Below, piece after piece: positions 1 through 64,000 of a stretch of 64,000 bases of DNA. The DNA is from Thalia democratica (taxonomy: Eukaryota). How positions within the stretch are numbered: position 1 is the first letter of the stretch; each line of letters begins with the position of its first letter. Below the pieces are notes generated by a model. It made no database searches, had not been told where the DNA came from, and saw nothing but the letters and a program-made list of their open reading frames with translations. Location of the stretch: positions 66,960,001 to 67,024,000 of the forward strand of contig OZ241830.1 of the NCBI GenBank assembly GCA_965202585.1, in the 5' to 3' direction. The translations under genes were made by a program, and so were the position numbers.

Positions 1-1598
1 TTTATTTTTCATGTCCTGAAAAAGTTACTAGTTCTTATATATTATATCAAATATATCAGACCACTTTCCACTTTATATTAAACTGAAAAGTTGCAGTTTT
101 ATTTCAAATAACCTATAGAATAAGAATAAATAAATAAATATTAAAAACTTATCAAGAATTAACACTAATAAACTTTTTACTGATGCTACTCAAGTTTTCA
201 ACAAATATGAAACAGATAAAATTATTAAATCTAAAAATTCCATAGATACCAAATTTAATTACTTAAAAAAGAAAGTTAAAGAGATTACTGACCAAAATGT
301 TCCAACTAAAAAAAAATTCCAAAGCTAAATTAAAATCTAAACCCTAGATAACAAAAGAAATACTAAAGTCTATTAGAAGAAAAAGTAACTTATTTAAAAA
401 CGTTTTCAAAAATAATTTTAATAACCCAGTTAAGTTACAAGAATACAAAATATACAGAAATAAACTTACAAAACCAATAACTAATTATAAAAAAGCATAC
501 TATGAAAACATTATAAAAAATTCATACAAAAATACATCTAAAGTTTGAATGTAGTAAATAACATCATTAGTAGACAGAAGAAAGACAGCCATTTTCCACA
601 TAGATTAAATGTGGATCAAAAATCTTACACAAAACCATTAGACATAGTAAAAACACTTAACATTCATTTTTTTAACATTGAAAAGCAAACATCAACAAAA
701 AAGATAACCCACTAGGTTTAACTGACAATCTCAAAAACGTTAGGAATAGTTTTTTTTTTTTGTCTGGTGTTACAGAAACTTTAGTATTTAATATTATAAA
801 GAGTTCAGATCTAAACAAAGCTAGTGGTGAAGATTGTATATCTATAAAGACCCTTAAGAAAGTAAACAATCTTACATCCCCATTACTAAGCAAATAAATT
901 AACCAAGCATTTTATGAAGGTGTTTATCCAAGTAACCTAAAACTCGCAAAAGTACAACCAATTTTTAAATCAGGGTTAAAACCTTTACCAGGAAATAATG
1001 GACCCGTTTCACTTCTATCTAATTTAAATAAAATAATTGAAAAAGTAATCTATAATCACCTGTATAGTTTTTTTTCTAAAAATAAAATTTTTAACAATTC
1101 TCAGTTTGGCTTTCGACAGAATCATCCTTGTCTGAATTTGTCGAAGGGGTTATTTCCAATTTTGATAAAGGAAACGGAGTTTGTGCAGTCTTTTTGGATT
1201 TAAGTAAAGCATTTGATAGTGTAGATAAAAATATCTCACTAAGGAAATTGGAATGTTATGGTGTGAGAGGAAATATGCATCTACTAATCAGCTCATATCT
1301 AGATGGAAGGAAACAATTCGTTAGCTTTGGAGGATATGAGTCAACCTGTGAAAACAGTGAAGTTGGGATACCACAAGGCTCAGTATTAGGACCGTTGTTA
1401 TTCCTAATACCTATAAATGACTCAGAGAATAATACAAGTCTTAACAACCTCAACTTTGCAAATGACACAATGTTATACAAAACATATACAAAAGACACAT
1501 ATCTAAATGACAGTAAATATTTTAACATAGAACAAAAAAGGTATCAGATTATAATCAATTGTTATAAAGGTCTTTGTAACAAATTCTATAAAAAATAA
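1..1598 (+). mobile_element. Decayed CR1/L2-clade non-LTR retrotransposon ORF2 (endonuclease end, tether, RT)
   Basis: SDHFP-like endonuclease C-terminal motif near 55-80. RT N-terminal motifs AKVQPIFK and QFGFRQ at 940-1120. ORF 1128-1598 has VFLDLSKAFDSVD, GIPQGSVLGPLLF and a degenerate FAND(D). Frameshifts and stops upstream. Confidence 0.88.
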
Positions 1599-1775
1599 AA
1601 AATTGTAAAAGTAAGTGTACTAATAACTTTAATAGTATAAGAAAATATAAAAACCAAAAAAGTTAGTTTATGATTTTTTTAGAGACTGATTTTAACTTAA
1701 GAAAAGTTTTACGTTACAGTGTTTTTTAAACGAGTTAAAATTTTAATTAAAATATTTATTCTTTCAATACTTTGT

Positions 1776-1816
1776 TATGCAAACTAAGTTTCGGTCAAAG
1801 ATCTCATCAGTGCTTA
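1776..1816 (-). ncRNA. Minimal type I hammerhead ribozyme motif (Penelope/retrozyme-like)
   Basis: Minus strand reads taagca CTGATGA gatc-ttt-gacc GAAA c-tta-g-TT tgcata. Both core boxes are exact. Stem II has one mismatch, stem III is 2 bp, and stem I is 5/6 paired. Confidence 0.62.
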
Positions 1817-3199
1817 AATAAAAATTTAAAAAGATATGTAATAGTCATGAAAATAGAAAAGTATGTTACATATATACCAGACCATTTTAAAGTTTATATT
1901 ACCAAGTGTTTGGGAAAAAAACCTACAATAAAAGCCTAGTCTAAAGTGTCAAAAGTTTGGTATAGTAAACCGGTGCTGGAATGCTGACACTCATGTGGTT
2001 GCTAATCTACGGTAGTGAAAGTTGGTACGTTATTATTCTTAATTGTTCCTCCTTGTTTTTTTTCAAAACTAACTCCGTCATTCAGTACAACGTAGTGGAC
2101 ACTTTTATGCAAATAGTGTGAAAATAACCATAATTAGTTTTATAGCTGTAATTTTTTAGAGTTAATAATGTATTTATACTCAAAAACGTGTTGAAAATTT
2201 CCATCTGGTAAAAAAAACACTGGTCTTTTAGACATTAACTCTAATGATGCAATGGCTAGAGAAATGGCTTGCTTTTGAAATGAAATTACGACTGTGGACA
2301 GATGAAAATAACTACACTTTAATCCTAAACCTTGAAGCCAACCTGTTTGGCATTTGTCATTTATAAATAGACACTACATTTATTAAATTTTATACAAAAT
2401 CTTTAATCAAACTTGAAGTTTAGCAATATATCCAGTTTCAAAATATCAAAAAATATTCAAAGAATTCTACTGACGTAATCCCTACAAATATGTTACAGAT
2501 ATATTAGACCATTTTTAAGCTTGTATTACCAAAGAGTTGTGAAAAAAAACCTACAATAAAACGAAGAAAAATTGCAAAAGAAATGTTAAGTTGTTTAAAT
2601 AAGTTAATACTAATTTTGTTATATCTTTAAAAGTTATTCGCGTAGTGTAAATAGTAAAATATTTCCAACACCGTTGTTTAGTTGTTAACAAAGGCCATTA
2701 CCGTAAATAAAAGATCTCTCTTAATCTAAAAGACAGTAGAGATCAAAGATGACTTTTAATAGACAAGAACTCGTACAGTAAAATTTTGGATCAAAAAGGA
2801 AGATGCTATGCTCTTGAAAAACCAATATGTGCATTAGATTAGAGTGTTATCAAAATGGTTAGTTAAAATATACTTATTAAATATATTAATAATAAAACAC
2901 TTAAAGAAATTAAAGTTTGAAAAATAACAAGTACAATCAGTACCAAAAAAGCTTCTAGTTGTGACTTTCCTGGTTCATGTATAACATGTTCCAGCACAAA
3001 ACGAATATTGTTTTTTCGAACTTTTAGTTTAAAGTCATAGACTTCTTTAAAATTTTGTTATATAAAATGAATGTTTTTTTTTTCTTACCTAATAGATTTT
3101 AAGGTTTTTTTTTCACTACTAACTTCGTCTTTGTCAAGATAGTTCTCGTCATTTTCTTTTGTCTGTAATTTTGACATCAATTTTTTTAAATCTTATTAA

Positions 3200-4075
3200 A
3201 AAAATATTTACTGAATACCTATACAGAGTTGTAAGAATTTTTTATTAACTTGGTGCTGTACACCCGGTCTCATTCTTTTTATTTTATATCAACATCTTTT
3301 CATTGATTCAATCATCATAAAATTTCTGTTTGAGTAGTCTATACTAAAAATAGATTCACAATTTAGCATTTCCTAACAATTATATTCAAAGTATTAAATA
3401 CAGCGTCAAAATATACATTAATGTGAAATTATCTACTATCTCAGGGTTGCTTCTTTACCTGGAAAAACCTGGAATTTCAACAATTTTCACATGTTCAGTA
3501 GTAAAATTTCGATTTGACTTAAAAAACCTATCATATGAATAGAAAATTTTTGTCATCATCAAATTTTTTTTTTAATTAAAAAACATACTTAATGTAGATT
3601 TAAAGTATCTTTGCAGTGTTTTATACTATTTACCACAGTTTCTTACCTTAAACTAATGACCATCTTTAAACTAAAAACCGACCCAAAAATGTGTACTTAA
3701 AAAAACATGATAAAATGCTGAAAAAACGAGTGACAACCCTGTTATCTCTATATTTACTTGTATGGTCTACTTCTCAACTTTCATTGCCTTCTGATAAGTA
3801 CTTCTTGGAACGTTAGTTTAATGGCTCACTATGACGCTTACTCTTTTTTCTATTATTTGTTATTTCGATATTTTGAATTTGCTGTTTATTAATTTCTCAG
3901 CTGCTATCACTTGATACATACTTATTTACTGTTGTAAAACGATTTGTGGTACTTTTATCTACTTTAAAACTTTCAATAGTTTCTACTTCTGCAGCTCCTT
4001 CATTATCTGCTAAACTGATTTTACTAACTTAACTTCTGCACCTTCTGCAACTGCTGAAAAGCTGCTTCTCAGTAA
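3200..4075 (-). repeat. Dispersed repeat family X, copy A (decayed unidentified ORF), interrupted by a MITE
   Basis: Alignable by eye with 4400-4782 (direct) and 32690-33290 (inverted). Confidence 0.7.
3442..3741. mobile_element. MITE, CAGGGTTGCC-TIR family, 6-bp TSD
   Basis: TIRs cagggttgc...gacaaccctg. Flanks ctatct/ttatct (5/6). The interior is the reverse complement of the copies at 41402 and 53279. Confidence 0.85.
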
Positions 4076-4159
4076 AAGTATTAAGATAACAATTAAAAAA
4101 CTAACTAAGTAAAAATTTTAGTGTCCTAATATATATGATTCTGAAAACGTGCGGTAAAA

Positions 4160-4782
4160 TGTTTTAGTACACCGGTAAGCCGTGCCAATACTCGAAAAAA
4201 AACTTAAAACACAATTTCAACAAAACTTTAAGAAATTTTTGATATATATCTTCAATTCTTCTAAGCATGTGCATTTCAATTTCCTTTCTTGGAACATTTT
4301 TTTTGTTCATATAAGTTTCGATAACTTCCTTAGAGTGTTCTATTATCAATTATTATTACCTTATTATTTAAACCCTAGAAAAAAAAATATATACTGATTA
4401 CTTAAGAACTGTTAGAATTTATTATCAATTTGTAGTTGTTGTACACCCGGTCATATTCTTCTTCGTCTGTTTTAGCATCTTCTTAATAAGATGATCATGA
4501 AATCTCCATTTGAGTAATCTGTACTAAACTAGATTCATAGTCTAGCCTTTCCGTACTACGATATCCAGTAGTACAAAACACTAAGTCAATATCTACATTA
4601 GTCTAAATTTCACTAATATATGTATCGTTTACTATACAACATTCATCCTGATAAGTACTTTTTGGAACAATGGTTCACTATGACGCTGAGTTTTTTTTTT
4701 TACTGTTCTTTAATTTGATTTTTTGAATGTGCTGTCTATTAATTTTTTGCTGCTATCACTTGATGCATACGTATTTACTGCT
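4160..4782 (-). repeat. Dispersed repeat family X, copy B (decayed acidic/coiled ORF, possibly gag-like)
   Basis: Minus-strand reading VDIDLVFCTTGYRSTERLDYES...DEEEYDRVYNNYKLI, with the homologous reading at 33040-33230 (+). Product not identified. Confidence 0.6.
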
Positions 4783-4791
4783 TAAAAAATT

Positions 4792-5320
4792 GGAGTAGTA
4801 GTGAAATTATAAGACTACCACCAATATGTTGTTTTGGTTGATAGATCTGGTCGCTTATTAGTTCGAAATCATAAAATTATAAGGAAATATAACCCATCTG
4901 GTTGCAAATCTATAAGCAGTATCTTTTATCTAATAAAAGCAAACATAGCACTGCAGAAGTTTATTTTTTTTAGAAATGATGTAAAAAGAAATATTTCAGG
5001 AAAATGACGATGTTCTGTGCTTACAGAAGGAGATAAATGACAAAGCTGGAGATAATTATAGCAAGATTCGCAACGTGAAACCAGCTACCTTACTTTCACC
5101 TGAGGACTCGAATTGTATGGGCGTAGGCCAATGCTCTACAAAGGAGAAAATCTGCATTGTCTCGTTCAGATCTTTAAAATAAACCTGGATTTTCTGAATG
5201 AATTTTGGTGGACGATGGAGTGTCACTAGAGAATGAGCTGCGTCGTTCTGGTCGTGTGTGAAAACGGAGAAGGATTTAAGATGCCGAAAATTGTACTTAC
5301 AAACTTGTTTAAACTGTAGT
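4792..5320 (+). mobile_element. Gypsy LTR retrotransposon integrase C-terminal tail remnant
   Basis: Reads GVVVKL*DYHQYVVLVDRSGRLLVRNHKIIRKYNP and ends LRRSGRV, typical of Gypsy integrase tails. An inverted copy lies at 31925-32475. Confidence 0.72.
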
Positions 5321-7571
5321 TTGCATTATTGTTTTTATTAAGCTGATTATTTAAGCTGCTTTTCATGTTTATATAAATGTGCATTTCTCTTAAAGTTGAA
5401 TGTGTTTTAAAGTTTGAAAAGCGAACAGTAAACTAAGTTATGCAAAATTTCCAGCGTTTTTTGTCTGATCACCGATTTTTAGAACTAAAAACTGTATTTA
5501 AGTTTACAACTTCTCTTTAAATAACTTTATTTTTCTAGGTTAAAGTATCGATTATATCATTTGTAGATAAAATCTGAGGGAGATGTGTATGTATTTGTCT
5601 GGCTATAATTGTAGATTTGTATTATTAGATAACTTTATTATGTTTGTTTTTTTTTTCAGATTTAGTCATACTTGCAATTTGTTCGTTAATAAAAAATAAT
5701 CAATTAGATAATTATTTAACAACTTTTGATCAATTTAAATGAATATTATTGAAAATATATTCAAATGAATTGACTATCCGCAAATATAAAAACATAAGCC
5801 ACAAGCACATTGACAACAAACTGGCCAGATGAATAATCATTAAACATAAAACAAAAAAGACTCATCATTACTAAACAAGGACAACTGGTAAAATTGAGGC
5901 TTATTTAGTTCTCAATCTTAAATACTATATTCTTGACATTTTTTTCTTTAGTTTAGATATTTTATTAAAATCATTTTTTATATCTTTGTCACTAGTAACA
6001 AATTGAAATTCTGATTACATCTTAGTATTTTAATTATGCAGTATTGGTTAGCAAAAACTGTTGCTTTTATTAAATATATGTTGTTGAATTATTGTCATTT
6101 TTCAAGGTTCATAATAATAACCTTAACTCAAAGAAAACATTTAATAAATAATCAATTTTTAATAAACAGTATTAAGAAAAACGTTCCAAGTTAAATAATA
6201 AATTATATATTAAAGACACATTAAATTTTGAATTTTAATACAAGTTTAAAAAGACTATTTACATCGTAAAAGTTTTTAAAATCAAACTCGATCAAGTTAT
6301 AGCAATGTACAATATTAACAGCTATTGTTAAATTCATTCAAGGACGTCTATTTGGAATGCTAGACGATTTCTTAACTGTAGAATCTGTGTTTTTTGAAAA
6401 TATTACTTTCGTATAGTTAATTTAAGCAGAATATTTTACTAACTTACAAATTCAATTTTCTAACTTATAAAAAGAACTTTTGTTTATTATATCTTTTGTG
6501 TTCTAAAAATTATTTAAAACATAATTAAAAACGTAAAGCAAAACATTAGTAATAACTAAGCTATTTATTAAGCTGCTTCAGAACGCAATCTTTACCAGTG
6601 TTTCACAGCTTTTACACATATCTAACTATAATTTTATGTACGACTATTGTAGTTCTTAAAGGTGATTGGAAGGGGCCACAACTAAAAAACCGTTTTTATA
6701 TAATTGCAAATATTTATTTCTAATGAAATTATAATAAAACTAACATTTAGTTTTATAATTTTAATGCGTGTGAATAAACACGGATTTTTTGTTAACATTC
6801 TTATATCTTTCTCATAACAATTTACAAACCTTCCAAAAAAATAGTTTTTAGCACTTGGTAGTAATTGGAGTGCTATTATGTTGTGCTAAAAACGCGTTAG
6901 ATTTAAGAATTAAATACTTTTTTTACTTAAGTTCTAATATACTTATTAGTATTTTTTGATCGTTTAAATTCACCTGTAACTTTAGTACAGTGTAATGTAG
7001 TTATAATATATTATTGTGCTTTTGTAGTTCATGTAAATAAGAAATATTTTTCCATTTGATTTGTAAATATATATCCAATCTACCCTTCCTTTACCCTATT
7101 ACCCTCAAGAACCAATATATTGAGATAAAGTTGTGGCCCTTTAATCTTTTTTTAATAATTGATGTATTTTTGACCTAACCATATTTGACCATTAAAACAT
7201 TGTACAAGTACAGAAGTGATAAGAAATATAAAAAAAAGTAATTATGTAGTTTTACTCGAAACTAAACTTTTTGAAAAAATAACTTTTGAATTTAAAGACA
7301 CTTTATTAAATCTCGTAATACAACTAAGTAAATTGTTTTTTAATTAAAACAGTTATATTGCGAGTAAAAATTCGCACTTATAAACTTGATTTACGTACAA
7401 GAATTTCTTTAATAAATGTTTTATTTCTAGACTGATTGTTATAAACTTATATTTTCAAATTTATAATTGCATTAATATAAAAATTTAGGAGAAATTATAC
7501 AATTGTGTGAGTTAAGTACTTCAAATCAGTATGACTTACTTTATAACTGGCTTCAATTATTTTTACTGTAC

Positions 7572-9766
7572 CCTTAGATATCTTCTTAGTCTGTGATTAC
7601 CTTGAGGCAGTTCAAATTGGTTCCAGTAATATTTGTAATCGATCTTTAAATGGCGTCTGTTATTTATTTATATTTAAAGCATAATATAAAAACTTTTTCA
7701 TAAAATGCTTGTTTTAGCTTGAATGTTTTAAACTTAACTTAAATAACACATAAAACGTAAATCTTTAATGAAGAATTGATGTCGTTTAAAAACTAACTTA
7801 TTGGTTGCTTTAACTTTAGTTTTTATAAAAATATTTTTGAACTAACACTAATTTTAGAATTTATATAAGAAAATAGTAAACAAGTAAATACGAACTCGTT
7901 TAATGCTGTTTTGAACATGTTACGCAGCATCATATAATTTGGTTCTTGTGTGAACGCGAGTTTTCTATTAGATAAAATATCATTATGAAAGCTATTTGAC
8001 ATTTACTTACCATAATCCTCGACTGTTATAACTATTTTAAATCAAACTAAAGGCCATTTATTTGTTAAAACTCTCTGTCGGAAGTTAACAATCTATGAAG
8101 TAAAATAACAAAACTTGGAAACCATCTCTAACCTACAATAGGTGATGTATTAAGCAAGCACGTTAAATCCCAAACATAGGTTTTTAATATTTGTCGCCAT
8201 TTTTCTTTCATGAACCTTTTCATCCAAAAGTTTTTTAGACAATGCCTCAAGTCCAGACCAAGGCAATTTTGTACAGTAGAATTGAAGTAAAACATATCCG
8301 AGGCTCTCAAGATCGTCTGCTCTTGAATGATTCCAGCAGTTAGTTGCGGTAATGGACAAGTATCTGTTATAAAAAGCACAGCTACTGTTAAAATAGTTGA
8401 GTGCACTAGGTCAGGTTTAATAATTTAACAAAAAATGAAATAAAATCCACTGTATCAAAAAATACTAATTATTACATAAACTGTCTTACTGGAGAGTACC
8501 GTAGGGAGAATTACTTCTTTCCATGCGAACGTGCCTCTTGTTTCTCATGTACCTGCAAGCCAATCCGAAGTCTATAATGTGAACCCAATTGCAATTCCTA
8601 TTAGAACCCATAACGAAGTTCGCAGGTTTTATGTCCCTGTTGTACAAAAAATAACTGAATGTTTTTCTGTTGTTTAATTAAATATCTAGTAAATTATCTA
8701 ATGCTAATATTTCAACCTTCAGAAGAAATTAATATCTTAGTTTAACAACTTTATTAGAACGCTTTTCAAAGACTTTTTGTTTACTTAAATATGCATATAT
8801 TTCCTTATGCATTTCTAATTATTTAATTTAAATGTATATTCTTCTTAAACATTTATAATATTTATATTTTAGTCAACCTGTGTACAATATTGTGGTAATG
8901 AACAAATTCAATTGCGTAAATCATTTGCATTGCCAGCATTGAAATTGTTTTTGGAGTAAACCTTTGATTACAATGGTCAAACAAGTCTTTTAATGAAGGT
9001 CCCAACAGATCCATAGCTAATACATTGTATAGACCTTTTCTAATCTTTATATCCTCATCATAATACTTTACTGAAGGAACAATGGCAGGATTCAAAATCG
9101 TCTGTTTTTTATTTCAATTTAACACTAAACTATTACAATATATATGTAAGTCGTCAACTAATAAGTTATCAAACAACAACAAGGCCTTCAAACAAATATT
9201 TTTTAATGTACTAACTGTTAATTATCTGTAGGTAGACCTTGTTATTAATGTGTTAAACAATCTTTGTACAATAAAATGTTGGCAGTAAATTAATCAATAA
9301 AAAATGTTGATGTAAATTAATTTTTAGGAAATTGTGAATGACTAAAATAGCTTATGTTTGAATGACACAAACTAACCTTTCGTATGTTAGCTAAAAACTG
9401 TTGAATTTAAAACTATTCAAAGTAATAATATTTAAAAAACGTGCATAATCCCAGGTATTATCAATTTTGAAAACAAAGCTTTAAGTTTTTTTGTATGTTA
9501 AAAAGGATAAAAAATCTTAATTATAAGTACAAATCCGAATTTAAACATCAACAATATTTGATTTATAAAAAGTTTCCAACACTACTTACTCTATACAAGT
9601 GATACTCTTTTCGAAGCATAGATGCTCTGTTACGACAGCGTTCTAACTTTATTGCAACTTCAACCATGGTTTCCTCATTTCTTCCCACGTAAACCACTCC
9701 ATAACTCCCTCTGCCAATGTGCTCGACCAACTCATATTCTCCTACTCTTTCTCCAACCAGTGCCAT
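7572..9766 (-). CDS. Casein kinase 1 family Ser/Thr kinase gene, at least 6 exons, with an in-frame TAA in exon 4 (possible pseudogene or nonsense allele)
   Basis: GT-AG, phase-compatible exons: 9766-9590, 9101-8878, 8636-8490, 8363-8133, 7964-7896, 7656-about 7601 or 7572. Motifs IGRGSYG, VAIKLE, MDLLGPSL, HRDIKPAN, IDFGLA, SRADDLESLGY, LPW, then KLAFTQEPNY and DYKYYWN. TAA at 8152-8150. Confidence 0.88.
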
Positions 9767-12700
9767 TGTTTATTGCTTTGTCACAAAAACAAAATATTTA
9801 TAACACCTGAGAGTAAAATTCTGGTGAAACTTTTTGTTACACTCTACTTTTAGAAACAGCTAAAAAAAATTTTTACAAATAAAAAATTATGTAGTATAAA
9901 AAAAAATTCAGTATGTTAGTTACATTTTGTTGTTTAAACACAACTGAAACATTATAATAAATCTTTTTGAAAACAGAATAAGCAATTGAAAAACATTTTT
10001 AATCACAGCATATGATTATTTATCCTTCTATTTCAGTGAAACTACAATCTTTAGATGTTTATTGAGTTTAAATCTGATTAAAACAAACATAACTTTGTTT
10101 TAATTTTAATTAATTTAATAACAACTGTAATATAAAAAAAGTAAACATGTAACATAGGAAGCTCAATATCTAAAATAGTAAAAGGTATAGAAAACTTCTA
10201 CAACTTTTAACACTAAGCTAAAAATATTCAAATAACATGAGAGATAAAATACTTATAGATACAATTTAAAGTTGTTTAATTTAAGGCAAGATTACTATTT
10301 AACTTGAAAATGACTTTTATAAAACAAAACAGACATAATTAGACACAAATGTAACGACAGTGCTGCAAACTCTATGATACTGTTTCTTGTGAATAACATT
10401 GTTAAAAAAAATATAATACGAAATCATAACTCTTAGTAAAAATATATAAAGATACCGTCTAAGTATCAAATAATCAAAGATAAAAGCTTTATTTGAGGAA
10501 AAACAAAAGTGTATACATTAGTTTACTTATATCAAAACTAGGTTACTAATAAAGTCAATATTATTTTTATGGTAAAAGATGTGGGAAATCTTTTAATAAC
10601 TACTATAACAAAAACATTTGTTTTTTATCAACTAGTATACACAAATTTTATGTAAAAAACAGTAAATTAAGTCGTAATACTTATAGTCAAAATAAAAAAC
10701 TAAATCAAGAATTTTGTTGGCCTTACTTGATACTTTTACAAAAATTAAAAACAGATATCGAACGATTTTTGTATACTAGCTTAAAGTTAATGTTTAAGTA
10801 GTAATATAAAGTGCGAGATTTACGTTACAAAAATAATTTTTTTGAAAAACACTACGTTAATTTTTACCAACTTTTGTTACATATTTTATATAAAAAAGGT
10901 AAGTTCAATACTGTAGCTAATGTTTTTTACAGAACTCGTGCATATTTTATGAAATTAATCAATCTTATTTAGAACTAACCAAGTTTTCAGTTTATATTTT
11001 TAATTTACTTACAATTTCCAAAGTATGCATGGTACTAAATTTATATTTGTTTTTCTTACTTGACTTAAACAATACATCAAATTTTGCATAAGTTTTTTCT
11101 TTCTTTAAATTTAAATTTACTTCTAAATAAAAAACTTAGTCAAGTACTTACAAATTTATGCTTAATCTTTACATATAACCTTTTTTTAAAAACTTAAGTA
11201 TCTAATGTAAGTATTGTAAATATCTAAAAATATAAAACTTTTAGCATGTGCTTAAACTAATAACATTTTCTGATGTGATAGTTGTATTTAAATTTTTCAT
11301 GTCTTTGATTTCAGCTTTTTAAACTAGTTTAATTAAATTTTAAATCTTTGTTTAATAAAATAAAATTAAGGTTTAGATATTAAACCCAAATATTTTGAAG
11401 TTTATTTAATTTTGAATATTGAGTTTAGAAAGCTCAAAAACAAAATATAAATTATTTCGTATATTTTTAATAGTTATACAAAAAAAACTGTATTGGTGAA
11501 CAACATTTTAATACTTATGGATGAAAATAAAATACTTAAAAAATTATATATTTTTTAAAAGTTAGTTTATAAACATAAGTCTGAGTAATAATACGTTGCA
11601 ACAATAGTATTACTAGACTAAAATTTTTTATATTTACTACGGAATATTAAAAAAAAATGAATAAAATTTCATCTTTTTTGCTTACTTACGTACATGTTGG
11701 ATACTCAAGAAGGTGAAAATTGTAAAGATCTTGTATTGTATGTATTTGTACTGTTATACTTTAGTTTTTAAAGAATACAGTTGTAACTTTTTGTTATTTT
11801 TTTAATATAAAATACTACATATTGTTACTAACTGTTTCCGCTTAAAATTAAATTATTAACGAACAAGTTTAAGTAATCAGTAAATAAAATACTTATACAT
11901 AATACTGACTTGGTTTAGCTTTTTTGAATATAATCAATTTCGTATATAACCCTTCTTTAAGCAATAAAGTAGAAACGTATTAAATTCTTTTTACTTTAAT
12001 AAAATACTATATATAAAATATATATGGGTTTTGATATTTTGTAAAAAGTGTCTGTAGTTGACTATTTTTTGTAAAATCTATTAACTTAAAATTTTCGATA
12101 TTAAGACTAGATGCTGATTATCAGGTTATTAAAATGTCTAGAGATTAGATCCTTTGAAAGAGCCTAATCCTTCCCGCCAACCAAAAGTTGTGCCCGCGAA
12201 ATATTGTTTAGCTTGAAAACTATTTCTAAAAATCATACAAATTCTGAAATTAAAAAAAAAATATATGTGCAAAGTATTATTTTAAGATTTTTAAGAACAG
12301 ATTTAAGAACAATTTTAAAAACATATTTATGCTTTTTAAATGATTTTTTCATTACTTTTTTTCTTTTAAAATGCTACTTTAGTGTTTTTGGATTTTGTTT
12401 TTTTCAAAATGAATACTTTTTGCGATTTATTTTTCTAACAAGTCTGGTTAAGAAAAAGCCTTTTTAGTAAACTTAAGCCGCCGACTAAAACGTTGTCAGC
12501 CCCATTTTGCATGGGATGTATCTAACAACCCAAAACTCTGCAAAAAAATGATCCTTACAAAACTTAAACTCTTTTAAGTGTGTTCTTGTAACTATAACTA
12601 ATAGCTTTAAAAATTAATCTGTTCTTAACACCAAAATTTTGGTTGTTTCATAAATTTGAAAAAATTTGTCAAAAAGTTACTTAATATAACTGTGTTCATA

Positions 12701-14123
12701 ATAAAATACTTAAAATAAAATTTTATTACAACTATTTAATTATCTGTGTTAATATGTAGTATACTTATTTGAATGACAAATTAAGTAAAAACTTCAAAAC
12801 ATTTAGGAACATGACATAATTTTACTTTACATCTTTTTTCGCACGTAAAAGTAATTTAACGTTTATAGATTTACTGTGGATTTTTTCTTCTCTTCTATTT
12901 TTAATTTCTTTAATGTACAGCTTATAATTAAACATAATGAAAACCGTATTTTACTGGCTGAAACTCTTACCCTACAAAACAAGTTAACAATTCAACTCTT
13001 TTTGTTTTTTTTTTTTTTTTGTTTGTTAAAACTTTCTGAATTGAACGGACTCAAGTGCATCCAAAAAGTTTTGAAATATATTTACAATTTCTGTTTGAAT
13101 GCCAAACTTTGTTTCACTTCCATATACACGTTTCCAAACATCTTTTGCTTCGTTCAATTGAATTTTACCTAGAGTGTCTTTAAGAATATTTCTATGCCAT
13201 CACGGTCTAAGTGGTGTAACATGTACTGATTAAACTTGTTGTTGTGACTTCAAAAAAGTCATATAACATTGCTCATTGTTAAAACTGGTTAATGTTTGGA
13301 ATACAATTTATATAAGTTGTTTTAAACATATAAATAACGAATCTTATAAGATTGGTTATTTTGCTTTATTTCTAAAATTTTTCGGAATCAGTAAAGTGCT
13401 AGTTCACAAGGTTATTTTCGGAGACTATTTCTTTTTAAATATCGAATAAACAACGTAAATATATTCTTAGAAGGTAATCATATTTGTCTGAACAATATCA
13501 ATTGAACCATATTGGACCAATTGAAAATTTAAATTTTAATTGCATCTTTTTTGCTCCAGAAGGTATGTTAAAGCGTTTTTCGTATATATATGAACTTACT
13601 TATTTAAAATAAAAAAATATTTTGAAAGTTGTTATTTAAACTTATGTAGTTAAGCAATAACTCATAATATATAAATTTACTTTTTATCGTATTTTCAACG
13701 TAATTTATTTTCTCTTAAATTTTAGTTAAGCATTAAAATTACAATCATATCTACAAAATAAATTTTACTTAAAAACAATTTGAATTTGATAATATAACGA
13801 CAACTTACAATACAATTTATTAAAATAAACTTGCAAAGTATCTGTTGATAGAAACAAAATTCAACAGAATTATTGCAGCTATTTCCTTACAGGTTTCAGC
13901 TGACGCAAGCTATTTTTAGGAAATTAACGTAAACGTTTTTAAGCGACTTAGCTAACTTTTTAGAAATTATTTTTCACACATATTTTGATGATACAAGCTA
14001 CTTTTTCAGATTTTACTATAAAGACTCTTAACTATTTCTATAAGAATATAAAATAAAACTTGAAACAGAAACTGACCGACACCAGCTATTTGGTGACTCA
14101 CTACTAAAAATTCAACATAACAG

Positions 14124-15052
14124 AATTCAGGAACATGTCTTCGATTGAGTCCATCTCAAGAAAAACTTTTCTTCAACAAAGAGTGAGCTCGTAACAAACT
14201 ACTATGTGTTATATATATAGGTATGTACATATGACACGTAAATAAATAGTAAGCTTTAGACTTGATGACGTCATAGTGTGTACCAAGTTGTGGTCAATTA
14301 TTGAAAAGCTGTTTTTATTTTACAACCTGTTTTTATATTTTTTTTTCATTACAAAAAAATAATTTCAATGTTTTAATAGTATAAACAAACTTTATTAGCG
14401 TGTTTTGGTATTTTGATGCAACTTTTTTTTAACCTGAAACATTTTGAGATGGTCTTGTGGCCTGTAAGCAGTTTTAAAAATGTGGCCACCTGCTAAAAAG
14501 GTCAGTCATCTCTGCTCTGAGAATATAACAAATTAATATAACGTCGACTTTCATTGTTTCCTTACTTTAAACTGCTGCTTAAATAGTATTTTGCTAAAAT
14601 CGCTTGAATATTGAACACTTAACAATCAAGTTTGAGAAATAAGGACAACTAAGATAGTTTATGTAAATTCTTGATCTGGTATGACGTCATAATGCATCGT
14701 GCCTGAACTGTAATGCTTTAAAATAAGATTTGTTGGGCCATCTTGTTATTTAGTTTTATCTCTTGTTTCATGTTCAATTGATCAACAGAGCAAAAGAGGG
14801 TGTCAATAATTAATAATTTTCAAATACGACTTTTATCGAACTTTTATTTCATTTCTTTTTTCTTTTAAGTTCTAATTCTTAACAGGACGAAAGAGGTTGT
14901 CATGCTGTCGGATGAGCGAGGTTGGTTCCTGAACCTCGATCTGTCTCACCACCTGGTGCCGCCTCTCAAAAAAAGCGGCGACATTTCAACCGAGCTGGGA
15001 AAGAAGTTCTACTCGTCGTCACGTGACAAATCTTTGTACGAGAGCTTGTAAG
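14124..15052 (+). CDS. Putative last two exons of an unidentified gene
   Basis: cag|14124-14182|gtgag (ends phase 2) joins a GC-rich cag|14887-15052 exon. The join gives NSGTCLRLSPSQEKLFFNKETKEVVMLSDERGWFLNL...SLYESL*. No family recognised and no upstream exons found. Confidence 0.35.
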
Positions 15053-16792
15053 GTGAGGACAGTGTGGAGGAGAGGGGAAACCCTCTGAGAAAAAGGATAT
15101 TTCCAGTTGGCTTTGACTTAACTATAAATCACAAATTTTTAAAGGAACTTTATAGTGCTTATACAGCACCAGTAAGTTTACATTCAAACACCAAACCAAA
15201 CTCTTAAAAATGTTTACTTGGAATTTTTAAACTATACTTAACTAATTTTTATAAACTGATGTTAACAAGACTAATATTTCGAGTTATTTGAGACTAATGT
15301 TAAAGCTATTTTGATTAATTTAGTTTTAAATTGGTGGCGACTTTTTAATAAGCTATTGTATCAAACTTTTTTGTAAGATTATCATCTATTTTAAGTATTT
15401 TGAGCTAAGTTTAGTACTATTTTTAGGATAAAATGCATCAGAAACGACTAATTTTTCAAGTTTGACAGACTTAGTATTATTTTTACAGTTATATTAAACA
15501 TTTCTACTATAATTCTTGTGAAATTTACACGTTAATATCCATCTACTGTCAGTTTTATCTTTTGTTATTCTTTTATATATTTGTGAGGTTTATATGACAA
15601 CAAGTATTTACAAGTTTGTTGTTTTACAGAAACTTTTTAATAACAATTTTTTTATTTATCTTCTTGAACTAACATTGAAAACTTTAACCGTTGCTCTTAA
15701 AACAAACCAAAAAAAAGAAAACAACTAGTTAAAAAATCTAAGTTTTATCCTAAACTTTAAAAAAAGAGGTTATTAGTTAACTATTTTAGTTTACTAATAA
15801 AAAATAGAATTACCATTACCAAACAAGGTATTTTTTTGATAAGTATTTAGTCTGGGCAAATAAAAATTCTCGTGCTTGCTTTCACGTCACTATTTCTATC
15901 GCTTAATGTTTGCTTGTTACGTCATAATACAAACAAAACAACAACAACAACTTTCTTTTAAGTTTTATTGTCAATTATAACTTTGAAAACCCGAAGCTTA
16001 AAAATTAAAATTGTACTATATTTTTGTTGTTGAATGAGTGTATAAATACAACAATATAAATAAAAGTTGTCTTACCTTTTTTTGTAAAAAAAGGGTAGCT
16101 TGAAAAAGTTGGAAAAAATTTGCAAATTTGCTGAGTTAGCAAATTTCTTTTTTAATTTATTCATTGGAATTTTTATTTTAATTATCAAAACTTTTTTTTT
16201 TGGTTTGTATGTTATGTGTTTTGGTAAAGTAAGTAAGGGATAAGTATATAAATTAAAACGAGTTTATGAAAAATCAAAAGATATTAGCTGACTCTGCATT
16301 TTAAGGTTTTTTAAGCTACCGAATAATAGACAATACTCTTTAAACATTTAAATAATTTTATTTATGTATTTTTTAGTAAGTTATAGATTTTTAAATATTT
16401 GACAACCTTTTAAGTAAACAAAATTTTCCTCTGTAACAATATAACAGAACAAAGGCTTTTGAGCTCAATAAAAGATTAATTTAAATTTCAGTTAAATTCA
16501 ACATTTATAAACTTTAAACTAAAATCAAAATACAAAACAATAAATAGTTAAGGTTTAAACTTTAAACAACTATTTAGAAAACGTTTTTGTAACACCGCAT
16601 GTACATTTAACAATGACTATACAATTTTCTATTTTTTTTACCAAAAAACTACAGGCCAGTTTACCAATAGTTTATCAAAAGCACATACAACTTGTTTATA
16701 AAGCGAAATCACACATAATAAAAACACTTTAATGTGTAAACACTTTTACTTTATATGCATAATTCAATAAAAATAGTTATGGTATGTGAATA

Positions 16793-19389
16793 CTAGTTGA
16801 CGCCCTCGTAACTTGCATTTCTGGCCATCATAAGTCCTCCACCGGTGCAAAAGAACAAAAACAATGTTGCTATCCAGCCTAAAAAGAAGGTTTTTGTAAT
16901 TGTAGTAAAGTAGCTGATATAAAAATTAAAAGAAAACTGTTTTTAAACCAACATTAGTACATAGTTTATGATTTTGATCTGGGTTTTACTACACATTAAA
17001 GCTTAAATAGTTTTCAATAAATGTAAAGCACAACCTTAGCAGTATAAAGAATTATTTCAAACATTAGTTGTATTAGCTACAAAGGAAATTTTATACAAAA
17101 TTATCCTTAATTAAATGTATAAGCTTATTGAAATCAGATGATAGTAAAAATTTGTATTACCAGTGAAGTAACTCCAGTTCCACGAGTAGTTTGAACACTT
17201 TCCATTGCAAACTTGCCCCGTCCAAATTGACTGTCCGATTATATTCAACGTTGCTGTGGAATTCAAATTGTTTGTGATGAATTAATTAAAGTTTATTAGT
17301 TAATTCAACGTATTAATCAGTGGTTATTAACCTTTTTTTCGTTTTTTACCTCTTTTTGGAAGACTATTACCAAATTTACCCAAAATATACAAGTTAGTCT
17401 TTAATTTGATGAAAAATACTAGCTCTTTTTAACTTTAAGCTTATTAGATATAAAAAATTGTAAAGTTTAAAGATTTTGTGTAACGTAAAAAGATTACACT
17501 TAAATAACACCTAGAAACTAAAAAGTACAATTAAAGATATTGATATTCATAACTTGTAATAAAGAAAACTTATTACCAAAACCAAGGTGATTTATCCCCA
17601 TGAATTGCTAATCTAAATTGACTGCCCTTTTATGTTCAATTTTGTTAAAAAAAATTTTTATGTTTATAGTAATCTTATTTTACACATTTATACTGAAGAC
17701 AGCCACAATTTTAGTACTATATAAATTCAATTTAAAGTTGTCATTTTAAAAAGTTAACACTGACTTAACTCATGCTAAGTATGTTCAAGTAGGTAAACAG
17801 TTGAAAAAGTAGCAGAGTTGTCAACCTAACAGAATAAAAAAGTTTTTTTTATGACTTAAGCCTTTTCAAGTGCTTATTTTTCACGGAACGAGTAGTAAAA
17901 TTAATTTTAGTATCTAATGTACTTTTTATTAATAATTACATCCGTCTGATTTCTATAAATTGTGTGAGTTAGTTTACTATAAAAAGTAAGTTGAAAGTTT
18001 TGAACACAACTCACCTAGCCAAGTTTAAACAACATGAAATAAAGAATAATTTAAGTGTGACAAACTAAAATGTTTTTGTAAATAATTTCTTTTGTTCAAT
18101 TAATTCAAAAAAAAAGGTTATACTTTTTTATTGCACTTTTGTTTGTCAATTTTAGTACATATATCCGTAAAAAATAAAGTTAAAAGCACACATATATTTA
18201 ATTAAAGTAACCACATAGTTATTTTATGAGTTTGAAATTTCTTCGATATATAACGAAAGCTATAAATAGGTTGTTAAATTCTTAAATGAACAACAAATAG
18301 TATTTTCATTTACACTTTTTAATAAACCGGAAAAGTAAACACTTATCAGTTTACTTGTGTTGTATGGTCAAAATAAGTTCTAATATACTTTGTAGTAATG
18401 CTTACTGTTTTATAATACATTTTGACTATATTTTAGAGTTTCTAAAACTTTACGCAAAAAGTTTTGAAATATGTACAGCCAGAGCCAAGGCCATTTAAAG
18501 AAGGCTACATAAAAAGATAAAACTAAAATTTAAACTTAAAATGTAACATTTAAGGGCGCAATAAAACTAAATTAAGTTCTAAAAAAAATTTAAAACATTT
18601 ATATTTCAAACCAGCAATGAAAAAGAATCCAACGATACCCATTGCGACTTTCTTCGTTTTACCGTCAACTTTCTTCTTGATAACCGCTTGTGATGTTGCC
18701 AGAAAAGCCCCGAAGCCGAAAAAAGCGAAAATAACTGATGACACCATGAACGCCTTTGCCCATTTGTATTCTGTTTATAATATTTTATGTATTTTATACT
18801 TTTAGTTTTAGATATTATTATTTTATAGATGCATGAATACTTTTGTTCGTTTTACTTTGTTGCTAATTTAAAAGAAACTAACGTTGGTTTGATTTTTATT
18901 AGTAGATTTAATACTTTTTTTTTAACACTTATTTGTATATTTTGTATATTTGTATATTTAAGATTATTAGTTTTAAACATATATATTTCCTAAAAGTTTA
19001 CAAAGTGTAAGATAAAAAAATGAACAAATAAGCTAACAATCAAAATGTATTTTTACAAATATTGCAAACATTCAACGCAAGTAAAGAAAGTTTATAGCAG
19101 AGAACAAGTAGTTTGACTACTATATTTAAATGAAAAAAAAAAAGTTAAAAGATAACTCAAAAACTAACAAGTAAAAGTTTTAATGTATTTCTTAGCAAAC
19201 AATGTAACATGTAACTATCTTACCGTAATTTTTCCCGCACTTGTCACTGAAGCAGCTTTTGAACAGCCCCGTGTGAATCGGAGTGTTTTCCACGGTCACC
19301 CAGTCTCCCTGGGACAAGTTGTACACTGCGAACCCGAAGTAAACGCAGAAGAAAATGAACATCACCCCCGCGGTAGCCTTGGTGCCCAT
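16793..19389 (-). CDS. Claudin/PMP22-family tetraspan membrane protein, 4 exons, 167 aa
   Basis: Exons 19389-19224, 18770-18612, 17253-17161, 16878-16793. All three introns are phase 1 GT-AG and the CDS totals 504 nt. ECL1 has the W...GLF..C....C signature. Four hydrophobic helices, with YSWNWSYFTGW before TM4. Confidence 0.9.
17577..17645 (-). pseudogene. Decayed duplicate of claudin exon 3 inside intron 2
   Basis: ttgaacataaaagggcagtcaatttaga versus true exon ttgaatataatcggacagtcaatttgga. It ends in the same g|gtaata donor, carries in-frame stops and lacks an AG acceptor. Confidence 0.6.
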
Positions 19390-22300
19390 TTTAATAGTTT
19401 TATAAAGCTGAAAGTGTTTAGCGGTTCTTTGATTTTTAACTTGAATTAGCCTTTTGAATGCAAAATAATTCAGCTACTGTGTTGTGGTATGAAGTTTAAC
19501 ATGTCAAGCGTTTACAACTGTTGAAAAGTAATGTGGTTTACACTTTCTAAAATCATTCGTACGAATTTCTAAATATTTACATAAGAATTTACATTCCGTT
19601 GCCATTATTTGTTTGCGTTTGTGTGATATCTATCAACAACATTTAAGTTGTTTTCATACTGCTGACGTAAAAACTAGTAGAAAAGGGTTTTCATTCAATC
19701 ACTTATTCATATCCCCATGAACTTAGTATAAAGAGATCCCACCTTTGTGGTGATTTGTTGTAAACAAAAAATTTTCAGTTGATTACTCGTTTTGGTTTTA
19801 ACAGTTTACCGTATCTCGTTATTTTAGAACGCATTTCAAACGCAGTAGAGTATCAAAACAATACAAAGAATTATGTTGGTTTACAGATACTTGAAACTAC
19901 TTTTAATTTTTAATTTCTAAGATGTTTTTTTTAGCTTTAACTTTGTTGTAACTATTGTCGTGAAGTTTTACATTATAAAAAATAAGCTATTTTTACTAGC
20001 TATATATATATGTACACACATACAAAAAATCAGCTTTAACAGTGTTTGTAAAAATTTATTTTTTATTTCAAAGTTTTTATTACCAATTATATAAATTTTA
20101 ATTTATAAGTATAAGCTATTTAAACTACTCTATTTTTTTTAAGTTGTTATAACTTCATTATTAAAGTTGTTAGTTTTTATAAGTTTTACTTAGAATTTAA
20201 CATTTAAAAACTGTGTTTTGTGTAATTTTTGACTTGCATTATCACATAATTAGGTTGAAAATGAATAAAAAACTGTAGTTTATAAAAATATGTAATAACT
20301 AATTTAAGTTAACTTAAATTAATTCTTTGGGAACTAAAATACAAAAATGATATATATGTTTAAAAGACAGCTAAGTTCTGCTTTTAAAAATCTTAATAAA
20401 ACACTTTCTAAGGGTTAACTCAATACCTCAACTATTTAGTTACATAAACTCGTCTTAATCAAATACTTCAGCAAAATATAAAGTTTTTTGTTATAGTTTT
20501 AATAATTTCGACAAACATAAAACTATTTTTGTGTTTCAAATAAAAACTAAATCACTCTAATTACTTTTTATTAAACAGACTTGATAAAAGAATAACTTAT
20601 TATTTAATCATTTACAATAAACTTTATTTATGTGCTTTTTATGCTTTACAACTTTACTCTAATTTATAATACTTTCTCGAAACAATTTTGATATCAACTG
20701 CTTACTAGAAGACAACAAGTAACAAATAAAACCATCATATACTTACAGTTGGGCGTTGCTATTGTTTCAACAATTTTCCTCGGTAAACATTTAAAAGGTC
20801 AATAAATAGATAAATCAATTCTTCTTTGTCTTATCTGTTTGTTCACAATGTCGTTGGAGAAAGTTTACTTTAGTAAGCAGAGTATGTTTTTATTGCTGGC
20901 GAACTTAAACTTGGTAAACATTACGTGCTTCGATTTTTAGAAGCTTTTTAATTAATTCAGTTTACGTTCTTTGAACTTTTTTAAATGCTACCTTAAAAGA
21001 TTTGTAATTATATGAAAATTTAAAACTTTGCTAGTAATTATTAATATTTTTCAAAAATTATTTTCTAGCTTTACTTTGCGTAGGGTTAGTTTAAGACAAA
21101 TAAAATTTTAAAAAGGGATTTTTATAAACGTTTTGTTTTTTACTTATATAAAAACCAAGCAGTTGAGAAAATTTAATCTTTAATTTTTTTAATATTTTTT
21201 GAAAATTAAAACAAAATTATTATTTATAGATAAATATTGTTGAAACCAGTGACCTATGAGGTTCACTTGATTATTTTTTTTCACCGCTATTTCATTAGTT
21301 CAACTTTGCATGTCACTAAGTTACAGCAAATGAAGTACTTTAAAAGGATTTTCTCTAAAACTTTTGTTTGTTATTTACATAAAAATTAATACCTTTCAAA
21401 ATTTTACGCGTATTATATCATACTTTGTGCGAAGTAAAAAAAGTTTTCTTTTTTCTAGATTTTTCCAGCAACCTGTGGGTTTTGATACGAGTTACACTAA
21501 ACAGCTCCTAACTGCACAGTTTAATAAAACTAATCGAAGATTGTGAAAAAACTAAGCATTATTGTGTTTTCCAAATTGTAGCTACTACGCTACATAGATA
21601 AATTTGATTGTAATTTTTTACGCTTAACTGCTTTCAAAAGTAATAATGTATTTGATGTTTTGTATGCTTTGTATACATATTTTTGTTTATTGCTTTTATG
21701 AAAAACTTTAATTTTTAAATTAAAAAGTTTATTAAACAGTATAGTAATACTAAGTTTGGTAGTATGTTATTTTAAAAAAAATTAAAAGCTTCTAAAAATT
21801 CGTATTAACAAAATTTCATAATAGTATAAAAAATATTCAATGTTTCAATTAAAAGGTTCTTATGGTAGAGTGAATAAAAGTTTTGAGTTGTTTTTATTAA
21901 GCCTAATAAAACTTGCTATTTACAAAAATTAACTTTTTTACTTACATACACAGCTAGCTGTTTGTTAAGCTTTTCAATGAACTAGAAGCTGTGCTAAGAA
22001 CTTATTATGAAAACGCTTTTTATCATTCACATTAACCGTTCTTTTTTCATCGGGTACAAACTGAATTAACTAGACTTTGATGTGTTTAAAACATATTCAG
22101 TTTTAAGTGCCCATTGAGCGAAAGTTTTAAATTATTTCTGTGTAAATAAATGTGACTTTGACGAAAGCAACTTTGTTAAAAACTTTTGTTAAAACATTTG
22201 AAGCATGATACTTTTTTAAATTCAGCTTTGAGACTTTATTTTGATAGAAATTATTATTTGTAATGTAACAGTAAAAATATGACAAAAAATTGCATAATTA

Positions 22301-23284
22301 AACAAAATGTGTATAGTTTTTTGTATTCAAACGTAAAGCCGTAAAAAACAAAATTTATTTTTATTTACATGATTACTAATAAAAAATGTGTTTAGTTTTG
22401 GTGTGATAGAATTTAAACTATCGGTTAATTTTATTTTGAACTGAAGTTTTTTGTCAAAAGTATGTACTTGAGATTTAGCTGCAAAAATTCTAAAATAGAA
22501 GGTGTATTTAAATAAGTAGTTCAGTTTTATGCAAAATGTAAAACTTTGAACTAATAAAAACTAAACTTTTTTGTTCAAAGAATATTACTAAAAAGCAATT
22601 TGATTTGGGCTTTTAAACTTTAAGCTTATTAAATGCATTCCTAGATAATAAAAATTCATACAACACCTTTTTGCTAAGAAGCAAAGCTAAATACCAAAAC
22701 TTTAAGACTTTTATTATGCTCAAAGCATAAAGTTTTTAAGCTTAAATTTATATAAGTTTAGCTTTTTCAGTGCTTAATAAAAAGTATTTTTTTAAAAAGT
22801 CGTCTATAACTTACAGTAGCATTTTTTTGTTTTAACTACTTGTAGGTTAACAATTATAATTAACAAAAATGCAAGGTATAGAAATACAACTTTTGTTTAG
22901 AAAATCTATAAAGCTTTAAGCTGATTAGACTACAATAAAATCATGAAATTATTTCAACAAAGTTAACTTGGCTTTTACAATCTTTCAACATAGTCAAAGC
23001 TAGCCGGGCCGAAGATTTATACTTGACGGACCTTAGTTTGCTTTGAAATAGCAAGAAAGTACTTAAAATATCTCTAAATCAAAATTAAATTCTGGTTAAC
23101 ATGATACTTTTCAAGAGCATAAACTTTGAGGGGCAAACAAGTTGTCTGAAACTAAGTTTATAATTTTGTACAAATCTATTGTTACGTCATTATTGCAGTT
23201 TAAGTATTTTTATAAGTTGTTTAGTTACATATCACTTTTATTATTTTACAAGTAAGTATTGTCAGTGTAAAAAGAAGTTTTAGA

Positions 23285-25109
23285 ATGACAAGAAAAAAAG
23301 CAAGTTTGTTTTTCCTTGTAGTCAGCGCCTTACTGCTCCAAGCACTGCACACAACAGCACAAAATAATCGTGATGAATGTGTGGAAAAACAACTGAAGCT
23401 GGGAAACATTAATCCAACTACTGATAAAAGTCCTTTCCAAATAAAGTTGACAGCGAAAACATACTCAGCAAAAACTGCTGTTAAAGGTTTGTGTTTGCAG
23501 TAAATATTATTAATGAGATTCAATTTTTTTTTCTATTCAGATTTAAACAAAAAAAATAGCACTTGTACATGTTATTCAAGACTCTATTTGACGTTTTAGA
23601 TAAATTACTGTATATTAATAGTAAAAGCCAAAGTTCTCAAAAATTTTTAGATCACTAATGAAAAAGTAAGTGCACATTAGATAAGCAAGTAAATTTTTTT
23701 GTATAAAAACTTAATCAACCATCGTTTATTCTGACTGCTGATTTGAAATTAACAAAAACTTGTAAGGATCTATTTAATAAACAGCTGATGAATAAAAGAT
23801 TAAACACAACTAACTTGTCGAAAAACTTCCACTACTTATTAATTTCTATTTGTTCACATCAAACCAGCTTCTGTACACACTTTTGTGTACACCTTCTAAA
23901 AACTTTGCAAATCCTTAAAACAATATTTTATTTATACATTTTCACTACAAAAGCACACTTTGATTGAAAAAGCTAGGTAGTATACATAATAAACTACTTT
24001 TATATTCTAAACGCTTGTTTGTTATAATACGACAAGGTATTATTTGCAAACATTTTGATAAACAAAATTTTAAGTCCTACAAAGTTTTGAAAGTACAACT
24101 TTAAATATTTACACCAAACTCACACAAACTGATTTCCACAGTCGAGGTCGAAGCCACCGGTCACACCTTCAAGAAGATCCTGTTGTACGCCGTTGCGGGA
24201 GAAGAAGCACAGGTGGGCGAGTGGGGAAATGCACCGGACGGCTTGAAGGGTGCAACCTGTCAGAAGGCGAACGACGCAGCGGTGCACAGTGACGAAAAGG
24301 TGAAAAAGGAGTCGATGGCTATTGAATGGACCGCAGATAAAGACCTTGGAGAAATCGAATTCAGGTTTGAAGTTTTTTATTGTTACAATTATGTGTAAAA
24401 CCTTTTTTTGTATTATGTGTAAAACCTTTATAAAACAAAAATGTAAAGCTCTTAAGTTTAGCAGTGGTATTAAATTCAGGTTTGATGTTAATATTTTTTA
24501 AATTTGCTTGTAAATAAGTTCATTTTTCTTTATTTTTTAGTTTAACGGTTTAGTTTTAGTGTTGTAAGATATTAAAGTTTTTTTTATTGCTTTTGATTTT
24601 AACTTTTTAGTTGGTTAAATATTAATTGTTAACAAAGTTAGCTATTTATAATATATGTTATAGTCTTCAAAGATTTAGCAACAAACATGTTTTCACAACT
24701 AACTGACTAATTCAAATCAAAATAACGTATAAATATTAAGCTTTTGTTACTACTTTTAAAAAGAACAAATAAATAACTTCATTTGTATTTTGTTCATTAA
24801 ACTAGAGTACCAAACAAGTAATTTTTCAAAAGTATAAATAAACGATTTGTTACAAACAAGTAATTTAAATGATGTAAATAATGTAAACAACTATTAATAA
24901 AGTTTATTAATCACAGAGCAACGGTGGTTGAAGATTTAAAAATATTCTATGAGTTGAAGTCGGAAAAAATTACCTATAAAGAAGAAAAAAAAGAAGAAGA
25001 AACAGCAAAACCAGCAGAAACAACAGAGAGCAATGCCAGTACTAATAATTTGAAAATAGTCATGTTGCTCACTAACTATTTTGTCTTTCTTGCTTACTTT
25101 TATATGTAA
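23285..25109 (+). CDS. Secreted Reeler-domain protein with GPI-anchor-like tail, 3 exons, 205 aa
   Basis: Exons 23285-23486, 24142-24364, 24917-25109 (phases 1 and 2, 618 nt). Signal peptide, then SPFQI..., FKKILLYA...VGEW..., C...AAVHS...K...IEWTA...GEIEFRATVV (Reeler pattern), an acidic spacer and a hydrophobic C-terminus. Confidence 0.88.
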
Positions 25110-26907
25110 GCTAACTAACATTTTTCTATTAAAACATGGTAAATAAGTAAATATAAATTTAAATATTTTAACATTTAAACGTGAAATAAATTATAGCATG
25201 ATATGATTTTAAAGTTGTTGTCAAATAATTTAAATAACTGGTATATTGATACGATAGAGTTAACCTTAGTTAGAACATGGAATAAGTCTTTTTGATAAGA
25301 AAGCCTTACTGTCTTTTCAATTTCTTATTTTACTTAATTTTTAAATAAAATAACTATTTTCCAACTAAACCTATGTCTCTAACTTAACTTTTGTATTGTA
25401 CGTGAATAAGTTATTTATAGTTTTAATTTATTTTCATTGATATCATTACCTATTTTTGAGCGATAGGAATAATGTTTGGTTTAAATTTAAAAATAAAATT
25501 TAAACAATTCAAAATAACTTAAAACTATAAATTAGCTGTTGTAATTACCATGTATTTAGGTTAATTTTTCTTTGTCCTAAGCTAATTAAAAAATATAAAA
25601 TTTTTTATATTAGCTACCAAAGTTTTAATGAAAAACAACTCTTACACTTTAACATAAAATGGTTATAAAATTAGATATTATTACTTAAAAAACAATAATA
25701 AAACAGTAAATACAAAACTAATATCAATAAATTGAGGTTAAAATCATATTAAAAGTTTTCAATATATGAAAAGAAAAAACTTTAATTTTTGGTTTAATAA
25801 GCTGTTGTTTTGATTTATTTTTTTAAAACGGAAGTGGTGACCTTTATAAAGATAGGTTTATAAAGCGGTGACTCCCAAGTGGCTGTTTTGTTATTTATAA
25901 TTAATACGATTTAAAAGCTTTTATGAAATATTAACCTCTAGATCGACTTAAAAGCCATACTTTATACGAAAACTAACCGCAGTATTTTCTTTGCTAATAT
26001 ATCAATAGTTAATGGAATATAAATTGATTTAAAACACACAACTAAACACAAAATGTTTTAATTTTTCATCCGATAAACAACACTGTAAAACTTTAACTCA
26101 AATATAACACAATTCGAATAACTTTCGTCAGTGACATATATTACAAAATATTTTTATTAAAAGTTTTATTTAACATTATAAATTACGTTTTGTTTTGCAC
26201 AGTCAAGATCTATATATATATTTAAAAATTAATTCTGACAGTTAAGCTTTTGTACAAACGGGTAGAGTTCCAGTTTTTTTTGTCAACTTTGGCTTTACTT
26301 GCGTATTTCAAGTTCTTCAACCTGTTGTTGTAAATTATGTTTAATTACGTAAATCATGTTTTGCAGTAAAATTATAACTTAGTATTAGATTATATAAACG
26401 TCTGGATTAACTTTAAAAAAATCAAGCACAATAATTGTATTGTAATAAAACTTTTATTTGTAGCAAATACAAGTTATTAATTTTAAAAAATGTATGAGTT
26501 GTGGCCAACAAATATTTTTAAAGTTTTTGGTATCTTATGCCATGAAAAAACAAGGCTATGTTTTTAAATTGTTTTGCACTTAAAATAAATACAACTCTTA
26601 TAAGTCTGTATGTTTAAAGTAGTTATTTATAGTTTTAACTAACATTTTAAATAGTTCAGTGAGTACTGATAAACGAAATTATTACCGAAGCTTATCAAAT
26701 CGAAACCATTCAGTTGTAAACAAATTATATAAAAATACAAGTAAAATAGGTATTAACAACAGCTCTACCCTATGACCAACACCAATTCCAGGATTTTTTG
26801 TTGAATTTTTCTTAAATAAAAGCTAGCACATAGCTTAGAAGAAGAAAAATAAATAAAATACAAATTACAAGACAGAATTTTTTTCTTTTTAAAAAAAGTT
26901 CATTTTC

Positions 26908-28994
26908 CTATTTTTTTTGCCAAATAAAACGTTCTAAAACTTTTTCCTGAAAACTTTCCTTTCCTGCTAGAACCTTTTCATTAACCATAGACTTTTCTAT
27001 ATTATGTACTCCTAATGTATTTAACCTCGTATTGCTCATCCTGCTTCTTAACCTGTTTTTTATCCTTTTCATACAAGAAAATTTCCTCTCAGCATCTGAA
27101 GTTGACATAGGGGTTGTAACAATAATCTCTCCTAAACTCATTATTTCACTAAAAATAGTATCTAGACCTTCTTCCTTAAACTTTTTCAATAATTTTTCCT
27201 ATGATTCTTAACACCAGCTATCCCTTTGGTAATAAATTTTAAATTGTGGCTTAAGTTTGTTAATATTAATTGAAGGATAAATTTCAGAAATGTTACTAAA
27301 AAACTCACCTAACTGCACTTTAAAACAACTTTTATAAAAATCTTTTCTAAATATTTGATGTGCCACCAAATGACATGTCTCAACATTTTCAAAACTTTTC
27401 TTTAACTCACCTAAAATTTTACTAATAACGTCACTAGCTGTTTCCTGAATTTCAAAAGGAATTTCAGTTACTTTAATATCTTAGATATACTCTCTAAATT
27501 CTCTGAAGCTGTTGTTCACGGAACTTGCTGTAGATCTAACAATTTGTAACTTAAGAAAAATCAACTCTACCTGAGAAAAAATAGGTTGAAAAAAACTTAA
27601 CAAATTAAAAAAAAATTCACTATTAAAAAGAGTTTGAAACTTCTTATCTTTAAAAACAGTTTTTCTTATTTTACTTTTGGTAGATACTTCCTGAAAACAA
27701 GCTTAGTACTGACTGTAGTAGGTAACTAACCTCTTCAAAGTTCTACTAAAATAACTCCACCTGGTATCAGATCCTGTTGGTAAACTTCCTCCTGTTAATT
27801 TCTTTTCAATTTTTTTTTTAAGTGATTTATTAAAAAAATATGAAATTTTCCTAATGTTTTCAAAAAACTCAATACTTTCCTCATTTTGCTGACATGCTTT
27901 CTTAATGACCAGCGGCATTTGGTGGCAATGACAATGTGTGTAGTGGGCCCTCTTATAAACATTCTTAATTCTAGCCTGAACTCCTTTTTACTTTCCTTCC
28001 ATTACCTTTGCTCCATCAAAAGTCTGAGCTATAAGTTTTTCTTGATTTTCCTCTAGCACAATCTTAAGCTGCTCCGAAATGAAATTAGAAATATCTTCTG
28101 AATTTACTGATTCTGGACAGAAATAACCCCAAAAATGCTCAACAACCTTACCTGATAACTTAATATACCTAAAAACAATAACTAACTGTGTTTGACCACT
28201 AATATCAGTGCTTTCATCTGCTATTACTGCTAAATATTTAGCCTGACTTATTTAAAAAATTACTTTCCTCCTATATACTTGAAGCACACTATCTAAAACT
28301 TCATTTTGGATGTCTGGGGAAGTTAACTTACAATTTGAACCTAAGCTACTACTTAAATTGGTTTTGAGTATAGGACTATCATCTGCCAAGAGATCTAACA
28401 TGTCTAAGAATACCCCCTTTTTTACTGAAAAAATCCTTTCGTTATCTCCTTTAAATGGCAACTCATGACAACCTTAAAAAAACTATAAACTTCATTACGT
28501 ACCTTAAAAGTTCTAAGTTTTCCTTTACTTTTGTATTATAATCAAAAATGGACTTATTCTGAGCAAATCCTAAACTTTCCTCAATACCTGATTTGGATAA
28601 AAGCTTAAGACTAACCAAACTATCTATTGCCCTCAGTACTCTCATGCTCCCTCATCCTTACAGTAATACAACCAATATTAGTAAAACCTGACCTGACAAA
28701 ATTACTTCTAGCACCTTTATTAAATAATAAACATGGAAAACAATACAAAGAATTATCCACCTTACCTGAACAAAGCCAATCTTTCTCCTGAAAATATTTT
28801 TCCTTGAAACTTTGTATATATTTTTTCCCGTTACTAGAAGAAGGTTTACTTAACTGAATCATTGGTGTTGGCCTCCGTCGTAACTTGACGTTCAATTTTT
28901 CCTGCTGACTTAACCTGTCAAAATTAAGTGCCTTTAATTCTTCAACTGTCATTAGTTCGGTGAAACTAAAATCACTCATTTTTTCTACATACAA
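26908..28994 (-). mobile_element. Decayed hAT transposase (ZMYM1/THAP12-like, TTF zinc finger plus hAT dimerization domain)
   Basis: WLC...SLYCFPCLLF zinc finger, TSPDIQNE, ADESTD-like and HCHCHQ catalytic-region motifs, and a SDAERKFSCMKRIKNRLRSRM dimerization motif. Split by frameshifts and stops. Confidence 0.88.
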
Positions 28995-31924
28995 TCTGTC
29001 TTAAAGATAAAAAAATAGTTTGTTTAATATTTCATTATGATGTTGTTTGAAACTTGACTATCAAACTAGTAAAATTAGCTCTTAAGGTTAAGATATATCT
29101 AAACATACAATGCTACCATGTGAATTTAAAAAAGAACTGTCCTAAGTGACCTTTAACTGTCTGAAAAGTCCTAATTTTTTTCTTTATCATTGAAATAAGA
29201 CTAACTTTTCAAATTTATCAATGTTTTTTTTTTTTTACAAAATTGGTTATTTAAATAGATTTATTAAAACTAGGCACTAAATCTCATTCAAATCTAGAAA
29301 AACATATGTTATGACATTATTAACAAACCTAAAAATGTCCAAAGGTTTTCATAGATAAAAAAAAACTATACTGAGTCAGCCTGAGTTCAAAAATAAAACT
29401 CTTAATATCCTAGAGTTATCCAGGATACTTTGAGTGTGCGGCAACAATGTACAATTTTAATCTTTAAACTTTGTTAAAAAATGAAATAAAAGTTTAACTA
29501 AGTTAAGCATTTATAAAATATTTAAATAAGTTTTAATTAAAAAACAAAGTTCTAAAATATAAAAAAAAACTATAGTTTGTTTATATTATTCTTTAATAAA
29601 TATTATATTATTGAGTTTTTCAGTTTGTCTTCTTTTTGCAAGCTATTTGTCTTATTGTGTTATTCTTTCTGATTTAGTAGATTCTAATCTTCTTGATAAA
29701 ACTTCAGGAATTGATATTGTCATCACTGATTCAAAAGTTTTCATTGTTGTATATTTGTCAACCACAGAGATTTAATCTTAAAACATTCAACTCAGAGAGT
29801 CAATTTGACTTAAAACAAAAACTAAAAAGTTAATTCTCAATGTTAGTTTATTTTGAGATTCATCTACTTTAAAATTCATCTTCTTATATATTTTCTACCT
29901 ATATTTGCTCTTTTTGTAACACAAAAAAATATAAATTTCAAAAAATGTTAAGTTCTTTTTGACTCACCACAAACATTTCAATAGTACAAGATCCTCTCTC
30001 ACACTAATTTTTTCATTTTCTCACATCATTAAAACCAAATCTACAGCTTCCAAATTGATTTTTTTACAATACTTTGCTATTTGATAATAGACTTTTACAC
30101 CAAGCTATTTGTATACAATTTAGATGTATTCAATTTGTTTGTTCAATATTTATGACATTAAAAGTGCTAGTGAGTCCGTAAATGTGTAGAAATTATTTCT
30201 CAGAAGTGCAAAACTAAGGGAAGAAAAGCAAGTTTTTATGCACAAATGTTTACGTTTCTGTAGATTTGCAGAAACATACCAAGATACGTGCCTGCGGCGC
30301 ACTATCTGATTACGCCACAGAAGCTGCGTGTAAATTTAAAATTGGTTGATGCGTTGTATACCTAGTTATTAAATGAGTTAAATGGATGATTTTTCAGTTC
30401 GAAAAGTTCTACGCGTTTAAACTATTTGTTTTACGAAAAATGTCAATACTAGAAGTAACACTTCTAAACAAATAGTAATCAGATTGTAGTATAATAGTTT
30501 TATTAATTAACAAATTTATCTTAAAAATTAAATTCATTGTTGATACTACCAAGTAATGTTCTTAACTGTCGGTGATAACTAAGAAAAAACCTAATGGTTT
30601 GAATGTAATTTTATAAAGTATTATAGTACAAATGAGATCAGCGTGGAATTATAATAATTATATTCCAAACTTTCTTAAGACCTTTATGATATGAATGTAT
30701 ATTCTTGATTATAAGATTTTTCAATAATTTAGTTACATATAGCTTAAAACGTTATTGTATACTAAAGTAAACAAATAGTAAAAAATCAAAACAAACTTAT
30801 AGTAGTAAAACCAACAAAGTACATAAATAACTGCTCAAAAATAATACAGTTTTTAAAAAAATACAATTTTGCTTTTAGCAAGGTAGAAAATATATTAGTT
30901 TTAATTATCTAAATTTCTGTTTTATTAACCTAGGTTTGAACTAGGTTCTCAAATTCTAAATGGACGTTCCAGTCTTATTTAAGAAATGTATATGAATATA
31001 TACAAATAGTTGTGATCAAATTTTTGTGATCTTTAGAATATTATGCATGTCAATCATTAAAAAAAAATTAATTAAATCAGAGTTTTAATTATATGTTTTA
31101 CGCGCAACAAATAAGTATTTCTAATTATGTATCAGGTAAATAACATTAAATATACTTTTAAATTCAACAAAAAAACCGTTCAAGTCAGAAAACAAGTTTC
31201 AAAATATAATTTTATTTACGATATTAATATCAAATACACTTTTCAATTATCTAAAAATTTAACATGGATTTAGTTTACATAAGTTATATGTTTGTGATAC
31301 TTTTAGTTTAATCTAAGCCATAAAGAAAATAAACTAAGTTTCTAAACAGTTTAGTAATTTAAAAAATATACCTATGCTCACATTTATTTATGCAACTTAA
31401 AAAAATAATTTTAAAATGAGCTTTAATGCTAAAAACTAATTCAATTGATAAAAATATAATTTAACGAGTTTGTCTTTTTTAAACTATGTAACCGTATAAT
31501 GTTTTGCATTTATTAAGTGTTTAAGTTTATACTGGGTATAAATGTACACGAAGTAATAAAACTGACATTTTAGTAATTATTTTAGTTTAATCAAAAAAAA
31601 AAATTTTACATAGTACAAAAAAAATGTTTAAAAAAAAAACAGTATACATTAATATACAATTAATATTATAACAGTATAGTTAAATGCAAAAAGTGCACAA
31701 ACATTTATGTACAACATTACATGTCTTTTTATTTTAAATACAACAACAAAAACTGTGTTAGCAGTATAACAACATTAAAAATATTCTGTATAGATAATTT
31801 GAACGTTTTTTTTTATCAAAAAATAATTGGAGATGACAAAAAAAAAATATTAAAAAAAATTAATTTTAATTTAACTAAACATGAAAAGCAGTTTTTATAA
31901 TCAACTCAATAAAAACAAAAACAT

Positions 31925-32475
31925 AAACTACAGTTTAAACAAGCTTGTAGGTACCACCTTCGGCATCGTAGATCCTTCTCCGGGTTTTCACACGACCAGA
32001 ACGACGCAGCACATTCACTGGTGACACTCAATAGTCAACCAAAACTCATTCAGAAAATCCAGGTTTATTATAAGAATCCAAACGAGACAATGCAGAATTT
32101 CTCTTATGTATAGGACTAGCTTGCACCCATACAATTTGAGTCATCAGGTGAAAGGAAGGCACCTGGTTTCAAATTAATTATTGCTATTGTTATTTACAAC
32201 TTTGTCATTTATTACCTTTTGGGAGCACGTAACATCATCATTTTCCTGGAAACATCTTTCCTCATTATACCAACAAAAACTTACTTCTGCAGTGCTATGT
32301 TTGCTTTTCTTAGATAAGGGATACTGCTTATAGATTTGCAACCAGATGGGTTAAATTTCCTTAAAAACTTATGATTTCGAACAGATAAGCGACCTGATCC
32401 ATCAAACAAAACAACATATTGGTGGTAGTCTTATAATTCCACTACTACTCCACTTTTCCCCACTTGTTAGGAATA
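31925..32475 (-). mobile_element. Gypsy integrase tail remnant (inverted paralog of 4792-5320)
   Basis: Reverse-complement similarity over about 530 bp. Extends upstream to PNKWGKSGVVV. Confidence 0.72.
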
Positions 32476-32689
32476 TAAAAAAATAACTACAAAAGAAAAC
32501 AATCTTTTTGGGTGATTTTGTAAGTGTAAAAAAGGAACAGAAATTTCAGCTTATACACTTTACTTGTTTAGATAATTAAGTTTCTGAACCAAAGGTATAA
32601 AGTTTAAGTTATAATGTAACTAATTATTTAAAATAAATTTACTGTAAATCGACTTTAAACACACTAGTAAAACATGTTTGGACATAAAT

Positions 32690-33290
32690 TTGTTTTAAAT
32701 TCTTCAGATTTTCACCTCCGCTATTTAGCAGCTGTGGAAAATGTATGCAGAACTTGAAGTTACTGAAAAGAGTTTAGCAAATAATGCAGGAGCTACAGAA
32801 GTAGGAACAACTGAAAGTTTATAAATAGATAAAAACAACAAAATAGTTTTCAGCAGTAAATAAGTATGCATCAAGTGACAGCAGCAGAGAAATTTATAGA
32901 CAGCAAATTCGAATAATTAAAGTAAGGAATAGTATAAAAAAGTCCCAGCGTCATAGTGTACTATTGAAGCATTATTGTTACAAAAAATACTTGTCAGGAT
33001 GAATGTTGTGTAGTAAAAGATCATATAGTAGTGAAATTTAGACTAACGTAGATATTGACATAGTATTTTGTACTACTGGGTATCGTAGTACGGAAAGGCT
33101 AAACTATAAATCTAGTTTAGAACAGATTACTCAAATTGAAGTTTCATTATAATCTTATTGAGGAAGAAGATGTTAAAACAAACGAAGAAAAATATAAAGG
33201 GGTGTATTACTACAAATTGATAAAAAATTCTTACATATCCTTCGAATAAATTAGTAGATATTTTTTATCTAGGATTTAAATAACATAAAC
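32690..33290 (+). repeat. Dispersed repeat family X, copy C (inverted)
   Basis: Reverse complement of the 3940-4075 and 4370-4782 sequences. Confidence 0.7.
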
Positions 33291-33291
33291 A

Positions 33292-33585
33292 GTGCTAATG
33301 CAATTAGTAAAATGAACTTATCATGGGAGAATATGGTAAGTGTTGCTACTGATGGCTGTCAAGCATTAGTAGGAAAAAACTTTGGTTTGCTAAAAAAACT
33401 TGGTTGCAAAGTTGCAGACGTTGGTTACAGAAAAAAAAGATATTTTTACACTGCATAATACACCAGGAGGTATTATGTAAAATAGTTCTTGACATGTTGT
33501 AAATTCGGTTTAAAGAAAACTAATTTCATGAGAGCAAGAGGGCTTAACCACAAGCAATTTAGAAATTGACTTTTTAGACATTGAC
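33292..33585 (+). mobile_element. hAT transposase remnant, SPIN/GTF2IRD2-like, central part
   Basis: LSWENMVSVATDGCQALVGKN, FLHCIIHQEVLC, RARGLNHKQF. Confidence 0.85.
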
Positions 33586-33679
33586 ATTACTAGAAACAGC
33601 AACAACACCTTTTTTAATTCTTATACAGAAAAGAAAATTTTAGTCCACACTACATTTCCTGCAATTCGTTTTACCCCAC

Positions 33680-34130
33680 CGAACAAAAATTGAAAGTCAT
33701 ACAATGCATAACCAACAGAGCTATTTAAATTTGCACGGCCAACTGTTTAGATTTAGAATTTGACAACATTTACAAAATTTTTCTTTCATAGGTTACCCCG
33801 AAACAGTCATCAAGAAGACAATTAAGGCAACTCAGTCCAAATTGAAACGATTACCCTCTTTCGGCCCACATCATTGCCCAGTCTACCTCCGCCTTCCTTA
33901 TATGGGTGAAAACTCAATAAGACTGGCTAAGCAAGCTTCATTAGCTATAAAATCAACCTTTAATACAACACCAACCGCCCGCTTAACGAAATTGTGAAAG
34001 ATGTCACACCTACCCATGATTTAAGCAATGTAGTATACATATTTAAATAACATTGCGTAAATGACTACGTAGGTCGAACACCTCAACGTTTTTCACGTCA
34101 GGCGAGAGCAGAATGTCACAAAAAAATTAC
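33680..34130 (+). mobile_element. Penelope-like element remnant (RT thumb plus GIY-YIG endonuclease)
   Basis: NRAI*IC...GYPETVI, VYLRLPYMG, SNVVYIFK*HC..DYVGRT. Confidence 0.82.
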
Positions 34131-34479
34131 GAAGTAGAAAGAATAAGACCGCGTGTACAACAACAAATTAATAAAAAACCTTAGAACTCTTTATAGGTAA
34201 TCAGTAAAACATTTTTAGTTAATGCAATTTAGTTAATTCTTGTGTTAACACAACAAAAAGCTAATGAAGAAATCAGATTAGAAAAAATAAAAATTGCAAT
34301 TGTAGATCAAAATCAAACTGCTATGTGGATATTTCTATTTGAATAAGAATTGGAAATGTTTGTTTTTAATAAATCAAAGATCTTTTCAAAGTGCTTGTAA
34401 AAAACTGAGACTGATTTTTGGATGGTTCTAACCATTTTTTATTTTTGCCCCGTGGGATAAAGCTCACGAAAATAGATTA

Positions 34480-34920
34480 ACAAGTTTTGTTTTGCTAAAT
34501 TCTAAAATATATTAAAGAAAATAGATATTAATGTATACAAAAGAAAAAATCTAAACCAGGAACAATAACATGCAGGTTGTGCTTAAAAGCAGCTTTATTA
34601 ATACTTGAATCTGGTACAAATTGCGACAGTTTTTGAGAAAAACATAGAGACATGTGGCTTTGAATATAGAGTTATGCCAAAACTAACAGATGAACTAAAA
34701 GATTTCTAAAATAAAATGATAAACTTAATCAAACAGGTAAAATTTACAAAAATAAGTTACAGCTTCCAAGATAAACTAGTAAATGATCTTATAATAAGTA
34801 AAACTGAAACCATAATCTGGTGACAAAACAACAAATTATTACAAAGTTCAGAAATAAGAATTTAAGAACCTATCATTAAAATCTATAACAAAAGCATATA
34901 AAATGAGTGATAATAGAAGA
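34480..34920 (+). mobile_element. Probable Penelope-like element N-terminal remnant
   Basis: DF*NKMINLIKQVKF...FQDKL and a broken DKTNNYYKV...ITKAYK motif, resembling the region upstream of PLE RT. Heavily decayed. Confidence 0.5.
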
Positions 34921-35152
34921 CAATAATGGGAATTTTAAACTATTTGTTTGTTAAATCTTTTTTATTTATTTTAAGTTTATCAAAAAAACCGTAAATATTG
35001 TAAAAGTTTTAAAAAAATTCTACGGTTTTAATAAAACAAATTATAGTAGGTTTGTAATGAAAGACGAAAATCATAATGAGAGCAGTGTTTTCAATTCTAG
35101 TAACCCACATAATACATCTAAAGAAATTATAAATGAATATTTAGGTATTTAA

Positions 35153-35834
35153 GGGCATAGGGGGGGGTAAACACCCTTTTTTGGTTTTTGATCTTATTTT
35201 ATATAGTTTTTACTAAGCTACAAGATGCTTTTTACAGATTAAAAAAATTCAAAATAATTTTTGAGATATAGCCGGTTAAAGTCGGAAGCGACAATAGGAT
35301 CCTTATGGGAGGCGCAAACTAAAACGGCAAATAACTAGAAATCACTAAAAATCTATCTCCTCCTACGTTTTTTGAGATAACTACCTCAAATTTTCAGGAA
35401 ATGTTCCTTGCAGTATTTAGAAAATTCTGTCGGAACAGATTTTAAAAAAATTAAAAAATAAAAATTTTAAAACAAAAAAACAAAAAAAAAACTGTTTTTT
35501 TTGTTTATTTTTTATATAAAATTTTTATTTTTTATTTTTTTCAAAATTCCTTCCGACAGAATTTTCTAAATATATCAAGGAACATTTCCTGAAAGTTTGA
35601 AGTAGTTATCTCAAAAAACGTAGGAGAAGATAGATTTTTAGTAAAATAGTCTATTTTTGCCGTTTTAGTTTGCGCCTCCCATAAGGAACCTATTGTCGCC
35701 TCCGACTTTAACCGGCTATATCTCAAAAATTATTTTGAATTTTTAAAATCTGTAAAAAGCATCTTGTAGCTTAGTAAAAACTATATAAAATAAGATCAAA
35801 AACCAAAAAAGGGTGTTTACCCCCCCCTATGCCC
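35153..35834. mobile_element. 682-bp fold-back MITE with TTAA TSD and GG...CC ends (Kolobok-like)
   Basis: TTAA|gggcataggggggg...ccccccctatgccc|TTAA. The arms of about 335 bp are near-perfect inverted repeats. Confidence 0.88.
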
Positions 35835-35986
35835 TTAATCTATTAAAATAAGAAGAATTGGAGGATTTAAAAATATTATATGTTGGTTAGCAAGTTAGTT
35901 AGTAGTACCAAATTAAAAAGAAATTAAGATCATTGATTAAAAGCCATCAGTGATGTAGAAAATGCATCGTGTATTTGTATTTTTAC

Positions 35987-37748
35987 TAGTGATGTACCGG
36001 ACTCACTATCCGGGTCCGGGTCCGGCCGGATATTGCCATTTTTGTCTGATATCCGGATCCGGCCGGATTCTAATTTGAAAAAAAAGTCCGGATCCGGTTC
36101 CGGCCGGATTCTAATTTGAAAAAAAAAGTCCGGGTCCGGTTCCGGCCGGATTCTAATTTGAAAAAAAAGTCCGGATCCGGGTCCGGCCGGACCCTAACAG
36201 AGATCCGGCCGGACCCGGATCTAGTTAGTAAAAAAGAGCATACTGAAAAGTATTTTTTCAAAAACAAAATCTGTGTAAATTAATAAGAGTCATTTTCATC
36301 AGTTAAAATTAAACACCTACCGTGATTGGCTCATTTTGTACACGTGACTAATTTAAACTTGTTTACATTTAAACTATGAAATAAACATTTCATGAAATGC
36401 AACTCTTTACCTATGTTGTAAAATTGAAAACTTTAAAATGAATACTTGCATTATTTATTGTTTAAAGTTTAGCTCAGAGAATATTTAGAGTTAATAGAGC
36501 CAATGAGAATCATATGACGAAATGTTTCAAACTAAATACTGGTGCAACAAAACATCAGAACATGACAGGCAGTTTATATGTAAGCAGTTAGTTAGTTTGG
36601 TGTGCAGCTTGAAGCAACAAAATATCTTGAACGTTTTTGTGAATGCTTATTGTAAGTAGTGTTTTGTTTTAAAAGTGAATATTTTAACAGGTGTTTAATT
36701 CTTTAAATATTTAAGCCAGGTTTATAATTTAATAGTTTCTTTAAAAATTTTACAGTTTCTTTTTTTCTAAAAGTTTTATTTAATTTTTAGTTTTATGTTT
36801 TAAGTCTTTTGATATAGATTTAAACAGCTTCCAGTTTTTAAAGTGTTACCAAAGTAATTAATAATTTTGTATATGCTAGTATTTCTTGTTGTGTTTTATA
36901 TAAAAGATTCATTACTCAAAACTGTCGTGTCTGATTATAGAAAGTAGTCTCAGTTAGAATTTAGTATTTGTTAGATATTAATTAAATAAGGTAGGATTTA
37001 ATTATGATGGGTAGTACTAATAAATTAAGTGTACCACAATCGGTCCACAACTTTACTACCAAATTGTCAACCTTTGCTAGCTGTTCAACTGATTATTAGA
37101 TTAAAGTTTTAAAAACCTCATTCTGACTCAGGCTTGTTTATACTCACTCTAGCTAGTTTTATTGACTTAAACAGTGGCAAACCTGCTAGTTTGAAAATTT
37201 TTGGGAATTTTAGAAAATCTTGGACTGCCTCAGGCTAGTTTAGTTTTTTATAAAAACTCAGGCTAGTTTTATTTTAGATTTTGAATGAGTTTGAGCTGGT
37301 CAGTTTTCAATGTTTTGTAATTTTCTAGTGTATTTTGTTCAAGAACTTGATTTCAGATTTTTAATTGTAAATAACACCTAAATTTGTAAATCTTGTGGCT
37401 AGCTGTTCTACTTATTATTCGATTAAAGTTCTTTTTTTTCAGGTTGAAAAACCTTATTCTGACTCAGGTTAGTTTATTCTAGTGATTTACCGGACTAACT
37501 ATCCGGGTCCGGCCGGATATTGCCATTTTTGTCTGATATCCGGATCCGGCCGGATTCTAATTTGAAAAAAAAGTCCGGATCCGGTTCCGGCCGGACTCTA
37601 ATTTGAAAAAAAAGTCCGGATCCGGTTCCGGCCGGATTCTAATTTGAAAAAAAAAGTCCGGATCCGGTTCCGGCCGGATTCTAATTTGAAAAAAAGGTCC
37701 GGATCCGGGTCCGGCCGGACCCGAAATTGTGAGTCCGGTACATCACTA
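35987..37748. mobile_element. Non-autonomous hAT-type element with 20-bp TIRs, 8-bp TSD and 41-42 bp subterminal tandem repeats
   Basis: TIR TAGTGATGTACCGGACTCAC at 35987 with its exact reverse complement ending at 37748. Perfect TSD ATTTTTAC at 35979-35986 and 37749-37756. Arrays of ccggatccggttccggccggattctaatttg(a)ngt at 36050-36190 and 37540-37720. Confidence 0.9.
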
Positions 37749-37849
37749 ATTTTTACCAATCAAAACAACTCACAAAAGAATTAAGATAATAATGAGCACA
37801 AAGTCTGATTCAGCAGAGGATATCAATTTGGCTACAACTGCACCAAAAA

Positions 37850-38470
37850 CTTTCTTAGAATGGTTTTTGATAGTGGTTTTTTTCATTATTCTAATTAAAT
37901 AAAATGGTCTACATGCGAAATCATAAAGTAATTTAATGAAAATGACTGATGAAATCTAAAAGATTAAATTTAAAACTTTTTCTTGCCATCTCAATGAGAA
38001 TAACTTTAAGCATTTCGCAAAACTTGTTACTACAGAACCATCGGTGATAACATCGCATAAGTATAATAATATCATAGTTTCATTTGATAATGAATTTGGT
38101 CGTCGTTTCGCAGACTTAAAACAATTTAGTGCTGAATTTAATATTGTTTCATCACCGATGACGTTTGACACCAAAGATGCACATGGTAACTACAGTTAAA
38201 ACTAATCTAACTTCAATGTGACAGTAAACTCAAAGTAAAGTTTAAAACTAAAAGAATTAAGAGAATTTGTGTCTTACTTAAGAAGTCAAAGTTTGTTAAT
38301 TTAAAAAAGATGGCAATGAAGTAACTTGTTCTGTTTGGGTCTACATACACTTGTGAGCAAACATTCTCAACAGAAAATAGACAAAAATAAGCTACGTTTA
38401 AATCTAAGTGGAAGCAATCTGCAATAATAACTGAAAATATCTTCTTCAAATATACTTCAAGATTTTAAAC
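37850..38470 (+). mobile_element. hAT transposase remnant, SPIN/GTF2IRD2-like, C-terminal part
   Basis: EFGRRFADLK, LQ..LI*LQCD, LFGSTYTCEQTFS (hAT dimerization domain). Confidence 0.85.
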
Positions 38471-38639
38471 AAATTGTTATAAACTTTGATGATCCAAAAA
38501 TGTCTTATTGACTTTTTTTAGTGTAACTATTTTTGCTAAACTTTTTAAACTTTGCATTTAAAATATAAAAAGACAGTTTTATGTGTTAGTTTTTTGTTTA
38601 GTAATATTTTCATAATATAAAATGATCTTAATCAAAAAT

Positions 38640-39300
38640 TCAAAACATAATGTCGTCTCCGACATTTGAAAATAATTTTCAAATCCCTTGCTGACCGACA
38701 CCTTCACTCAACTGGGGGTTGATCACCGTTTTGTACCCCCTTACCCGGCAAATGGGTTCATTGAGCGTCAACATAAAACGATAAACCAAGCGCTGCGCGC
38801 CATAGAGACAAAAGCCAATTGGGCACAGCGACTACCGCTTATCATTGCAAGCATAAACAATACTTCCATAGAAGGTTCTCCCTATACTCCTTCCCAGTAT
38901 ACCCTAGGGGTGAGTGTGAACTTACCAGGTCAAATTTTCAATGATAGCATAAGGGAACTAATTTTGGTTGTGATCCTTTGGACACAATGTTATTCCTAAA
39001 TATTGTGTCCGACATTTGTCGCAAACACCAGCGACATAGGAATGTATACTATGAACCCTCTCTGTTTCAGTGTGAAAAAGTGTGGGTCAGACGTGAGAAC
39101 AAGAGGAAACTCAGATCCATTTATAATGGCCCGTATACAGTTATTCGTACCTTTGAACATTCAATGTATATTCAGAAAAATTGTGGGGTGGTGGAGGTTT
39201 TCATTCGCAATGTTAGAGCATATTTTCCAAGAAAGGACCTAGAGGGCGGAGACGATAATAAAAACAGAGGAGATAGATACAACCTCAGAGAAAGGCTTAT
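38640..39300 (+). mobile_element. Gypsy integrase remnant
   Basis: PPYPANGFIERQHKTI (catalytic E region), W...LP, TP, and YNGPYTV (GPY/F module), frameshifted across ORFs 38688-38999 and 38978-39334. Confidence 0.88.
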
Positions 39301-40649
39301 TGATATTCTTATATTCATATTCGTCACATATTGATATGTATAATTGATATTTGTATATATTTCATATTGTTTATATATACTTTTAATGGATATGAGTAAG
39401 AGACACTGTACACATAGTCAAGAGAAGGGTACTGGCTAGAGCCATGCAACTATTAGAAGTTACTCTGAGGCAGTACCTGTTCCGCCGGTGCTACCAGGCC
39501 CTCCAAGCGGACAAAGCTAATGTTATCAAAATGAACTCAAAAGTCCGCATTTGTAAAAATATTGAAATGGAATGACACAAGATTTCATTTTACAAATAAA
39601 AGTTTTAGAAGATTGTATCTGCTAAAGAAAATTAAGTTCTTAAAAGCATAATTGAAAATATTTATTAACAGTAGATGAAACAAGTCTGTATTTATAAATC
39701 ACAAGCAGAATAAAACATTAGAACCAGGTAAAATGCTATATGATTAAAAGTTATAAACCCATTATAAAAATAAAGTTGACAACTTATGTTCATATGGAAA
39801 ATAACCAACTAAGAAAGTTTATAAAAAGTGTATAAGGACTCATCTCAAGTTTAAACAAAGATAACAAGATCTCTAAGAAGAGTTTCAATTTTTAAGAACG
39901 ACCAGAACACTTTCAAGCTTTTTATTGTAAATAAGATAAAAAATGAATAATCATCACTTGGCAATAAAGACGAAATGACAAGAAGGAAAACTAAAAATCA
40001 AATATGAAAAGAATCCTAGATCGTACAGAAATCTAATCAAAGGTAAAAAGACTTATAAGCGATAAACAATCATCTTCAAATGTAGTTGAATATGCTAACG
40101 GATAACGGGGATGCCAATGCAAAATAGAGTTATTATCGTTAGTAAATAAAGCAGATTAATTTATAGCTAGTCTTAAATATCTAAAACAAAGTTTAGAAAA
40201 TTTTTAAGTAAAACTTTATAGGAAAGACCAAAAACTTGTATGACAAAACAAGAAATCATCATGGCTCGAGTGACTATAACTCTGATAAAAAAGTTAAATC
40301 TGGATGATAAACAGAGCACAATACCAAAGAGGAGAAAAAGAAAAATTAATCAAAGTGAAGCATTATACCAAATGAAACTCAAAGTAAAAAGATAATTTGT
40401 TAAACATTACACTTCAATTTTTTTTCTTTCCAATTTGTTTCGAAACAGGCTTTGCTTGCAATTTTAAAAGAAAAAGTAATACAAGCTATTTCCAATTATT
40501 AATGTTACTTAAAGTAATGTATCACTAATTTCATTCAATTTAGATGAAATTAGTATAGAAGAGGTAGACATAAAAAGTGGTAAAATACAATTTATGCCTG
40601 AATGTAAAGAAGATATTTTTGTACATAACGATGAAAAGTCTGACCCGAA

Positions 40650-41910
40650 TATTTTATAATTTAACTAATAAGTATGTATTCATTTAATGGCATTACAAAT
40701 ATTCAATACAACGTTGAATGTCCATCTAACTGTTGTTTTCTTAAGCCAAAATTCATTAAAAAAATTGATAAAAGTTTTGAACAAAAACATAAATAGGTCA
40801 AATCATGAAGTTTACCTTGAGTTTAATTATCTATTCAAAACCAGGAAAAAATTCAATTATTTAATGTTAAAAATTAGAAAATCTAAAGAAGTAACAGTTA
40901 ATACAAACAAATATATTTCTGTTGACCAAATTTGCCAACTGACCAAGTTTTGTAACTCAAGTATTCCATCTGAGGATAAAAGTACTTTGCCCTTTTTGTT
41001 AAGTATTTTAATGAAACTATTTTAGATATATGTATATAGTCTAGGTGTAAATAGTTCTTCTACTTTGTATATTGATAGAACTATTGATCGTAGTGAATAT
41101 TTTATTACTCCTATTACAAATTTTAATACTAAATTGTATAGGCAAAGTACTAAGAAAAACCCTATTTAAATGGGTTGTTTTTACTACACACATCTACTTT
41201 AAGTAAAAAAGATTTTTTTTAATTTTTTGACCATTTAAAAAATGTTTTGTCATCTTGTTGCTCATGTTAAAGGTGATTCTGATGTTTGGAAAACAAATTC
41301 ATTTTATGTTACTGATCAAGAAAAGGGTATAATATCAGCAATAGATGATGTTGTTCCTAATTGTCAAAGAATTCTATGTTCTAGGCACATTAATGAAAAC
41401 ACAGAGTTGCCACTTACTTTTTCAAAAAAATTTGCAGGTTTTCCAATTTTCTTCCAATTTTCAAAGGTACACATTTTTGGGTCTATTTATAGTAGAGTTA
41501 AGTTAAAGGTAAGAAACTGTGTTGAATAATATAAAAACATTGAAAAGATACTGTGCAGCTACTTTAAACATGTTTTTTAATAAAAAATTTTTTGATGATG
41601 ACAAAAATTTTTATTTGTATGATATATTTTTTAAGTCAAATCGATATTTTACTACTAAACATGTAAAAACTGTTGAAATTTTAGGTTTTTCCAGGTTTTT
41701 TATTTCGCCTAAATTGTCAAGTTTTCAGGTAAAGTGGTAACCCTAAAAACATTATATTAAAACTACAATCAAAAGTTTTAAAAAATATATTTAAAAAGTT
41801 GACGGAATGTAAAACCTATGATAGTTTCCTTGAATTAAGAAACTCAATTGTAACTAATTCTAAGTAGGTAGTAATATTAAAGTTTCTGGTTATGTTTTAA
41901 ATCAAATAGA
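40650..41910 (+). mobile_element. Decayed Mutator-like (MULE) transposase interrupted by a MITE
   Basis: YVTDQEKGIISAIDDVVPNCQRILCSRHINEN is the MULE D...CxxH motif. Removing the MITE plus one TSD restores the frame (RHINENIILKLQSKVLKNIFKKLTEC). Confidence 0.8.
41402..41745. mobile_element. MITE, CAGGGTTGCC-TIR family, 6-bp TSD AAAACA
   Basis: cagagttgccactt...aagtggtaacccta. AAAACA at 41396-41401 and 41746-41751. Confidence 0.88.
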
Positions 41911-42380
41911 TCTACATAAATAAAAATGGTAAGAACCATTAAAAAAAATCAGTCACAGTCTTTTACAACCACTTAGAATAGATCTTTCGTTTATTAAAAA
42001 ACAAACATTTTCAATTCTGTAGAAAACAAAAAAATATACTAGCAACTAGAGAAAATTAAGTACCGTAAATTAAATATTTTTAGCAAAATTTAAAATAAAA
42101 CTAAAAACTACCATATTGTTAAAATACTGAATTTCATACTATTACTTTAAAATTAATAGGACACTTATATTTGAGATTAGTCAGTAAAATTTGATATAAT
42201 TTTTCAATTTGAGAAACTGAAAAAAAGACACTTTGGAAAATTATTTTTGTTTACTGTAACTAAGAAAAACTATTTCTATAAACAACAAACAATTAAAAAA
42301 TTCTCTAGTATTGTACTTGGTAAAAAAATATATTTTTTTTTTTTTTTTTAATGACATTTTCAAATTTTTTATCATTAAAA

Positions 42381-43661
42381 CTATTCCTTAAAAACACTGT
42401 TTAAATTAATTTTTGCCTTAGTTTTTTTAATCCACCATTGTTCTGTGTAGTCTAAATTAGTTCTTATAGGGCTTTCTAAAAACTGGACTGTGTAGGCATT
42501 TTCTATTTTTTCTGGTATATTGTTTTTGTGAAATTTATTATAATGTATAATTAGAGCAAATTGATCTTTTATTTCATGGTTTAGTTCAGTTTTATTGTTT
42601 TTCCATATGTTTCTGTGGGCATTCCACCTCTTAGTAAAGCTATTCATAGTCTGTCCAATGTATAAATTTTTGCATATGTTGCATGTAGCTGCATAAATTC
42701 CATAATTGTTGTTTAATTTTCATATTTTGTATTGTTTTGTTTTTACTTATCATACTTTTATTATAGTTTCCAAAATTTCCACACAAAGCACACTTTCCAC
42801 ATTCAGCTGTTTTGTTGTTTTCTGTTTTTGTAAAATTATTTTTGTTTATTAATATATTTCTCAGTGTTTTTGGTCTCTTATAAGTTAATCTTAATAATTC
42901 TGTACTGTAACATTGTTCATTTTTGCTAAAATTTATAAATTGTTTAAAGCTGGTTGCCCAAGTCACTTTTTCATTTTGTTCTGTTTTTTTTATGTTATTT
43001 GTACTAGGATCTTTATTACATACTTCATCTAATTCATTAAAGGTATTATTTATTAATTTTTTACTGAAACTTGATCTACTGCATTTAATTTTTAAGTTAA
43101 TTAGCGCCTTTTCATAATCTTCTGTTTTTTCATTTAATTTTTTAAGTCTATTAGCTTCTGATAAAATTATTCCTCTAAAAACATGTGTTGGATGGTAAGA
43201 ATTGCCATTTAAAAATTTTGCTAATTTTGCTGTGGGTTTGGTGTGGTTTACTGTTTTAAATCCGTTTATTTCTGAGCTATTTATAATATGTAAAATATCT
43301 AAAAATTCCAGTTGTTTTCCTTCTTCTGTATTTGAGATTTTTTTAAATTGTAAATTTAGATCATGAGATTGAAATTTTTTGGTGAGTTCATCTTGAATAA
43401 AAATAGCTTTATCTGCTGGGCACAAAAAAATAATGTCGTCTATATATCTTTTATAAATAAAACACAATTTTAAAAAGTTTAAATTTTTAGTTATAAAGTG
43501 GAGGGCAATATTTGCCAGTGAGACGCTGAAATTTTCTCCTGTAGGTATCCCTTGGTTATTCTTGTATAGACTATTTTTAAAACTAACATAATTGTTTTCT
43601 AAGCAGAACATTATTGTTTCTACTATTTGTTTATTTTGTTTACAGTTATAATGAGTACAAA
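42381..43661 (-). mobile_element. 5'-truncated Penelope-like retroelement ORF (RT plus GIY-YIG), left copy, frameshifted
   Basis: QGIPTGENFSVSLANI, YKRYIDDII, LEFLDI, HPTHVFRG, CGKCALC. A 14-bp deletion breaks the GIY-YIG domain. Confidence 0.93.
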
Positions 43662-44900
43662 CTGCTTAGAAAACAATTATGTTAGTTTTAAAAATAGTCT
43701 ATACAAGAATAACCAAGGGATACCTACAGGAGAAAATTTCAGCGTCTCACTGGCAAATATTGCCCTCCACTTTATAACTAAAAATTTAAACTTTTTAAAA
43801 TTGTGGTTTATTTGTAAAAGATATATAGACGACATTATTTTTTTGTGCCCAGCAGATAAAGCTATTTTTATTCAAGATGAACTCACCAAAAAATTTCAAT
43901 CTCATGATCTAAATTTACAATTTAAAAAAATCTCAAATACAGAAGAAGGAAAACAACTGGAATTTTTAGATATTTTACATATTATAAATAGCTCAGAAAT
44001 AAACGGATTTAAAACAGTAAACCACACCAAACCCACAGCAAAATTAGCAAAATTTTTAAATGGCAATTCTTACCATCCAACACATGTTTTTAGAGGAATA
44101 ATTTTATCAGAAGCTAATAGACTTAAAAAATTAAATGAAAAAACAGAAGATTATGAAAAGGCGCTAATTAACTTAAAAATTAAATGCAGTAGATCAAGTT
44201 TCAGTAAAAAATTAATAAATAATACCTTTAATGAATTAGATGAAGTATGTAATAAAGATCCTAGTACAAATAACATAAAAAAAACAGAACAAAATGAAAA
44301 AGTGACTTGGGCAACCAGCTTTAAACAATTTATAAATTTTAGCAAAAATGAACAATGTTACAGTACAGAATTATTAAGATTAACTTATAAGAGACCAAAA
44401 ACACTGAGAAATATATTAATAAACAAAAATAATTTTACAAAAACAGAAAACAACAAAACAGCTGAATGTGGAAAGTGTGCTTTGTGTGGAAATTTTGGAA
44501 ACTATAATAAAAGTATGATAAGTAAAAACAAAACAATACAAAATATGAAAATTAAACAACAATTAAATTGCAAAAATTATGGAATTTATGCAGCTACATG
44601 CAACATATGCAAAAATTTATACATTGGACAGACTATGAATAGCTTTACTAAGAGGCGGAATGCCCACAGAAACATATGGAAAAACAATAAAACTGAACTA
44701 AACCATGAAATAAAAGATCAATTTGCTCTAATTATACATTATAATAAATTTCACAAAAACAATATACCAGAAAAAATAGAAAATGCCTACACAGTCCAGT
44801 TTTTAGAAAGCCCTATAAGAACTAATTTAGACTACACAGAACAATGGTGAATTAAAAAAACTAAGGCAAAAATTAATTTAAACAGTGTTTTTAAGGAATA
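43662..44900 (+). mobile_element. 5'-truncated Penelope-like retroelement ORF (RT plus GIY-YIG), right copy
   Basis: Same RT motifs plus CKNYGIYAATCNICKNLYIGQT...R..AH (GIY-YIG with Cys/His motif). Premature TGA at 44848-44850 where the left copy has TGG. Confidence 0.93.
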
Positions 44901-45749
44901 GTTTTAATGATAAAAAATTTGAAAATGTCATTAAAAAAAAAAAAAATATATATTTTTTTACCAAGTACAATACTAGAGAATTTTTTAATTGTTTGTTGTT
45001 TATAGAAATAGTTTTTCTTAGTTACAGTAAACAAAAATAATTTTCCAAAGTGTCTTTTTTTCAGTTTCTCAAATTGAAAAATTATATCAAATTTTACTGA
45101 CTAATCTCAAATATAAGTGTCCTATTAATTTTAAAGTAATAGTATGAAATTCAGTATTTTAACAATATGGTAGTTTTTAGTTTTATTTTAAATTTTGCTA
45201 AAAATATTTAATTTACGGTACTTAATTTTCTCTAGTTGCTAGTATATTTTTTTGTTTTCTACAGAATTGAAAATGTTTGTTTTTTAATAAACGAAAGATC
45301 TATTCTAAGTGGTTGTAAAAGACTGTGACTGATTTTTTTTAATGGTTCTTACCATTTTTATTTATGTTTATCTAAAATTCAATCCTGTCCGGTCTTTAAA
45401 ATCAAAAGAGGAAGACTACCTTCATCCCATTTTAATTTCAAATAGATCTAATATTAAAATTTAAATTAATGGTTTTTGATTGTAGTTTTTTCATTGAAGA
45501 AGACGGTATAACCTTTTGTCTGTATAAAACTAGTCCAAATGCTAAAACCGTCAAGTTTTAATGGGAATAAGACGATTTTGTTTGCTAAACCAAAGAAATA
45601 TACCTAACCTTATATACAGGAGGGGATATTGGTTCCATTTTAAAGAGATACACGTAACAAACTTATAGTTTATTACATACTGTTGACGCCGTTTCGACTT
45701 TTTATCAGTCATTTTTAGATAAAAAAACTGAGCAAAATAACTTCTACTG

Positions 45750-45960
45750 ATACAATTTATAAACAAGAAATCAAAAACCTATAAGAAAAGTTCTTAAAAA
45801 ATGGTTATCCAAACGAATTTGTTGATGACGGAATTGAAAGATCTATATAACAATAAAGAGTGGACTAATGAGAAATATCAAAAAAAGTTCAAACTTCAAA
45901 AACATCCTTAAAGTACCTTACATTGGAAAACCAAGTATTGAATATAAAAAAAGAAACTAG
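45750..45960 (+). mobile_element. Short Penelope-like RT thumb fragment from a different family
   Basis: YKQEIKNL*EKFLKNGYPNEFVD. Confidence 0.55.
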
Positions 45961-46358
45961 AAAAACTATTGAACAATTATACTGAAGACAATATTGAAGA
46001 AATCAGAGCCATGTAACATTACAGTCGGTAAAACATTACCAAAATAAAGCTTGCTTAAATTAATTTTGTAATTATAAGTATAAACGATCACTTGAATTGT
46101 TTTAATATTATAAGTAAAACGGTGAACTGTACATTTTAAGTAGGACAAAATAGTTTTCAACTTAGAAGTAGCTTCAAATATCTTAATAGCTATGTATAGC
46201 TCAATTAAATAATGCCTGAAAGATCAGTGATTTTTTCTTGCCAGATGGAAAACTTAAACACGTTTTAGAATGCAAATATGAACACTCTTAAAAAGTCTGA
46301 GTTGTAAAATTAAATACAGTTGTTTTAATTTGTTTAAAAATATTTACACTATTTGCAG

Positions 46359-46544
46359 AAACATGCAATCTTGACCCACTACTGCGTACTATGTGACAAA
46401 ATAGGTTTTGAGAAAAAAAAGGAGGAACTAGAGATTGTAACGTACCAACTTTCACGTACGTACTTTTGCAACCACATGAGTGTCAGCATTACAGCTCCCG
46501 TTTACTCCGCCAAGCTGCTGGCACTCAGATCCAGGCAGTATTAA
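46359..46544 (+). pseudogene. Orphan Argonaute (AGO-clade) PIWI-domain C-terminal exon
   Basis: tttgcag| acceptor followed by THYCVLCDKIGF...ELEIVTYQLSRTYFCNHMSVSITAPVYSAKLLALRSRQY*. This is colinear with the AGO consensus SHYHVLWDDNRF...[33 protein letters not shown]. Confidence 0.78.
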
Positions 46545-47449
46545 AACGGGGAAAACCTAAATCAAATAGGTTTTGCTTGAAATAAGTTTCTATAAACTTG
46601 TGATCATAACTAGAGGAAAAGCAAATAGAGGTAAGTCAGTAGTTCGGCAAGATATAGCAGTTAATTTAGTTTTGCATTGGGTGTTTTGTTATGTATACAC
46701 AAAGTCGTTAAATGCGGTTAAGGCAAAACTTGAATTTATTTGTGAGTCTTCAAAACATTCACAATATTTTTTTACACGAAGGGAGGTGAAATATATTATA
46801 TTAAACCATATGTGTTTTGAGAATTAATCTCTTTTCAACATCTTAGTTAAAAGAAAACAATTTGAAATACTTAAAATCTGTGGTGTGTAAAGTGGTAAAT
46901 GAAGATTTTAAATTTCATGAAAAGATGGCATTTTAGAAAAATAGGATGTTGCTCATCATTTGTTCATAGAAAATGAAAAACATTAAATGAAAAAAAAAGG
47001 TTTAACTTCACAGATCCAGATAACAGAAGACTGATGAATGGTGATTGCAAATACTTCAAGTTCCAATTGAACTCACTAGTAAAGCTGAGATATAAAAAGA
47101 AAAAGATAGAGTAGATTTTATCCAATTGAAAAGTTTAGATCAAAATGAACAGCTTCAAAAAAGTACACTTTTGCTGTAACTGATAGACAGCTTATTAATG
47201 GTATGCCTTTGAAGTATAGAAATATACGGCTTGGAAAACAAAAAGTCCCCCCAGAAACCTACTAAGTTGTTCAAAAGCTTAAATCAATGCTTCACACATC
47301 TTAAGCTAAAAGATCAATTGCTGAAATTGCAAACACTGATTTTAGAAGAAATAAACTTGTTCTTGGTAAATTTACAAACCTGACAACCATATTATACGAA
47401 CACTTTGCCAGCATCTTCTAAAAGTGACATACTAGATCCATACGCAGAA

Positions 47450-48350
47450 GCGATAGTTCTTTGCTCAAAATTTCCCGGGCCAAGAAGAGGTTCTTCCTTA
47501 ACTATATTGTTTGCTTACCGGTTTCTGTGTGTGAGAAATGTCTTATAGAAAACCTGATAACGGTTAGTAATAACTGTCTCCGCCAAATCTTGTACCATAA
47601 CAATGCAAGAAGAAGAATGTTTCTTAACTTAAAAGTTCTTGGTGGTTTTGATACCGCAGAGTACCAGACAGAAATACATTCTTACTTTAACACCTTTGGC
47701 ATTAGACGTGAAAGGACTTCTGAGGTGGATAGACAACTCTGTTAGCCACATGCTGACTAGGAAATTGAGGAGCGTCGGTTGGCGGTACTCCAAAGCACAT
47801 GGGAATAGGGATTGGCAAGACCCAAGATACACAGAGGATCAAAACCAAATAGTCTGCACTGGCGCACATTATGGGTGAACAAATCTAAAAGAGACATTTG
47901 TCTGATCATGAGTTGGATCGTTTGTCAAGCTATTCAGGGGTATGATTTTTTTTTATTTATCAGGTTAAGCTATCTTGAGCAAGCAATAGATTACCTGTTG
48001 TAAGTTCTGGACTAGTATTGGGTTACAAGGGAGGGAAAAGAATTTAATGTTTGCTAACATCTTGTCCGATGATTGAATTTTAGATTGTGCACTGATCAGA
48101 GTAAATTTGACCAGTAACAAGCCTATGATTGGATAGTAAACGCGGTGAAGAGTATAGTTAAACGGCTTTCCTCGAATAATCATCTGGACTTACCTCTGGT
48201 TGGTCAGAAAGAGATCAAATCTCTGTCAGAAGTTTAAATCTATGATAGGAAAACCGAGTTCAAGTGGAAACATGGTATTCTTAGTGGTTATCGTTAGACT
48301 GCTCTCCTGGATATGAGGTTTACAAAGGTGATGATGCTTTTTTTGTATAC
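47450..48350 (+). other. Endogenous viral element: decayed RdRp of a toti-like dsRNA virus
   Basis: Ordered motifs: F-like YD..LFIRLSYLEQ (47941), A CTDQSKFDQ (about 48088-48114), B WKHGILSGYR*TALLD (48265-48312), C YKGDDA (48321-48338). Multiple stops and frameshifts, intronless, more GC-rich than flanks. Confidence 0.85.
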
Positions 48351-48760
48351 AACAAAATTTTTGTGTACAACTAAGACCTTTGACATATAGGAAAAGTTTT
48401 AAATTTTTAGTGAATTGGAATCTGTTTGCTACAATTAAAATTTGAGAATTTATTACCTTAAAGAAAAGATCACACGGAAAACATTTTATTTTTATTCAGA
48501 ATTATAGTTAGTTTATAAGGTGAATATATATAAACAAAAGTAAAAATTCTAGAAATCGTATATGATGAGATGACAAGTTATAAAAGATGAAAAACCAAAA
48601 TGTAAGGACTTTTAAATAAAGCACCACCTGTAGACAAGTGGCACTGTAACTGGGTAACTGTAACTTTCAATTACTGTTAGTGCTAATATAGTAAATAAAT
48701 AATAATAATTGCCTTCTCAGGATTTTAAGATATTCTACAAACTAAAAACTCTAACATGAT

Positions 48761-48950
48761 CAGGGTTGCCACTCATTTTTTCAAGATTTTTTCCAGGTTT
48801 TTCAAATATCCAGGTTTTTATAAATACACATTTTGGGTCTATTTTTAGTTTTAAGTCAAGTTTAAGGTTATAAACTGTGTTAAATAGTATAAAAACATTA
48901 AAAAGATACTGTAAATTTATTTTTTAATAAGAAAAATTTTTGAAAATACA
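48761..48950. mobile_element. Truncated MITE, CAGGGTTGCC-TIR family
   Basis: Left TIR cagggttgccact and an interior matching the 53279 copy. No right TIR. Confidence 0.75.
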
Positions 48951-49528
48951 AATTAAAAACTCCAATATGATAAATAAATTTAACTGTGCTGGTACCTAAT
49001 TAAATGGGTATTTGGAAAAGTAAGACAGTAACCATAAAATGCTTTTTACAATTTTAAAGAAACAAAGCTTATTGCTGACTATGTTTCTAAAATGAATTTT
49101 ACTGTAAAACAACATTTTGTAAATAGTGGATTAACCAGTTATCAAAGCTTCACTTTTAAAGAGCATCACCAATGTTTGAAATGTTGAATCAAAATTTCCC
49201 AAAATAACAAGCAATCGTAACAAACTTGCCATTAAACTAATAATAAGTCAAAATAATACTTTCTGATTAAAAGTTTGGCAGCAGAAACCCTCTGGCTTTC
49301 TTCAATTCATAAAATTCTGTTTGATTGAAGTTGAACTCCAAACTCAACTTCTGTGTGTGTGTGTGTTGACCTCACCTGTAAGAAAAAAATATTACAATAT
49401 ATTATTTAATGGTTGTTACTTTTCAGTTGTACAATGTTTAGTAACATGTATATAATATGGCAGTTCATGCCCATAACTTTGTATTGAAAAAAAATTAAAT
49501 GTTTATGTTTACTGTATTGTCATATTAA

Positions 49529-50207
49529 GGGCATAGGGGGGTAAACACCCTTTTTTTGTTTTTGATCTTATTCTATATAGTTTTTACTAAGCTACAAGAT
49601 GCTTTTTACAGATTTTAAAAATTTAAAATAATTTTTGAGATATAGTCGGTCAAAGTTGGAGGCAACAATAGGATCCTTATGGGAGGAGCAAACTAAAACG
49701 GCAAATAACTAAAAATCACTAAAAATCTATCTTCTCCTACGTTTTTTGAGATAACTACCTCAAATTTTTTTGGAAATGTTCCTTGCAATATTAAAAAATT
49801 CTGTTGGAACAGAATTTAAAAAAATTAAAAAATAAAAATTTTACAACAACAAAAAATAAAAAAAAAGTTTTTTTTGTTTGTTTTTTATATAAAATTTTTA
49901 TTTAAAACTTTTTTTAATTTCTTCTGACAGAATTTTCTAAATATATCAAGAAACATTTCCTGAAAATTTGAGGTAGTTATCTCAAAAACGCAGAGAAGAT
50001 AGATTTTTAGTGAAATAGTCTATTTTTGCCATTTTAGTTTGCGCCTCCCATAAGGAACCTATTGTTGGCTCCAACTTTGACCGGCTATATCTCAAAAATT
50101 GTTTTGAATTTTTTGAATCTGTAAAAAGCATTTCATAGCTTGGTAAAAACTATATAAAATAAGATCAAAAACCAAAAAAGGGTGTTTACCCCCCCCCCCC
50201 TATGTCC
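49529..50207. mobile_element. Second copy of the Kolobok-like fold-back MITE
   Basis: TTAA|gggcataggggg...cccctatgtcc|TTTA. Alignable end to end with 35153-35834. Confidence 0.88.
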
Positions 50208-50829
50208 TTTATGTTTACTTTTTTTGCAAAATGCATTTCAAATATGTAATTAATAATGCTTCAATAAATAAAACGACCCATTTTTAGGGTTTAATTCTTT
50301 TAAATATATGACTTATAGAATTATATAAAAGTGTAAAAAACTAATTAAATTATACATTATTCTGCATTTGAGTGAAGACAAGTAAGTTCACATATTGCCT
50401 TTTACAAGCATAGATATGAATTATCAGTATACGTATTGTATTGACATATTTAATATTTCAATTAAGCAGAAACTGTCAGCTTAAAATAGTTGGTAGGTGA
50501 CAAACATACATGTAGGAACATTTTTATAGTTGGTTTATATTTGATTTTTTCTAAATGACTATCACTGTTACCAATAACTCTTCCCCTTGATCAGTTACTT
50601 TTTTCTTGTTATTAATTTTATGATTTTAAATATCACTGTTACCCCTAACCCATGCCTTTGGCTGGTTACTTTTTTCTTATTAATTTTTATCTATTTTTAT
50701 TTTTTATGCCTAATAATTAGAAAATCTGTTGAAACAAAATTAATAATTAAAAAATAAAAATAAAAAATGTTTATGATTTTTTTTGTTCATTGTTTTTATA
50801 TAATTTTAATTTTTCAATTTTATTTTTAC

Positions 50830-51112
50830 TTTTGCTCTGAAAATTTTTTTTTAAATATTGCAAGACACATTTCCTGAAAGTTTGAATTATCTAAAAAAAC
50901 TTAGGATGAGATTGATTTTTTGTGAAATAGTCTTTTTTTACCTTTTTAGTTCGCACCTCCCATAAGGAACCTATTGTGGTCTCCAGCTTTGACCTGCTTT
51001 ATTTCAAAAACTATTTTCAATTTTTTAAATCTGTAAAAAGCAACTTGTAGCTTAGTTAAAACTCAACAAAATAAGATCAAATTGTGAAAGAAGTTATTTA
51101 CCTCCTATGCCC
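50830..51112. mobile_element. Solo right arm of the Kolobok-like MITE (diverged)
   Basis: cctcccataaggaacctattg...ctcctatgccc. No left arm. Confidence 0.7.
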
Positions 51113-51939
51113 CTAACTTCTACATTATCTAAAATAGAAGTATAAATCCTATGTTTACTTACCATATCTGATTAACCAAATATTTTGGAAAAACTTTTGC
51201 CTGCAATGTATTTTATAGCTATGAAATTAGTTTTGCAAAGCAACTAAACTTCATTTTTTTTACAGTATTTTAAAAATAAGTTTATAAATTGTTTTTCAGT
51301 GCACCGCAGTGCTATTAAAGGCATAAAATGTAAGACTTTTTATTCTTATTTAAAAGCTCTAAGTATTAACTACAAGTCAATTTTTGTTGAGTACAAAATT
51401 TTAATAAATTTTTCAGTTCAAGTATTTTTTAAAGTATCTGATACAAACTTTTAAGCTGCAACTTTGCCTTTATCAACTCTATCAAAAATTTAAACAATCA
51501 CATTAATTTTCATTATTTTGGATCAATTGACCTCAATTTTCTGGAAACATTCCTTAAACAGTTTAAACAATATGAATATTTGAATATAAATAGATTGAAA
51601 AATAAAAATTTAGATAAAAAATAAGGCAAAACAGGTAATACTTCTATTAACTTTTCAAAATTAAACTATAAAAAAATTTCTACATTCAATAGATTAAAAA
51701 AAAAATAGCAAAAGACTTTCTGTAGAAACTGAAAAATATTATTATTTATTTTATTAATAATATTATATATTGAGAAAGAGATTGATTTGAAGCAAAATAG
51801 TTCATTTTTAACTTTTTAGTTTGCACCTTCCAAAAAGAACCTATTGAACTCAACAATCATGAACTTTATATCTCAAAAATTGCTCTGAATTTAGCTAAGC
51901 AAAGTATTTGAGAGCTTATATAAAAACATATTAATATAA

Positions 51940-52650
51940 TTAAGGCCATAGAGCAGGGTTTCTTTTTTTTTCAAACTCCCCCCTTTAAAGAAATTAAAAA
52001 GGCTATTGCCCCCTCCAACAAGAATACTAAAAAAACTTCCATTTAAAACACCTAAGACCTTTATTTTTGCTCTTCATCTGCAACTGAAGAATATCTAGTA
52101 TAGGTTTCAAAATTTAAATATTGCTCCCCCCCCCAATTTGCCCCTTAACTAATAATTGCCCCCAAGTTACTAAAATCTCTTCCACTTTGGGAAACCCTGC
52201 CATAAAGGGATCCACCTTGATTTTTAAAAATTGATCTTATTTTTTGAGTTTTATCTGAGTTATCAGACATTTTTAACCAATTAAAAAACCTGAAAATAAT
52301 TTTTGAGATATAAACAACAAAAGTTAAAGACCTTGATAGGTTTTTAATGGAAGGAGCAACCCTAAAAACTCTAAAAAGGATTTCATTAAAAATTTATCTC
52401 CTTCATTTTCTACCAATATCTTCAAAATTTTACAGAAAGTTCAATTACAAATATTTAAATCTAATAAATGAAGTATATTTTTCATTTCAAAATATATAAT
52501 TTATATAAAAAACACTTTTTTTGCTTTTTGATTCTATTTTATTTTCTTAAATTCCAATATTTAAAGTCAATATTGAACTGTTAAAGTAAAATTTTCTAAA
52601 AGTTAAAGATCTCAAAATATTAAGAAGATAAATTTTTAGTGATTTTTTTT
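51940..52650. mobile_element. Older diverged relative of the Kolobok-like MITE, hosting a nested hAT MITE
   Basis: ttaaggcc(atag)...gatcttatt...aataatttttgagatata...ggaaggagcaacc resembles the left arm of the 35153 element. Confidence 0.5.
51954..52199. mobile_element. 246-bp hAT-type MITE
   Basis: TIR cagggtttc...gaaaccctg. 8-bp flanks ccatagag/ccataaag (7/8). Confidence 0.8.
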
Positions 52651-53278
52651 TTATACTTTGGGAGAAAATTGACCCTGAAAAAATTTTTATCTGTATGTTT
52701 GTATTAGAGAATTTTTACAAAAATTACATTTTCTCAACAGTTAAATGTTTTTTAATTCTGTAACAACTAACTTGTAATTTTTACTGAAAGCTAATGTTAT
52801 TTTTCTTAAAACATGTTTGACTCTCCCCCATTAACTTATAAAAACCAAGTGGAACCCTCAATCACCTTAAATAATAACTACATCATAAATTTCAAGTGTT
52901 TATTCTATAGGGTAACTTTGAAAATTAGGGGTCCAAGAAAGATTTCTTTATGATGTAAGCTAGCAAAAAACATTTTGTGATAAATATGGCCCACCAACTG
53001 TACAAGTTGCCCACACATACTATAAAAAGAATAAAAATATTAAACACTAAAAGCTATGGTGAGGTGATAATCTTTAATAAGATAAATCTGTTTTAGTACT
53101 ATGCCTTAAAAATTTCAACTTTGTAGAATTTCATATTTCATACCTATACTCATTTATTGTATTTTTTAGTAACAGGACATTATGAAAAAATTCAACAAAA
53201 ATGTATAAAAGCTTTTATGTGAAGTTTCTTATAAATAAAAAACACTCTATATTTCACTAGTTAATTGATCATTAAGAA

Positions 53279-53616
53279 CAGGGTTGCCACTTGTTTTTTT
53301 TTCCAGGTTTTCCAAATTTCTTCCAGGTTTTTAAAAGTACACATTGTTGGGTCTATTTTTAGTTTAAAGTTAAGTTTAAGGTAAGAAACTGTGTTAAATA
53401 GTATGAAAACTTTGAAAAGATACTATAAAGCTACTTTAAATATGTTTCTTAAAAAAATGTTTGATGATGATAATTTTTTTTTGTTTTGGTCAAATCGAAA
53501 TTTTACTACTGAACATGTGAAAATTGTTAAAATTTCAGGTTTTTTCATGTTTTTTTTTTTGCCTAAATTGTTAAACTCAAGGTTTTTCCAAGATTACAAG
53601 TAAAGTGGCAACCCTT
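53279..53616. mobile_element. MITE, CAGGGTTGCC-TIR family, 6-bp TSD TAAGAA
   Basis: cagggttgccactt...aagtggcaaccctt. TAAGAA at 53273-53278 and 53617-53622. Confidence 0.9.
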
Positions 53617-54374
53617 TAAGAAATACAGGACTGCCTTTCATTTTTAGGAAATTTCTTCCAGGTTTTCTGAGATTAGCGTCTTTTTGGATCACATTTTTCG
53701 AGATCACATTTTTGTTGAAAACAATTTTCTAGACAACATTTTTTAAGTGTTCCGTGATTGGCTTACTAAAAGGTTACTAAAGGTTAAAGTTAAATTTATT
53801 TTATACTTACAAAAAAATATATGATATGTAAGCAAGTTAAAATAAATATTACGATTTTCACGTTAATAGAAAAGTAAACAAAACAAAATTTAGATAATCA
53901 GCAAAAGATATTTTATTAAATAAAAATTACAAAAAATAAATTAAAATAAATAAAAATAAATAAATAAATTAAAATACACCTTCAGAAAAGAAAAAAAAAA
54001 TCAATAGAAAATATTATATATGAAAACCTGAAAAATATTTTAATAAAATAGTAACAAGTTTAAGAATAGTTATTAAAACCAAAATACTAAATAATAAAAA
54101 TTATGTTAATGATATAAAAGTTTAAAACCATTCTTTTATAAGTTTAGGTAATAAACCAATTTATATCAATCTAAAAATTTATTAACAAAGAAAAAGAAAA
54201 TATAATCATATTAAAATTTTATGCCATTTAATTATAAAACTATATATATCTACATAAAAAAAAATTATTCGTGGAATGTATAGAAGTTATGTTTAAAACG
54301 TAACGTGTATCATTTACTAATCGACCGTTTGAAACTTATCATCAAAAACATTCATTTGGTTGTAATAAACAGTC

Positions 54375-57300
54375 TAGTACCAGTACAAATCTGACTGATT
54401 CATTTCTCAATATAAATAACTGAAACTTTGCAAATATGTAATTTAGGGGTATCTCTTGGTACCGCTATATTTTTATGCATCTAGCTTAAATATTTTTAAA
54501 GCTGTGACCGCCTGAAATTTACCTTAAATAAACACAGTCGGTTGACTTTTAAAAAGACAACTTAGTACTGCTGGACCTCTAACTCCTTTATTTGTCAATA
54601 AAAACATATTAAACTTTGCCAATATGTTCTCTTATGTTTTCACTTGGTTAAAATTATTTATCTCATTTCTAACATGTTCGGTTTTGAAAATATGATTTGA
54701 CCAAATAAATCAGCAAAATTGTTGTAAATTCCGTATAAAAACACGTTCATTTTATTAAAAACAAAACAACGTAGTACCAGTACAAATCTGACTGACTCAT
54801 TTCTCAATATAAATAACTGAAACTTTGCAAATATGTGATTTAGGGGTATCTCTTGGTACCGCTATATTTTTATGCATCTAGCTTAAATATTTTTTAAAGC
54901 TGTGACCGCCTGAAGTTTACCTTAAATAAACACAGTCGGTTGACTTTTAAAAAGACAACTTAGTACTGCTGGACCTCTAACTCCTTTATTTGTCAATAAA
55001 AACATATTAAACTTTGCCAACATGTTATCTTATGTTTTCACTTGGTTGAAATTAATTATCTCATTTCTAACATGTTCGGTTTTGAAAATATGATTTGACC
55101 AAATAAATCAGCAAAATTGTTGTAAATTCCGTATAAAAACACGTTCATTTTATTAAAAACAAAACAACGTAGTACCAGTACAAATCTGACTGACTCATTT
55201 CTCAATATAAATAACTGAAACTTTGCAAATATGTAATTTAGGGGTATCTCTTGGTACCGCTATATTTTTATGCATCTAGCTTAAATATTTTTAAAAGCTG
55301 TGACCGCCTGAAATTTACCTTAAATAAACACAGTCGGTTGACTTTTAAAAAGACAACTTAGTACTGCTGGACCTCTAACTCCTTTATTTGTCAATAAAAA
55401 CATATTAAACTTTGCCAATATGTTCTCTTATGTTTTCACTTGGTTAAAATTATTTATCTCATTTCTAACATGTTCGGTTTTGAAAATATGATTTGACCAA
55501 ATAAATCAGCAAAATTGTTGTAAATTCCGTATAAAAACACGTTCATTTTATTAAAAACAAAACAACGTAGTACCAGTACAAATCTGACTGACTCATTTTT
55601 CAATATAAATAACTGAAACTTTGCAAATATGTAATTTAGGGGTATCTCTTGGTACCGCTATATTTTTATGCATCTAGCTTAAATATTTTTAAAGCTGTGG
55701 CCGCCTGAAGTTTACCTTAAATAAACACAGTCGGTTGACTTTTAAAAAGACAACTTAATACTGCTGGACCTCTAACTCCTTTATTTGTCAATAAAAACAT
55801 ATTAAACTTTGCCAATATGTTATCTTATGTTTTCATTTGGTTGAAATTAATTATCTCATTTCTAACATGTTCGGTTTTGAAAATATGATTTGACCAAATA
55901 AATCAGCAAAATTGTTGTAAATTCCGTATAAAAACACGTTCATTTTATTAAAAACAAAACAACGTAGTACCAGTACAAATCTGACTGACTCATTTCTCAA
56001 TATAAATAACTGAAACTTTGCAAATATGTAATTTAGGGGTATCTCTTGGTACCGCTATATTTTTATGCATCTAGCTTAAATATTTTTAAAGCTGTGACCG
56101 CCTGAAATTTACCTTAAATAAACACAGTCGGTTGACTTTTAAAAAGACAACTTAGTACTGCTGGACCTCTAACTCCTTTATTTGTCAATAAAAACATATT
56201 AAACTTTGCCAATATGTTATCTTATGTTTTCACTTGGTTGAAATTAATTATCTCATTTCTAACATGTTCGGTTTTGAAAATATGATTTGACCAAATAAAT
56301 CAGCAAAATTGTTGTGAATTCCGTATAAAAACACGTTCATTTTATTAAAAACAAAACAACGTAGTACCAGTACAAATCTGACTGACTCATTTCTCAATAT
56401 AAATAACTGAAACTTTGCAAATATGTAATTTAGGGGTATCTCTTGGTACCGCTATATTTTTATGCATCTAGCTTAAATATTTTTAAAGCTGTGACCGCCT
56501 GAAATTTACCTTAAATAAACACAGTCGGTTGACTTTTAAAAAGACAACTTAGTACTGCTGGACCTCTAACTCCTTTATTTGTCAATAAAAACATATTAAA
56601 CTTTGCCAATATGTTCTCTTATGTTTTCACTTGGTTAAAATTATTTATCTCATTTCTAACATGTTCGGTTTTGAAAATATGATTTGACCAAATAAATCAG
56701 CAAAATTGTTGTAAATTCCGTATAAAAACACGTTCATTTTATTAAAAACAAAACAACGTAGTACTAGTACAAATCTGACTGACTCATTTCTCAATATAAA
56801 TAACTGAAACTTTGCAAATATGTAATTTAGGGGTATCTCTTGGTACCGCTATATTTTTATGCATCTAGCTTAAATATTTTTAAAGCTGTGGCCGCCTGAA
56901 GTTTACCTTAAATAAACACAGTCGGTTGACTTTTAAAAAGACAACTTAGTACTGCTGGACCTCTAACTCCTTTATTTGTCAATAAAAACATATTAAACTT
57001 TGCCAATATGTTATCTTATGTTTTCATTTGGTTGAAATTAATTATCTCATTTCTAACATGTTCGGTTTTGAAAATATGATTTGACCAAATAAATCAGCAA
57101 AATTGTTGTAAATTCCGTATAAAAACACGTTCATTTTATTAAAAACAAAACAACGTAGTACCAGTACAAATCTGACTGACTCATTTCTCAATATAAATAA
57201 CTGAAACTTTGCAAATATGTAATTTAGGGGTATCTCTTGGTACCGCTATATTTTTATGCATCTAGCTTAAATATTTTTAAAGCTGTGACCGCCTGAAATT

Positions 57301-58666
57301 TACCTTAAATAAACACAGTCGGTTGACTTTTAAAAAGACAACTTAGTACTGCTGGACCTCTAACTCCTTTATTTGTCAATAAAAACATATTAAACTTTGC
57401 CAATATGTTATCTTATGTTTTCACTTGGTTGAAATTAATTATCTCATTTCTAACATGTTCGGTTTTGAAAATATGATTTGACCAAATAAATCAGCAAAAT
57501 TGTTGTAAATTCCGTATAAAAACACGTTCATTTTATTAAAAACAAAACAACGTAGTACCAGTACAAATCTGACTGACTCATTTCTCAATATAAATAACTG
57601 AAACTTTGCAAATATGTAATTTAGGGGTATCTCTTAGTACCGCTATATTTTTATGCATCTAGCTTAAATATTTTTAAAGCTGTGACCGCCTGAAGTTTAC
57701 CTCAAATAAACACAGTCGGTTGACTTTTAAAAAGACAACTTAGTACTGCTGGACCTCTAACTCCTTTATTTGTCAATAAAAACATATTAAACTTTGCCAA
57801 TATGTTATCTTATGTTTTCACTTGGTTGAAATTAATTATCTCATTTCTAACATGTTCGGTTTTGAAAATATGATTTGACCAAATAAATCAGCAAAATTGT
57901 TGTAAATTCCGTATAAAAACACGTTCATTTTATTAAAAACAAAACAACGTAGTACCAGTACAAATCTGACTGACTCATTTCTCAATATAAATAACTGAAA
58001 CTTTGCAAATATGTAATTTAGGGGTATCTCTTGGTACCGCTATATTTTTATGCATCTAGCTTAAATATTTTTAAAGCTGTGACCGCCTGAAATTTACCTT
58101 AAATAAACACAGTCGGTTGACTTTTAAAAAGACAACTTAGTACTGCTGGACCTCTAACTCCTTTATTTGTCAATAAAAACATATTAAACTTTGCCAATAT
58201 GTTCTCTTATGTTTTCACTTGGTTAAAATTATTTATCTCATTTCTAACATGTTCGGTTTTGAAAATATGATTTGACCAAATAAATCAGCAAAATTGTTGT
58301 AAATTCCGTATAAAAACACGTTCATTTTATTAAAAACAAAACAACGTAGTACCAGTACAAATCTGACTGACTCATTTCTCAATATAAATAACTGAAACTT
58401 TGCAAATATGTAATTTAGGGGTATCTCTTGGTACCGCTATATTTTTATGCATCTAGCTTAAATATTTTTAAAGCTGTGACCGCCTGAAATTTACCTTAAA
58501 TAAACACAGTCGGTTGACTTTTAAAAAGACAACTTAGTACTGCTGGACCTCTAACTCCTTTATTTGTCAATAAAAACATATTAAACTTTGCCAATATGTT
58601 CTCTTATGTTTTCACTTGGTTGAAATTAATTATCTCATTTCTAACATGTTCGGTTTTAAAAATATT
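54375..58666 (+). repeat. Tandem array of a 397-398 bp satellite, about 10.8 highly similar units
   Basis: Unit starts (tagtacc/tagtacaaatc) at 54375, 54772, 55170, 55568, 55965, 56362, 56759, 57156, 57553, 57950, 58347. Confidence 0.97.
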
Positions 58667-58789
58667 ATCATATAATATATTACCATACGAAAAATCATGT
58701 TAATACAAGTTGATAACAACTTTTTTTTTAAATTTAGTTAATAGTATATAATTTATCTTTATAATAAGAAAAATATTTTTAGGACCATT

Positions 58790-59620
58790 ATAAAAAGTTG
58801 CTATTTGTCAAAGAATATTACTAAAAATTGTTTATTTTTAAGTATTTATTATGATTTTTATTTAAAAAACGAACAAAACATAAAGTTTAAAAGCTTTTTA
58901 ACAACACGCTTAGTTGATTTATAACTCCTGAAATTTTCGAGTTATATTACAATTGCCTTTAGAACAATAAAAGAACAGTATTTCAAAGAAAAATACAAAA
59001 TATTGCAATTTTTCAAATTGCTTAATTAAAAATGGATTATTACAACTTGTTTACTTATTAAATCAGTAAAAAAAAGTTTAAAGACCATCCAAAAACTTGC
59101 TTAGTTGATCTATAACTTCTTGACATTTTCGAGCTACATTAAAATTGAATTTAGAACAACAAATGAACAGTATTTCAAAAAAAATATATATTAAATATTG
59201 CAATTTTTCAAAGAATATAACTAAAAATGGCTTATTTAAAAGAAGTTATTATGATTTTTCACTTAATAAATGAGTAAAAAAGGTTTAAAAACCATTTTAA
59301 AACACGTTTAATTGACTTTTAACTCTTTGATTTTTTTCTGAGCTTTGTTACAACTACCTTTAAAACATATCAAAAGAACAGTATTTTAAGAACAATTTAA
59401 AAAGTTGCATTATGTCAAAGTAAATTATCAAACAATGCTTATTTTAGAATAATATTTATGTTTTTTTTTACTTAAAAAATGAGTAAAAAAGCTGTACAAA
59501 CTGTTGAAAAACACGAATAATTGAATCAAACTCTTTTGAACTTTTTGAGCTACTTAAAAATAACCTTTAGAACGATAAAAGGACAAAAATTTAAGAACAA
59601 TATAAAAAAATGCAATACTT
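58790..59620 (+). repeat. About 4 old, diverged tandem units of about 190-210 bp
   Basis: The recurring block ttagttgat..aactc..ttttcgagct..tttagaacaa..gaacagtattt..ttgcaatttttcaaa appears near 58975, 59165, 59375 and 59580. Confidence 0.7.
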
Positions 59621-59664
59621 TAATGAAAGTTATATAAATGATTGATTATATAACATATGCTTAA

Positions 59665-62600
59665 TTAATGATTTAATTTCCCTACACACATAGAACAAAA
59701 GAATGATTCAGTTTTCTTAAGCCTTCTGGATATTTTTAGACACCTATCATGGAACCATCTTCCACATTTTTCTTCTTCGCATCCCGTCTGTAAAAGCAGA
59801 AAAGTTAAAGAATATAAAATAAGAAATAATTTATTATTTTTACATAGTGCTTAAGCTAAACATACCCATACATCGTTTTTTCTCCTACAATGTCCAGTTT
59901 CTTCGACCAGTTTTTTTCCGCATATGTAACAACATTCACTAGGAGGCCCTTAATTGTTATATTTGCTTGTTATATTGTATAAATTTTTATATAATCTTTA
60001 AGATCTTTACGAACAAACCTCCTACTTCTAGAAGCTTGTTTGCTATATCCTTGCGAATAACATCAGATGGCTTAACCTTAATATGTCTCACCGCTTCATT
60101 TGCCAATAAATGTGTTGCTAACTATTAATATGCATATTTCTTTAATAAATAAGTATAATAAATAACTATTAATTATTTGTATGCGTAACTAACCTGTAGC
60201 ATAACAACTTTTGAATTTATGGTCTCTATCGTTTCGAGGGAATCATGCGTAGTCTGAATGTAGTTTAACGTTTCTTTCATTAATTGACAAAGGTAATTCT
60301 CAAGACGTTGGTTTTCATTTTCAGATAGTTGAATTTCAATTTTTGTCCATGTTTTTTCGTCCATGTTTATAAACTAAAACAAATAAGTTAGTTTTATAGT
60401 GTATGTCAAACAAGCTACAAATAAATTACTGATTTATTTTTTAACAATCAAAAATTTACCAAAAAATACTATTTATTTGCTTACCAAAAACTTTGTAACT
60501 TTTCCTTTAAAAACAAAAAAAACTTTTTTTAAATGTTTTAAACTGGTTAACTCCTCGTCTGTAATAACTGTTTCAAAATCAAGATCGTCTAGACTTTTTT
60601 CGTCAATAAAGATTGTTGCTGTCTCTAAAACAATATTTTATCTTTTATTTGAACTGATTTGTTTACATAAATCATCAAAAACTAACCATTGGGATGAAAC
60701 AGCTTCATGTAAAACAGCCAAGTATCATTCGTCATTTCATTGTTAGGTTTTAATGAACAAAAGTCTTTATGCGATAAAACCAACTTTTCGTTTTTCTCAG
60801 CTGTGCACGCTAATACTTTAATGCAAGGTTTCAAATTCCACAGATAGTTTCTCTGTTATAGAGATTAAAGATAAAAATTTCTTTACTTTCTATAAATATT
60901 AAAAAAAACTTTAGTAACTAACGTCTTTGATTAGTTGATACAATTTAGCAGCATCAGTCGTATTTCCCTCCAAGGAGATGGAAGTAAGTACCTTTTGAAT
61001 AGTTTAAGTCATTAAATCTAGATTTTAAAACTTTGACTATTAAGTATTTACAATAACCTTTTGATCTTGTTTATAGAACGACTTGATATTTTTAGCATTT
61101 CGTTTTGTTTTTGTTTTGCATAAAGAAATTCCATCAATTGCTACTGCTGAATCTGTTTTACTCAGTTGTCTTTCGTTTTTTGTAGCGTTTCTCCAGTTAA
61201 TATGATGATTATCAATATACAAATTTTCATTGAACCTTTCATATGAAAAAATTAAATTAGTTTGTTCTAACTATTTGAAAAATACATATAACAAGTTTTT
61301 ACCTGAATTGATCACGGGCAAGCCGAAGAAAATTTCCAATTTCCCAAACTCCTGATCTTTTTCTGAAGTCATTTAATGCTTCTTCCTCTCTTTCAGGATG
61401 GGCTAGCTGGTGTTTTTTCAAGTTAGAAAAAAGAGCTTCAGCTGCCTGATTATTTTGTAAAAACTCTTTTTCACCAATTATTTTTAACATGATTCCTGTC
61501 CATAACGGTATTATAGGAGCCCATTGTTTTAAAAAATATTCAATGAAAAGTTTACAATATAAATCATTCAGAGGCAATGTTTGTTGTTTTGAATCGTTAT
61601 TCTTGATGGATTTTTCAACATCCTTTCGAATAATCTACAGAAGTATTAAATTAATAAATTAAACGTCCAATCTAAACACTTAAGTTTCAGTAAAAAAAAG
61701 AAAGTGCATTGACAACTTTTAAAAGCTTAATCAAACTTTTTTCAAATAAAAACCATCAAATCTTTTCTAAATTGAGATGTGTAAATAATCTCCTCTTCCA
61801 AATCATCAATCTCTTCTAAATATTTTGTGATTTGATTTTGATCGAATGTTTTTTCTACAAGTTCGTTCACTGCTTCGCTAAACATTATTTAGAATATTTT
61901 AGATATACTACTACTAGATCATATTATATAAATTTACTTACTCGTTATCTAGTAGACTGTTTAGGAGTTTTAAGTTTCCTCTAACTTCCTCTGTTACATC
62001 TATAAAAGGATAAATCATTAATTCAAAACCTTTGACTTTAACTAAATAATATTATTTGTTTATTACTTACATTTATTTAAGGTAATCGTACAAATAAGCT
62101 TGAAGATATATTGCACTTTTTCATAAGTTTCTGATGTTACCATCCTACAGCAAGATGTCATCAAAAGCTTTTTTAAATCTCCTTTGTATTTTTTTCCGAT
62201 TTTTCTGTCGCACCATCGTTTGAAACTATGCATCATATGAGATCCGCACAGATGGATTGTGCAATCTATGCAGCTGTCGAACAGGTCTTTTTGCAATTTT
62301 TCTGTTAATAGGTTTAACTATTTTTACTACAAATCATAGAAACCACTGTTATTAAAGCTTTAATTCTTAAAAAAAAATTAACTAACGCTCGCTGGTAACT
62401 ACTGAATGTACGAAGAATAAATAATTTTTTAGACTTGTGCCATTGAATTCTTCTGCCGCGGAGTGAATTATTGGCAGACTACAATCACACTCAACTCTTT
62501 TAAAAGACTTACCTAAGTTTTAAACACTTGATAATAAATTAATCTTTATTTTATTCCAAATAGTGTAATGCGATAAAACCTACCTCCTGATATTTTTTTG

Positions 62601-62710
62601 AAGTCTCTTTTTAAAAGAGACATCCAGCACTTGTAGTTATGTTTGTCTGTGTGTACAGAAATCATATCACTTACTACAAGACATGGTGTGTTTTTCGATT
62701 TAACCGTCTC
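59665..62710 (-). mobile_element. Multi-exon Mutator/Foldback-type transposase gene with Ulp1-like and C-terminal PHD regions (N-terminus not found)
   Basis: GT-AG exons reading VSDMISVHTDK..CWMSLL, VECDCSLPIIHS..FNG.SL..YL, IHLCGSHMMHSF (CxxH), LYCKLFIEYFLKQWAPIIPLWTG...NNQAAEALFS, KDFCSLKPNNEMTNDTWLFYMKL (Ulp1-like), then CYICG and GCEEEKCGRWFHDRC...FFCSMC* (PHD). Confidence 0.75.
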
Positions 62711-63321
62711 AATTTCTCAAATTAAGAAAATTCTGTGACCTTACTTCACATTTAAAAATTAAAACTGAAAATTTAATAGTTGTGCATAAAACCTTTATAT
62801 CATTTTTAGTTCTAAACTGTTGTGTTATTTTTGAAAAGTTTATGCATTCTACTATGCTTGATATAAAATTATAAAAGAATGTAAAACTAATTTCAATTAA
62901 TTATATCTTTTTATCTTACTATAAACAAAAAGAAAACAAACTTTTATTACTCTGTAAAAGGATATCAAATATTATTTGAATTAGAGAAACCTCGAAAGGT
63001 CATGTGTTATACTGATGCAAGTTAACATAATGAGAAAATAAAATGCAGACAAGATATTACTGATGTAATGTTGCAAAAGTTTAAAACGCTGCTTTACAAA
63101 CCAGCCATAGAAAGTATTGGGAGAATCTAGCCACAGCCTGCTGCAGTAAACATGTTATTCATGTTAAATAGACACTTTTAATATTAAATTGTGAAATTTA
63201 AAGTAAAGTTTTAACAATGTTACTTTTTATGTTCACTTTGAAATAAGTCCTAAGTATTTGAATGTTAATTTATTTTATACATACTTAAGTATATTGCTGT
63301 TAGAATGATTACTAAGTAAAG

Positions 63322-64000
63322 TTTAATAAAATGAACGTGTTTTTATACGGAATTTAAAACAATTTTGCTGATTTATTTGGTCAAATCATATTTTCAAAAC
63401 CGAACATGTTAGAAATGAGATAATTAATTTCAACCAAGTGAAAACATAAGAGAACATATTGGCAAAGTTTAATATGTTTTTATTGACAAATAAAGGAGTT
63501 AGAGGTCCAGCAGTACTAAGTTGTCTTTTTAAAAGTCAACCGACTGTGTTTATTTAAGGTAAACTTCAGGCGGTCACAGCTTTAAAAAATATTTAAGCTA
63601 GATGCATAAAAATATAGCGGTACCAAGATATACCCCTAAATTACATATTTGCAAAGTTTCAGTTATTTATATTGAGAAATGAGTCAGTCAGATTTGTACT
63701 AGTACTACGTTGTTTTGTTTTTAATAAAATGAACGTGTTTTTATACGGAATTTACAACAATTTTGCTGATTTATTTGGTCAAATCATATTTTCAAAACCG
63801 AACATGTTAGAAATGAGATAATTAATTTCAACCAAGTGAAAACATAAGATAACATATTGGCAAAGTTTAATATGTTTTTATTGACAAATAAAGGAGTTAG
63901 AGGTCCAGCAGTACTAAGTTGTCTTTTTAAAAGTCAACCGACTGTGTTTATTTAAGGTAAATTTCAGGTGGTCACTGCTTCAAAAATATTTAAGCTAGAT
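63322..64000 (-). repeat. Second array of the 397-bp satellite, inverted relative to the first, running off the window end
   Basis: Reverse complement of the 54375-58666 unit, about 1.7 units visible. Confidence 0.96.

Follow-up and report, generated by a model that had tools for sequence, protein, structure and literature searches.

Introduction

Insertions of EN+ Penelope-like elements (PLEs) typically carry an inverted, 5'-truncated copy of the element, a tail at one end and a target-site duplication (TSD) around the whole unit (PMC8557442; PMC3846280). The canonical account of this architecture, by Evgen'ev & Arkhipova (2005) and Arkhipova (2006), is taken here as relayed by Craig et al. 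(2021; PMC8557442). The definition of EN+ PLEs includes a CCHH zinc-finger motif with two cysteines between GIY and YIG (PMC8557442), and the endonuclease of Neptune/Nematis-type elements combines a C-terminal GIY-YIG domain, a CX2-5CxxC linker and this CCHH motif (Craig et al., 2021, PMC8557442). A hammerhead ribozyme in the pseudo-LTR (pLTR) is reported to be usual for the canonical clades with a C-terminal endonuclease, without being defining for all PLEs. As to mechanism, purified protein of the Poseidon PLE from Anolis can cleave the top as well as the bottom strand and extends either one (Frangieh et al., 2024, PMC11167929), and its reverse transcription starts from two internal sites, the interval between which corresponds to the genomic 'tail' (PMC11167929).

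Here we describe a locus in a 64,000-nt stretch of Thalia democratica DNA (contig OZ241830.1 of assembly GCA_965202585.1; the whole stretch is hereafter called the window), for which the original prediction, made from the sequence alone, had proposed a palindrome of two Penelope copies formed by a fold-back template switch. We confirm the palindrome, whose shape, however, is an ordinary one that has already been published for PLE insertions (Craig 2021; Arkhipova 2013; Frangieh 2024). What is new at this locus is its true edges, namely a 13-bp TSD, a 71-nt extension present on the right copy only, and a spacer belonging to the left copy only.

Results

Two truncated copies in opposite orientation

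A repeat search placed the inverted arms at 41907-43606 and 43662-45374, matching in three collinear blocks on either side of a 55-nt spacer, and BLAST aligned one arm with the reverse complement of the other at 1692/1714 identities, in keeping with the near-identical arms of about 1.7 kb that had been predicted. Counted strictly inside the element, the arms measure 1692 nt (41915-43606) and 1705 nt (43662-45366), and differ by 4-5 mismatches and by two indels, one of 14 bp and one of 1 bp in a homopolymer. Besides the 14-bp indel, variants that tell the arms apart lie at 43806, 43814, 44656 and 44850. Both lesions called beforehand, a 14-bp microhomology deletion in the left arm and a TGG-to-TGA change in the right, are present (Table 1): the 14 bp are retained in 28/28 aligned copies and in 39/39 other genome matches scored, and G stands at the position of 44850 in the left arm and in 27/28 other copies. 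Because every difference between the arms proved private to one of them in an alignment with 28 other copies, the data support the conclusion that the two copies were made together and have diverged little since. The nearest other copies lie about 1.7-2.4% away from the arms in the window.

Table 1. Features of the composite insertion, in window positions; the ruler for reference-copy positions is the natural copy L031, not a family consensus.
Feature	Position	Strand	Description
Target-site duplication, left	41902..41914		13 bp, TCAAATAGATCTA; identical to 45438-45450
Left PLE copy	41915..43661	-	1747 nt; reference-copy positions 1603-3376 of 3440
14-bp deletion site, left arm	42702..42708	-	Between TAATT microhomologies; position ambiguous within these bases
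55-nt 'spacer'	43607..43661	-	5'-most part of the left copy; element sequence in all longer copies
Right PLE copy	43662..45437	+	1776 nt; reference-copy positions 1660-3440
TGA stop, right arm only	44848..44850	+	TGG in the family
3' extension, right copy only	45367..45437	+	71 nt, comprising 8 nt (TTTATCTA) and the 63-nt 'tail' (45375-45437)
Target-site duplication, right	45438..45450		13 bp, TCAAATAGATCTA

Both copies are truncated at the 5' end, the left inside the RT domain and the right 55 nt further in. In other copies the spacer adjoins the arm in the orientation of the left copy, which is its sole owner at the locus, and it extends the minus-strand ORF (...KQNKQIVETIMFCLENNYV) in just the way seen in another copy with a full-length ORF; the prediction of a spacer in the minus-strand frame and a left copy longer by 55 bp was therefore correct. 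The further suggestion that the plus strand of the spacer resembles a splice acceptor followed by an in-frame ATG fared less well, as this strand simply lies opposite coding sequence, in a genome whose GC content is about 26%, and the function is unsupported. The centre junction (43661/43662) shows 2 nt of microhomology, and this junction and that of the deletion each occur once in the 802-Mb assembly.

One target-site duplication and one tail

A perfect 13-bp TSD brackets the whole composite and directly adjoins both element ends; it is the only one, with no internal TSD between the two copies. The true edges of the element differ from those of the palindrome. At the left edge of the apparent palindrome, the last 7-8 bp (41907-41914) come from the target and form part of the TSD, and their likeness to the element is only chance or microhomology. 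Because these left edge bases belong to the TSD and the right copy runs 63 nt past the palindrome edge, to 45437, the outer ends are not symmetric. The left copy has a 'short' 3' end (...TTTATTTATG) without the tail, about 466 nt downstream of its stop codon, close to the 470 bp anticipated. The 3' end of the right copy is 'long', and its extension is common to more than 20 copies, which terminate in ...CCCATTTTAATT. The 63-nt tail consists of the first bases of the element unit, the same bases beginning the full-length unit, and the 3' end and tail together fold no better than shuffles (z = -0.86).

On the right side, a 113-nt unitig of run X1, with a depth of 36.7 that corresponds to single copy, matches 45415-45527 without difference, 23 nt of it on the element side. 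Among the short-read unitigs of runs X1, X3, X4 and X16, none of those shown bridges the centre, the arms being swamped by contigs that match at family level. The original prediction also envisaged cruciform extrusion and a dsRNA hairpin as a source of siRNAs; such a source would need a transcript that reads through both arms and small RNAs of either polarity from them, and the metatranscriptome contigs of X16 show matches to the family as a whole only. Searches with the two flanks revealed neither a paralogous nor an allelic empty site, since the matches, all at other loci, were partial (about 81-94%) and never had both flanks adjacent. The outer edge had been thought to run into a decayed MULE frame, a view not borne out here, as the edges are set by the TSD and the MULE-domain remnant is confined to 41242-41529, ending about 400-500 bp to the left. 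A Piwi fragment lies at 46353-46544, and a profile search of the other flank ORFs returned no match.

Coding capacity and assignment to PLEs

ORFs, profile matches and motifs support the predicted identity of the locus as two head-to-head, 5'-truncated RT/GIY-YIG Penelope-like copies. In the left copy the minus-strand ORFs 42640-43611 and 42381-42647 are split by the frameshifting 14-bp deletion, and a profile search gave RVT_1 at 21.4 bits. The ORF remnant of the right copy (43627-44850) spans RT motifs B-E, the thumb, a CxxCxxC linker and GIY-YIG, with RVT_1 at 21.1 bits, under the 29.6 cut-off, and GIY-YIG at 22.4 bits (cut-off 22.6); in a full-length relative with a 682-aa ORF, GIY-YIG reaches 24.7 bits, over the cut-off. 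The RT motifs QGIPTG...S, YIDDI and LEFLD were read directly in the ORF, and precomputed Pfam annotations of homologues hold both RVT_1 and GIY-YIG. The closest proteins are ENA metagenome predictions at 38-97% identity.

The order of domains, RT followed by a C-terminal GIY-YIG in a single ORF, is that of EN+ PLEs, and the CCHH motif (NYGIYAATCNICKNLYIGQT ... IIHYNKFH) can be read both in ORF 43627-44850 and in the ORF of L031. The latter copy also has a pseudo-LTR, in the form of a direct partial copy (reference 2295-3440) immediately upstream of the full unit, and the first 70-88 nt or so of this unit are repeated after its 3' end. The copy in the window is without a pLTR because both of its arms are truncated. 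For the hammerhead ribozyme, there was no Rfam match at E<=1 in 41000-46300 of the window or in 3900-9200 of L031, and a regular-expression search of the unit's sense strand found no CUGANGA or CCGUAGA core.

Related insertions elsewhere in the genome

The family is abundant in this AT-rich genome of a marine animal. The same design recurs at no fewer than 14 other loci, on 8 contigs, and 22 head-to-head pairs were compared, 15 of them scored for tail and TSD ends and seven by coordinates only. One tailed end is paired with one short end in 15/15 scored pairs, a pattern with a probability of 3e-5 under independence of the ends and even odds of being tailed or short. In nine composites, that of the window included, a TSD of 12-15 bp encloses the entire inverted unit. 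Of the 15 pairs, 10 have their tail on the shorter copy, which is not significant (binomial P = 0.30) and from which we draw no rule. For most pairs, the two arms are more closely related to one another (99.3-99.9%) than to any other copy.

Inverted partial copies had been described as usually short, a generalization that does not hold for this family: partner lengths range from about 105 nt to 2.4 kb, and L034, on another contig, is a larger near-perfect palindrome with arms of about 2.4 kb (2444 / 2432 nt). Strong asymmetry prevails, offsets in most pairs amounting to 500-2750 nt. Near-symmetric pairs number 6/22, where 2.1 are expected (permutation test, P about 0.01, and 0.03 when the window is left out). 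Four near-symmetric pairs have scorable ends, and in two of them, L003 and L010, it is the longer copy that bears the tail.

Discussion

The composite is probably the product of one retrotransposition event, in which both nicked target strands were primed, at two initiation sites, and the resulting cDNAs were joined at the 2-nt microhomology. Two priming events are needed because the spacer is found only on the left copy and the 71-nt extension only on the right, and a TSD at both ends, the uniform end pairing across the family and the PLE-type protein all count in favour of this reading; the excess of near-symmetric pairs, unexpected for two fully independent cDNAs, counts against it, as do the negative searches for an empty site, for a unitig across the centre among those shown, and for a canonical hammerhead. 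The GIY-YIG endonuclease of the element would nick both target strands, 13 bp apart, and each freed 3' end would prime reverse transcription of element RNA. Priming of the bottom strand at the distal initiation site would yield the right copy with its 63-nt tail, and priming of the top strand some 70 nt upstream, in the TTTATTTATGTTTATCTA zone and with the help of target/RNA microhomology, would yield the left copy with its short end. Both cDNAs would halt inside the RT gene, 55 nt apart, and their 3' ends would join at the microhomology, each then serving as template for completing the other strand. Two dead-on-arrival, 5'-truncated copies would result, head to head between one 13-bp TSD, and the few differences between their arms may be later changes or RT errors. 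This order of events, and the role of RNA as the template of both arms, we infer from the anatomy of the insertion.

A hybrid route is possible, if less probable than dual priming throughout. Both strands would again be primed, the bottom-strand cDNA remaining short; the left cDNA would snap back via the 55-nt loop and the 2-nt microhomology, copy itself to make most of the right arm, and anneal to the tail-bearing cDNA. In its favour, the arms were identical at birth, the spacer is part of the left copy, without a tail, and so has the orientation that snap-back from the left cDNA demands, and both the mild excess of near-symmetric pairs and the self-priming proposed for PLE inverted junctions (PMC3846280) are consistent with this route. 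It requires an extra annealing step, however; the large offsets of most pairs argue against small-loop snap-back as the general route, and L003 and L010 have the opposite geometry. We consider it unlikely that the near-symmetric palindromes (those of the window and L034) arose from two active sites of a PLE dimer copying the same RNA in tandem. Such sites would begin synthesis about 70 nt from one another and end it together, the spacer of 55-72 nt representing the spacing of coupled reverse transcriptases, and the stoichiometry and processivity of PLE enzymes could then be read from paired 5'-end offsets in the genome.

The remaining explanations are much less probable. A separate second insertion, in which another family member hit precisely the 5' end of a truncated copy already in place, is very improbable: PLE endonucleases can target their own sequences (PMC11167929), but a single TSD surrounds the composite, the arms share one source that is distinct from the nearest other copies and bear private changes only, and strict pairing of tailed with short ends would not be expected. 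An assembly artefact, through fold-back chimeric long reads or a collapsed repeat, is just as improbable. Complex tandem and inverted PLE insertions do trouble whole-genome shotgun assemblies, short-read ones especially (Craig 2021, PMC8557442), and no spanning read was seen at the centre among the short-read unitigs shown. Against this, the arms differ by the 14-bp microhomology deletion and 4-5 substitutions, a kind of evidence to which the original prediction had already appealed, and to which can now be added different unique flanks on the two sides with a perfect TSD, asymmetric outer ends that match the two canonical termini of the family, a unitig of single-copy depth across the junction of tail, TSD and flank, and repetition of the design elsewhere in the assembly. 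The single-primer fold-back originally expected, whereby one target-primed cDNA folds back and the second arm is wholly copied from the first, has still less to recommend it. Near-identical arms, and a short spacer that continues one arm where the other starts abruptly, do suggest such an origin, yet the left copy, which as owner of the spacer would be the template, is without the right copy's 71-nt extension, and the right cDNA is without the spacer. As a fold-back product cannot hold sequence that is absent from its template, the anatomy contradicts this model, which moreover predicts an inverted copy of the flank where we find a direct 13-bp TSD, and for which the 10/15 pairs with the tail on the shorter copy are impossible. 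We regard inverted duplication of a single truncated copy after insertion, by replication fold-back or repair, as the least probable explanation of all; events of this type do yield palindromes with short spacers, but here the duplication must have stopped exactly at canonical termini on both sides, with a tail on one side only and a direct TSD, and would have to have recurred repeatedly across the family.

If dual priming is correct then little changes, and the locus is a clean, well-delimited example of published PLE architecture. The presence of the spacer on the tail-less arm offers a simple logical test that excludes single-primer fold-back, and the combination of spacer and tail supports priming on both strands, in agreement with in vitro work of 2024. 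The invariant end pairing, together with the mild near-symmetric excess, could inform the incompletely known mechanism of PLE integration. Annotators should treat a palindrome of this kind as one insertion rather than as two elements or an assembly error.

Relation to described elements

In the twin priming of human L1, a model that dates reportedly from the 2001 work of Ostertag & Kazazian, the second primer anneals internally on the same RNA; the two segments then come from different parts of the element that do not overlap, and the outcome is an inversion rather than a palindrome. Dual priming as envisaged here would share with it a staggered break that primes on both strands, a microhomology join and a single TSD. 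The two differ in that each arm here starts from a 3'-terminal initiation site, so that one stretch of 1.7 kb is present twice; the different, adjoining segments that mark L1-type twin priming are absent, the arms having 1.69 kb in common, and we rejected this candidate.

The resemblance to canonical EN+ PLEs is much closer. In both, copies have lost much of their 5' part and are joined there to an inverted copy that is 5'-truncated as well; a tail may extend one of the ends, but not the other; the TSD enclosing the unit varies in length; and longer family members, such as L031, contain partial tandems (pseudo-LTRs). The locus differs from these elements merely in degree: the truncation points of its two copies nearly coincide, making a near-perfect 3.5-kb palindrome, its tail is of 63 nt, whereas 30-40 nt are usually quoted, and the canonical hammerhead was not detected in the regions of this family that were searched. 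The family resembles the endonuclease of the Neptune/Nematis type in its motifs, with C-x2-C-x2-C (CGKCALC) ahead of GIY-YIG, C-x2-C within the interval from GIY to YIG, and H-x4-H downstream.

The two start sites of the Poseidon PLE match the one tailed and one tail-less 3' end of each pair here. Poseidon belongs to a different clade and host and was assayed in vitro, whereas the family described here is known from sequence. Its start sites are alike on both strands, whereas the present family appears to use one site per strand, in 15/15 pairs, and differs further in the target microhomology shown by the site of its short end.

Structure of the palindrome and coding content of its arms

The claimed 3.45-kb palindrome exists: a repeat search of the window resolved three collinear inverted blocks, and a BLAST alignment between the left part and the reverse-complemented right part returned 1692/1714 identities with 15 gap bases. 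The window is free of N bases, and its GC content is ~26% throughout. Other details of the original prediction also hold, namely that the minus-strand frame runs on through the spacer, that the left arm carries a 14-bp deletion flanked by TAATT and the right arm a TGG-to-TGA change, and that the arms extend about 470 bp (~466 nt by our count) beyond the stop codon.

Features of the insertion and its flanks
Feature	Position	Strand	Detail
LTR-retrotransposon remnant, candidate	38688-39334	+	ORFs such as FVPPYPANGFIERQHKTINQALR
MULE transposase domain remnant	41242-41529	+	PF10551, E 6.4e-7; ~400 bp left of insertion point
High-depth short repeat, candidate	41362-41723
13-bp TSD, TCAAATAGATCTA	41902-41914 and 45438-45450		directly outside both element ends
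Palindrome arms	41907-43606 and 43662-45374
Left copy, including spacer	41915-43661	-
Spacer	43607-43661		55 nt
Right copy, including tail	43662-45437	+
Tail	45375-45437	+	63 nt
Piwi domain C-terminal end	46353-46544	+	PF02171, E 1.3e-7, 31.6 bits; 63-aa ORF

When set against 28 other copies, the differences between arms amount to five substitutions and two indels, each private to one arm; one of the five substitutions and a 1-bp indel fall in a homopolymer tract. Given these exclusively private differences, and nearest other copies that are 1.7-2.4% distant, the arms stem from a single source and started out identical or almost identical. Each of two junctions, that of the deletion and that at the centre (43661/43662), occurs once in the assembly. 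That the insertion is young is true in a relative sense (0.24% of sites differ between arms, and the target-site duplication, TSD, is intact), but the family includes several younger pairs, and the age of this one could be masked by conversion between its arms. The 'complementary lesions' noted previously are real but without consequence, as the N-terminal half of the reverse transcriptase (RT) is missing from both copies, which were dead on arrival.

Translation of the arm ORFs yields the C-terminal half of an RT (motifs QGIPTG...S, YIDDI and LEFLD), then the linker CGKCALC and a nuclease of the GIY-YIG type; these linker and CCHH motifs suggest an endonuclease (EN) of Neptune/Nematis type. 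Pfam matches are weak for RVT_1 in the arms (21 bits), and for GIY-YIG reach 22.4 bits in the arm and 24.7 bits, over the cut-off, in a full-length relative. A search of the 802-Mb assembly with the right arm (window at C6:66960001-67024000) gave 97 scored matches among 853 first-look candidates. Other copies extend 5' of the arm into sequence that matches the spacer in reverse complement, so the spacer is normal element sequence and part of the left copy. Longer copies define a family unit of ~3.4 kb, in which a 148-aa ORF lies upstream of a 682-aa RT-EN ORF; in L031, a natural full-length copy, a direct partial copy (pseudo-LTR, pLTR) and an inverted fragment precede the full unit. The closest proteins in a 5.8-billion-protein set are nine predictions from ENA metagenome contigs, and the DNA occurs in sequencing runs from two coded organisms as well as many marine metagenomes.

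Element ends and flanking sequence

Alignment of the 3' ends of ~45 copies fixed the outer edges. The right copy passes the palindrome edge by the length of the tail, terminating ...CCCATTTTAATT, and this tail is common to >20 copies and matches exactly the bases with which the unit begins. The left copy ends sooner, at ...TTTATTTATG (41915, plus strand). Because the same 13-mer abuts both ends, the apparent palindrome consists of target DNA at its outermost bases, and the resemblance of target TAGATCTA to element TTTATCTA likely reflects priming microhomology. Eight other family composites carry duplications of 12-15 bp at the same position, and the chance of such a match is roughly estimated at ~1e-4 per locus at this composition. 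Among short reads, a unitig of single-copy depth spans the junction of tail, TSD and right flank, with 23 nt on the element side; the centre is bridged by none of the short-read unitigs shown. An empty insertion site was not found.

The proposal that the outer edge runs into the MULE frame is not supported: the insertion point lies at 41914/41915, to the right of the MULE remnant. The supposed splice acceptor plus ATG in the spacer is not supported either, being coding sequence of AT-rich DNA read in reverse complement. Summed unitig depth between this remnant and the element is ~57,000-89,000, compared with ~30-40 in unique flanks (runs X1 and X3), which suggests a very high-copy short repeat, depth not being equivalent to copy number. 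Further left, some ORFs resemble a retroviral-type integrase core or C-terminus by eye, and may mark an LTR-retrotransposon remnant. An Argonaute/Piwi gene fragment lies ~0.9 kb right of the insertion.

Origin of the head-to-head arrangement

Read along the top strand, the locus runs from the left flank and TSD through the minus-sense left copy with its spacer to the sense right copy, the tail and the TSD again. The two cDNAs meet at a 2-nt microhomology, and family contigs from three runs track the window up to 43663, then diverge. The palindrome had been attributed to a fold-back template switch, and self-priming was discussed by Arkhipova et al. (2013; PMC3846280). In a fold-back, only the left cDNA could be the template, as owner of the spacer; snap-back adds only sequence already present in the template, and the 8+63-nt extension of the right copy is absent from the left cDNA, just as the spacer is absent from the right. 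A single-primer fold-back is therefore excluded, and this asymmetry argues that each nicked strand primed its own cDNA. On balance, we favor a single head-to-head insertion of a Penelope-like element (PLE) with dual-strand priming and the standard published architecture, in which each nicked target strand would prime a cDNA, and both cDNAs would then join head to head.

Mapping of the sampled loci onto the full-length copy revealed one tailed and one short (tail-less) end in 15/15 head-to-head pairs with scorable ends (P = 3e-5, if ends are independently tailed or short with equal chance). The tail lies on the shorter copy in 10 of these 15, for which simple fold-back is thus impossible. Partner lengths range from ~105 nt to 2.4 kb, and most pairs have arms more closely related to each other than to any other copy. 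One palindrome, L034 (contig C5, G000:C5:59768547-59776314; locus 1437-6274), exceeds the window palindrome in size: its tailed arm measures 2432 nt and its short-end arm 2444 nt, the offset is 72 nt, the arms differ by 1 mismatch and 2 gaps over 2355 nt, and a 13-bp TSD, TGTTATTTTGTAA, flanks the palindrome.

The 5' ends lie ≤120 nt apart in 6/22 pairs against 2.1 expected from random pairing (permutation P 0.011; 0.03 without the window), a modest excess with ascertainment caveats, seven of the 22 being known by coordinates only. The near-equal cDNA lengths in the window (1747/1776 nt) and L034 (2444/2432 nt), together with this excess, may indicate coupling of both reverse transcriptions; the excess would also allow for snap-back in some of the events. 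Separately, G000:C6:52060133-52062674 (coordinates only) is a head-to-head pair symmetrically truncated at its outer ends, both arms ending at one shared internal position (838 in the query of the right-arm search). Another locus, L010 (G000:C8:56453455-56458154; locus 1501-4157), combines three parts within one 12-bp TSD (a long copy on the minus strand, a 350-nt 3' fragment in tandem and an inverted fragment with a tail), which is evidence that one event included a template jump onto a second 3' end.

Comparison with published Penelope-like elements

The family shows one departure from C-terminal-EN PLE clades, in which hammerhead ribozymes are reported to be the norm: in neither L031 (3900-9200) nor the window (41000-46300) was a canonical hammerhead detected, Rfam returned no hit at E ≤ 1, and the CUGANGA core is absent from the sense strand of the unit. 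The putative role of the palindrome as a cruciform or dsRNA/siRNA source is plausible in general, and small-RNA polarity switches are reported at PLE inverted structures in Adineta (PMC3846280). Published PLE insertions are highly 5'-truncated, often with an inverted 5'-truncated copy adjoining the 5' end, and bear a tail of 30-40 bp, often at one end only (Craig et al., 2021; PMC8557442); inverted pLTRs with a tail on one, and a 9-bp TSD surrounding the entire insert, have been described (Arkhipova et al., 2013; PMC3846280). A purified PLE protein has been shown to cleave both strands and to extend them, with initiation at two internal RNA sites, the interval between which constitutes the tail (Frangieh et al., 2024; PMC11167929). 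The window locus matches all of these listed features.

Follow-up and report, generated by a model that had tools for sequence, protein, structure and literature searches.

The genome of the tunicate Thalia democratica carries a degraded fragment of the RNA-dependent RNA polymerase (RdRp) of a toti-like (Ghabrivirales) virus. The window, the whole 64,000-nucleotide stretch of DNA that was analysed, holds this non-retroviral endogenous viral element (EVE) at 47470-48339. The fragment encodes nothing and is dead, and it was probably copied from plus-strand viral RNA by the reverse transcriptase (RT) of a retrotransposon. The initial annotation had proposed such a fossil at 47450..48350; the proposal was confirmed and the locus is right, with the viral element itself somewhat shorter than that span.

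Homology to viral polymerases was examined using the single-frame translation of positions 47560-48318, with stops written as X, as a phmmer query against 1.84 billion proteins. The search returned 35 matches with a best E-value of 1.4e-24, and the Pfam domain RdRP_4 was above its cut-off in 31 of them. A profile built from the viral relatives scored 101 and 42 bits on the window, compared to maxima of 2.1 bits over 20 shuffled windows and 0.1 bits over 36 stretches picked at random from the genome. The phmmer E-value, the RdRP_4 domain of the relatives and a profile score far above that of the shuffled windows together argue against a chance match, and the annotated toti-like affinity stands. 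The Pfam profile PF02123 matched no frame of the window, which is expected since these frames are short and broken; it also gave no match in a genome-wide scan, where no control matched either. Its single match was to the piece between motifs B and C of a second copy, copy B, at 20.9 bits (E=2e-4), below the cut-off of 22. Recognition of the window by an RdRp profile thus holds for the profile of relatives and fails for PF02123. In the PDB, a sequence search with the fragment gave no match, and one with an intact relative gave only picornavirus polymerases at E>0.05.

A frameshift-aware alignment paired 47470-48312 with residues 78-394 of the viral protein P0045, with 119 of 279 positions identical (43%), and the motif C piece extends the viral sequence of the window copy (copy A) to about 48339. 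The GC content of the viral fragment is 39% compared to a background of 25%, a level reached by 8 of 396 background windows. Palm motifs A, B and C and the FLNLKVLGGFD block were found in order and at the positions originally annotated (Table 1). These ordered motifs, their toti-type residues and the significant homology to intact members place the fragment in the RdRP_4 group. The annotation had the motifs scattered across broken frames; motif C is indeed shifted, whereas motifs A and B share one frame. It had also listed a motif-F-like stretch, which did not hold up, the core of motif F having been lost from both copies with about 11 codons at a frame break. The shortened spacer between motifs B and C that it described is real: relative to the full spacer of copy B, copy A has a private 61-nt deletion near 48311, right after motif B, which a read contig bridges with 0 differences.

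Table 1. Features of the viral fragment and its surroundings, in positions of the window
Feature	Positions	Strand	Remark
Inverted pair of Penelope-like elements (RT and GIY-YIG), young	41907..45374		Younger than the EVE
Low-copy host DNA, restricted to contig C6 (9 matches)	46060..46607		Part of it also lies behind motif C of copy B
Interior segment of a DNA transposon, from a dispersed family with long terminal inverted repeats	46617..47468	+	Makes up the 5' junction of both copies
Toti-like dsRNA virus RdRp fragment, degraded	47470..48339	+	N-terminal domain to motif C
Conserved N-terminal block FLNLKVLGGFD	47620..47652	+	Relatives read FLDxKVLGG[YF]D
Frame break and deletion of about 11 codons, removing the motif F core	47916..47925	+	Common to copy B
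Out-of-frame stretch between two frame breaks	47995..48074	+	Both breaks common to copy B
Motif A, DQSKFD	48094..48111	+	Followed by a stop at 48115, common to copy B
Motif B, HGILSGYR*TALLD	48271..48312	+	Stop at 48295
Motif C, KGDD, out of frame	48324..48335	+	QGDD in copy B and relatives
3' host flank	48351..48953		Common to copy B and the virus-free paralogous locus at C6:71.43 Mb

The second copy and the host context

Copy B lies at C6:67133495-67134441 (L002), 126 kb downstream of the window copy, within a local segmental duplication. It keeps the whole spacer between motifs B and C, which aligns to an intact relative without gaps, with 37 of 73 residues identical. Both copies have the same four frame breaks, one of which took out the core of motif F, and the same stop; a further six lesions are private to copy A and four to copy B. 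Because the copies share five lesions, a single insertion that decayed and was then duplicated accounts for both. So both copies appear to have decayed about as long again after the duplication, and their divergence would correspond to some millions of years at an assumed rate of 1-2e-8 per site per year.

Divergence between the copies is 9.1% in the viral part and 9.2-9.4% in the 3' flank, and their pN/pS is 0.51 compared to a null median of 0.70 (P=0.11, 192 codons). By these measures the viral part is no better conserved than its flanks and bears no sign of constraint, indicating that its decay is neutral. Arthropod EVEs are known to serve as templates for antiviral piRNAs (described in PMC5497376 and PMC6580184), and the surroundings of the EVE are rich in transposon fragments and large repeats, as might suit a heritable immune memory. 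It is nonetheless improbable that this insertion was kept for such a role, given a viral part that diverges between copies as fast as the flanks, copies that have drifted by about 9% and a paralogous locus that lacks the insert.

The contig that carries the window locus is 81 Mb long, out of a genome of 802 Mb, and both flanks of the viral fragment recur at copy B. That the assembly is of a tunicate is supported by its mitochondrial COX1, in which 23 AGA and 10 AGG codons (33 in total) stand at conserved glycine positions, for instance the three glycines within DPxGGGDP and the one that precedes HPEVY. AGA and AGG are thus read as glycine, as in the tunicate mitochondrial code. A search for cellulose synthase yielded no candidates and was uninformative about the host group, and one for host exons gave no match. 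Read contigs from run X1 match copy A exactly, and a marine metagenome from a different study yielded short, low-depth contigs resembling copy A and copy B. An ENA protein (P0011) from an unrelated contig is colinear across the 3' virus-host junction of copy B. Among the read contigs listed, none had at least 31 bases on each side of either outer junction of copy A. The data sets listed as containing the sequence included none of RNA. The viral sequence is joined to host chromosomal DNA and carries disabling mutations, as is characteristic of a neutrally decaying EVE.

An assembly artefact, in which contaminating viral sequence was incorporated or a single locus was assembled twice, with A and B as its two haplotypes, is very hard to credit. 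In run X1 the A-type and B-type contigs have a similar depth of about 40, as two alleles would also give. Contamination, however, is at odds with a sequence full of stops and frame breaks that is present in DNA runs. As for haplotypes, A and B are collinear over a local stretch, copy B has no second set of the upstream host genes next to it, and the distal flank of copy B is nearer to the empty paralogous locus (8.3%) than to copy A (13.6%). Even were the two copies alleles, the EVE would stand. Separately, a read contig of 1471 nt (runs X1/X2, protein P0036; window 47472-47717) shows 38 differences from copy A, compared to 26 for copy B. It has another upstream flank, was not found in the assembly and represents either a third EVE variant or another haplotype.

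At its 3' end, copy B runs into low-copy host DNA, a piece that copy A has lost by deletion. At the paralogous locus at 71.43 Mb this host DNA is unbroken and holds no virus. We considered this locus as the true pre-insertion site and set that reading aside: its flanks are 8-10% diverged, no more than A is from B, and for this reason loss or rearrangement at the empty paralog is as likely. Neither poly(A), nor a target-site duplication, nor a retroelement junction is left at the window locus, and the enzyme responsible there cannot be named because the original junctions are lost. An Rfam search on five loci gave 0 matches.

Relatives and probable host of the virus

Virus names were found on 8 of the 30 clusters looked up, five being oomycete toti-like viruses and three totiviruses of Conidiobolus fungi; none came from animals. 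Over about 190 columns, the EVE is 46% identical to P0045 and 43% to P0037, both unnamed, compared to 28-32% for the named oomycete viruses. In a quick tree with SH-aLRT support only, the EVE grouped with P0045 and P0037 (SH-aLRT 98-99.9) and was carried on a long separate stem (0.79). The rows for copy A in these trees include about 27 out-of-frame residues, P0057 and P0058 were left out, and rooting was on unnamed rows; searches for distant named outgroups gave none. Forcing the EVE into the named oomycete clade was rejected (p-AU 0.0048, 20 rows), with five named oomycete viruses standing in for the ICTV exemplar species, which were absent from the rows. The RdRp therefore falls outside the named oomycete clade; it fits the relic of a toti-like RdRp, with no support for membership of Ootiviridae. 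These placements put the virus in an unnamed clade that has no host on record, adjoining but outside the named oomycete toti-like viruses, in keeping with the undescribed lineage that the annotation had envisaged.

The oomycete toti-like group has been placed with giardiavirus-like and IMNV-like viruses (PMC8538416) and is partly classed as Ootiviridae (PMC12063590). Its members are described as having a genome of about 5.5 kb, a long 5' UTR and a capsid-RdRp fusion made by -1 frameshifting (PMC8538416). They are the nearest named relatives of the EVE and resemble it in their motif types and in the N-terminal CExC/LxVLGG block; they differ in the low identity and rejected placement given above, and the EVE is known from an RdRp fragment alone. 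Intact members of the wider clade of the EVE lie on contigs of 5.2-5.6 kb, one of which, of 5.6 kb, has a 719-aa ORF (capsid) overlapping the RdRp ORF. Searches for the contigs of P0002 and P0045 gave no match. With the capsid of one relative as query, no capsid fragment was found in the genome.

Because the named relatives come from oomycetes or Conidiobolus and none from animals, the virus may have been that of a parasite or of prey. The insertions would then be real host insertions, but of viruses that infected an oomycete, a fungus-like or protist parasite, a symbiont or prey and whose RNA got into the tunicate germ line with no replication in the animal. Tunicates are filter feeders. The main text of a tunicate virome preprint (10.1101/2024.12.15.628590) also makes no mention of toti-like, Ghabrivirales or dsRNA viruses. 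The EVE nevertheless lies outside the named oomycete clade (p-AU 0.005) on its own long stem, and two viruses of one branch were captured, the second being described below, as is more readily explained by a resident lineage than by stray RNA. We regard an origin in a parasite or prey as rather unlikely. The same preprint describes Thaliacea and Appendicularia as under-sampled, and a second one (10.1101/2023.11.03.565523) makes no mention of toti. In the open PMC and bioRxiv literature we found no report of toti-like viruses or EVEs in tunicates.

We favour infection of the tunicate itself, and replication of the virus in it and cDNA synthesis by a retroelement RT are both likely. A toti-like virus would have infected the animal, and in one of the animal's stem cells or germ-line cells a retrotransposon RT would have copied part of the viral plus strand. 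After insertion, the fragment acquired four frame breaks and one stop, lost its 5' end to a DNA transposon and was copied by a local segmental duplication, with neutral decay since. The EVE ties a host to a virus clade that had none recorded, and it predicts a live virus that can be found in tunicate RNA. Tunicates are the sister group of vertebrates, and RNA-virus fossils have barely been surveyed there.

A second viral fragment beside a Penelope-like element

The initial annotation had pointed to Penelope RT relics 2-4 kb from the EVE as a possible source of RT. Elements with RT and GIY-YIG are indeed present in the window, but they are not the vehicle at this locus. The arms of the inverted pair differ at 2 of 904 nt, open copies of its family are numerous and 97-99% identical in amino-acid sequence, and the pair is the sole Penelope match in the 304 kb spanning both EVE paralogs. 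Since the pair is young and absent near copy B, while the EVE copies differ by 9%, it did not bring in the virus. The junctions of the EVE are formed by a DNA transposon and low-copy DNA rather than by Penelope. The Penelope idea is supported instead by another locus, on contig C5, where viral sequence related to the EVE lies directly against a Penelope element.

At C5:84134534-84134703 (minus strand; L033 5703-5534), a 170-nt match to the N-terminus of the RdRp scored 32 bits. Compared to the copies on C6, this fragment has a pS of about 0.9 and a pN of 0.19-0.24 over 42-43 codons, and it is sister to copy A in the tree (SH-aLRT 98, on 47 tree columns). Saturated synonymous sites with a low pN indicate that the divergence arose in viruses under selection, so the C5 fragment is a separate insertion, from a distinct but related virus. 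A third candidate site, C5:7.91 Mb (E=0.44), was rejected with a profile score under 5 bits.

In the C5 fragment, the LKVLGGYD block is followed after 5 bases by a Penelope linker in the same sense. The linker is 86-92% identical to all 10 examined copies of a Penelope family that carries RT and GIY-YIG domains (Pfam). Penelope sequence continues for about 116 nt, breaks off there and is not picked up again within 30 kb. The junction position is crossed intact by 35 of the 40 best copies of the family, although a further copy has its truncation point within 5 nt of the junction position. Penelope sequence is scarce in this genome: among 36 random 10-kb stretches, none was matched by two Penelope proteins and one was matched by DNA, and the 1046 RT candidates genome-wide amount to an estimated 0.2% or so of the genome. 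The viral sequence lies 5' of the Penelope 3' part in the same sense, an order expected if the RT copied the 3' part of the element and then jumped to viral RNA. The surroundings contain a DNA-transposon piece and an unrelated Penelope RT upstream and a transposase-like piece downstream; as the site is such a patchwork of transposon pieces, the junction could also have arisen through a subsequent insertion or deletion. Template switching by a Penelope RT is in our judgement the likeliest route at C5, a view we hold with modest confidence.

Template-switch chimeras between retrotransposons and other RNAs are known, such as U6-L1 chimeras and LCMV-IAP recombinants. The C5 junction is like these in that foreign sequence lies 5' and the 3' part of a retroelement follows in the same sense. 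It differs in that the partner is a Penelope-like element, the 3' end is lost and no target-site signature is readable. This chimera shape is seen at C5 and not at the locus of the window itself. In the open PMC and bioRxiv literature we found no report of Penelope-virus chimeras or of Penelope RT template switching as a route of RNA-virus endogenisation. The junction makes it testable whether the copying of viral RNA into genomes, as done by LTR elements and LINEs, is also within reach of Penelope-like elements. Taking both loci together, we propose only tentatively that an unnamed clade of toti-like dsRNA viruses, sister to oomycete and fungal viruses and known only from metagenomes, infects tunicates, and that it has reached their germ line on two or more occasions, one or more of them by way of a Penelope RT that switched template.

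Toti-like integrations have been reported in Aedes (PMC6580184). Like the tunicate EVE, those of mosquitoes are fragmentary, decayed RdRp sequences in transposon-rich DNA, with copies spread by duplication; the tunicate host, in contrast, is an invertebrate chordate, and its virus clade adjoins oomycete viruses. Non-retroviral integrated sequences (NIRVS) in mosquitoes are described as lying mainly beside Ty3/gypsy and Pao LTR elements, with no enrichment of Penelope (0.2% vs 0.42%; PMC5497376 Table 3). Toti-like EVEs are thus already known in arthropods; distinctive here are the chordate host, the hostless virus clade, the two independent captures and the virus-Penelope junction.

Other features of the region

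Spliced host genes were found in the window at 8128-9769 (-), 18550-19473 (-) and 23225-25109 (+). Two of them, recognised by eye, encode casein-kinase-1-like and claudin-like products; the third encodes a protein with a Reeler domain (Pfam E=1e-9). Mobile relics at 898-1598 (+), 26908-29000 (-), 38676-39334 (+) and 60387-62317 (-) comprise a LINE RT (Pfam E=2e-11), a hAT-like transposase (DUF4371) and, by eye, integrase-like and transposase-like pieces. A tandem array at window 54375-58665 has a 397-nt unit in 10.8 copies with 98% matches, and its inverted counterpart starts near window 63320. Beyond the window, a 10.6-kb repeat at C6:67039852-67050404 has at least four more copies up to 67184000, in both orientations and at 95-97% identity; it contains internal tandem repeats and an ORF with a NUDIX domain (L208:1724-2200, minus strand; Pfam E=6e-6). 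Elsewhere in the genome, at C4:56.84-56.94 Mb, there are several decayed nuclear copies of mitochondrial COX1.

What the first reader, a model, noticed from the sequence alone, without database searches (positions are those of the whole stretch)
54375..64000. Candidate giant Foldback element: inverted 397-bp satellite arrays bracketing a MULE-Ulp1-PHD transposase
Seen: about 10.8 young tandem units point inward from the left, and the same unit restarts in the opposite orientation at 63322. Between them lie an older array of about 200-bp units and a spliced Mutator-type transposase gene. A rare variant (tactagt) is shared by left unit 7 and a right-arm unit. Short reiterated motifs at about 53675-53745 (gatcacattttt twice) could be the left terminus. 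Known: Foldback elements such as Drosophila FB-NOF have long modular TIRs of tandem repeats around a Mutator-related gene. Inference: an element over 10 kb whose TIRs have expanded into satellite DNA, making it a mobile satellite factory. Caveats: the inner ends of the two arrays differ by about 65 bp of unit phase, and the right terminus is outside the window.
Basis: partly seen in the sequence, partly recalled or inferred. Interest (0 to 1): 0.8.

Follow-up and report, generated by a model that had tools for sequence, protein, structure and literature searches.

The report
Foldback-type transposon with satellite-expanded arms
This is one internally deleted copy of a large Foldback-like DNA transposon, probably of the Mutator type, whose inverted end-repeats have grown into a 397-bp satellite; it is a clear new example of a known way in which mobile elements give rise to satellite DNA.

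Summary
A 397-bp array lies at 54375-58665 (10.8 units, 98%). The same unit lies inverted from 63322 to the window end. Between them are a decayed ~200-bp array and a multi-exon minus-strand gene.

The Foldback reading is largely supported by outside evidence. Marine-metagenome contigs of a sister family (79% identical in the gene) carry arms of at least 1.14 kb that are 96% identical in inverted orientation. Those arms are homologous to the 397-bp unit and to window DNA outside the array (54103-54375, 53714-53819). They hold only 1.3-1.9 units, so the window's family expanded its arms. Both inner arm junctions recur at family-level depth in sequencing runs.

This copy is not autonomous. About 2.7 kb, holding the 5' exons, is deleted at 62709/62713.

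The gene is real (dN/dS 0.25). The PHD finger is confirmed. The Mutator assignment rests on motifs and a sub-threshold Pfam chain. Ulp1 was not confirmed.

The right terminus and the target-site duplication lie outside the window. The scan had already noted other Foldback/Mutator elements in this genome (s1-291865). It is a new member of a known kind, closest to Tetris and Tm1.

The parts
53680..54374 (+). Outer (terminal) domain of the left arm. The true terminus lies somewhere between 53617 and 53708. It contains 15-bp reiterations at 53691-53743.
   Evidence: Homologous to the outer part of both arms of the sister family: L016 5083-6038 matches window 55038-54103 at 73.9%; L016 6584-6686 matches 53819-53714 at 76%; L019 340-1150 matches 54103-54894. 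TRF finds period 15, 3.5 copies. An unrelated MITE ends at 53616.
54109..54170 (.). 62-nt block identical in the window and in both arms of the sister family; candidate cis-acting site.
   Evidence: It is the longest exact match anywhere between the two families; the longest in the exons is 44 nt. Its fold is not significant, z -1.56.
54375..58665 (+). Left arm: 397-bp satellite, 10.8 units at 98%, with a 3-unit higher-order pattern. The unit is itself an old dimer.
   Evidence: The internal dimer is positions 15-85 against 203-273, 72%.
58666..58779 (.). Spacer between the arm and the ~200-bp array. The junction at 58665 is ancestral.
   Evidence: The same junction is in contigs L002 and L005 with their own SNPs. 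It is collinear in the sister family: L016 4662-5764 matches 59008-57942.
58780..59650 (.). Degenerate ~200-bp subterminal array, ~4.3 units, 3' of the gene.
   Evidence: It is conserved in position in the sister family (L014 5245-5705; the unit number differs in L017).
59668..59982 (-). Two exons of a C-terminal PHD finger.
   Evidence: Pfam PHD E 1.6e-5, 25.2 bits; also found in the sister family. dN/dS is 0.37-0.44.
59990..60852 (-). Conserved C-terminal exons. They look Ulp1-like by eye only and are unconfirmed.
   Evidence: dN/dS is 0.13-0.34. There is no Pfam hit and no SENP/Ulp1 hit in the PDB.
61043..62709 (-). Transposase core exons kept in this copy: second-D block 62385-62516, H.C..H block 62072-62317, NN.A.E......K block 61302-61628. 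The exon at 62561-62707 is cut at its 5' side.
   Evidence: dN/dS is 0.09-0.34. Homology chain: the 111-aa exon matches P0024, which matches P0029, which gets Pfam MULE at E 0.0058.
62709..62713 (.). Internal deletion junction, about 2.7 kb missing. The acidic N-terminal exon, the Cys/His-rich exon and the putative first-D exon are absent.
   Evidence: L001, L011, L012 and L025 leave the window at 62709. Loose ends fall at 62709 and 62713. The size comes from the sister family, L019 2028-4684. The window's own junction is bridged by an X5 contig covering 62680-62858.
62713..63321 (-). 5' internal non-coding region of the element.
   Evidence: Collinear with the sister family: L019 1798-2028 matches 62949-62720 at 70.7%, and 63710-62720 matches L019 1025-2028. 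Its depth matches the gene's (670.8 and 681 in X1).
63322..64000 (-). Right arm: the same 397-bp unit inverted, at least 1.7 units, cut by the window end.
   Evidence: An X1 unitig covering 63136-63350 (depth 681) crosses the junction.

Best explanation
Window ~53680 to beyond 64000 is one copy of a large (over 10 kb) cut-and-paste DNA transposon with Foldback-type long inverted arms. Each arm has an outer unique domain followed by tandem ~400-bp units. In the ancestor there were one to two units per arm, as the sister family still shows. In the window's family the units were amplified in place, by unequal exchange or replication slippage, into a 98%-homogeneous 397-bp satellite (10.8 units in the left arm). 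Multi-unit blocks were duplicated along the way. Full-length relatives encode a multi-exon protein: an acidic N-terminus, a Cys/His-rich region, a DDE core of probable Mutator type, conserved C-terminal exons and a PHD finger. The window's copy has lost about 2.7 kb holding the 5' exons, so it cannot make transposase and could move only in trans. Shown: the arms and their homology to true TIRs, the deletion, multi-copy status, purifying selection on the gene, and the PHD finger. Inferred: the Mutator catalytic mechanism, transposase binding in the arms, and mobility of this particular copy.
For: The inverted arrays are confirmed. In the sister family, L019 1-1144 is the inverted copy of L016 6375-5233 at 95.9%. 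L017, from another sample, confirms this independently. Those arms match the 397-bp unit at 73-78% with 1.3 and ~1.9 units. They also match window 54103-54375 and 53714-53819, outside the array. The inner junction at 58665 recurs in L002 and L005 and is collinear in the sister family. The junction at 63322 is crossed by a depth-681 unitig, similar to gene contigs at 685-1075. The majority letter at many sites has depth 685-1075 against 27-112 for the window's own letter. Consensus contigs also leave the window at 62709 and 62713. Together these indicate tens of copies. Satellite-to-gene depth is about 10-40 in all four runs. Rearranged and deleted relatives exist (L010, L019). dN/dS is 0.25 over 480 codons against about 1 in shifted frames. 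The PHD finger is confirmed. MULE-like blocks align with P0024, P0029, P0022 and P0017.
Against: The right terminus and any target-site duplication lie outside the window. No flank of another copy was seen, so transposition, as opposed to segmental copying, is not directly shown. Depths are assembler word depths of coded runs whose identity with the window's source is unknown. No window or locus piece, nor P0017, P0021, P0022 or P0024, gets a Pfam MULE or FLYWCH hit; P0029 gets MULE only below the cutoff. The putative first-D exon drew helicase-like neighbours in the Atlas. The two arms end at different unit phases.
Confidence: 0.8

Rival explanations
1. Non-mobile rearrangement. A satellite array lay next to a decayed transposon gene, and one inversion, with a breakpoint inside the array, left two inward-pointing blocks. 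The arrays are not transposon ends.
For: One inversion reproduces the inward orientation and unequal unit phases (inference). No TSD or right terminus was seen.
Against: The sister family has the same unit in both arms as 96%-identical inverted repeats, in contigs from different samples. DNA outside the window's array is homologous to those arms. Both inner junctions occur at family-level depth and in other contigs.
Confidence: 0.06
2. A transposon inserted into, or beside, a pre-existing host satellite. The 397-bp repeat is host satellite DNA and not part of the element.
For: The satellite is abundant (depth 9,333-40,934 in X1). L015 is a satellite-only contig.
Against: An insertion would leave the flanking units in direct orientation and continuous phase; here they are inverted. 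The unit and its junction with the element's ~200-bp array are conserved in a family 21% diverged. Satellite depth scales with gene depth in four runs.
Confidence: 0.05
3. The architecture is Foldback-like, but the transposase belongs to another DDE superfamily with a C/DxxH motif (hAT, P or Kolobok-like) and not to Mutator.
For: No Pfam MULE hit reaches threshold. The C(2)H motif is not exclusive to Mutator (my own knowledge). The AF2 model was too poor to classify, pLDDT 54.
Against: The block NN.A.E......K, with a K seven residues after the E, is the IS256/Mutator signature (my own knowledge). It aligns across P0024, P0029 and P0017. P0029's only Pfam hit is MULE. Atlas neighbours of the H.C..H exon include 46 of 100 clusters of the MULE clan. 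Known Foldback families with a transposase are Mutator/Phantom type (PMC3169594).
Confidence: 0.15

Closest known systems
Tetris, a Foldback transposon of Drosophila virilis with TIR-220 repeats (PMC4079207)
   Same: Foldback-like element whose TIRs contain internal tandem repeats of a few hundred bp. These repeats amplify into satellite-like arrays. The family has many rearranged forms.
   Different: Tetris is non-autonomous and no transposase is known for it. Here full-length relatives encode a conserved multi-exon DDE protein with a PHD finger. The unit is ~400 bp, itself an old dimer. Satellite arrays independent of the element, shown for TIR-220 by FISH, have not been shown here.
Tm1, a Mutator/Foldback family of root-knot nematodes; Phantom subclass (PMC3169594)
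   Same: Composite TIRs of variable length, internally deleted and MITE-like derivatives, and a Mutator-type transposase with an N-terminal zinc-finger region in autonomous copies.
   Different: The Tm1 transposase (496 aa) scores clearly for Pfam FLYWCH and MULE; this protein does not. Tm1 has documented 9-bp TSDs; here they are untestable. Tm1 arms are short, with no kb-scale satellite. Tm1 has no PHD-bearing C-terminal extension.
Mutator and Ginger1 transposons with Ulp1 and PHD C-terminal domains in Hydra, lancelet and plants (PMC2836005); scan finding s1-291865 in this genome
   Same: A DNA-transposon protein carrying a C-terminal PHD finger after conserved extra exons, in an AT-rich animal genome rich in Foldback-like elements.
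   Different: An Ulp1 (Peptidase_C48) domain could not be detected here by Pfam or PDB profile search. By eye, the catalytic His and Cys are not evident.
Drosophila FB elements (FB4, FB-NOF)
   Same: Long modular inverted arms built of tandem repeats, unequal arm lengths, and a Mutator-related coding capacity in some copies (my own knowledge).
   Different: FB arm repeats are 10-31 bp modules; here the unit is ~400 bp behind a ~0.7-kb unique outer domain.

Membership tests
Foldback-like (Mutator/Foldback) DNA transposons | Long terminal inverted repeats built of tandem sub-repeats | tested here: met
   Window arms are 54375-58665 (+) and 63322-64000 (-), 98%. Sister-family arms are 95.9% identical over 1,144 nt and hold 1.3 and 1.9 units.
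Foldback-like (Mutator/Foldback) DNA transposons | Mirrored terminal sequences at both outer ends | not testable with these tools
   The right end lies beyond the window. The left outer domain is homologous to both arms of the sister family. L019 starts 313 nt short of L016's end.
Foldback-like (Mutator/Foldback) DNA transposons | Target-site duplication of 8-10 bp (usually 9) | not testable with these tools
   The right terminus is outside the window, and the metagenome contigs stop inside the arms.
Foldback-like (Mutator/Foldback) DNA transposons | Multi-copy family with deleted or rearranged derivatives | tested here: met
   Majority contigs have depth 685-1075 against 27-112 for the window's own letters. 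Alternative junctions occur at 62709/62713. L010 and L019 are derivatives. Flanks of other copies were not seen.
Mutator superfamily (MULE) transposase | Pfam MULE domain (PF10551) at or above the gathering score | tested here: not met
   No hit on any exon piece or on P0022, P0024 and P0017. Only the distant relative P0029 scores, at 17.5 bits against a cutoff of 27.6. The exons are short, so this is a weak test.
Mutator superfamily (MULE) transposase | DDE core with a C/DxxH motif after the second D, and E followed by K/R seven residues later | tested here: inconclusive
   Blocks VECDCSLPIIHSAAEEF, IHLCGSHMMH and NNQAAEALFSNLK align with P0024, P0029, P0022 and P0017. They were read by eye against motifs recalled from the literature. 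The first D sits only in consensus contigs (L011 873-1103).
Ulp1 / Peptidase_C48 | Pfam PF02902 match or similarity to solved SENP/Ulp1 chains; catalytic His-Asp-Cys | tested here: not met
   No Pfam hit on window or sister exons. No SENP/Ulp1 chain at E up to 10. By eye only an N-terminal WLND-like motif is present, and no HW or DCG motif.
PHD finger | Pfam PF00628 at or above the gathering score | tested here: met
   The window piece 59668-59850 gives 25.2 bits against 24, E 1.6e-5. The sister family gives 23.8 bits.
Satellite DNA | Long homogeneous tandem arrays, also at loci independent of the element | tested here: inconclusive
   The local array has 10.8 units at 98%. Satellite contig depth is 10-40 times the gene's depth. 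Independent arrays could not be looked for.

The most novel reading that the evidence does not exclude
The family captures a transposon-to-satellite transition in progress. An autonomous Foldback-type element has ~400-bp arm units that went from 1-2 copies (sister lineage) to arrays of ten or more. These arrays now make up hundreds to over a thousand units per genome, possibly including arrays that have escaped the element. A 62-nt invariant arm block would act as the transposase or cis-recognition site that keeps the arms under selection.
Probability: 0.3. Interest if true: 0.55.

Novelty: new member of a known kind. Interest (0 to 1): 0.42.

Why it matters
It gives a well-documented case, outside Drosophila, of satellite DNA arising inside the inverted arms of a Foldback-type transposon. 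The 'before' state (1.3-1.9 units in a sister lineage) and the 'after' state (10.8 near-identical units) can both be compared. Unlike Tetris, the coding partner is still attached. The host is a widespread marine planktonic animal whose repeats turn up in many Tara Oceans assemblies, so population-level variation in arm length can be studied in existing data. For annotation, about 10 kb of this window should be masked as one element, and the fragmentary gene should not be called a host gene.

Tried and rejected
- **Domain searches:** Pfam on all window and sister exon pieces found only PHD. PDB sequence and profile searches for the Ulp1-like and H.C..H exons found nothing relevant.
- **Atlas embeddings:** they gave MULE leads for one exon but helicase-like neighbours for another, so I treat them as weak.
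- **Structure:** the AlphaFold model of relative P0024 from a 20-row alignment was poor (pLDDT 54), so no fold search was run.
- **Other sequence collections:** exact look-ups of satellite ORFs and of ORFs in 62713-63076 found nothing. The JGI metagenome and IMG/VR scans for the satellite, and the JGI scan for the 62-nt block, also found nothing. L015 is a satellite-only contig with no flank.
- **Second TIR pair:** I looked for a shorter pair between 58666-59700 and 62710-63321 and found only AT-rich noise.
- **Origin of the ~200-bp array:** it could be the ancestor of the 397-bp unit, but the similarity is marginal (72% over 64 nt; nhmmer E about 0.04), so this is left open.
- **Inverted unit-like fragment at 53472-53534:** it lies inside an unrelated MITE and is probably chance.
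- **Hairpin in the 62-nt block:** not significant.
- **Rfam:** no family in the window.
- **Closed or out-of-range tools:** The neighbouring window could not be queried.
Full report
**Observation**

TRF reports one strong array at 54375-58665: period 397, 10.8 copies, 98% matches. The repeat finder shows the same unit in reverse complement from 63322 to the last base of the window (679 nt, 98%).

I split the array into units. Units differ from their consensus at 0-5 positions. The right-arm unit differs at 6 substitution or single-base positions.

Diagnostic variants repeat with a period of three units (units 3-4-5 match 6-7-8). The array therefore grew partly by duplication of multi-unit blocks. 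The unit is itself an old dimer (positions 15-85 against 203-273, 72%).

The left array ends at unit position ~321 (58665) and the right one at ~385 (63322). A degenerate ~200-bp array of ~4.3 units occupies 58780-~59650. Its similarity to the 397-bp unit is marginal.

**The gene**

The minus strand from 62709 to 59668 carries a series of open blocks. Pfam recognises only a PHD finger, at 59668-59850 (E 1.6e-5, 25.2 bits against a cutoff of 24).

Exact look-ups of window ORFs in public assemblies returned about 20 short contigs from Tara Oceans and other marine metagenomes, 97-99% identical to the window. Three of them (L001, L011, L012), and later L013 and L025, leave the window at 62709. They continue with further exons: a Cys/His-rich exon and an exon with a possible first catalytic Asp.

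A relative about 79% identical in DNA (L014, L016-L020) has the same exon series plus an acidic N-terminal exon. Over 480 aligned codons in eight blocks, dN/dS between the two lineages is 0.25. It is 0.92-1.06 in the shifted frames. This is a real protein-coding gene kept under selection.

A library-wide phmmer search with the 111-aa exon found mostly short metagenomic ORFs, plus a few longer proteins. In an alignment with P0024, P0029, P0022 and P0017, three blocks line up:

- a second-Asp block (VECDCSLPIIHSAAEEF, 62516-62385);
- an H.C..H block (62317-62072);
- an NN.A.E......K block (61628-61302).

From my own knowledge of the literature, these fit the IS256/Mutator pattern. P0029, found from P0024 at E 1.9e-12, has MULE as its only Pfam hit, and that hit is below threshold (E 0.0058).

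I rate Mutator membership as probable, about 0.75, and not proven. Ulp1 was not detected by Pfam or by a PDB profile search. By eye only an N-terminal WLND-like motif is present.

**Multi-copy status**

I laid Logan contigs of four runs on 58600-63400. In run X1 the majority contigs over the gene have depth 685-1075. At many sites the window's own letter is carried at only 27-112.

Consensus contigs leave the window at 62709 and at 62713. One marine-metagenome contig (X5, 62680-62858) bridges the window's own junction.

The segment 62713-62983 (depth 670.8) has about the same depth as the gene. So does a unitig covering 63136-63350 that runs 29 nt into the satellite (depth 681). Satellite contigs are 10-40 times deeper than gene contigs in all four runs.

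Contigs L002 and L005 carry the 58665 junction with their own SNPs, and L010 is a rearranged copy. My reading is a family of tens of copies, with both inner arm junctions as family features and many units per copy. These are assembler word depths from coded runs, so the numbers are rough.

**The decisive comparison**

In the sister family, L019 reaches 3.4 kb upstream of the Cys/His exon and L016 reaches 1.6 kb beyond L014's 3' end.

- L019 1-1144 is the inverted copy of L016 6375-5233 at 95.9%.
- L017, from another sample, confirms the 3' arm and its inverted match to L019.
- These arms match the window's 397-bp unit at 73-78%. They hold 1.3 units in the 5' arm and about 1.9 in the 3' arm, and the two tandem copies are 81% alike.
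- They also match window DNA outside the array: 54103-54375 within long alignments, and 53714-53819 at 76%.
- A 62-nt block (54109-54170) is identical in the window and in both sister arms. It is the longest exact match anywhere in the element.
- The junction between the ~200-bp array and the arm is collinear in both families (L016 4662-5764 against 59008-57942).
- The window's 62713-63321 is collinear with the sister's 5' internal region (L019 1798-2028 against 62949-62720).

So the whole stretch from about 53680 to the window end is one element. The arrays are its arms, and the arm repeats were few in the ancestor and expanded in the window's lineage. The window copy lacks about 2.7 kb (L019 2028-4684) holding the 5' exons.

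**Left boundary**

An unrelated ~335-bp MITE with termini CAGGGTTGCCAC...GTGGCAACCCT ends at 53616. Homology to the sister arm reaches 53708, where contig L016 ends. The right terminus and the TSD are outside the window.

**Comparison with known systems**

Foldback-like elements with tandem repeats in their TIRs that seed satellite arrays are known from Tetris in Drosophila virilis (PMC4079207). Mutator/Foldback families with composite TIRs, 9-bp TSDs and FLYWCH-MULE transposases are known from Tm1 (PMC3169594). Mutator and Ginger transposases with Ulp1 and PHD extensions are known from Hydra, lancelet and plants (PMC2836005).

Earlier notes of this scan report several Foldback/Mutator elements in this same genome, one of them followed up (s1-291865). 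This is therefore a new member of a known kind. Its value is that the coding partner, the ancestral-like state and the expanded state are all at hand.

**Limits**

No flank of another copy and no TSD were seen. Protein classification rests on short exons. The structure prediction failed.

Noticed in passing
window 53283-53616; also 41401-41745 (+), 3457-3743 (-), partial 48758-48923: A MITE-like ~335-bp repeat with termini CAGGGTTGCCAC...GTGGCAACCCT. A second, diverged 5' end of it seems to start at ~53628 and to break off at ~53672, just left of the Foldback element. This may mark the insertion point.
   Followed up: partly
window 54109-54170; L016 6033-5972; L019 345-406: A 62-nt block is perfectly conserved between two families that are otherwise 21-27% diverged, and is present in both arms of the sister family. 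Its ends form a 9-bp inverted repeat. It is a candidate transposase-binding or other cis site.
   Followed up: partly
window 63127-63160: About 33 nt are shared by many different very deep contigs (bin depth 29,288 in X1, with many loose ends at 63126 and 63160). This looks like a piece of a far more abundant repeat inside the element's 5' internal region.
   Followed up: no
window 55171-57553: The 397-bp array has a three-unit higher-order pattern: units 3-4-5 repeat as 6-7-8 by diagnostic variants.
   Followed up: yes
L010 1-970; L019 5024-5154: These are rearranged and deleted relatives. L010 joins a satellite piece (unit positions ~198-265) to window-equivalent 60773 through a 5-nt microhomology, and breaks again at 59873. 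L019 is a sister-family derivative lacking about 2.8 kb (L014 2531-5357).
   Followed up: partly
L014 34-843; L019 2654-2887: The N-terminal exon of the full-length protein is an acidic region with 90-bp (30-codon) in-frame tandem repeats (KPEENPxEKEKSDED...). Repeat number differs between contigs.
   Followed up: no
window 49525-52400 and 35149-35839: Another dispersed repeat family has several direct and inverted copies (75-91% identity) just left of the finding.
   Followed up: no
L001-L025 (source records): The element family is assembled in more than 20 Tara Oceans and other marine metagenome samples. The host is therefore a widespread marine planktonic animal, and its repeats contaminate 'microbial' metagenome assemblies and protein catalogues as short ORFs.
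   Followed up: no
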